NCBI GenBank assembly: GCA_029838215.1
Contig: JALGVI010000070.1
Span: 2,215 to 17,572 of the forward strand
Origin: Candidatus Helarchaeota archaeon
GTDB lineage: Archaea > Asgardarchaeota > Lokiarchaeia > Helarchaeales > RDOG01
Direction: 5' to 3'
Length of the DNA: 15,358 bases
In this document: positions 1 to 15,358 of the stretch, one piece after another
Layout of the letters: every line of letters begins with the position of its first letter
How positions within the stretch are numbered: the stretch's first letter is position 1
The notes under the pieces: generated by a model
What the model saw: only the letters and a program-made list of their open reading frames with translations
The model's database searches: none
What the model was told of the DNA's origin: nothing
Made by a program: the position numbers and the translations under genes

Positions 1-555
1 GTCATTGAGTCTGTCTGTAAGGGATGTGGTGTCTGTGCTGCAGGATGTCCGGCTGATGCAATAACCATCAAGCACTTTACAAATCAACAAATAAATAACA
101 TGATAGATGTTGCGCTGACAAATCCCGCTTTGAAAACAGAACCAAAAATCATCGCATTTTTATGTAATTGGTGCAGCTATGCAGGTGCGGATAATGCAGG
201 AGTAAGTCGATTTCAATATTCTCCATCAGTACGCGTGATTCGGGTAATGTGTTCGGGCCGAATCAACATCTTGCATCTTCTTGAAGCATTTAAAGCTGGT
301 GCAGATGGCGTGATGGTTTTGGGTTGTCATATTGGTGACTGCCATTATATTTCCGGTAACCTGCACGCTCAAAGACGGGTAAATATGGCAAAACGTCTCG
401 TGGAGCTAGCAGGCATTAATCCCGAGCGTTTAAAATTGGAATGGGTAAGTGCTGCTGAAGGTAAAAAATTTGCTCAATTAATTAATGATTTCATCGCTGA
501 ACTTGAAGAAATGAAAAAGAATGAAAACATGTTCCTCATGCACAAACTGAAATAG
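1..555 (+). CDS. hdrA-mvhD: 3' end of an HdrA-MvhD fusion protein, 5'-truncated by the window: last HdrA ferredoxin motif plus a complete MvhD [2Fe-2S] domain
   Basis: Frame 1 is open from base 1, upstream of the ORF-track ATG at 100. It reads VIESVCKGCGVCAAGCPADAITIKHFTNQQINNMID (CxxCxxCxxxCP plus the typical HdrA C-terminal tail), then IIAFLCNWCSYAGAD...RVMCSGR...GCHIGDCHY...WVSAAEG (MvhD). TAG stop at 553-555. Confidence 0.93.
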   Translation, partial: VIESVCKGCGVCAAGCPADAITIKHFTNQQINNMIDVALTNPALKTEPKIIAFLCNWCSYAGADNAGVSRFQYSPSVRVIRVMCSGRINILHLLEAFKAGADGVMVLGCHIGDCHYISGNLHAQRRVNMAKRLVELAGINPERLKLEWVSAAEGKKFAQLINDFIAELEEMKKNENMFLMHKLK

Positions 556-558
556 GTA

Positions 559-3500
559 TTGACCGTGTCTGAAGTCAAGTTAAATGCTGTTCTCATAATT
601 GGTGCGGGAATAGGAGGCATGGATGCCGCCCTTGATTTAGCTGAGGCTGGACATCGCGTGTATCTCGTGGAGAAGACGGCTGCCATTGGAGGAAATTACG
701 CTCGCGTGTATAAGGTATTTCCTCTTGACGAATGTTCTGCTTGTGTCTTAACTCCTAAGATGAATGCCGTGGGAAAGCATCCTAACATCACGCTCTTAAC
801 TCTTTCAACAATTACCAAGATTGAAGGTGTTGCGGGTGATTTTCAAGTAACGATTCATAAGAAGCCGCGTTACGTCGATGAATCTAAATGCACCGGGTGT
901 GGCAGGTGTATTGAAGCATGTCCCGTGGAGGTTCTACATGAATATAACTATGGTTTGAATAAACGCAAGGCCATTTACTTGGATTTTGCCCAACAAATTC
1001 CATTCGTCACGACAATTGATAAAAATAATTGTATTAATTGCAGGATGTGCGAAAAAACCTGTTTGGCAAAAGCCATTAATCATGAAATGGAAGAAGAATT
1101 TCTAAATCTGAATGTTGGTGCCATTATCATTTCTACGGGTTTCGAGGAATTTGATCCCTCTGAAAAATTGCCTCAATTGGGTTATAAGCGTCATAAGAAT
1201 GTCATTACATCAATGATGTATGAGAGAATGACGCATCCTGCTGGTTTAGATAATGTCGTTCGTCCTTCTGATGGAAAGCGCATTAAAAGAGCTGTTTTTG
1301 TAAATTGCATTGGGGCTAGAGACGAACAAATTGGAAATACATATTGCAATAAGGCATGTTGCATGTTTAGCATGAAAAATGCCAGGAATCTTCACCATCA
1401 TGAAGAAGATGCTGAAATCTTCATTTCTTACATTGACATTCGATCGGCTGGAAAGCTCTATGAATTGTATTATCGTTCGACAATGCAAGATTATGGCATT
1501 AAATTCTTGCGAGGAAAGGTTGCAGAAGTACTGGAAGATCCTAAAACGAGAGATTTAACGGTGCGTTTAGAAGACACGGAAACGGCGGAGCCCATGACGA
1601 TAGATGACGTGGATCTGGTTGTTTTAAACTGTTCATTCCGTCCTTCTGAGGGTACATTAGAAATTGCTCGGCTATTGAATTTAGAAACTGAAGATGATGG
1701 CTTTATTAAAGAGTATAAGTTTGAAAATGGTGCCATCTCCACTTCAATTGCAGGGATTTATCTCGCAGGTGCAGCTCATGGTCCCAAAGATGGGTCTGAT
1801 ACAATTGTTGAAGCCAAGGCTGCGGCATCTGCTGCTGCAACACATCTCATCCAACCCGAAGCCCAGCTCGAAGTCACAAAATCCACCGTTTCCGATCCAA
1901 ATTATGTTCCAAAAGTGGGTGTTTTCGTCTGTCATTGTGGAGGAATCATTTCCTCTGTGGTTGATGTTAAAAAAGTCGTCGAAGAAATTAAAAAAGAGCC
2001 AAATGTTTCCTTTATCACCGATTATTTGTTCATGTGTTCAAGTCCTGGTCAAGACCTCATTAGAAACAATGCCAACAAATTCAATCGAGTATTGGTCTGT
2101 TCATGTTCTCCTGCAATTCATGAAAAAACATTCCGTAATTGCGTGGAAGATGTTGGAATGTCACGATTTCACTTCACGGGACCAATGAATATCCGCGAAC
2201 AGTGTGCAATGGTGCATAAAGATGATCATGAAAAAGCAACCGAAAAAGCCATTGAACTCATTCGGGGTGGGATTGCAAGAGTTGCAAGGCTTCAAGCCGT
2301 TCCAATTAGAAAGATTGATTTTGTGAACAGCGTGCTGATAATTGGAGGTGGTGTCGCAGGGTTGAACGCTGCTCTAGACTCTGCAAAAAGAGGGATGAGT
2401 GTTCATTTAATAGAAAAAGAATCGAGATTGGGTGGACGACTCACTCGCCTTTATAAACTCTTCCCTCACGGTGATCTTGCTCAAGACATTTTGAAGAAAC
2501 TATTTGATGATGTTGAAAAAGATCCAAACATAACGATTCACTTGGAGACCGAAATCGAAGAGATGACGGGACACGTTGGAAATTATGTAATAACGCTAAA
2601 TCAAAAAGGCAATCGCAACACGATAAATGTTGGTGGAGTGATTGTTTCAATTGGAACGAAAGCATACACACCTCAATTAGGGGAATACGGGTACGGACAA
2701 CATGAAAGAGTTCTCACTTCGCTTGAATTCGAAGAGAAATTGAGAAATGATGAAGAAATAAATCCTAAAAATGTTATATTCATACAATGTGTTGGATCCC
2801 GAGCGTATCCCGGTGAAGCTGGTAATGTTCACTGTTCTCGTGTTTGTTGTAACGTATCTCTAATAAATGCTGAAGTATTAAAAGAAAAATTTCCGACCTG
2901 TAATGTTCACGTCTTGTACAAGGAACACTTCCGTGCATTTGGAAGATACATGGAAGAAAAGTATAAAGCACTCATGATGCGGGGCGTGACCTTTACAAGG
3001 TTTAAAAAAGATGAAAAACCCGAAGTAATTGTAAACGGGGATAAAATCGAAATCAAATATCACGATTCACTTTTAAATAAATCATTTCACGAAGAGATTG
3101 ATTACCTGATCCTTTCTGTTGGACAAGAAGCCCCTGATGGGATTGAAAAATTATGTGAAGTGCTGGGCATCACGCGTTCGCAAGATGGTTTTGTTGAAGA
3201 AATGCACATAAAATTCCGCCCTGTAGAAACAAAAGTCCCCGGTGTTTTTACGTCAGCAAGCTTCCCAAAGGATGTTGCCGATACGATCAACATGGCGAGG
3301 GGTGCTGCTTCTGGCATTCATCAACTTCAGAAAGGTATTGAATTGGAGATGATCATTGCAGAGGTAAATGAAGATTTGTGTGTTGGATGTGGTTTATGCG
3401 AATCGATTTGTGCGTATGATGCCATTACAATGAAAGAAACTTCGCCCGGCAAATGGATTTCTGTTACTGATGAAATTCAATGCGCGGGATGCGGAACGTG

Positions 3501-3591
3501 TGTTGCTTCCTGCCCTGTCGGTGCGAGAGACCTCCGCTGGTGGCGAGACGAACAATTTCTGGCTCAAATTGAAGCCATATTACGTGAATGA
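559..3591 (+). CDS. hdrA: Tandem (double-flavin) HdrA-family protein, 1010 aa
   Basis: Module 1 (aa ~9-432): GAGIGG..VEK..IGG, FPLDECSAC, inserted ferredoxin CTGCGRCIEACP / CINCRMCEKTC, cluster motif CIGARD..CNKACC, GIYLAGAAHGPKD. Module 2 (aa ~452-1010): N-terminal domain GVFVCHCG..C..CSCSP..NIREQC, GGGVAG..IEK..LGG, CVGSR..CSRVCC, C-terminal ferredoxin CVGCGLCESIC / CAGCGTCVASCP. The start is TTG at 559 or GTG at 565 (AGGT at 554-557 favours 565). Confidence 0.93.
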   Translation: MTVSEVKLNAVLIIGAGIGGMDAALDLAEAGHRVYLVEKTAAIGGNYARVYKVFPLDECSACVLTPKMNAVGKHPNITLLTLSTITKIEGVAGDFQVTIHKKPRYVDESKCTGCGRCIEACPVEVLHEYNYGLNKRKAIYLDFAQQIPFVTTIDKNNCINCRMCEKTCLAKAINHEMEEEFLNLNVGAIIISTGFEEFDPSEKLPQLGYKRHKNVITSMMYERMTHPAGLDNVVRPSDGKRIKRAVFVNCIGARDEQIGNTYCNKACCMFSMKNARNLHHHEEDAEIFISYIDIRSAGKLYELYYRSTMQDYGIKFLRGKVAEVLEDPKTRDLTVRLEDTETAEPMTIDDVDLVVLNCSFRPSEGTLEIARLLNLETEDDGFIKEYKFENGAISTSIAGIYLAGAAHGPKDGSDTIVEAKAAASAAATHLIQPEAQLEVTKSTVSDPNYVPKVGVFVCHCGGIISSVVDVKKVVEEIKKEPNVSFITDYLFMCSSPGQDLIRNNANKFNRVLVCSCSPAIHEKTFRNCVEDVGMSRFHFTGPMNIREQCAMVHKDDHEKATEKAIELIRGGIARVARLQAVPIRKIDFVNSVLIIGGGVAGLNAALDSAKRGMSVHLIEKESRLGGRLTRLYKLFPHGDLAQDILKKLFDDVEKDPNITIHLETEIEEMTGHVGNYVITLNQKGNRNTINVGGVIVSIGTKAYTPQLGEYGYGQHERVLTSLEFEEKLRNDEEINPKNVIFIQCVGSRAYPGEAGNVHCSRVCCNVSLINAEVLKEKFPTCNVHVLYKEHFRAFGRYMEEKYKALMMRGVTFTRFKKDEKPEVIVNGDKIEIKYHDSLLNKSFHEEIDYLILSVGQEAPDGIEKLCEVLGITRSQDGFVEEMHIKFRPVETKVPGVFTSASFPKDVADTINMARGAASGIHQLQKGIELEMIIAEVNEDLCVGCGLCESICAYDAITMKETSPGKWISVTDEIQCAGCGTCVASCPVGARDLRWWRDEQFLAQIEAILRE

Positions 3592-3594
3592 GGA
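3589..3594 (+). promoter_or_regulatory. Stop codon overlapping the Shine-Dalgarno site (TGAGGA) of mvhD
   Basis: TGA 3589-3591 and GAGGA 3590-3594, 6 nt before ATG 3601. Confidence 0.6.
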
Positions 3595-3600
3595 AAAAAA

Positions 3601-4017
3601 ATGCCCCCGAGAAAGCCCGTCATAGTATTGTTTGCTTGCATGCAGTGTAGTTATACGGCACTCGACCTTGCAGGTACCTTGAAAATACAATACGATCCGA
3701 TCGTCCGAGTCGTGCGCTTTCCTTGTACGGGACGAATTGACATCATACATATATTAAAAGCAATTGTAAACGGGGCAGATGCTGTCGTCGTGGCTCCTTG
3801 TCATAAAGGAGATTGTGCTTATAAACTGGGGAATTTGGCTGCTGATAGACGCGTTCGATTCGTGAAACATCTTCTCAAGGAATTGAACATTGATCCGAGA
3901 AGGGTTCAAATTCATTTCGTAAGTGCCGCAGAGGGTGCTAAAATTGCCGAAGTTGTAAACCAAGTCGCAAAAGAAGTTGTTGAAGAAATCGGACCAAGTC
4001 CTTTTCGAAAAAAATGA
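3601..4017 (+). CDS. mvhD: Stand-alone MvhD ([2Fe-2S] hydrogenase delta/Hdr adaptor subunit)
   Basis: FACMQCSY..DLAG....QY....RVVRFPCTGRID....GAD.V....CHKGDCAY..GN...FVSAAEG. GAGGA RBS at 3590-3594. Confidence 0.93.
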   Translation: MPPRKPVIVLFACMQCSYTALDLAGTLKIQYDPIVRVVRFPCTGRIDIIHILKAIVNGADAVVVAPCHKGDCAYKLGNLAADRRVRFVKHLLKELNIDPRRVQIHFVSAAEGAKIAEVVNQVAKEVVEEIGPSPFRKK

Positions 4018-4032
4018 AGAAGGATCGCATTA

Positions 4033-4317
4033 ATGAGTCAAGATAAAAAGGAAGAATTGAATAAAATCATAAAAAAATTGGAAGAAACCAAAGATTCTAA
4101 AAGTTTAGAGTGGAAACGCATCGTTGAAGCCAATAAAGAAGAATTTGAGTCCATAAAATCCGCTATTAAAGAAAAACAGCAAGAATTAAAGACATTGGTA
4201 CAACGAAAAAGAGCTTTACAAATAAATAACGATGAATTTGAAGAAAGAGTCAATAAGATTCAGGATGAATTGACCGAGCTAGAATCAAAAATCCTGACCA
4301 TGAGAATGTCGTTTTGA
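4033..4317 (+). CDS. Hypothetical 94-aa Lys/Glu-rich coiled-coil protein
   Basis: Fills the gap between mvhD and the next hdrA-like gene, on the same strand, with AAGGA ~8 nt before the ATG. It has heptad-like hydrophobic spacing (e.g. FEERVNKIQDELTELESKILTM) and no Cys. Confidence 0.75.
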   Translation: MSQDKKEELNKIIKKLEETKDSKSLEWKRIVEANKEEFESIKSAIKEKQQELKTLVQRKRALQINNDEFEERVNKIQDELTELESKILTMRMSF

Positions 4318-4320
4318 GGA
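4315..4320 (+). promoter_or_regulatory. Stop codon overlapping the Shine-Dalgarno site (TGAGGA) of the hdrA-like half subunit
   Basis: TGA 4315-4317 and GAGGA 4316-4320, before ATG ATG at 4326/4329. Confidence 0.6.
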
Positions 4321-4325
4321 AAAAC

Positions 4326-5615
4326 ATGATGAAAAAAGCGTGCATAATTGGATCCGGGTTAAGTGCTTTGAATGCTGCCGTTGAGTTGGCAGATTCGGGA
4401 ATCGAAGTAACGGTAATAAGCAGGGATCGGTATGCGGGTGAAAATGCCCCCAATTTATATAAGGCATTTCCAACTGATGATTGTTTCTTCTGCGTTTCGG
4501 CAACAAGACTCAAGGATGGCATTCGAAAATGCTTTTATCGTTCCGGGATTTTTGAGCATCCAAATATTAAAATGTATTTTGATTCTAAAGTCGAAAGCAT
4601 CGAAGGGAATGGGCCTTTTCTCATTAAAATGCAGGAGGGTCCCATTTATATCGATCACGAAAAATGCATTCAATGTGGAGCTTGCGAGGAGGCTTGCCCT
4701 AAAACCATTCAGCTGAAGAGAAAGCTACAAATGACTCGTAGAAAAGCAATATATCATCGACTTCAATGTCTTCCATATTCTTACTATATTGATCGCGAAG
4801 CGTGTCCTCCCGATTGTGAAGAATGCATTAAAGCCTGTCCTGTAGAAGGTGTAATTAATCTAAATGCTCCCCCAAAGCATCTTGAACTTGAAGCAAGCGT
4901 CATCATTTTGGCGTTATCCTATAAGGAATTCGATCCCACTAATCTAACTCAATTGCATTATAACACGTATAAAAACGTCATCACGCAGGTTCAACTGGCT
5001 CGCATGCTAGATCCAACGGGTCCAACCGAAGGCAAGATCGTCCGTCGTTCAGATAATCGTCCCGCAAAAAGAATTTTCATGTTACAGTGCGTGGGATCAC
5101 GAGATGTGGAAAACCTACCGTATTGTAGCGAAATTTGTTGTACTTTTGCCTGTAAACATGCGTTAATAATAAAGAATGAGCGAGAACCAGAAACTCAAGT
5201 CTCAATCATTTACAAGGACATCCGGACTCTTGGTTTACAAGAAAAATATTATCGTGAAGCCCGAGATTCTGGAATTGATTTCGTAAAAGGGCATTTATCG
5301 CTCGTCAAGGAGCTTTCTGATGGAACGCTTGAGTTATTAATTTATGATGCCCTGCTAAACAAGTTAGTTCGTTGTCCAGCAGACCTTTTAATACTTTCGG
5401 CAGGATTGATGCCTTCCGAAAATGCTCTTGATTTGTTATCGATTGCGAATATTTCGCTTGATGATTTCAAGTTCACTGTAAAAGATCTCGATCTTGTTGA
5501 GACAAATCGAAAAGGGATTTATGCCATCGGCTCTATCGTGAAACCGCTCTCAATTCCCGAAGCCTCCATCTTGGCAAAGGCGGCTACATTCAAAATATTA
5601 GAGAATTTTACTTGA
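4326..5615 (+). CDS. hdrA: HdrA-like 'half' subunit (flavin-fold domain plus inserted 2x[4Fe-4S] ferredoxin) with a degenerate FAD-binding site; QmoA-sized
   Basis: GSGLSA..AA, YKAFPTDDCFFC, CIQCGACEEACP, CPPDCEECIKACP, CVGSRD..CSEICC, DIRTLG, GIYAIG. It has no N-terminal cluster domain and no C-terminal ferredoxin. The ORF track starts at TTG 4314, but GAGGA at 4316-4320 favours ATG 4326 or 4329. Confidence 0.85.
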   Translation: MMKKACIIGSGLSALNAAVELADSGIEVTVISRDRYAGENAPNLYKAFPTDDCFFCVSATRLKDGIRKCFYRSGIFEHPNIKMYFDSKVESIEGNGPFLIKMQEGPIYIDHEKCIQCGACEEACPKTIQLKRKLQMTRRKAIYHRLQCLPYSYYIDREACPPDCEECIKACPVEGVINLNAPPKHLELEASVIILALSYKEFDPTNLTQLHYNTYKNVITQVQLARMLDPTGPTEGKIVRRSDNRPAKRIFMLQCVGSRDVENLPYCSEICCTFACKHALIIKNEREPETQVSIIYKDIRTLGLQEKYYREARDSGIDFVKGHLSLVKELSDGTLELLIYDALLNKLVRCPADLLILSAGLMPSENALDLLSIANISLDDFKFTVKDLDLVETNRKGIYAIGSIVKPLSIPEASILAKAATFKILENFT

Positions 5616-5618
5616 GGA
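5613..5618 (+). promoter_or_regulatory. Stop codon overlapping the Shine-Dalgarno site (TGAGGA) of the 696-aa hdrA-mvhD
   Basis: TGA 5613-5615 and GAGGA 5614-5618, 7 nt before ATG 5626. Confidence 0.6.
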
Positions 5619-5625
5619 TTCATCC

Positions 5626-7716
5626 ATGCCCGAGAAAAAAGTCAAAATATTTACTTGCACGTGTGGCAAGACGCTCATGTCTGCTTTGGATTTTTCGAGA
5701 ATCCAAATTGAGTTACGAGATCAAGGGCTAGATGTAGAAATTAAGGATGTGTTATGCGATGAGCCGGGAATGGAATTACTGGCAGGGAGTCTTCAGGAAG
5801 GATTTGATCGTTTTATATTAGCAGCCTGCACGCCTCAGAAAATCGAGATGAAACTCCAGAATTATTTAAGGTCAAAAAGACTCGATCCGCACTCTTTTGA
5901 TGTAGTCAACATTCGAGAACAGTGCGCTTGGGTACATGATGACATTAATTCGGCAACAAATAAGGTGATTGCTCTAGTTAAAGCCTCATTTAGAAAGGAA
6001 CAGATCGCCTCTGCAATTGATCGAAAAGAATTCAACCTTTCAAAGGAAATTATCGTGATTGGTGGTGGAATTGCTGGTCTTCAAGCAGCCATTGATCTTA
6101 GTTCTTTAGGTTTCAACACGAAAATTTTAGAAAAAAGCTCTGAGGTTGGTGGACAGGTAAAAAATATCTCCAGAACCTTTCCTACTGGAAGGGTTGGGAA
6201 AGAAATCATCTCGGAAAAAATCAAGCTCATCCAAGAAAGAAACATACAAATCATGACTGATTGCAAGATAAATTGGATTTCTGGCCATCTAGGCAATTTC
6301 CAAATTAATTGCATGAAAGATGGGAAAGAAACGACACTTGAGTGTGCAGCTCTCGTGATAGCTACTGGTCACGAAGTATATCGTCCGTTTGACATGAAAC
6401 AATATAAATATGCTGAGATTCCTGGCATAATGACTTTGGACGAATTATCTAACAAGCTGGCTGATGAAGACTACTGCACCGATGAATTGAAAAGTCCTTT
6501 AACGGGCAAACCTGTAAGAAACTTATTCTTCATTCAATGTATCGGAAGCAGGGACACGTCGAGATTTAATTATTGTAGCGAATATTGTTGCATGTCTGCG
6601 ATTAATCATGCAATTGAACTTAAAGAAGCAATGCCTGATTTGGATGTAAAAATTAGTTATTTTGATATTAGAACACCGTATGAAGAAGAACTGAAATACA
6701 CGCAAGCGAGAAGTCTCGGAATCGATTTTATCCGTGGAAGGGTTGGTTCCGTAGAAGCACGAGATCACTCCTTGACAGTATCTGTTTTTGATACACATCT
6801 GGGGAAGCATTTTAAACTTCCTGCGGATATGATTGTTCTTTCTACACCCCTTTGCCCCGTTTCTGACAATAATAACCTATTCCAAATGCTTAACTTGAAT
6901 TTTACGAGTGATGGATTTCTCAAGGATTATTATTCTAAGCTCAGACAAGTTGAAACAAATCGTAAGGGAATTTTTATTTGTGGAACTGTCAGCGGTCCAA
7001 AGACAATTTCGAAATCCGTCGCCGAAGCACATGCTGTTGCGCTCAGGGTCAATCAACTCTTTCAAGATGGTCGTTTCGAAAAGGATCTGACCATAACTAA
7101 AATTGATCTTGAAACCTGTAATGGGTGCGGTTTATGCGTGCGAGTGTGTCCCTTTAACATTCCTGTCCTGATCGAGGAAGATGAAGAAAAAGCCTACGCA
7201 ATGATTGACGAATTACAATGTAAAGGTTGCGGTATATGTGCAAGCCTCTGTCCGACAGGTGCCGCTCAGCTTCAATCCTATCAACGTGATCAAATTCTAA
7301 TTCAAATCGAAGAACTTTTGAGCGATGCAAGCCCTAACAACCCTCTAATTATTGGATTTGTTTGTGATGAATGCGCATATGCTACTGTCGATTCCGTGGG
7401 AATTTTGCGGAAGAAATATCCGACAAATATCCGTTTGATTCGCTTACCCTGTTTGGGACGACTTTCTCTCCTTGATATCTTTAAAGCGTATGAAGAGGGT
7501 GCAGGTGGTGTCTTGCTACTTGGTTGTGCCGAAGATAGATGCCATTATTTAGAAGGAAACACAAAAATCGGGTATGAAGTTGAAATTGCTAAAGAAATTT
7601 TCAAGGCAATTGGACTGGATCCCGACACTCTCGAATACATACCCCTATTTTCTGCAGAACCCGATAAATTTCTCGAAGCCGTGAATAGAATGGCAATGAA
7701 GTTAAAATCCGTGTGA
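5626..7716 (+). CDS. hdrA-mvhD: HdrA-MvhD fusion (N-terminal cluster domain + FAD domain + C-terminal ferredoxin + MvhD); QmoB-like architecture
   Basis: CTCG..C..AACTP..NIREQCAWVH, GGGIAG..LEK..VGG, CIGSRD..CSEYCC, CNGCGLCVRVCP / CKGCGICASLCP, then MvhD from ~7342 (IIGFVCDECAY..PCLGR..GCAEDRCHYLEGN). It lacks the post-TFP CxxC and the inserted ferredoxin. Confidence 0.92.
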   Translation: MPEKKVKIFTCTCGKTLMSALDFSRIQIELRDQGLDVEIKDVLCDEPGMELLAGSLQEGFDRFILAACTPQKIEMKLQNYLRSKRLDPHSFDVVNIREQCAWVHDDINSATNKVIALVKASFRKEQIASAIDRKEFNLSKEIIVIGGGIAGLQAAIDLSSLGFNTKILEKSSEVGGQVKNISRTFPTGRVGKEIISEKIKLIQERNIQIMTDCKINWISGHLGNFQINCMKDGKETTLECAALVIATGHEVYRPFDMKQYKYAEIPGIMTLDELSNKLADEDYCTDELKSPLTGKPVRNLFFIQCIGSRDTSRFNYCSEYCCMSAINHAIELKEAMPDLDVKISYFDIRTPYEEELKYTQARSLGIDFIRGRVGSVEARDHSLTVSVFDTHLGKHFKLPADMIVLSTPLCPVSDNNNLFQMLNLNFTSDGFLKDYYSKLRQVETNRKGIFICGTVSGPKTISKSVAEAHAVALRVNQLFQDGRFEKDLTITKIDLETCNGCGLCVRVCPFNIPVLIEEDEEKAYAMIDELQCKGCGICASLCPTGAAQLQSYQRDQILIQIEELLSDASPNNPLIIGFVCDECAYATVDSVGILRKKYPTNIRLIRLPCLGRLSLLDIFKAYEEGAGGVLLLGCAEDRCHYLEGNTKIGYEVEIAKEIFKAIGLDPDTLEYIPLFSAEPDKFLEAVNRMAMKLKSV

Positions 7717-7720
7717 GGAG
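7714..7720 (+). promoter_or_regulatory. Stop codon overlapping the Shine-Dalgarno site (TGAGGAG) of the 738-aa gene
   Basis: TGA 7714-7716 and GAGGAG 7715-7720, 9 nt before ATG 7730. Confidence 0.6.
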
Positions 7721-7729
7721 CAATTATCA

Positions 7730-9946
7730 ATGTTTGAATCCGAATCCCTGGAAATTCCCAAGAAGAGAAAAATCCTATACGATTTTATCTGGAAAATGAT
7801 TGAAATTCAGAAGGCAAAGGAAGTTTCCATGGCAATTTCGGATCAGGACTTGGTAGTTAAAGAATTAAATCTTTTATATTCAAAATTTGAAGATTTTGAC
7901 AATAAAATATTGAATAAATTTCAAGATTTAGCCGAAGAAAAGCTTAACGTGGCTGCACTAAAACGTTTTTTGGAAAAAATGACACCTCTTGCAACTACAA
8001 TTCCTGAAGAAGTTTCTTTATTGAATTCTGTAAGTATAATTCTAAAAGAAAAACATCAACCTCTTGAATCTGACGTGCAGAAGCCCGGTCTTTCCCAAGA
8101 TTCAAATCAAATCATCACGCGCTTACAAAAGATTGGTGGAATTTTATCTAATCTCGAAATTGATCTTGGTCGAATATCAAGCATTCAAGAAAAGCAAAGG
8201 AAAGAAATCTTGGAAGAAAATGAAGCTAAATTAGTTGAATTAAAAAGAATTAGTACTAAATTCAAGCAACTGGAATCCCAACAAGACGTAAATGCGCTTT
8301 TTAACATGCTTCAGGAAAGCAGTCGCCAGTTACGTTATCAACCGCTTTTGTATTCAATTAGTCAAATATCGCGATCCTATAAAGATGGGCGCATCTCTGC
8401 AGAAAAAGCACGAAACCTCTTCGACCTTGTCTTATATCAAAAATTCACCGAAGCACTCGTATTCAATGTTCTTCTTTTAATTGAGAAGGCATCTCCTGGA
8501 GAAATCGCAACCCTAGTGGGAATTGAAACCGATAGAGTCTTTCAAGCCCTTCTGACTCTTATTGACGATGGGAAAATAGAAGGCCGCATGGAAGATTCCA
8601 CCTATTTTCCAATAAAAAAGGAAATTCTTCTCCAAAAATCTATATCAAATTTAAAAAAGGCACTCACTTACTTAATTAAAACTTCATCAAACGAAATTGT
8701 GTCAATAATCGATGAAATAATTCGAAAAATTGATGACATTGACAAAATTTTATTGAAAATCCGCGATCTTGATGAAACACCTTTCCAAACCTCCTTACAA
8801 GAGATTAATGAAATGGTGTCATTCATTAACTTGGATCTTGGAGGAGCGTCTTCTTCCGAAAATATCATTAAATCTCGTTTAGATGGGATGATTGAAGCAA
8901 TAAAACTGGGTCGTCTTTACAAGATAATAGAAAAAGAGCAAATTTTGATTGAAGAAGAGAAAGTTCCCGAGAATCTGGTCGAAAGGATTACCGATGCTTC
9001 CATCATTACAGATTACAAGCGCGGCTTGATATTAAGTACTTTACGTACTAAAGGTGCTCTTTCTCTCCCAGAGTTAACAAATATTACGGGATTACCGTCG
9101 AATGAATTATTCATTGAGCTCCAAGACCTAAAAAATGCCGACTTGATAACCATTGTTGGCGAACGTGAAGGCTATCATCTTTTTGACATTCCCCGCATCC
9201 TGACGCCAGATGAACTATTCGTAGATGACTTCATTGAAAAAAGAATGAATGCGTATGATCTCATTTTAAATTTGGAAGAACAAGGAAAAAATATCGAGAG
9301 AAACTTTCATTCGATAAAAAACACTTTAACCTCTTTACGAATACTGGTTAAATCATTCGATTCTCTTTCATTTGATGGGCTTGAGTTCGGAAATCTATTT
9401 GCTGAATCTTTTCTGAACGTCATTTCGGAAGTTCAAGAAACATTTTCAAAAATTAAGACTACTGTTAAGGTTGGAAAGATAGAAATCGATTTTGATAAAC
9501 TCGTCCCCATTCCAATTCCACAAACTGAGGATGAGTTCGCACATCTTATCGAGCCAACAGAATTAATGGGCTTCGGGACTATCGAATGCAATGAAAGTTT
9601 ATGTCTTACGTGTGGAAAGTGTGAGTCCGTATGCCCTGAAGGGGCTGCAATCTTGAAACAGGAATGGAATATTCCTCTCTTTTTCAAGCTTACTGATGAA
9701 GAATTAAAAGCATTACCTGAAAATAGACGAATGTTAATTCAATCCTTGAGAAATATTGCGAAAAAAACGCCAGAACGCCCGATTCTGATTCCTCGTAATG
9801 CAAAGGGTTATGGGCGTGCAACTTTTAATCCCATGAAATGCATTGCGTGTAAGGAATGCGTCGATAAATGTCCAATAGAAGCGATCACGTTTGAAGAAAT
9901 ATGGAATTTTCCTGAAGTCTTGAAAGGAATCTTAAAATTGACGTAA
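7730..9946 (+). CDS. Unrecognised 738-aa protein: helical/coiled-coil regions, two putative winged-helix domains and a C-terminal 2x[4Fe-4S] ferredoxin domain
   Basis: Long ORF with GAGGAG RBS at 7715-7720. CLTCGKCESVCP at 9602-9637 and CIACKECVDKCP at 9839-9874. HTH-like segments at ~8447-8611 (SPGEIATLVGIETDRVFQALLTLIDDGKIEG) and ~9002-9187 (LSLPELTNITGLPSNELFIELQDLKNADLI). The CDS is confident; the wHTH calls are by eye. Confidence 0.85.
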   Translation: MFESESLEIPKKRKILYDFIWKMIEIQKAKEVSMAISDQDLVVKELNLLYSKFEDFDNKILNKFQDLAEEKLNVAALKRFLEKMTPLATTIPEEVSLLNSVSIILKEKHQPLESDVQKPGLSQDSNQIITRLQKIGGILSNLEIDLGRISSIQEKQRKEILEENEAKLVELKRISTKFKQLESQQDVNALFNMLQESSRQLRYQPLLYSISQISRSYKDGRISAEKARNLFDLVLYQKFTEALVFNVLLLIEKASPGEIATLVGIETDRVFQALLTLIDDGKIEGRMEDSTYFPIKKEILLQKSISNLKKALTYLIKTSSNEIVSIIDEIIRKIDDIDKILLKIRDLDETPFQTSLQEINEMVSFINLDLGGASSSENIIKSRLDGMIEAIKLGRLYKIIEKEQILIEEEKVPENLVERITDASIITDYKRGLILSTLRTKGALSLPELTNITGLPSNELFIELQDLKNADLITIVGEREGYHLFDIPRILTPDELFVDDFIEKRMNAYDLILNLEEQGKNIERNFHSIKNTLTSLRILVKSFDSLSFDGLEFGNLFAESFLNVISEVQETFSKIKTTVKVGKIEIDFDKLVPIPIPQTEDEFAHLIEPTELMGFGTIECNESLCLTCGKCESVCPEGAAILKQEWNIPLFFKLTDEELKALPENRRMLIQSLRNIAKKTPERPILIPRNAKGYGRATFNPMKCIACKECVDKCPIEAITFEEIWNFPEVLKGILKLT

Positions 9947-9958
9947 TTGGTGATGAAA

Positions 9959-10507
9959 ATGAATGAATTTAATACAACTCCGGAATTTACCGAGTGCTTG
10001 ACTGAAGAAGATTTAGATCCGAATTTCAAGCACGAAATTGCGGCAATGCCTGATGGAAAAACCATCCTTGCCTGTTATCAATGTGGTACCTGCTCTTCAA
10101 GTTGTCCAATAACGTGTGTTGCCGAATTTGCACCCAGTCAAATCATTCGAATGGCTCTACTCGGCTTAAAGAAACCACTTTTAGAGTCTGAAGCAATAAA
10201 CTCCGTTTGGCTTTGTGCTACTTGCGGGACTTGTATTGAGAGATGTCCTCAAGGCGTAGAAGTCACTAACGTGCTTCATGCCATTAAAAACTACATCTTC
10301 AAGACATTACAGAAAATTCCAAAAGGACTCAAGGTTGTTTCCGAGACCATTGTAGAACTAGGACGATCCATCGAGATATCTGACTTTCAAGAAGATGAGC
10401 GAGACGATCTTGACCTACCTGCAGTTCCCGAAGCTGATGTCGAAAGTGTTAGAACCATATTAAAAGATACTGAGATAGGAAAGAGATTCATGGAAAAGGA
10501 GGAATGA
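9959..10507 (+). CDS. hdrC: Heterodisulfide reductase subunit C (2x[4Fe-4S])
   Basis: CYQCGTCSSSCP..P..IIRMA.LG....VWLCATCGTCIERCPQGV. The ORF track starts at TTG 9947, but GGTGA at 9949-9953 favours ATG 9959. Confidence 0.95.
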   Translation: MNEFNTTPEFTECLTEEDLDPNFKHEIAAMPDGKTILACYQCGTCSSSCPITCVAEFAPSQIIRMALLGLKKPLLESEAINSVWLCATCGTCIERCPQGVEVTNVLHAIKNYIFKTLQKIPKGLKVVSETIVELGRSIEISDFQEDERDDLDLPAVPEADVESVRTILKDTEIGKRFMEKEE

Positions 10508-10510
10508 TGT

Positions 10511-11392
10511 ATGGATTATGCTTATTTTTTGGGATGTACCGTTCCTGCAAGGACCAATCAATACGATGCAGCTACCCGGAAAGTCGCCGAAAAACTAGGA
10601 ATTGGATTAAATGACATTGAAGGTGCTAGCTGTTGCGGTTTAAATTTCAAGTATCTTGATCGTAAAGCATGGCTTCTGATGGCTGCTAGAAACATCGTGC
10701 TTGCAGAACGAATGAACATGAACATCATGACCTTATGTAATGGATGCTACGAAACATTGAAGGAAGTGAATCACGAGCTTAAGTTACACGATTCTCTACG
10801 CCAAGACATGAACAAGACATTACAAAAAGTGGGTTTGGAATTTCAAGGAACCATCGAGATCCTCCATCTGGTTGACGTTCTTGCCGGGCTGGACAAAGAA
10901 CTTATCCGTTCCAAGTTCTCAATTCCTTTAAAAGGTTTGAAAGTAGCCGTTCATTATGGATGTCACCTATTAAAGCCATCTAGAATAATTCAATTCGACG
11001 ACCCCGAGAATCCTCATGTCCTAGACGACCTCGTGGAGCTTACAGGTGCAAAAGCTGTTGCGTGGGATGATAAACTCACCTGTTGTGGTGGACCTCTTCT
11101 TTCCGTGAATGAAGACCTATCCGTCCGACTGGCTCTCGATAAGTTTAAAGGTGCCCATTCCGCCGGAGCCGACATCCTGCTAAGCGTTTGTCCTTTTTGC
11201 ACGATTCAATTTGATCTCATTCAATTAAAAGTCCAAGAGAAATATAATTTGGATTTCGAAATACCCGTGATCTTCTTGCCTCAACTTTATGGGCTTGCAA
11301 TGGGAATGGACCCTGACGAATTAGGTGTTGAGCTACATCGGATTCCACTGGAGGATGTTATCGAATCGATTCAGGAAGCTACTACCGAATAG
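10511..11392 (+). CDS. hdrB: Heterodisulfide reductase subunit B (two CCG domains)
   Basis: YFLGC..SCCG..LCNGCY and VAVHYGCH..TCCGG..VCPFC: both five-Cys CCG domains are complete. C-terminal PV..LPQL.GLAMG tail. GGAGGA RBS at 10498-10503. Confidence 0.96.
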   Translation: MDYAYFLGCTVPARTNQYDAATRKVAEKLGIGLNDIEGASCCGLNFKYLDRKAWLLMAARNIVLAERMNMNIMTLCNGCYETLKEVNHELKLHDSLRQDMNKTLQKVGLEFQGTIEILHLVDVLAGLDKELIRSKFSIPLKGLKVAVHYGCHLLKPSRIIQFDDPENPHVLDDLVELTGAKAVAWDDKLTCCGGPLLSVNEDLSVRLALDKFKGAHSAGADILLSVCPFCTIQFDLIQLKVQEKYNLDFEIPVIFLPQLYGLAMGMDPDELGVELHRIPLEDVIESIQEATTE

Positions 11393-11406
11393 CCTAAAAC
11401 GGTCAG

Positions 11407-12573
11407 CTATATTTTTCCTAATGTTGACTCGTAGAGTTGCCGTTCTTCTTTTATGGCTTTGTTTTGGATTTCTAAACGAATACTACATTCCTTTGCTTCA
11501 ATAACTTGCTTGTAAAATTTCTCTTCCAAGTCTTGCAATTTCTCTGTTACTTGCCTCGTGGATTTAGACAAGGCCATTTCATGTTGCCACCATAATTTGT
11601 TTGACTCCTGCCTTGCTGAAGCCGAAAAAAATTCTGCCAACTCCGTTGTCTCAAATACGAACGGTTTAAAGAAGCTTGCACAAGGATGCGGCGTTCCTGT
11701 AAACCAATGAACATGACACGGATCTTCTGCTTTAATGAGAGAAACTTGAGATGCAGTCGATCGAAAGCCGCCGTGCATGCAAATTCCTGCTTCGTGGTCT
11801 CTTAATATGGACATCATGGTTTTAGGCGTGATTTTGCCAAATCCTGTCTTTAAAAGATGATATCCACGACCTTCTCGACAGAACTGGCTGTCATAGTCAG
11901 CCACTTCCCCTGATGCGAAGCACTTTGCAAAGTTGAAATCCGAATCATCCCTACAATAACCCTTTTCAACGGCATATTCCACGATGCCATCTGCTTTTCG
12001 GTCGAACTGAGTCTCAATGGACACGGCATTGGAAATATTACGCACGCCATCCCTAACCCGCTCGGCTACCCACCATTTATCGGCCGTTTCCAAGATCCAT
12101 GCTTCTCTAGCATCTGCAATTAGAAAGGAATTATGATACGTGAAAGAAGAATCACCCTCGGAGCAACCGCCACCTTGCCCGTGAGCTTCTAATAATGAAA
12201 CAATTACTTCCAGTGCCTTCTCTGCTGTTTCTCCACGCTCAAGTCCTAATCGAAGGAGATCCATGCCCAAAAGTGCTGTTGGACCATCCGGTTCTCTCGT
12301 CCAAATGGCCTCATTTCCAATCACGACACCTTTTTCATTTGCTCCCATTTCGCCACCAAACATCCATGCCGGTTGTGATAAAAAAATGGCAAGAGTCTTG
12401 CTTGCTTGGGGGATTTCAATATAGGTACATTTAACGGTTGCGTCTCGTGAATACTCCCTTGATGGATAATATTGAATGTTTTGAACTTCGTTATAAGGTC
12501 GGTCGCTATTCTTCCCAAATACCGTGGCACCATCGGGGGTTGCAGATCCCAAAGCCACGAAAGTATCGCACAA
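11407..12573 (-). CDS. Secernin-like C69-family Ntn-hydrolase (dipeptidase-like)
   Basis: TTG start followed by CDTFVA (N-terminal nucleophile Cys), GKNSDRP, CTYIEIPQ, EMGANE.GV.IGNEA, LLGMDL.RLGLER, GQGG.C, YHNSFLIAD, FTGTP.P..S.FKPF. AGGAG RBS at 12583-12587 (minus strand). Confidence 0.9.
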   Translation of the reverse strand: MCDTFVALGSATPDGATVFGKNSDRPYNEVQNIQYYPSREYSRDATVKCTYIEIPQASKTLAIFLSQPAWMFGGEMGANEKGVVIGNEAIWTREPDGPTALLGMDLLRLGLERGETAEKALEVIVSLLEAHGQGGGCSEGDSSFTYHNSFLIADAREAWILETADKWWVAERVRDGVRNISNAVSIETQFDRKADGIVEYAVEKGYCRDDSDFNFAKCFASGEVADYDSQFCREGRGYHLLKTGFGKITPKTMMSILRDHEAGICMHGGFRSTASQVSLIKAEDPCHVHWFTGTPHPCASFFKPFVFETTELAEFFSASARQESNKLWWQHEMALSKSTRQVTEKLQDLEEKFYKQVIEAKECSIRLEIQNKAIKEERQLYESTLGKI

Positions 12574-12623
12574 AATATCAAGCTCCTTTGAAAAAAATTC
12601 TTCTTCTTACTTGAATAATCGCT

Positions 12624-12649
12624 AAAAAAGAATTTATTATAACTTTTGA
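12624..12649. promoter_or_regulatory. Candidate bidirectional archaeal promoter (BRE-TATA) between the divergent C69 hydrolase and amidohydrolase genes
   Basis: TTTATTATAA at 12633-12642 is preceded by a purine tract on each strand (AAAAAAGAA on +, TCAAAAG on -), inside a 112-bp AT-rich divergent spacer. Confidence 0.4.
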
Positions 12650-12685
12650 TGAAGTAATACAAATAAATTTAATGAGTCGAGATTT

Positions 12686-13546
12686 ATGAGAATTGACTTC
12701 CATTGCCACGTGTTTCGCGTTTTGAATTCCAGAGAAGCCATCCAAAAACAATTCGACGGGTTTCAAGGATACGGATTTTACGAACGAATGCTTTTAACGA
12801 TTAAAAACGTGAAATCAATTAAAACCAATGACGTGATTGAAAAAACGCTTTTTCACGTGAAGAAAGCCGGAATCGATAAAGTTGTTCTACTCCCACTGAG
12901 CATCAAGGAGAATGACGTGGTTAAAAACTGGTACAAAGCCGCACCCGAGGTATTCATTCCGTTTTTCAATCCTCCTGAGAAGATTAACGGCGATCAGAGT
13001 CCTGAGACGATAATTGAAAAGGCTCTTAAGGAAGACGAATATCGCGGATTAAAAATCATGCTACCATTCCGCAAGAAGCATTTGAACGATAAAATCTTAT
13101 ATCCTGCACTTGAAATGGCTCAACAACATGATGTCCCCGTCGTGATGCATGCTGGTTATCCGCCTCCAGGCACGAAAAAACAGGTCTTGACTTATTCGAA
13201 TCCCATCAAGATCGTGGATTTCATTGATTCTTTTCCCAAGTTAAACTTGGTTATCGCGCACATGGGCTTTCCATGGGTCGATGTTGCTATTTCCTTAGCC
13301 ATGCAATATCAAAGTGTTTATTTGGATGTCAGTAACTTGACTTACATGATGCCGAGACGTCTAAAGGATTTTCTAATGAGAGCACGCGAGATAATTGGAC
13401 TTGATAAGATCTTATTCGGGTCAGACACGTTTGTTCCCGAAATGATTGAAGTTACTGCACGGTATTTTAATGATGTAAGTTTTTTATCAAGAGAAGAAGT
13501 TAAAAAAATATTAGGTTTAAATGCTAAAAGACTTCTCCATTTGTGA
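12686..13546 (+). CDS. Amidohydrolase_2-family metal-dependent TIM-barrel hydrolase/decarboxylase; substrate unknown
   Basis: N-terminal IDFHCH (HxH), VVMHAG, LVIAHMG.PW, VYLDVS, KILFGSD and C-terminal ILG.NA.RL motifs. Confidence 0.88.
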   Translation: MRIDFHCHVFRVLNSREAIQKQFDGFQGYGFYERMLLTIKNVKSIKTNDVIEKTLFHVKKAGIDKVVLLPLSIKENDVVKNWYKAAPEVFIPFFNPPEKINGDQSPETIIEKALKEDEYRGLKIMLPFRKKHLNDKILYPALEMAQQHDVPVVMHAGYPPPGTKKQVLTYSNPIKIVDFIDSFPKLNLVIAHMGFPWVDVAISLAMQYQSVYLDVSNLTYMMPRRLKDFLMRAREIIGLDKILFGSDTFVPEMIEVTARYFNDVSFLSREEVKKILGLNAKRLLHL

Positions 13547-13560
13547 TTTCGGCGAATTAA

Positions 13561-14460
13561 TCAATCATGCATTTTTTTAAATTTCAGGTGAATGAAACGA
13601 ATTAAATTTTTATCAGGATTAAAAAAGGGATTGGACAAGACTTTTTCTTTCAAATCTGGATGAGACAGGATCTTGGAATGAAATGGAAATTCTTCAACGA
13701 CTTCAATGCAATCGTTATATTTTTTCAAGTCCATTACTTTTTCTACGTGCCAATGCATTTCCATGTCAAATTGCGAGCCCAACTCTTTCGACTTTCTCAC
13801 GTTTTCATTGATTAACTGCGCTCCCTTTTCCGTCACAGCATCAAAAAGTAAAGCGCCTCCAAAAAATCTTGCCGGGAGCCATTGAAATAATTCCATCATT
13901 TGTTTTTCCGTGAAATAATGGAAAACTCCTGCAGCAAATAAAAAAACGCCGTTTGTCGCATCATGTTCTACGGATTCGGTCCAAGTCTCATCAAAGATCG
14001 ACCCTGCAATTGTTTTGGATCGCTTGGTTTCGGAAATGAATTTTTTTCGGAACTCTATTGCATCTGGCAAATCCAAGTCATACCAGTAAATTTGTCCATT
14101 ATCGACTTTGGAGAAAGTCGTGTCAAGACCAGCACCAAGATTTATGATCGTAGAATTAGGGTGTTTTGAGATGTATTCGCGAAGCACGGTTTCGATGCTT
14201 TTGATTCGAGCGACACAACCAATACGCGTGGTTTCGTCGTATAATTTAGAAATTAGCTCGAATTCCACGTCTAATTTCTTGACGATATTTTCGGCAAACA
14301 GGTCTTTATAAATGTAATCTTCGTCATGACTGACTAATGCTCTTCCAAACATGGAAAAAAGGATATTCTTTTCCAATTCAGAAAAATGAAAAGATTTCTT
14401 TTGGTTTTTCACCAATTTCTTTAGTTCTTCATTCCCTATTCCATCGATCAAATTTGACAT
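13561..14460 (-). CDS. Class I SAM-dependent methyltransferase, LCM/TcmP-like (O-methyltransferase) family
   Basis: R......D..A....., IINLGAGLDT, WYDLDLPD.IE.R, GSIFD..W, AAGVFHYF and LLFD motifs. GGGAGG RBS at 14467-14472 (minus strand). Confidence 0.87.
   Translation of the reverse strand: MSNLIDGIGNEELKKLVKNQKKSFHFSELEKNILFSMFGRALVSHDEDYIYKDLFAENIVKKLDVEFELISKLYDETTRIGCVARIKSIETVLREYISKHPNSTIINLGAGLDTTFSKVDNGQIYWYDLDLPDAIEFRKKFISETKRSKTIAGSIFDETWTESVEHDATNGVFLFAAGVFHYFTEKQMMELFQWLPARFFGGALLFDAVTEKGAQLINENVRKSKELGSQFDMEMHWHVEKVMDLKKYNDCIEVVEEFPFHSKILSHPDLKEKVLSNPFFNPDKNLIRFIHLKFKKMHD
13572..13578 (+). terminator. Possible archaeal oligo-T terminator for the amidohydrolase gene
   Basis: T7 run 25 nt after the TGA at 13544-13546, lying within the 3' end of the convergent methyltransferase gene, where it also encodes KK. 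Confidence 0.25.
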
Positions 14461-14533
14461 AAACCGCCTCCCTTTTAAGTCATCTACTGGAATTACTGAA
14501 TAAATAGAAGAAATTCGTGAGATAATAATCTTT

Positions 14534-15358
14534 TTACCTTAGATTTGTAAGTTTTTCACTGATATCCCATAATTTCTTCTGTAAATCTTCATCATAAGAA
14601 ATGTCCGATGACTTAGTTTCTTGGCAATTAACAAAATACTTTCCAGTAATGTCTTGAACATCAGGTGATGAGGCAAGATAGATGGAGGTTTTTGCTCCTT
14701 TTGCAGGACTTTTCAAGAAAGGACTTGCAACGGAAAACATCACTCTATAGTACCAAGGATTAGTGCCTTTTCCAAAATTCGTCTTAACGCCTCCTGGATG
14801 TAACACGTTAGCTGTAACGTTGGTGCCCTCCAATCTCCTGGCAAGTTCATACGTAAAAAGGATGTTTGCTAGCTTAGAATTACTATATGAAGCCATCGAA
14901 AAAAATCTTAACCTCTTTTTCTTCTTCATCATCAGGTCGTCTAAGTCGAGTTTGGCCATTTTATGCGCTCCTGATGAGACCGTGACTATTCTAGCCGGAG
15001 CACTGGCTTTGATCATATCAAGTAATAGATTTGTTAACAAAAAGTGCCCTAAATGATTTATGGCAAGGGTTTTTTCATATCCTTCTGGTGTCACTTCTCG
15101 CTTATAGAATATAAGACCTGCGTTGTTCACTAGAACGTGCAACTTTTTGTATTTCTGTTTATAACTAGATACCATTTTTCGTATCGATTCTTGAGACAAT
15201 AGATCCGCCAGAAATAGTTCAACTTGATCGCTACCGGTGTCTTCTTGAATCTCCGCTAACGCAGCCTGTCCACGCTGCTCATTGCGGCACACCATGACGA
15301 CTTTTGCTCCCATCCGGGCTAATTCTCGCGCCGTCTCTTTTCCAATTCCGGAATTTGC
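14534..15358 (-). CDS. Short-chain dehydrogenase/reductase (retinol-dehydrogenase-like classical SDR), 5'-truncated by the window
   Basis: The frame is open from 15358 and reads ANSGIGKETARELARMGAKV (end of the TGxxxGIG motif), so the start lies outside the window, not at 15313. Further motifs: LVNNAG, INHLGHFLLT, RIVTVSS, catalytic YSNSK, LHPG.V.T. Confidence 0.92.
   Translation of the reverse strand, partial: ANSGIGKETARELARMGAKVVMVCRNEQRGQAALAEIQEDTGSDQVELFLADLLSQESIRKMVSSYKQKYKKLHVLVNNAGLIFYKREVTPEGYEKTLAINHLGHFLLTNLLLDMIKASAPARIVTVSSGAHKMAKLDLDDLMMKKKKRLRFFSMASYSNSKLANILFTYELARRLEGTNVTANVLHPGGVKTNFGKGTNPWYYRVMFSVASPFLKSPAKGAKTSIYLASSPDVQDITGKYFVNCQETKSSDISYDEDLQKKLWDISEKLTNLR

Follow-up and report, generated by a model that had tools for sequence, protein, structure and literature searches.

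Why should one archaeal gene cluster encode so many HdrA-type modules beside a single HdrB and a single HdrC, and are these modules loose extras or parts of an ordered whole? The question is raised by a stretch of 15,358 nucleotides (the window) from a member of Helarchaeales, an order of alkane-metabolising Asgard archaea. Positions 1-11392 hold nine tightly packed open reading frames (g1 to g9), all on the + strand, with spacers of 3, 9, 15, -4, 10, 13, 0 and 3 nt from g1 to g9 and SD-like GAGG/GGAGG motifs just 5' of several start codons. An earlier note on this DNA had described nine co-oriented genes with spacers of 3-15 bp; the genes stand, whereas the spacers run from -4 to 15 nt. The region is likely a polycistronic operon of this Helarchaeales (Asgard) archaeon. 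Using Pfam and NCBIfam profile searches for family assignment, six HdrA-type FAD modules, three MvhD domains, one HdrC, one HdrB and two further proteins, g4 and g7, were recognised.

On alignment, two kinds of HdrA module that complement each other can be told apart. Type A carries FAD, an inserted ferredoxin (2x[4Fe-4S]) and the Cys194/Cys197 pair, while type B has an N-terminal Fe-S domain (CxCG), FAD and a C-terminal 2x[4Fe-4S] ferredoxin, and goes with MvhD. The B modules lack both the Cys pair and the inserted ferredoxin, C59/C62 and the inserted ferredoxin are invariant in the A modules, and GxGxxG and the C..G..C..CC cluster motif are kept in all six. The six modules pair as three old paralogous A-B-MvhD pseudo-dimers and are not loose extras, each A-B pair corresponding to a half-functional HdrA dimer that comes with one MvhD. 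They occur in three fusion states, namely g1 (~1145 aa), g2+g3 (1010+138 aa) and g5+g6 (433+696 aa).

Unit 1 is g1 (1..555, open at its 5' side), of which the window holds the 3' end only. This part comprises the last [4Fe-4S] motif of the C-terminal ferredoxin followed by a fused MvhD (FlpD/MvhD in Pfam, E 2.5e-54, residues 50-171 of the tail). The gene extends 2214 nt 5' of the window up to the contig end and encodes at least 922 aa, its orthologues being 1139-1183 aa long. Over the whole of g1 on the contig (L007:1-2769), the HdrA2 model matches with 848 bits in three stretches, in addition to FlpD, and the 1145-aa orthologue in L008 is 55% identical. The whole of g1 is a fused A-B-MvhD HdrA with two FAD modules, which brings the total of HdrA modules to six, where the earlier count was at least five. 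The nearest paralogue of unit 1 is a MetFV-linked HdrA-MvhD (1160 aa), encoded on contig C164 of the same genome together with HdrC, HdrB, MetV and MetF; it shares ~50% identity with the g1 orthologue, and its HdrA is the sister of unit 1 in the B-module tree. The C164 operon is a counterpart of the acetogen-type MetFV-HdrABC-MvhD complex of Moorella thermoacetica, with which g1 shares a two-FAD fused HdrA with MvhD; unlike that complex, the nine-gene operon has no MetF/MetV in or beside it, and has two more HdrA units as well as g7 and g4.

In unit 2, both modules are fused in g2 (559..3591; 1010 aa). Module A (residues ~1-445) carries FAD, Cys59/Cys62 and the inserted 2x[4Fe-4S] ferredoxin, and module B (~446-1010) the N-terminal CxCG Fe-S domain, FAD and the C-terminal 2x[4Fe-4S] ferredoxin, the inserted ferredoxin being absent. 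The HdrA2 model of NCBIfam matches g2 with 941 bits in three stretches, and phmmer aligned its residues 11-430, 451-607 and 846-1009 with residues 146-565, 4-161 and 485-651 of HdrA in the PDB. The cysteines of g2 are invariant in 17 homologues. Its single-chain predicted structure is compact and confident (pLDDT 84, pTM 0.84), and residues 5-432 of the model superpose on HdrA 148-574 (Z 31.4, rmsd 1.6, 424 aligned) and residues 449-1010 on HdrA 2-652 (Z 31.2, rmsd 4.1, 554 aligned). The unit is completed by g3 (3601..4017; 138 aa), a free-standing MvhD ([2Fe-2S] connector) recognised by FlpD (E 5e-42) and the VhuD model (148 bits). It is the Cys form here, while orthologues from two other families of the order have TGA (Sec) at the same position: when L015 and L011 are translated with TGA=U, GUHPGDC aligns to PCHKGDC of g3.

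In unit 3, module A is free-standing and module B is fused to MvhD. The former, g5 (4314..5615; 433 aa), shows FAD, the Cys pair (DDCFFC), the inserted ferredoxin and the TrxR-domain cluster motif in the module alignment; it has neither the N-terminal domain nor the C-terminal ferredoxin, and its HdrA-type match (310 bits) covers positions 137-554 of the HdrA2 model only. Its true start is probably an ATG a few codons 3' of the TTG at 4314. The latter, g6 (5626..7716; 696 aa), is a B module with FAD and both of its Fe-S parts (N-terminal domain and C-terminal ferredoxin), joined to MvhD; Cys197 is absent. It gives an HdrA-type match of 535 bits and FlpD at residues 575-695 (3.8e-34), and the MvhD part matches the MvhD chain 9sw2_D (E 1.4e-22). 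With phmmer, g6 residues 1-231 and 232-568 align to 9-244 and 321-656 of the PDB chain 8rvu_a; as residues 245-320 of the latter are skipped, the inserted ferredoxin is missing from g6.

Since the modules are three obligate complementary pairs, the ratio becomes 3 HdrA units : 3 MvhD : 1 HdrBC, and the HdrA excess over HdrBC noticed earlier is real but smaller. The three MvhD domains (FlpD in the g1 tail, g3 and g6) and the asymmetry of the system, here seen as complementary A and B modules, were correctly recognised from the beginning. Identity between the three units is 30-37%, compared to 50-62% between orthologues, and the units sit in separate clades of the B-module tree, which indicates that all three have been retained since before the order diversified. 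Asymmetric HdrA, with the N-terminal domain and Cys197 on different modules in tandem or fused heterodimers, has been described before in ANME and Moorella (PMC9012536). ANME HdrA3/4, 5/6 and 12/13 (Chadwick et al. 2022, PMC9012536) obey the same complementarity rule, have tandem and fused forms and outnumber HdrBC. In the fused forms here, however, the Cys197 module comes first, whereas according to the text of that paper the N-terminal-domain module is first in HdrA3/4; moreover, ANME paralogues differ from the three units at three fusion states in one operon with g7 and g4 as partners, and their hosts are Halobacteriota rather than Asgard. The operon encodes three different half-and-half HdrA versions, each with its own MvhD, alongside a single HdrBC.

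Such asymmetric parts probably constitute a soluble Hdr/MvhD-type system for flavin-based electron bifurcation or confurcation. In each unit, A and B would pack like the two protomers of the canonical HdrA dimer, so that each unit may represent a single-track bifurcation site. Solved methanogen HdrABC complexes with MvhAGD, FdhAB-MvhD or ElpABC (5ODC/5ODH, 7BKB and 8RVU/8RVY) share with this operon the HdrA TrxR-FAD core (g2 halves, Z 31), MvhD, HdrC, double-CCG HdrB and probably the bifurcation logic. Their HdrA is a symmetric homodimer, whereas here the HdrA domains are split over two complementary modules, with three units per HdrBC and two lineage-specific proteins; the operon is also without a hydrogenase, Fdh or FrhB-like donor, and all scores, including those of the HdrA-type proteins, lie below the NCBIfam equivalog cut-offs.

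What do the two additional proteins contribute? Both had been called unknown; this applies to the 94-aa g4, but g7 (7730..9946; 738 aa) has a clear C-terminal ferredoxin. It consists of a helical bundle and coiled-coil segments, two winged-helix (wH) domains at ~224-296 and at ~414-488, and, at its C-terminal side, a 2x[4Fe-4S] domain (~610-725) with Pfam Fer4 matches at 612-639 and 698-720. The cysteines of this domain, Cys625/628/631/635 and Cys704/707/710/714, are conserved without exception in 11 homologues, and g7 has no TM segments. Fold searches with its predicted structure (pLDDT 75) gave no specific match beyond the wH domains and generic bundles. The two predicted wH domains resemble MarR/TrmB/TFE-type wH, and with weak TrmB and HTH_9 hints in Pfam they could suggest a redox-sensing transcription factor that regulates the operon by Fe-S-controlled DNA binding and is not a subunit. 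This is quite improbable. The two wH domains have an acidic pI of 4.6, and the clusters sit in an ordinary 2x[4Fe-4S] electron-transfer domain, for which the best PDB sequence match (residues 590-738) is MvhB polyferredoxin (4e-10), then HycF, FwdF and NuoI. Further, the gene lies mid-operon with spacers of 13 nt (5') and 0 nt (3'), and paralogous loci retain the ferredoxin domain alone at the same position, as on C92 of the window's genome (paralogous A, B-MvhD, a small g7-C-like ferredoxin, HdrC and HdrB). In one g7-like variant, encoded directly 3' of a B-MvhD gene, a flavoprotein module of NfnB/GltD-like NAD(P)H type is present, which also speaks against a regulator. In two variant loci, acyl-CoA dehydrogenase genes come after the g7-like gene.

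We propose that g7 may act as an electron connector and scaffold, in which the ferredoxin domain would be a built-in wire, like MvhB or FwdF polyferredoxins in methanogen supercomplexes, and the wH and coiled-coil part a docking scaffold. MvhB/FwdF wire the HdrA inserted ferredoxin to Fwd/Fmd, and in the mobile-arm model MvhB docks on that ferredoxin (PMC12350162). The C-terminal 2x[4Fe-4S] of g7, encoded within an Hdr operon, resembles them, but they have 6-12 clusters and g7 one dicluster domain, preceded by a stretch of ~600 residues with coiled coil and the two wH domains. It is present in all seven Helarchaeales genomes and in none of 154 other Lokiarchaeia, with ~12 full-length representatives among 1.84 billion sequences. 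The small g4 (4033..4317; 94 aa) is Cys-free, all-helical and invariably placed between g3 and g5. It gave no NCBIfam match and only spurious coiled-coil matches in Pfam, is single copy in the window's genome and has 19 invariant residues in 8 orthologues. In 5.8 billion proteins, 32 clusters were found, all labelled 'hypothetical' and, except for two under other labels, from Helarchaeota, Lokiarchaeota or Promethearchaeota. Both g4 and g7 are lineage-specific companions of the operon. No earlier description of the triple HdrA-unit arrangement with g4 and g7 was found in the literature, and to this extent the system is undescribed, as had been suggested; asymmetric and fused HdrA are not new (PMC9012536). 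What is new about the operon is how a known energy-coupling machine is arranged; it is not a new machine type.

HdrC is encoded by g8 (9947..10507; 186 aa) and HdrB by g9 (10511..11392; 293 aa), once each as noted earlier. g8 matches TIGR03290 with 102 bits, under the 160-bit cut-off, and has two [4Fe-4S] motifs (Cys43/46/49/53 and Cys90/93/96/100). g9 matches TIGR03288 with 316.9 bits (cut-off 345) and contains the CCG domain twice, both motifs being intact (C9, C41C42, C76xxC79; C151, C191C192, C227xxC230). The double-CCG of g9 appears to be the disulfide-reducing site, and HdrBC would provide the high-potential half-reaction between disulfide and thiols. That the disulfide is CoM-S-S-CoB, in which case the system would confurcate and regenerate the heterodisulfide in alkane oxidation, falls just short of an even chance. 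Since HdrB, HdrC and HdrA are all under the equivalog cut-offs, the substrate may differ from it. A protein-bound or DsrC/lipoate-like disulfide or a low-molecular-weight thiol as substrate, with the operon then serving general redox balancing (e.g. of electrons from beta-oxidation) and not the MCR cycle, is a real possibility, if a somewhat less than even one. It would agree with the many HdrBC pairs in the genome (~8-9 others, with ~13 other HdrA units), the DsrE-like gene heading a neighbouring Hdr set in the Helarchaeota MAG LW55_61 and the acyl-CoA dehydrogenase genes of the two variant loci. However, HdrB is nearest to the CoB-CoM HdrB model (317 bits vs 192 for the next family), and MCR-like genes are found in every genome with the operon (MCR gamma and MCR alpha_N on C27 of the window's genome, MCR alpha in the remaining six Helarchaeales genomes). 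The host of the operon carries an MCR-like alkyl-CoM reductase; the co-occurrence goes back to one phylogenetic event and is no proof of a link.

Do the nine products work together? A search in related genomes, as the earlier note had advised, found all nine genes in the same order in each of the six other species representatives of Helarchaeales and in further metagenome contigs (L008, L010, L011, L015, L017, L021-L025). The order's orthologues are 50-66% identical except for g7 (24-33%). In the five relatives where the 5' flank was examined, the operon begins at g1 after a 290-770 nt AT-rich gap, and upstream genes are unrelated or divergent; the operon start was thus located, but the expected donors were not, as neither the operon nor its upstream region in these relatives has hydrogenase, Fdh or FrhB genes. 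An acceptor enzyme is likewise not encoded in the operon, and the gene content gives no support to the multi-input routing suggested earlier. The set of unit 3, g7 and HdrBC is also found alone elsewhere.

One modular assembly, with unit 3, g7 and HdrBC as core, to which units 1 and 2 would add further flavin/Fe-S branches, seems a nearly balanced possibility. A stricter version, in which all nine products join in fixed stoichiometry into one ~0.53-MDa (or multimeric) supercomplex, with three units wired to one HdrBC and g7 and g4 as glue, is rather unlikely. It would fit the tight coupling of the nine genes, their invariant order across three families despite the divergence of g7, the absence of any loss of a unit in the seven species, the two non-catalytic lineage-specific proteins embedded in the operon and the megadalton super-assemblies of methanogen Hdr (PMC12350162). 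On the other hand, reduced g5-g6-g7-hdrB sets on another contig lack units 1 and 2, and close paralogues of units 1 and 2 elsewhere in the genome, like other members of their clade, have an HdrBC and a partner of their own (e.g. MetFV on C164), so that the units could act separately. Co-regulated separate enzymes may be considered, where unit 3, g7 and HdrBC form one complete enzyme, while unit 1 and unit 2, together with g3 and g4, would be HdrA-MvhD flavoproteins in their own right that use HdrBC pairs or partners encoded elsewhere, or would alternate as isoforms on the single HdrBC. Both this genome and ANME-1 (PMC9012536) have more HdrA paralogues than HdrBC, unit 1 is closest to the C164 protein, and in LW55_61 a further DsrE-HdrC-HdrB-fused-HdrA set lies just upstream of the operon; together with the reduced locus, these favour separation. 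This reading is nevertheless doubtful, as g1-g4 lie directly ahead of g5-g9 in all seven species, which is unexpected for unrelated enzymes at such distance, and the 15-nt and overlapping junctions flanking g4 leave no promoter space. In GCA_005191425.1 a VapBC pair separates g7 from hdrC, so that g7 and HdrCB need not be strictly co-translated.

The window belongs to a metagenome-assembled genome (MAG) of 3.6 Mb that is 94% complete, and positions 1-11392 are filled by nine open reading frames on the + strand (g1-g9), in agreement with the nine co-oriented genes of the earlier note. Their spacers are, in order, 3, 9, 15, -4, 10, 13, 0 and 3 nt, most of them carrying GAGG or GGAGG right ahead of the start codon. 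Pfam and NCBIfam searches gave HdrA-type matches for g2 (1010 aa), g5 (433 aa) and g6 (696 aa) and identified g8 as HdrC and g9 as HdrB. The FlpD domain of MvhD was found three times (E-values 2.5e-54, 5e-42 and 4e-34), namely at the end of g1, in g3 (window 3601-4017), which is a stand-alone 138-aa protein, and at the C-terminus of g6, so that the three MvhD domains noticed earlier are all accounted for. g1 reaches the contig start with at least 922 aa and is a fusion of MvhD with an HdrA that carries two FAD modules. For g7 (738 aa) the sole matches are to Fer4 at residues 612-720, g4 (94 aa) has no Pfam or NCBIfam family, and none of the operon proteins contains a transmembrane segment.

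Downstream of the operon (window 11407-15358) the genes lie partly on the - strand. Those on the - strand encode a C69/Ntn-hydrolase-like protein (388 aa), an LCM-type SAM methyltransferase (299 aa) and a short-chain dehydrogenase (SDR) that leaves the window at its end, and the one on the + strand encodes an Amidohydro_2 amidohydrolase (286 aa). These genes are not kept beside the operon in the relatives compared; in several of them sulfatase, APS kinase and ATP sulfurylase genes are found there instead.

On alignment to solved HdrA chains, g2 residues 11-430 correspond to HdrA 146-565 (TrxR-FAD domain with the inserted ferredoxin), 451-607 to HdrA 4-161 (N-terminal Fe-S domain) and 846-1009 to HdrA 485-651 (end of the TrxR domain and C-terminal ferredoxin), and the second FAD domain falls about 85 residues short of the length needed for an inserted ferredoxin. 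In g6, residues 1-231 match HdrA 9-244 and residues 232-568 match HdrA 321-656; the inserted ferredoxin (HdrA 245-320) is thus precisely deleted, and MvhD comes after the HdrA part. g5 spans positions 137-554 only of the HdrA2 model. The AlphaFold model of g2 is compact (pLDDT 84, pTM 0.84), and its residues 5-432 superpose on HdrA 148-574 (Z 31.4, rmsd 1.6 Å, 424 aligned) and 449-1010 on HdrA 2-652 (Z 31.2, rmsd 4.1 Å, 554 aligned).

A MAFFT alignment of all operon HdrA modules with two canonical HdrAs from the same genome resolves two complementary module types. Type A, represented by the first half of g1, g2 1-445 and g5, carries a Cys pair equivalent to Cys194/Cys197 (DECSAC, DDCFFC, NDCSIC) and the inserted 2x[4Fe-4S] ferredoxin, and has neither the N-terminal domain nor the C-terminal ferredoxin. 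Type B, represented by the second half of g1, g2 446-1010 and g6, has the N-terminal CxCG...C...C domain and the C-terminal 2x[4Fe-4S] ferredoxin, and lacks Cys197 and the inserted ferredoxin. All six modules keep GxGxxG, supported by Pyr_redox/FAD matches, and the C(V/I)G...C..CC cluster motif, and none of them is a four-domain HdrA polypeptide of the symmetric-homodimer type. Across 17 fused homologues C59, C62 and every cluster cysteine are invariant, and C59 and C62 are missing from the second halves.

From this anatomy the operon therefore consists of three A-B-MvhD units in three fusion states: unit 1 is a single chain (g1, about 1145 aa in orthologues), unit 2 is split into g2 and g3 (1010 + 138 aa) and unit 3 into g5 and g6 (433 + 696 aa). 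The earlier count of five or more HdrA per HdrBC does not hold once A and B modules are paired, the ratio being three HdrA units to three MvhD to one HdrBC. Judging from the cofactor motifs, the full set would hold about six FAD, 27 [4Fe-4S] clusters (two of them non-cubane) and three [2Fe-2S] clusters in roughly 530 kDa. Recent tandem duplication or decaying pseudogenes, as an origin of so many HdrA modules, were considered and rejected, because the three units are only 30-37% identical to each other, their orthologues share 50-62% in all species and the cofactor motifs are intact. In a quick B-module tree (SH-aLRT support only, midpoint root), unit 3 falls in a deep clade with a paralogue on contig C92 of the same genome, unit 2 forms a clade of its own and unit 1 groups as sister with the genome's own MetFV-linked HdrA. 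Together with the divergence of the units, the tree therefore places the origin of all three before the order Helarchaeales, in which they have been kept everywhere. Among the orthologues, one JGI contig (L017:1-2406) has its g1 predicted in two parts, one of 944 aa and, in a different frame, a ferredoxin-MvhD piece of 230 aa, and in one family of the order (L023, L024, L025) g6 is 788-791 aa, or about 90 aa longer.

The feature is real and conserved. Candidatus Helarchaeota MAG LW55_61 has the nine genes in an order identical to that of the window, with identities of 55, 62, 66, 51, 55, 50, 33, 55 and 56% for g1 to g9. The nine-gene order also occurs in GCA_054384095.1, in three JGI contigs, in GCA_014729825.1 (where the locus is partial) and, with a vapBC pair before hdrC, in GCA_005191425.1 and an ENA contig. 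Amongst five further species representatives of the order (G001-G005), four (G002-G005) have it as well. In G001 the stretch examined lists g1, g2, g3, g5 and g6 in order and no g4. The only break noticed in the nine-gene order is an insertion in which a VapB/PIN (VapC) toxin-antitoxin pair, with about 1.6 kb of additional DNA, separates hdrC from the g7 orthologue (L011:12913-13573, in GCA_005191425.1, and L012).

The earlier note had also proposed looking upstream for the operon start and for donor genes. The start could be located, since g1 (1139-1183 aa) comes first in all of G001-G005, and beyond an AT-rich spacer of 290-770 nt the genes 5' of it are unrelated or divergent. In none of these five relatives is there a hydrogenase, Fdh, FrhB or ETF gene ahead of the operon. 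The search for donors thus came up empty: a donor module (MvhAG, FdhAB or ElpAB) was found neither within the window nor upstream of g1 in the five. LW55_61 alone has another Hdr set 5' of the operon (L008:1066-5973), co-oriented and separated by a 570-nt gap, which encodes a DsrE-like protein (142 aa), HdrC, HdrB and a 1014-aa fused A-B HdrA; it has no counterpart upstream in the five other species.

Two members of the operon are lineage-specific proteins. g4 is all-helical and free of Cys, with 19 residues invariant in eight orthologues, and its family comprises 32 clusters, every one annotated 'hypothetical' and nearly all labelled Helarchaeota, Lokiarchaeota or Promethearchaeota, two being under other labels. 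One orthologue, on a 44,402-nt contig, carries the NCBI label 'Candidatus Deferrimicrobium sp.'; a 44,402-nt contig in G002 has the Helarchaeales operon, and the record is probably mislabelled or mis-binned. All seven genomes of the order, from three families, have full-length g7, and 0 of the 154 genomes in the rest of the class have it; a word-index homologue search returned g7 itself only, and no more than about 12 full-length members were recovered when 1.84 billion representatives were searched exhaustively with HMMER. A second related-locus match, in Ruminococcus (38% over a ferredoxin stretch), was set aside as irrelevant.

Eight Cys are invariant in the Fe-S domain of g7, arranged as two CxxCxxCxxxC motifs about 65 residues apart; by sequence the domain is nearest to the MvhB polyferredoxin (E 4e-10), followed by HycF, FwdF and NuoI. 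MvhB and FwdF polyferredoxins contain 6-12 tandem [4Fe-4S] motifs, whereas g7 has only two motifs and 9 Cys in total. The first ~600 residues are modelled (pLDDT 75) as long helices and two winged-helix domains, the latter acidic (pI 4.6). Foldseek of the g7 model against PDB gave no match at E <= 0.001 and only weak similarity to multi-winged-helix proteins (RPC62/82, PCI, UFL1). A wide structure search returned single winged-helix domains and generic helical bundles with Z <= 11.7, which falls under the method's own noise level for helical bundles, and an ESM Atlas feature search with residues 1-600 gave no usable match. An alignment-based complex prediction of g7 with g4 scored 0.00, which is not evidence either way.

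Three variant loci are informative about the organization of the system. On a JGI contig (3300042731) HdrB is followed by g5-like, g6-like and g7-like genes and then by an acyl-CoA dehydrogenase. On a second contig (L013:571-4774) the tail of a B-MvhD gene precedes a 972-aa protein, in which an NfnB/GltD-like NAD(P)H flavoprotein module lies ahead of a region homologous to g7 430-738 (31% identity, E 4e-40), and an acyl-CoA dehydrogenase follows. Contig C92 of the window's genome carries a paralogous A module (435 aa), B-MvhD (715 aa), a 152-aa ferredoxin homologous to the g7 C-terminus, HdrC and HdrB. By their gene content these loci point to unit 3, g7 (or its ferredoxin) and HdrBC as a self-sufficient core, and to the g7 family as a putative electron-input/output adaptor of B-MvhD-type HdrA. 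Two small ferredoxins resembling the g7 C-terminus sit on short contigs, one of them with an MvhD fragment directly upstream. In the JGI 3300042731 and L013 loci, which are independent of each other and lie outside the nine-gene operon, the acyl-CoA dehydrogenase gene comes after the g7-like one; there are hints that the g7-type adaptor family is tied to acyl-CoA oxidation or NAD(P)H.

Both proteins of the HdrBC pair have their cluster motifs intact. g9 has the CCG domain twice (E 7e-28), with both CCG motifs complete and 10 Cys (C9, C41C42, C76, C79; C151, C191C192, C227, C230), and g8 has two four-Cys [4Fe-4S] motifs (C43/46/49/53 and C90/93/96/100) and matches TIGR03290. In these respects, and in its MvhD-type [2Fe-2S] connector, the operon resembles the methanogen bifurcating HdrABC-MvhD; however, it has neither a four-domain HdrA nor a donor module, and its scores lie under the NCBIfam equivalog cut-offs (HdrA2 941 vs 1100, HdrB 316.9 vs 345.15, HdrC 102 vs 160). 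CoM-S-S-CoB as the substrate is plausible only, given the MCR-like genes in the genome, and since HdrA, HdrB and HdrC are all under the cut-offs a different, unrelated disulfide is equally possible. If CoM-S-S-CoB is the couple, the reverse direction would be the most plausible in an alkane oxidiser, with HS-CoM, HS-CoB and reduced ferredoxin being oxidised and an intermediate-potential acceptor reduced; that the system runs in this way has, in our view, slightly less than an even chance. The MCR genes, MCR gamma and MCR alpha_N, lie outside the window on contig C27 (G000:C27:60566-62228), and MCR alpha occurs in the other six genomes of the order, which fits the published biology of Helarchaeota (PMC6478937). 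A search of the window's genome with PF02249 (MCR_alpha C-terminal) gave no match; the absence of MCR was rejected in view of the genes on C27, the single-domain model having missed an alkyl-CoM-reductase-like alpha subunit that is divergent (a false negative).

Tandem or fused HdrA copies with complementary N-terminal domain and Cys197 have been proposed to act as heterodimers in which HdrA loses its two-fold symmetry (Chadwick et al., PMC9012536). The operon modules obey this rule: in each pair one module has the N-terminal Fe-S domain and its counterpart has Cys197. The C-terminal ferredoxin, in B modules only, matches the same complementarity, and all six modules, like the asymmetric HdrA of ANME and acetogens described there, have kept their FAD-binding residues. 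In the current structural model (PMC12350162), the HdrA N- and C-terminal domains, MvhD and the donor constitute a mobile arm through which the partner protomer's FAD is fed; the polyferredoxin MvhB docks on the inserted ferredoxin. By analogy, each B module would supply the only arm of its unit, and each A module the FAD served by the arm and the only low-potential exit; with one arm, one served FAD and one exit, each unit would thus be a single-track bifurcation or confurcation site. The disulfide/thiol half-reaction would come from HdrBC, the ferredoxin domain of g7 is the obvious candidate for a wire to or from an arm or an inserted ferredoxin, and its winged-helix/coiled-coil body would serve as a docking scaffold.

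A Helarchaeales-only supercomplex of all nine products, in which three non-equivalent single-track flavin sites are coupled in series or in parallel to one HdrBC by way of the MvhD arms and the g7 ferredoxin scaffold, is, taken as a whole, an unlikely arrangement. If true, it would be a multi-stage electron confurcation device in one particle, where electrons that an alkane-oxidising Asgard archaeon obtains at different potentials (from thiols, ferredoxin, beta-oxidation or NAD(P)H/F420) could be combined, and g7 and g4 would represent a new class of winged-helix/coiled-coil redox-complex organiser.

Flavin-based electron bifurcation of the Hdr type is the central energy coupling in methanogens and reverse methanogens. 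Neither the protein families nor the principle of asymmetry is new, both being known from methanogen Hdr structures, ANME HdrA3/4, 5/6 and 12/13 and Moorella MetFV-Hdr. Our literature search found neither a fixed set in which three asymmetric, non-equivalent units accompany one HdrBC, nor the fused A-then-B order, nor the g7 winged-helix/ferredoxin protein, nor g4. The description of Helarchaeota could only list 'hdrABC' and speculate (PMC6478937); the operon is a concrete candidate, conserved order-wide, that bears on heterodisulfide recycling and electron disposal in alkane-oxidising, MCR-bearing Asgard archaea. For research on electron bifurcation and on Asgard metabolism it is of solid interest. 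It shows one enzyme unit in three gene fusion/fission stages side by side, a natural experiment on asymmetric HdrA, and supplies two uncharacterised partner proteins (g4 and g7) for follow-up. It also suggests that HdrA:HdrBC 'imbalances' in genomes be assessed by counting A/B pairs rather than FAD modules.

At least 10 other Hdr loci are present in the window's genome, with Hdr contigs C2, C12, C39, C62, C92, C110, C135, C144, C146 and C164. C164 was confirmed to carry an acetogen-type HdrA-MvhD/HdrC/HdrB/MetV/MetF operon, FrhB-like genes adjoin the loci on C39, C110 and C135, and the one [NiFe] large-subunit-like gene is on C49. With MetFV and FrhB-like neighbours, several other Hdr loci therefore have a recognisable partner gene; for the operon in the window, g7 and g4 are the only candidates for a partner protein. 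With roughly nine A/B-type and seven canonical HdrA units in the genome and about eight or nine HdrBC pairs, the expansion of HdrA resembles the one reported from ANME-1.

Several of the canonical HdrA are split by apparent in-frame stops, which probably encode selenocysteine (Sec). Elsewhere in Helarchaeales, g3 orthologues (L015:5524-5910, L011:5711-6115) are selenoproteins with an in-frame TGA, aligned with the Cys of the G-C-H-x-G-D-C motif (GUHPGDC in these two, PCHKGDC in the window); the Cys form is found in the window's genome and in LW55_61. Sec in Asgard MvhD/HdrA has been published before (PMC9723677, PMC11227280). Gene callers break the Sec-type g3 into pieces of 57 aa and 38-49 aa.

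Follow-up and report, generated by a model that had tools for sequence, protein, structure and literature searches.

The analysed window is a 15,358-nucleotide stretch of DNA from a Helarchaeota-type Asgard archaeon and contains most of a conserved nine-gene operon. Here the HdrA-like electron-splitting flavoprotein is present as unlike, complementary halves, fused in one chain in two cases and encoded by neighbouring genes in a third, which raises the question of what such halves form together and how the asymmetry arose.

Gene order of the operon

The following features were located, all on the plus strand.

1..555, +, third asymmetric unit, C-terminal end (C-terminal ferredoxin and MvhD) of a fused A-B-MvhD HdrA (domain scans)
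559..1893, +, P0001 module 1, A-type, residues 1–445 (domain scans, PDB alignments, structural match)
1894..3591, +, P0001 module 2, B-type, residues 446–1010 (domain scans, PDB alignments, structural match)
3601..4017, +, stand-alone MvhD (FlpD) [2Fe-2S] adaptor, Cys form (domain scans)
4033..4317, +, 94-aa Cys-free coiled-coil protein (same position in 7/7 operons)
4314..5615, +, P0002, short A-type subunit, 433 aa (domain scans, PDB alignments)
5626..7716, +, P0003, long B-type subunit, 696 aa (domain scans, PDB alignments)
7730..9946, +, 738-aa winged-helix/coiled-coil protein, two [4Fe-4S] motifs at its C-terminal end (conserved in the operon)
9947..10507, +, HdrC (domain scans, gene order)
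10511..11392, +, HdrB, two CCG domains (domain scans, gene order)

The order of the nine genes is identical in all seven same-order genomes (this one and six that were searched), and in all seven the 433-aa-type and 696-aa-type genes are adjacent, with 10 nt between them in the window. Intergenic gaps across the operon are tiny or overlapping. Three HdrA units are encoded with only one HdrCB pair, and the operon encodes no donor enzyme. A sequence-only reading of this DNA had described the pair as present twice, once fused and once split; both forms do exist, but the ORF at 1–555 was overlooked and the operon contains three units. The gene to which this ORF belongs runs off the contig start and encodes a protein of at least 922 aa, with orthologues of about 1150 aa. 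A truncated fused gene on contig C39 was considered as the missing start of this upstream gene on C10 and was rejected, the two having 46% identity and zero DNA overlap. In sister families the counterpart of the stand-alone MvhD is a selenocysteine form.

Anatomy of the fused protein and the split pair

Domain scans of the 1010-aa protein (559–3591) give the order thioredoxin-reductase-like domain (TrxR), inserted ferredoxin, TrxR, followed by the N-terminal domain (NTD), TrxR and the C-terminal ferredoxin. Module 1 comprises a TrxR-like FAD domain with C59xxC62 (PLDEC59SAC62), Lys 273 and the TrxR cluster cysteines C250, C263, C267 and C268, together with an inserted 2x[4Fe-4S] ferredoxin spanning C111–C168, and lacks both the NTD and the C-terminal ferredoxin. 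Module 2 contains the NTD cysteines C458, C460, C493 and C516, its own TrxR cluster cysteines and a C-terminal 2x[4Fe-4S] ferredoxin; its TrxR core has FPHGDL instead of the CxxC, Ile 769 replaces Lys 409 (HdrA numbering), and the inserted ferredoxin is absent. Among 40 fused homologues, which range from Asgard archaea to Methanocellales, C59, C62, K273 and every Fe-S cysteine are invariant. The AlphaFold2 model of the 1010-aa chain is compact (pLDDT 88.5, pTM 0.89) and weak only at the linker, residues 430–450. Both of its modules match solved HdrA structures. Module 1 superposes on HdrA residues 142–584, that is TrxR plus the inserted ferredoxin, with Z 36 and 1.4–1.6 Å rmsd, and module 2 superposes on the whole 5ODC chain (2–652), the inserted ferredoxin missing, with Z 31 and 2.9 Å rmsd over 554 residues.

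In the split pair, separate genes encode these two halves, the A half as the 433-aa protein and the B half as the 696-aa protein. By domain scans the 433-aa protein has the order TrxR, inserted ferredoxin, TrxR, with neither NTD nor C-terminal ferredoxin, and it carries C57xxC60 (FPTDDCFFC), the Lys 409 equivalent and the TrxR cluster cysteines. Its FAD motif is weakened to GxGxxA, with Ser replacing the acidic residue (Glu), and the same is seen in the same-family orthologue. The 696-aa protein has the order NTD, TrxR, C-terminal ferredoxin, MvhD, without an inserted ferredoxin; its TrxR core has FPTGRV instead of CxxC, and Asn is found at position 409. All of the motifs quoted in the sequence-only reading are thus present (DECSAC and FPHGDL in P0001, DDCFFC in the 433-aa protein, FPTGRV in the 696-aa protein).

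Complementarity and family placement

In alignments to PDB entries, module 1 and the 433-aa protein map to HdrA residues ~142–565, whereas module 2 and the 696-aa protein map to residues 1–~245 plus ~320–652, with the inserted ferredoxin missing. The survey was extended to this genome together with six relatives, 52 modules in all. Every A-type module (25/25) has C194, C197, K409 and 8–10 cysteines of the inserted ferredoxin, and none (0/25) has an NTD or C-terminal ferredoxin. The CxxC is absent from all 27 B-type modules, which have 8–9 C-terminal ferredoxin cysteines in 27/27 cases and the NTD cysteines in 26/27. With zero exceptions to the A/B complementarity among the 52 modules, the survey, the domain scans and the PDB alignments together confirm that the complementary pattern first described from the sequence is real and conserved and not due to chance. 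Lys 409 is still present in seven of the 27 B modules, including that of the upstream fused unit of the window operon, and for this reason a second active flavin is possible in those modules. An intact inserted ferredoxin of 8–9 Cys is still found in the long B subunit of one sister family.

All four window modules belong to the HdrA superfamily, having GxGxx[GA] and the four TrxR cysteines, and the window proteins match PDB entries with E-values of 1e-77 to 1e-206. All of their domains and cluster ligands are homologous to those of canonical HdrA and HdrA2 (PDB 5ODC, 7BKB, 8RVU, 9SFI), with 38–43% identity in structural alignments, but none of the window proteins has the complete canonical set of domains. 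This is reflected in scores of 941, 535 and 310 bits against the cut-off of 1100 for the canonical HdrA and HdrA2 equivalogs (NF041778, NF040770), a cut-off that was taken to represent the full set of NTD, TrxR, inserted ferredoxin and C-terminal ferredoxin in one module.

A proposed single electron circuit

Most likely, an A half and its complementary B half pair up as a pseudo-dimer in which a single electron circuit is functional. The A half would provide the electron-splitting flavin site, with Lys at flavin N5 (in HdrA, Lys 409 touches N5 of the bifurcating FAD; PMC6405883), the CxxC pair, and the TrxR-domain cluster leading to HdrC/HdrB, and its inserted ferredoxin would serve as the low-potential exit. 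The B half would provide the N-terminal cluster, to which the second CxxC cysteine of the A half would add the last ligand in trans, following the Cys197/NTD logic, including the trans-ligating Cys197, set out by Chadwick et al. 2022 (PMC9012536); its C-terminal ferredoxin and the docked or fused MvhD would be the point of electron entry. Each unit would then correspond to a single circuit out of the two that interlock in the homodimer of canonical HdrA. We consider it quite probable that this holds for the whole operon, which would comprise three such asymmetric units, two A-B fusions and one A+B pair. The sequence-only reading had assigned a single full set of Fe-S domains to each pair. One circuit is well supported, but the TrxR-domain [4Fe-4S] cysteines (C386/C399/C403/C404) are kept in both halves, and each unit would therefore contain seven [4Fe-4S] clusters and two flavin sites and not strictly one set; probably the A site alone bifurcates. 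What the data show directly is the anatomy of the sequences, their conservation and gene order, the fold and a compact model; that the 433-aa protein pairs with the 696-aa protein, that ligation occurs in trans, which way electrons flow and what the substrates are is inferred.

Canonical HdrA is a homodimer and the BamE protomers described below dimerise further (10.64898/2026.04.10.717634), so that like-with-like association has to be weighed, as A2, B2 or head-to-tail intermolecular dimers of the fused chain. We regard this as very unlikely, since in a B2 dimer the N-terminal cluster would lack its fourth ligand and an A2 dimer would have no electron-entry domain, and both the perfect complementarity of the 52 modules and the compact single-chain model speak against it.

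Comparison with known systems

The pseudo-dimer design has been described before. Among methane-oxidising archaea (ANME), Chadwick et al. 2022 (PMC9012536) reported tandem HdrA5/6 and 12/13 and fused HdrA3/4 with complementary Cys197, NTD and C-terminal ferredoxin, and likewise the fused HdrA of the Moorella MetFV-HdrABC-MvhD complex, and proposed a heterodimer or self-heterodimer that breaks two-fold symmetry. The window halves show the same asymmetry, Cys197 without NTD against NTD without Cys197, with the halves fused or adjacent. In ANME HdrA3/4, however, the NTD-bearing half comes first, whereas the Cys197-bearing half is first in each of the six fused copies that this genome carries; here the fused and split forms also share one operon, in a host without an mcrA match.

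A 2026 preprint shows the design by cryo-EM in BamE, a fused HdrA dimer of the class II benzoyl-CoA reductase (BCRII) of Geobacter metallireducens (10.64898/2026.04.10.717634). In BamE, TrxR1 carries Cys59–Cys62 and Lys280, and the FAD of TrxR2, at Gln768, is non-bifurcating; electrons enter its seven [4Fe-4S] clusters (E1–E7) by way of an MvhD-like adaptor and the C-terminal ferredoxin and leave by the inserted ferredoxin and an HdrBC-like subunit (10.64898/2026.04.10.717634). Compared by the text of that preprint, the 1010-aa protein is colinear with BamE and alike in having the A half first, C59/C62, Lys at N5 (K273), a non-Lys second site (Ile 769; Gln768 in BamE) and seven cluster sites, and all seven of its Cys sets are invariant in the 40 homologues. 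The operons differ in that HdrC and HdrB are separate genes here, in an archaeal host, in contrast to the BamD fusion of the BamE system, and neither the BamBC tungsten module nor the BamGHI module was found among the ORFs scanned at 1–11392.

Origin of the asymmetry

The two A-type halves had been expected to be closest paralogues. In the tree, the 433-aa protein instead groups with its 696-aa partner, the two halves of the split pair being sister lineages (support 99/97), and this relation is what is new in the present analysis. The split pair thus probably acquired its asymmetry separately from the fused type, although the AU tests are mixed. In the full 59-row set they gave p = 0.052 and p = 0.16; once four long-branch rows were dropped, a single clade of all A-type modules was rejected (p = 0.001) and a single clade of all B-type modules was not (p = 0.14). 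The tree result argues against a common origin and not against the pseudo-dimer.

Functional context

The split pair resembles QmoA/QmoB in having a short HdrA-like flavoprotein beside a long HdrA-MvhD protein and hdrCB downstream, and QmoAB followed by HdrBC is on record in Gram-positive sulfate reducers (PMC10504309). The likeness suggested in the sequence-only reading therefore stands for the architecture. A QmoAB-type module that works with HdrBC and feeds electrons to APS reductase is nevertheless extremely improbable here: no aprAB is found at the locus, as had been noted, and aprA, dsrA and DsrC, like mcrA, have no match in the 94%-complete genome. In addition, the operon lacks a qmoC-type membrane subunit, the short subunit bears an inserted 2x[4Fe-4S] ferredoxin, the best family matches are methanogen-type HdrA and HdrA2, and the HdrCB that is present is unspecific. 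A Qmo function was rejected on the absence of the apr and dsr genes. For Helarchaeota, recycling of CoM-S-S-CoB after alkane activation has been proposed (PMC6478937); with no mcrA match, this role is not supported for the present genome.

A further possibility is one multi-flavin megacomplex, coupling several bifurcation or confurcation steps, in which the three units would act jointly with the sole HdrBC of the operon, its 738-aa Fe-S and 94-aa coiled-coil proteins and three MvhD domains. The strict gene order in 7/7 genomes, with its tiny or overlapping gaps, and the presence of one HdrCB for three HdrA units are consistent with this, and BCRII couples two bifurcation modules (10.64898/2026.04.10.717634). 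On the other hand, most other HdrA units of this genome, which has nine asymmetric units against seven canonical HdrAs and about 36 CCG proteins, adjoin their own CCG protein, suggesting that autonomous units are possible, and the units could instead be alternative isoenzymes with a shared HdrBC. We hold the megacomplex only tentatively, as a doubtful option. The broader proposal is unlikely: that the asymmetric design arose twice within this lineage, once as the fused type with monophyletic B halves and once as the split pair through a separate duplication of canonical HdrA with reciprocal loss, and that in this Asgard archaeon, which has no mcrA match, the conserved operon brings its three units together with one HdrBC, the three MvhD domains and a hitherto undescribed Fe-S adaptor of 738 aa as one multi-flavin machine.

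Significance

The A:B pseudo-dimer adds no new principle, its design having been predicted in 2022 and seen in 2026. Symmetry-broken HdrA is the dominant HdrA form in a Helarchaeota-type genome, and the conserved operon is a good target for finding what is reduced by Hdr-type complexes in an Asgard archaeon with no match to mcrA, aprA, dsrA or DsrC. The pattern of reciprocal loss probably evolved more than once, which would argue that a single directional circuit was selected and is not accidental.

Operon organization

The window carries nine genes, all on the + strand and arranged head to tail:

1–555 (+), C-terminal ferredoxin and MvhD ([2Fe-2S] adaptor) end of an HdrA-like protein (922 aa or more) that continues past the contig start
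559–3591 (+), P0001, double HdrA, 1010 aa
3601–4017 (+), stand-alone MvhD
4033–4317 (+), Cys-free coiled-coil protein, 94 aa
4314–5615 (+), P0002, short HdrA, 433 aa
5626–7716 (+), P0003, HdrA-MvhD, 696 aa
7730–9946 (+), 738-aa winged-helix/coiled-coil protein with two C-terminal 4Fe-4S motifs
9947–10507 (+), HdrC
10511–11392 (+), HdrB

With A and B denoting the two types of HdrA half described below, the order fused A-B-MvhD, fused A-B, MvhD, coiled coil, short A, long B-MvhD, 738-aa protein, HdrC, HdrB is identical in seven of seven genomes. The sequence-only reading had counted the asymmetric HdrA pair twice, once fused and once split; both pairs stand, but a third unit lies upstream at 1–555, and its counterpart in relatives is a ~1150-aa A-B-MvhD fusion. 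Orthologues of P0002 (E 1e-80 or better) were found in all six same-order genomes searched, whereas 24 same-class genomes belonging to other families had none. The closest homologues of P0001 carry the names Hodarchaeota, Helarchaeota, Lokiarchaeota and Promethearchaeota (62%), followed by Thorarchaeota (46%).

The 738-aa protein keeps its slot in all seven genomes, and its family matches are restricted to ferredoxin motifs and one weak TrmB match. In the sister families (loci L012–L015) the VG-U-HxGDC motif of the stand-alone MvhD includes an in-frame TGA that presumably encodes selenocysteine; the host and its same-family relative, Candidatus Helarchaeota archaeon LW55_61, have Cys at that site (APCHKGDC and VGCHKGDC).

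Domain anatomy of the HdrA modules

Residues were numbered by alignment to solved HdrA chains. P0001 residues 11–430 align with HdrA 146–565, comprising the thioredoxin-reductase-like (TrxR) core and inserted ferredoxin, residues 451–607 with the N-terminal domain (HdrA 4–161), and residues 846–1009 with HdrA 485–651. P0002 matches only 142–557 of 5ODC, and P0003 aligns with 9–244 and 321–656 of the Methanothermobacter chain 8RVU, whose numbering runs about 11 above that of 5ODC, skipping the inserted ferredoxin. These alignments bear out the complementarity first read from the sequence, in which A-type halves carry the CxxC and inserted ferredoxin, and B-type halves the N-terminal domain and C-terminal ferredoxin; the four motifs quoted for it (two CxxC sites, FPHGDL and FPTGRV) are all present in the proteins.

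The CxxC corresponds to FPxDxC194xxC197 (position 197 is printed X, unknown residue, in 9SFI), the TrxR-domain cluster ligands are C386, C399, C403 and C404, and the bifurcating FAD has the lysine K409 at its N5 (PMC6405883). Of the B-type modules in the window, P0001 module 2 has Ile769 at position 409 and P0003 has Asn, while the upstream unit retains Lys. The proposal that each pair holds only one full set of Fe-S domains applies to the other domains but not to the TrxR-domain cluster, whose Cys occur in both halves, giving seven cluster sites plus two for flavin per unit, matching clusters E1–E7 and two FAD in BamE. In P0002 and its same-family orthologue the FAD fingerprint is weakened (GxGxxA, with Ser where strand 2 would end in an acidic residue); all five orthologues from the other two families retain GxGxxG and Glu or Asp.

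The AlphaFold2 model of the whole 1010-residue P0001 chain (40-sequence alignment; mean pLDDT 88.5, pTM 0.89) indicates a confidently packed two-module body, with linker 430–450 as the sole weak region. In this model, module 1 (3–433) superimposes on HdrA 142–584 with Z 36 and 1.4–1.6 Å rmsd, and module 2 (449–1010) on the whole 5ODC chain 2–652 with Z 31 and 2.9 Å rmsd over 554 residues.

Conservation

Across the HdrA modules of the host genome and the orthologous operons of six same-order genomes, C194, C197, K409, the TrxR Cys and 8–10 Cys of the inserted ferredoxin are present in all 25 A-type modules, which uniformly lack an N-terminal domain and a C-terminal ferredoxin. All 27 B-type modules have lost both CxxC Cys and keep 8–9 C-terminal-ferredoxin Cys, the N-terminal-domain Cys are kept in 26, and K409 is mostly substituted. 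Among 40 fused homologues of P0001 (37–63% identity, from Asgard lineages to Methanocellales), C59, C62, K273 and the Cys ligands at all cluster sites do not vary, except for C763 of the second TrxR domain, which is conserved in at least 90%. The A/B complementarity is not due to chance.

A 735-aa split B-type subunit elsewhere in the host (C92:16910–19114, +) has lost the N-terminal-domain and TrxR cluster Cys, although its C-terminal ferredoxin and MvhD remain; this partner is further degenerated and sits on a very long branch.

HdrA inventory of the host genome

The host genome (3.6 Mb, 170 contigs, 94% complete) encodes six A-B fusions, three split A+B pairs and seven canonical HdrAs. One fusion (C39:3–2439, −) is frameshifted between the inserted ferredoxin and the second TrxR part and also cut by the contig end, reflecting either pseudogenization or an assembly error. 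With 72 CCG-domain matches, equivalent to about 36 HdrB/HdrD-like proteins, beside at least 16 HdrA-type units, the Hdr-type inventory is very large. Three canonical HdrA genes have a single in-frame TGA, presumably selenocysteine, that falls exactly on position 197 (FPTDDCCIU), the Cys position from which the N-terminal cluster of the partner is ligated; no asymmetric A-type module has TGA there:

C12:26234–28141 (−), canonical HdrA with TGA at 197
C110:16547–18454 (−), canonical HdrA with TGA at 197
C144:10370–12268 (+), canonical HdrA with TGA at 197

One [NiFe]-hydrogenase large subunit is matched, elsewhere in the genome. No aprAB had been seen in the window, and a search of the 94%-complete genome gave no match to aprA, dsrA, DsrC or mcrA; lacking the first three, a Qmo role for the split pair is unlikely.

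Proposed electron path

The canonical HdrA homodimer contains two interlocked circuits, with each N-terminal cluster completed by Cys197 of the partner protomer (Chadwick 2022, based on the Wagner structure, PMC9012536). The reciprocal domain losses would leave exactly one circuit per unit. [quoted passage not shown] From there a high-potential branch would lead to HdrC and HdrB via the TrxR cluster of the A half, and a low-potential branch to the inserted ferredoxin of the A half via the CxxC and the N-terminal cluster completed in trans. While the analysis shows the anatomy itself, we infer the A:B pairing, the direction of electron flow and the substrates; as a mechanism, single-circuit working is the most likely for the units of the window. 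The same wiring has been shown experimentally in BamE, a colinear fused protein (Cys59-Cys62, Lys280, Gln768; preprint 10.64898/2026.04.10.717634).

Origin of the split pair

In a TrxR-core tree (LG+C20, 345 columns, 55 rows after four long-branch rows were dropped from 59), the fused B halves are monophyletic (100/100) and the fused A halves form a group (88/89), which adjoins three canonical HdrAs in the 59-row tree. The split pair of contig C39 falls within the fused type. The expectation that the two A-type halves would be each other's closest paralogues failed: the split A and split B lineages of the operon are sisters (99/97), placed beside the canonical HdrA module C62 in quick trees, and a single clade of all A-type modules is rejected (AU test, 55 rows, p = 0.001). 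A clade of all B-type modules is not rejected (p = 0.14), and with the full 59 rows the values are p = 0.052 for all A-type and p = 0.16 for all B-type.

The support for split A and split B as sisters could be inflated by long-branch attraction between them or by partner subunits having co-evolved. Two independent sequence traits fit a separate origin of the split pair. At position 356, Glu is universal among the fused A halves and occurs in 14 of 18 fused B halves and 6 of 7 canonical HdrAs; split A, split B and canonical C62 have Ala, Val, Ser or Gly there. In one sister family the long B subunit has an intact 8–9-Cys inserted ferredoxin, so the split lineage lost this domain independently of the fused B halves, whatever the deep topology.

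The principle of an asymmetric HdrA is already published (Chadwick 2022, ANME and Moorella, PMC9012536; BamE structure preprint 2026, 10.64898/2026.04.10.717634). Specific to this case are the presence of three units within one conserved Helarchaeota-type operon and the placing of the A half first in every fusion of this genome, whereas HdrA3/4 fusions of ANME start with the B half. Also specific, and new here, is that the split pair probably represents a second origin of asymmetric HdrA.

Follow-up and report, generated by a model that had tools for sequence, protein, structure and literature searches.

The window analysed here, a stretch of 15,358 nucleotides from a Candidatus Helarchaeota archaeon, holds a gene for a 738-aa protein with predicted winged helices and a C-terminal ferredoxin domain (Table 1), and the operon surrounding this gene is a nine-gene supercluster. 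The open reading frame is a genuine gene and not a chance frame, since a conserved family of it exists. A Shine-Dalgarno-like GGAG follows directly 3' of the stop codon of the HdrA-MvhD gene, from which a spacer of 13 nt leads to the 738-aa gene; on the downstream side the spacer measures 0 nt, in keeping with the position directly upstream of hdrCB that had been given in the preliminary description. The gene triplet of 433-aa HdrA half-subunit, 696-aa HdrA-MvhD fusion and ferredoxin subunit is kept across Asgard classes. The 94-aa protein encoded further upstream is a possible candidate partner of the helical extension described below; further candidates in Helarchaeales are a 138-aa MvhD and a 1010-aa double HdrA. 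An Rfam search of the window gave no RNA family. Finally, the C-terminal domain of McrA (PF02249) was not found in this genome, which is 94% complete; McrB is nevertheless present, and hence the idea of an organism without an MCR-type enzyme was dropped.

Table 1. Genes and features around the 738-aa protein; positions are those of the window.
Feature	Position	Strand	Remark
94-aa coiled-coil protein, Cys-free	4033..4317	+	in Helarchaeales clusters with the long form
433-aa HdrA half-subunit	4314..5615	+	
696-aa HdrA-MvhD fusion, predicted docking partner	5626..7716	+	adjoins the 738-aa gene upstream
GGAG Shine-Dalgarno-like site	7717-7720	+	9 nt 5' of the ATG; read from the sequence
738-aa winged-helix/ferredoxin gene (P0001)	7730..9946	+	ATG start; stop included
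N-terminal helical region, aa 1-205	7730..8344	+	conserved PxKRK-L motif at aa 10-16
Module 1, aa 206-410: long helix, winged helix, helical tail	8345..8959	+	
Module 1 winged-helix core, aa 252-296	8483-8617	+	
Module 2, aa 411-590	8960..9499	+	duplicate of module 1
Module 2 winged-helix core, aa 442-488	9053-9193	+	
C-terminal 2x[4Fe-4S] ferredoxin domain, aa 591-738	9500..9943	+	two repeated half-units
Cys motif 1 of the ferredoxin domain	9602-9634	+	
Inter-motif helix and loop, aa 663-694	9716..9811	+	predicted to rest on MvhD of the 696-aa fusion
Cys motif 2 of the ferredoxin domain	9839-9874	+	
hdrC	9947..10507	+	begins on the base next to the stop codon of the 738-aa gene
hdrB, two CCG domains	10511..11392	+	

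Cysteines occur in the 738-aa protein only at positions 620, 625, 628, 631, 635, 704, 707, 710 and 714, and residues 1-619 are consequently Cys-free. An AlphaFold2 model built from a 16-sequence alignment (mean pLDDT 76.8, pTM 0.40) is nearly all-helical and contains two helix-turn-helix units, each followed by a β-hairpin (H256-263/H267-279/E283-286/E291-294 and H446-453/H457-469/E474-479/E482-486); with a whole-chain pTM of 0.40, the arrangement of the domains cannot be read from this model. The two units coincide with the HTH-like segments that had been noticed at 8447-8611 (aa 240-294) and 9002-9187 (aa 425-486), and the general outline of the preliminary description, a long Cys-free and mostly helical stretch followed by a 2x[4Fe-4S] domain, was borne out as well. 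Comparison of module 1 with module 2 by hhalign gave a probability of 98.5% (E 1.6e-15), and residues 223-385 and 413-587 are, judged by their profiles, two copies of one TrmB/MarR-type winged-helix module that was duplicated within the protein. For residues 1-205 no relatives were detectable beyond the protein's own family.

The C-terminus carries two CxxCxxCxxxCP motifs separated by 68 residues. All eight ligand cysteines (625/628/631/635 and 704/707/710/714) are invariant in 16 family members, among which the ninth cysteine, C620, is not conserved. With Pfam scores of 39.9 bits for Fer4 (PF00037, cut-off 21.1) and 40.5 bits for Fer4_7 (PF12838, cut-off 27), this part of the protein classifies by sequence as a 2x[4Fe-4S] dicluster ferredoxin domain, and its internal repeat was recovered with a probability of 99.2%. 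The Pfam search of the 738-aa protein gave no match to FlpD (PF02662), which the neighbouring genes carry.

A word-indexed protein search matched the query alone; relatives came from exhaustive searches and from searches of genomes. Full-length relatives were detected in all seven Helarchaeales genomes and also in 59 of 59 sampled genomes of a second, Thorarchaeota-type family, so that a Helarchaeales-specific family had to be rejected. The gene is flanked by HdrA-MvhD and hdrC/hdrB in all seven Helarchaeales loci. In 11 of the 12 sampled Thorarchaeota-type loci it comes immediately after HdrA-half and HdrA-MvhD, with frames that overlap or nearly do so; at the twelfth (L046), only a downstream acyl-CoA dehydrogenase is visible. 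In 25 of 26 inspected loci, homologues adjoin hdr genes and come after an HdrA-half/HdrA-MvhD pair, the exception being L046. We found no full-length match to any characterised family and no paper describing this one, which agrees with the earlier impression that the architecture is not that of a described Hdr subunit.

Stand-alone ferredoxins of 150-170 aa align with residues 609-738 (hhalign probability 100%, E 1.7e-39, 129 columns). Such a short ferredoxin follows the HdrA-half/HdrA-MvhD pair in a second cluster of this very genome (G000:C92) and in three other Helarchaeales, and the same pair stands upstream of it in contigs labelled Baldrarchaeia and Odinarchaeia. By source names, the short form occurs in Loki-, Odin-, Baldr-, Heimdall- and Hodarchaeota and is thus spread more widely than the long one. 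The ferredoxin module also occurs naturally fused, with MvhD in P0017 and with HdrA in P0047. Additionally, a Thorarchaeota-labelled form of 972 aa has Fer4_20 plus Pyr_redox_2 (GltD/NfnB-like) in place of module 1 and still has module 2, an N-terminus with 34% identity and a ferredoxin domain with 63% identity; ORFs of 972-998 aa were found in six genomes. The N-terminal extension of 590 residues was added in particular lineages, namely in Helarchaeales and in a Thorarchaeota-type family. We also considered that this extension is an insertion, with the PxKRK-L helix corresponding to helix 1 of the short ferredoxin, moved from its place; the similarity was suggestive, not significant, and appeared in an alternative hhalign alignment only (P 0.011, probability 3.9%).

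Where the winged helices belong was analysed by sequence and by structure. The module profile matched AspA (E 5e-6) and TrmB (3qph, E 2.2e-5), and sub-threshold Pfam matches among the 16 family members were to TrmB in nine, to HTH_9 in eight and to PCI in two (best E 0.0011). In the 738-aa protein itself TrmB (PF01978) reached 17.2 bits, below the cut-off of 25.6; the likeness is one of kinship at the level of the fold class and not of family membership. Segment 1 had been suspected to be a PCI-type winged helix. This idea was not sustained: the Pfam search of the 738-aa protein gave no PCI match (PF01399). A PCI protein was also absent among the Foldseek matches listed for the isolated module ('pdb', 'pdb_via_wide'), an absence that is no argument against the fold. 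The 50 best Foldseek matches of the isolated module were mostly regulators of the MarR, TrmBL2, AspA and MntR type (probability 0.97-1.0 for the best), and its structural matches are generic winged helices at Z 8-10, NsrR among them at Z 9.1. The whole model gave weak matches to proteasome-lid subunits (E 0.016-0.1, TM ~0.1), and neither the whole model nor module 1 gave a Foldseek match in the PDB with E ≤ 1e-3. In the ESM Atlas, residues 1-600 yielded no usable match by features, and by shape generic IclR/DeoR-type regulators only (TM ~0.4). The resemblance of segment 2 to the winged-helix extensions of long MvhD proteins, on the other hand, was confirmed: proteins of 253-287 aa with a homologous C-terminal tail are encoded in Lokiarchaeales HdrA clusters, and the module matched these tails with HMMER (E 6.4e-11, 9.5e-11 and 1.2e-9, in ORFs with FlpD plus HTH) and with hhalign (probability 94.5%, E 7e-8).

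The matches to AspA, TrmB, MarR, TrmBL2 and MntR are what a redox-sensing regulator would lead one to expect, one whose Fe-S domain monitors the redox state (or the ferredoxin pool) and whose two winged helices attach to the operon promoter, thereby tuning hdr expression. Fe-S regulators with winged helices are known to exist, and NsrR is among the structural matches. We nevertheless regard this second proposal of the preliminary description as unlikely. The gene lies inside the operon with spacers of 13 nt and 0 nt, a 160-aa ferredoxin without winged helix occupies the equivalent operon slot, and a flavoprotein domain can take the place of module 1. Moreover, the clusters would sit in a canonical electron-transfer dicluster fold, unlike in Rrf2 proteins, where they lie within the winged helix or next to it; the homologous module is fused to the redox adaptor MvhD, and in a solved complex BamF contacts protein through its winged helix. 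The winged-helix cores are, in addition, neutral to acidic on family average (mean net charge -1.5 and -1.2; wing 2 -2.4), but the winged helices are closest in sequence and fold to true DNA-binding regulators, so that DNA binding stays conceivable and the argument from charge is weak. Those same likenesses, taken together with the evidence for a complex, would also fit a dual role, in which a complex-bound Fe-S subunit additionally binds nucleic acid through its winged helices, for autoregulation at the mRNA or operon or for tethering of the complex. This we consider quite improbable: no conserved basic residue was found in the recognition helices across the family, helices and wings lack a conserved basic patch, and docking by itself is the more parsimonious assumption.

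For the docking partner, we predicted the complex of the 696-aa HdrA-MvhD with residues 585-738 of the 738-aa protein in three runs, together with three controls. The ipSAE values were 0.88, 0.87 and 0.88, and the best of the controls reached 0.00; this docking score is the model's own confidence. Of 80 solved complexes, 58 attain the mark applied to it, as do 2 of 110 mismatched pairs; these counts are approximate here, own alignments having been used. The runs share at least 95% of their contacts, with a partner pLDDT of at least 74. On the 696-aa protein, the predicted contacts fall on the C-terminal ferredoxin (aa 497-507 and 541-545) and on the MvhD domain (aa 614-664). In the model, the region of Cys625-631 and Cys714 faces that of Cys498-508 and Cys542 in the C-terminal ferredoxin of HdrA, while helix 663-694 rests on the MvhD domain. 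The ferredoxin domain is thus predicted to dock on both domains of HdrA-MvhD, although contacts of ferredoxin on ferredoxin resemble many solved complexes and the pass of the model may therefore partly reflect memory.

We believe, with a probability of roughly 70%, that the 738-aa protein is a structural Fe-S adaptor subunit of an Asgard HdrA/MvhD-type energy complex, where it serves electron wiring and docking and is not a regulator. Its association with HdrA/MvhD is supported indirectly by synteny, fusions and the complex model. This is the scaffold, wiring an extra ferredoxin into the Hdr complex, that had been suggested at the outset, and the short paralogue in the same slot is consistent with it too. 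The parent complex would be of the kind that performs flavin-based electron bifurcation or confurcation, and most likely the protein marks where this complex takes up or hands over electrons. In methanogens, the MvhD port is the entry for electrons from hydrogenase or formate dehydrogenase. The conserved working part would be the C-terminal 2x[4Fe-4S] domain, which probably relays single electrons between the MvhD port and a partner; electron transfer through the protein, and the direction it takes, we infer. The N-terminal extension would then be a helical arm whose two duplicated TrmB/MarR-type winged helices, like the one on long MvhD, may act as protein-docking modules and keep a donor or acceptor enzyme, or perhaps the second HdrA module of the supercluster, beside the clusters.

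Two further alternatives bear on this adaptor reading. The long, coiled-coil-like helical extension, the small coiled-coil gene that co-occurs in Helarchaeales clusters and the numerous HdrA and MvhD modules that need assembly would suit a transient assembly or maturation factor, which inserts Fe-S clusters or orders the HdrA modules and is not a stable enzyme subunit. Eight invariant ligands and the predicted apposition of clusters with HdrA, however, suggest a working wire, and the short form is kept in several Asgard classes as a plain ferredoxin, which makes such a factor quite unlikely, too. A soluble ferredoxin-like carrier, co-transcribed by happenstance and not docking on the Hdr complex, is highly improbable, for although Fer4 domains are ubiquitous and free ferredoxins stand in many operons, the gene order is fixed over two classes and ~70 genomes, the module is fused to MvhD and HdrA, the complex model passes with null controls, and a 590-aa extension is unexpected on a diffusible carrier.

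In summary, the structural adaptor remains our preferred reading. Hdr-type complexes are central to the splitting and merging of electron pairs in anaerobic archaea, and Asgard archaea are the closest known relatives of eukaryotes; to our knowledge, nobody knows what feeds or drains their hydrogenase-less Hdr complexes. Tentatively, one could go further and think of Asgard-specific modular bifurcating supercomplexes, in which a ferredoxin plugged into the MvhD port bears a long arm, and two winged-helix docking sites on this arm recruit lineage-specific partners. If so, the alkane-oxidising Helarchaeales would have a second HdrA/MvhD module as the partner, and some Thorarchaeota-type genomes an NAD(P)H flavoprotein built into the chain; for others, the acyl-CoA dehydrogenase that always lies adjacent is a possible partner. 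The protein would then be the missing electron entry or exit port of Asgard energy metabolism. Which electron sink alkane oxidation uses in Helarchaeota is explicitly an open question (PMC6478937). A conserved, undescribed subunit predicted on the donor port, formed by MvhD and the C-terminal ferredoxin of HdrA, offers a concrete handle on the partner enzyme, and, BamF being the first, it would be the second case in which a redox machine has taken over a "DNA-binding" winged helix for docking.

Compared with known systems, the 738-aa protein shares features with several and differs from each. Rrf2/NsrR-type regulators are small, with a single wHTH and cluster ligands in the dimerisation region next to it; the cysteines here belong to a dicluster domain of its own, more than 130 residues C-terminal to winged helix 2, and the protein is not a member of this class. 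With TrmB, AspA and MarR it shares the fold of the module, a weak sequence likeness and, as in TrmB, a long helix after the wing, but its modules are neutral-acidic, arranged in tandem and part of an Fe-S protein, and the TrmB score is below cut-off. NuoI and HycF (TYKY-type) have the same dicluster fold with a conserved proline-rich stretch ahead of the Cys motif, and HycF (7z0s_F, E 1e-11) is the best PDB sequence match. These matches are, however, local and repeat-wise, the context lacks a membrane arm, and the NCBIfam models scored over local stretches far below their cut-offs (TIGR01971, 31.1 bits versus 113; NF009053, 40.1 versus 204). The polyferredoxins MvhB and FwdF attach where low-potential electrons leave, at the ferredoxin domain inserted in HdrA, whereas the docking side predicted for the 738-aa protein is the MvhD side. 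They, too, are extra Fe-S wires, connecting Hdr to Fmd in methanogen supercomplexes (PDB 5t5i, 7bkb, 9sw6), and give local Fer4 matches, but they hold 6-12 clusters and have no winged helices.

Closer are the proteins of Asgard Hdr clusters. The short ferredoxin (A2; annotated as "4Fe-4S binding protein") has the same two repeats of helix, P-rich loop, GFG and CxxCxxCxxxC and the same slot after HdrA-half/HdrA-MvhD, and it lacks the 590-aa helical/winged-helix extension. The long MvhD of Lokiarchaeales (FlpD with a winged-helix tail of ~110 aa; uncurated) carries the homologous module and has its gene inside an HdrA cluster; the 738-aa protein, in contrast, has no FlpD/MvhD and contains two copies of the module with helical tails, and a dicluster ferredoxin in addition. 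The proposed role in electron wiring and docking is analogous to that of BamI plus the winged helix of BamF. In the cryo-EM structure of the class II benzoyl-CoA reductase of Geobacter metallireducens, the winged helix-turn-helix of the MvhD-like BamF contacts the Fe-S subunit BamI (bioRxiv 10.64898/2026.04.10.717634). There, the winged helix is on MvhD and the Fe-S subunit is separate, whereas the 738-aa protein unites two duplicated winged helices and the ferredoxin domain in one chain, and the Helarchaeota operon has no NuoEFG-like input module. The likeness, drawn from the description in the preprint, is that in both cases an Fe-S subunit beside an MvhD-type adaptor supplies the ferredoxin-like domain at the C-terminus of an HdrA-type flavoprotein, as predicted here, and that a winged helix would serve as a protein-protein interface within the complex.

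The gene for P0001, the 738-aa winged-helix/ferredoxin protein, belongs to a run of nine co-oriented genes that ends with hdrC and hdrB, and starts with an ATG located 9 nt downstream of a GGAG. A convergent gene downstream of hdrB closes the operon; it gave weak matches only, to a C69 dipeptidase (E 4e-8) and a C45 acyltransferase (3e-7), both far below the cut-offs. The reading frame and the two helix-turn-helix-like segments of the preliminary description proved to be real, the segments corresponding by translation to residues 240-294 and 425-486. Cysteines are present only at residues 620, 625, 628, 631, 635, 704, 707, 710 and 714; the eight cluster ligands are invariant in the 16-member family alignment, while C620 varies. 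Only Fer4-type domains exceed the Pfam threshold, and a TrmB winged helix (residues 240-288) stays below it. Profile-profile comparison revealed an internal duplication (residues 223-385 against 413-587; probability 98.5%, E 1.6e-15), and the ferredoxin domain, too, consists of two repeated halves (99.2%). The AlphaFold2 model, built on the alignment of 16 family members, has a mean pLDDT of 76.8 and a pTM of 0.40, so that the domains are credible and their mutual arrangement is not.

Coordinates of the cluster genes, of the domains of P0001 and of related features elsewhere (G, genome, with G000 that of the window; C, contig; L, locus)
Feature	Position	Orientation or basis
HdrA-MvhD fusion, tail only	window 1-555	same as P0001
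Double HdrA, 1010 aa	window 559-3591	same as P0001
MvhD, 138 aa	window 3601-4017	same as P0001
Coiled-coil protein, 94 aa	window 4033-4317	same as P0001
HdrA half-subunit, 433 aa	window 4314-5615	same as P0001
HdrA-MvhD fusion, 696 aa	window 5626-7716	same as P0001
P0001, 738 aa	window 7730-9946	+
hdrC	window 9947-10507	same as P0001
hdrB	window 10511-11392	same as P0001
Convergent gene	window 11407-12573	-
P0001, helical N-terminal region	residues 11-220	AlphaFold2
P0001, first long helix and winged helix	residues 224-296, helical tail to ~408	AlphaFold2
P0001, second long helix and winged helix	residues 414-488, tail to ~576	AlphaFold2
P0001, ferredoxin domain	residues 590-738	AlphaFold2
Coiled-coil protein, other Helarchaeales	L017 5983-6276; L018 5455-5763; L019 5039-5344; L020 5576-5878	
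129-aa ORF of Hel_GB_B	L019 12023-12412	
Thor-type 92-103-aa ORF	L037 3280-3573; L041 3240-3533; L043 16363-16650; L048 3230-3508	
Flavoprotein-swap variant P0015/P0056	L030 8001-10919	
Acyl-CoA dehydrogenase	L030 10996-12195	
Stand-alone winged-helix proteins	L052 1119-1493; G068:C119:6700-6966; similar 110-135-aa ORFs in families f19, f22	
Second Hdr supercluster of G000 (C92)	L025 4754-15957	
McrB	G000:C27:62309-63067	

While a word-indexed protein search with P0001 returned the query alone, exhaustive searching of 1.8 billion representatives with HMMER yielded 52 matches, about a dozen of them full-length at 25-33% identity; the others were fragments and ~160-aa ferredoxins covering only the C-terminus. 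Genome searches recovered full-length relatives (the long form) from each of the six further genomes of the window's order and from none of 34 genomes in two other families of the class. The same-order relatives are labelled Candidatus Helarchaeota by their sources; MAG LW55_61 is the window's family-mate, and Hel_GB_A and Hel_GB_B likewise carry the gene. A Helarchaeales-specific long form had to be rejected, since searching with a winged-helix module profile brought up ORFs of 750-790 aa with two modules in 59/59 sampled genomes of a second family of the phylum, whose members the sources label Thorarchaeota (Thor-type). Helarchaeales thus share the long form with a Thorarchaeota-type family. 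Among the Lokiarchaeales genomes searched, the profile picked up no ORF of long-form length; its matches there were tails of long MvhD proteins and further weak winged-helix hits. We found no account of the family in the literature searched. One record titled 'Candidatus Deferrimicrobium sp.' (L017, DATKTP010000091.1) holds a full Helarchaeales-type nine-gene cluster; it is contig C91 of G003, a genome assigned to the window's order, and its title or bin looks wrong.

The gene order is conserved within each lineage. At 7/7 Helarchaeales loci it reads HdrA-MvhD, double HdrA, MvhD, ~95-aa coiled coil, HdrA-half, HdrA-MvhD, long form, hdrC, hdrB, where the ORF filter called MvhD in three of the seven and a matching coiled-coil ORF in five. 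This Cys-free coiled-coil protein (~95-102 aa), located between MvhD and the HdrA half, was found in the window and in 4/6 other Helarchaeales long-form clusters; no matching ORF was called in L015 or L016. Hel_GB_B is the sole Helarchaeales locus at which an ORF separates the long-form gene from hdrC. The Thor-type order, seen at 11 of 12 loci, is hdrC, hdrB, HdrA-half, HdrA-MvhD, long form, acyl-CoA dehydrogenase; at L046, ORF calling did not find hdr genes beside the long form. The acyl-CoA dehydrogenase (~400 aa) directly follows the long form in all 12 Thor-type genomes, which belong to different genera (L037-L048), and could be a partner or no more than a conserved neighbour; the gap of 49-163 nt means that it may form a separate transcription unit. 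BLAST detected no counterpart of the Helarchaeales coiled-coil protein in the Thor-type operons. A conserved Cys-free helical ORF of 92-103 aa lies just 5' of hdrC in L037, L038, L041, L043 and L048, and showed no relation to the 94-aa protein by BLAST.

The slot of P0001, directly after HdrA-half (~435 aa) and HdrA-MvhD (~700 aa), is also occupied by 150-170-aa ferredoxins (the short form) homologous to its residues 609-738 (hhalign probability 100%, E 1.7e-39). The window's genome has exactly one long and one short copy, the latter in a second cluster on contig C92 (435 aa / 715 aa / 152-aa ferredoxin / hdrC / hdrB). Three other Helarchaeales and contigs labelled Baldrarchaeia and Odinarchaeia have the short form in this slot, too. 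Because the short ferredoxin fills the same slot, the conserved core is the ferredoxin subunit of an HdrA-half / HdrA-MvhD / ferredoxin triplet, and P0001, judged by homology, appears to be this subunit plus a 590-residue extension. The C92 supercluster continues after hdrB with a 662-aa HdrA, a 151-aa MvhD and ORFs of 457, 165 and 275 aa; just upstream of it lies a Cys-free, highly charged 240-aa ORF.

We modelled P0001 residues 585-738 (alignment of 14) together with the 696-aa HdrA-MvhD (alignment of 11). The ipSAE values were 0.88, 0.87 and 0.88, against 0.00 for the best of three controls, although likeness may account for part of the score, since solved structures often show ferredoxins packed against each other. 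The mark for this score is attained by 58/80 solved complexes and 2/110 mismatched pairs, a rough guide only, as our own alignments were used. The runs had at least 95% of contacts in common, with partner pLDDT of at least 74. In the model, the regions of Cys625-631 and Cys714 touch those of Cys498-508 and Cys542 in the C-terminal ferredoxin of HdrA, and helix 663-694 touches residues 614-664 of the MvhD domain. The model supports, as a prediction, binding of the ferredoxin domain to HdrA-MvhD.

For the extension, the structural analyses (AlphaFold2 for both segments, Foldseek and alignment to representatives for module 1) confirmed the winged-helix fold; the two segments form the cores of modules 1 and 2 (residues 206-410 and 411-590). 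The PCI label proposed for the first segment found no support: PCI matched only 2/16 members, below threshold (best E 0.0011), alongside sub-threshold matches to TrmB (9), RPC82-type HTH_9 (8), HTH_24 (4) and MarR (3). Among solved structures, a profile of both modules matched AspA (E 5e-6) and TrmB (E 2.2e-5). In Foldseek, module 1 modelled alone (pLDDT 72.6) retrieved the regulators MarR, TrmBL2, AspA and MntR (E from 3e-3, probability 0.97-1.0). Such matches would suit a regulator. Against structure representatives, module 1 aligned with generic winged helices (Z 8-10.3, rmsd ~2 Å over ~60 residues), both DNA-binding (Z-alpha, IclR, ROK, NsrR) and protein-binding (cullin WHB, ESCRT-II, ScpB, Rpa2), so that DNA binding and protein docking cannot be told apart by the fold alone. 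The cores average neutral to acidic over the family, and the recognition helices lack a conserved basic residue, which argues weakly against DNA binding.

The modules also recur in redox proteins. The likeness of the second segment to the extensions of long MvhD proteins was borne out: the module profile matches 253-287-aa proteins of Lokiarchaeales HdrA clusters, in which a winged-helix tail follows FlpD/MvhD at the C-terminus (hhalign 94.5%, E 7e-8). P0016 (449 aa) combines one module with the ferredoxin domain, and the ferredoxin module is fused behind MvhD (P0017, 294 aa) and behind HdrA (P0047). Stand-alone proteins of ~110-135 aa match the module, too (E 1e-15 to 4e-18), and one comes directly after an MvhD gene and ahead of an HdrA gene, so Hdr clusters contain the module as a free-standing protein, too. 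The Thorarchaeota-labelled P0015 (972 aa), whose locus likewise holds an acyl-CoA dehydrogenase gene, keeps the family N-terminus, module 2 and the ferredoxin domain but carries a Fer4_20 + Pyr_redox_2 (GltD/NfnB-like) flavoprotein domain in place of module 1. ORFs of 972-998 aa were found in six sampled genomes (G134, G171, G175, G188, G194, G206); a 1114-aa ORF in G191 is known by length alone. That a winged helix and an NAD(P)H-type flavoprotein can take the same slot is easier to reconcile with an arm for redox partners than with a regulator, which we regard as very improbable. A dual role and a function as assembly factor are each about equally improbable.

We therefore favour, with a probability of about 0.7, that P0001 is an Fe-S adaptor subunit which would plug into the MvhD / C-terminal-ferredoxin port of the heterodimeric HdrA module and hold a partner with its duplicated winged-helix arm. 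McrA was detected in 5/5 other Helarchaeales genomes searched and McrB (PF02241, E 1e-68) in the window's genome, so HdrBC may act in the recycling of CoM-S-S-CoB, a role proposed for the phylum in a paper that states the electron sink as unknown (PMC6478937). No match to the C-terminal domain of McrA (PF02249) was found in the window's genome, whose McrA may be missing from the assembly or have diverged beyond the reach of the model.

For ANME archaea, PMC9012536 describes how tandem and fused HdrA genes follow a heterodimer logic, and the window's cluster shows the same pattern; text searches of that paper did not find a P0001-like subunit. The closest described arrangement is that of BamF and BamI in class II benzoyl-CoA reductase, where a cryo-EM preprint places the winged helix-turn-helix of BamF, an MvhD-like adaptor, in contact with the Fe-S subunit BamI (bioRxiv 10.64898/2026.04.10.717634).
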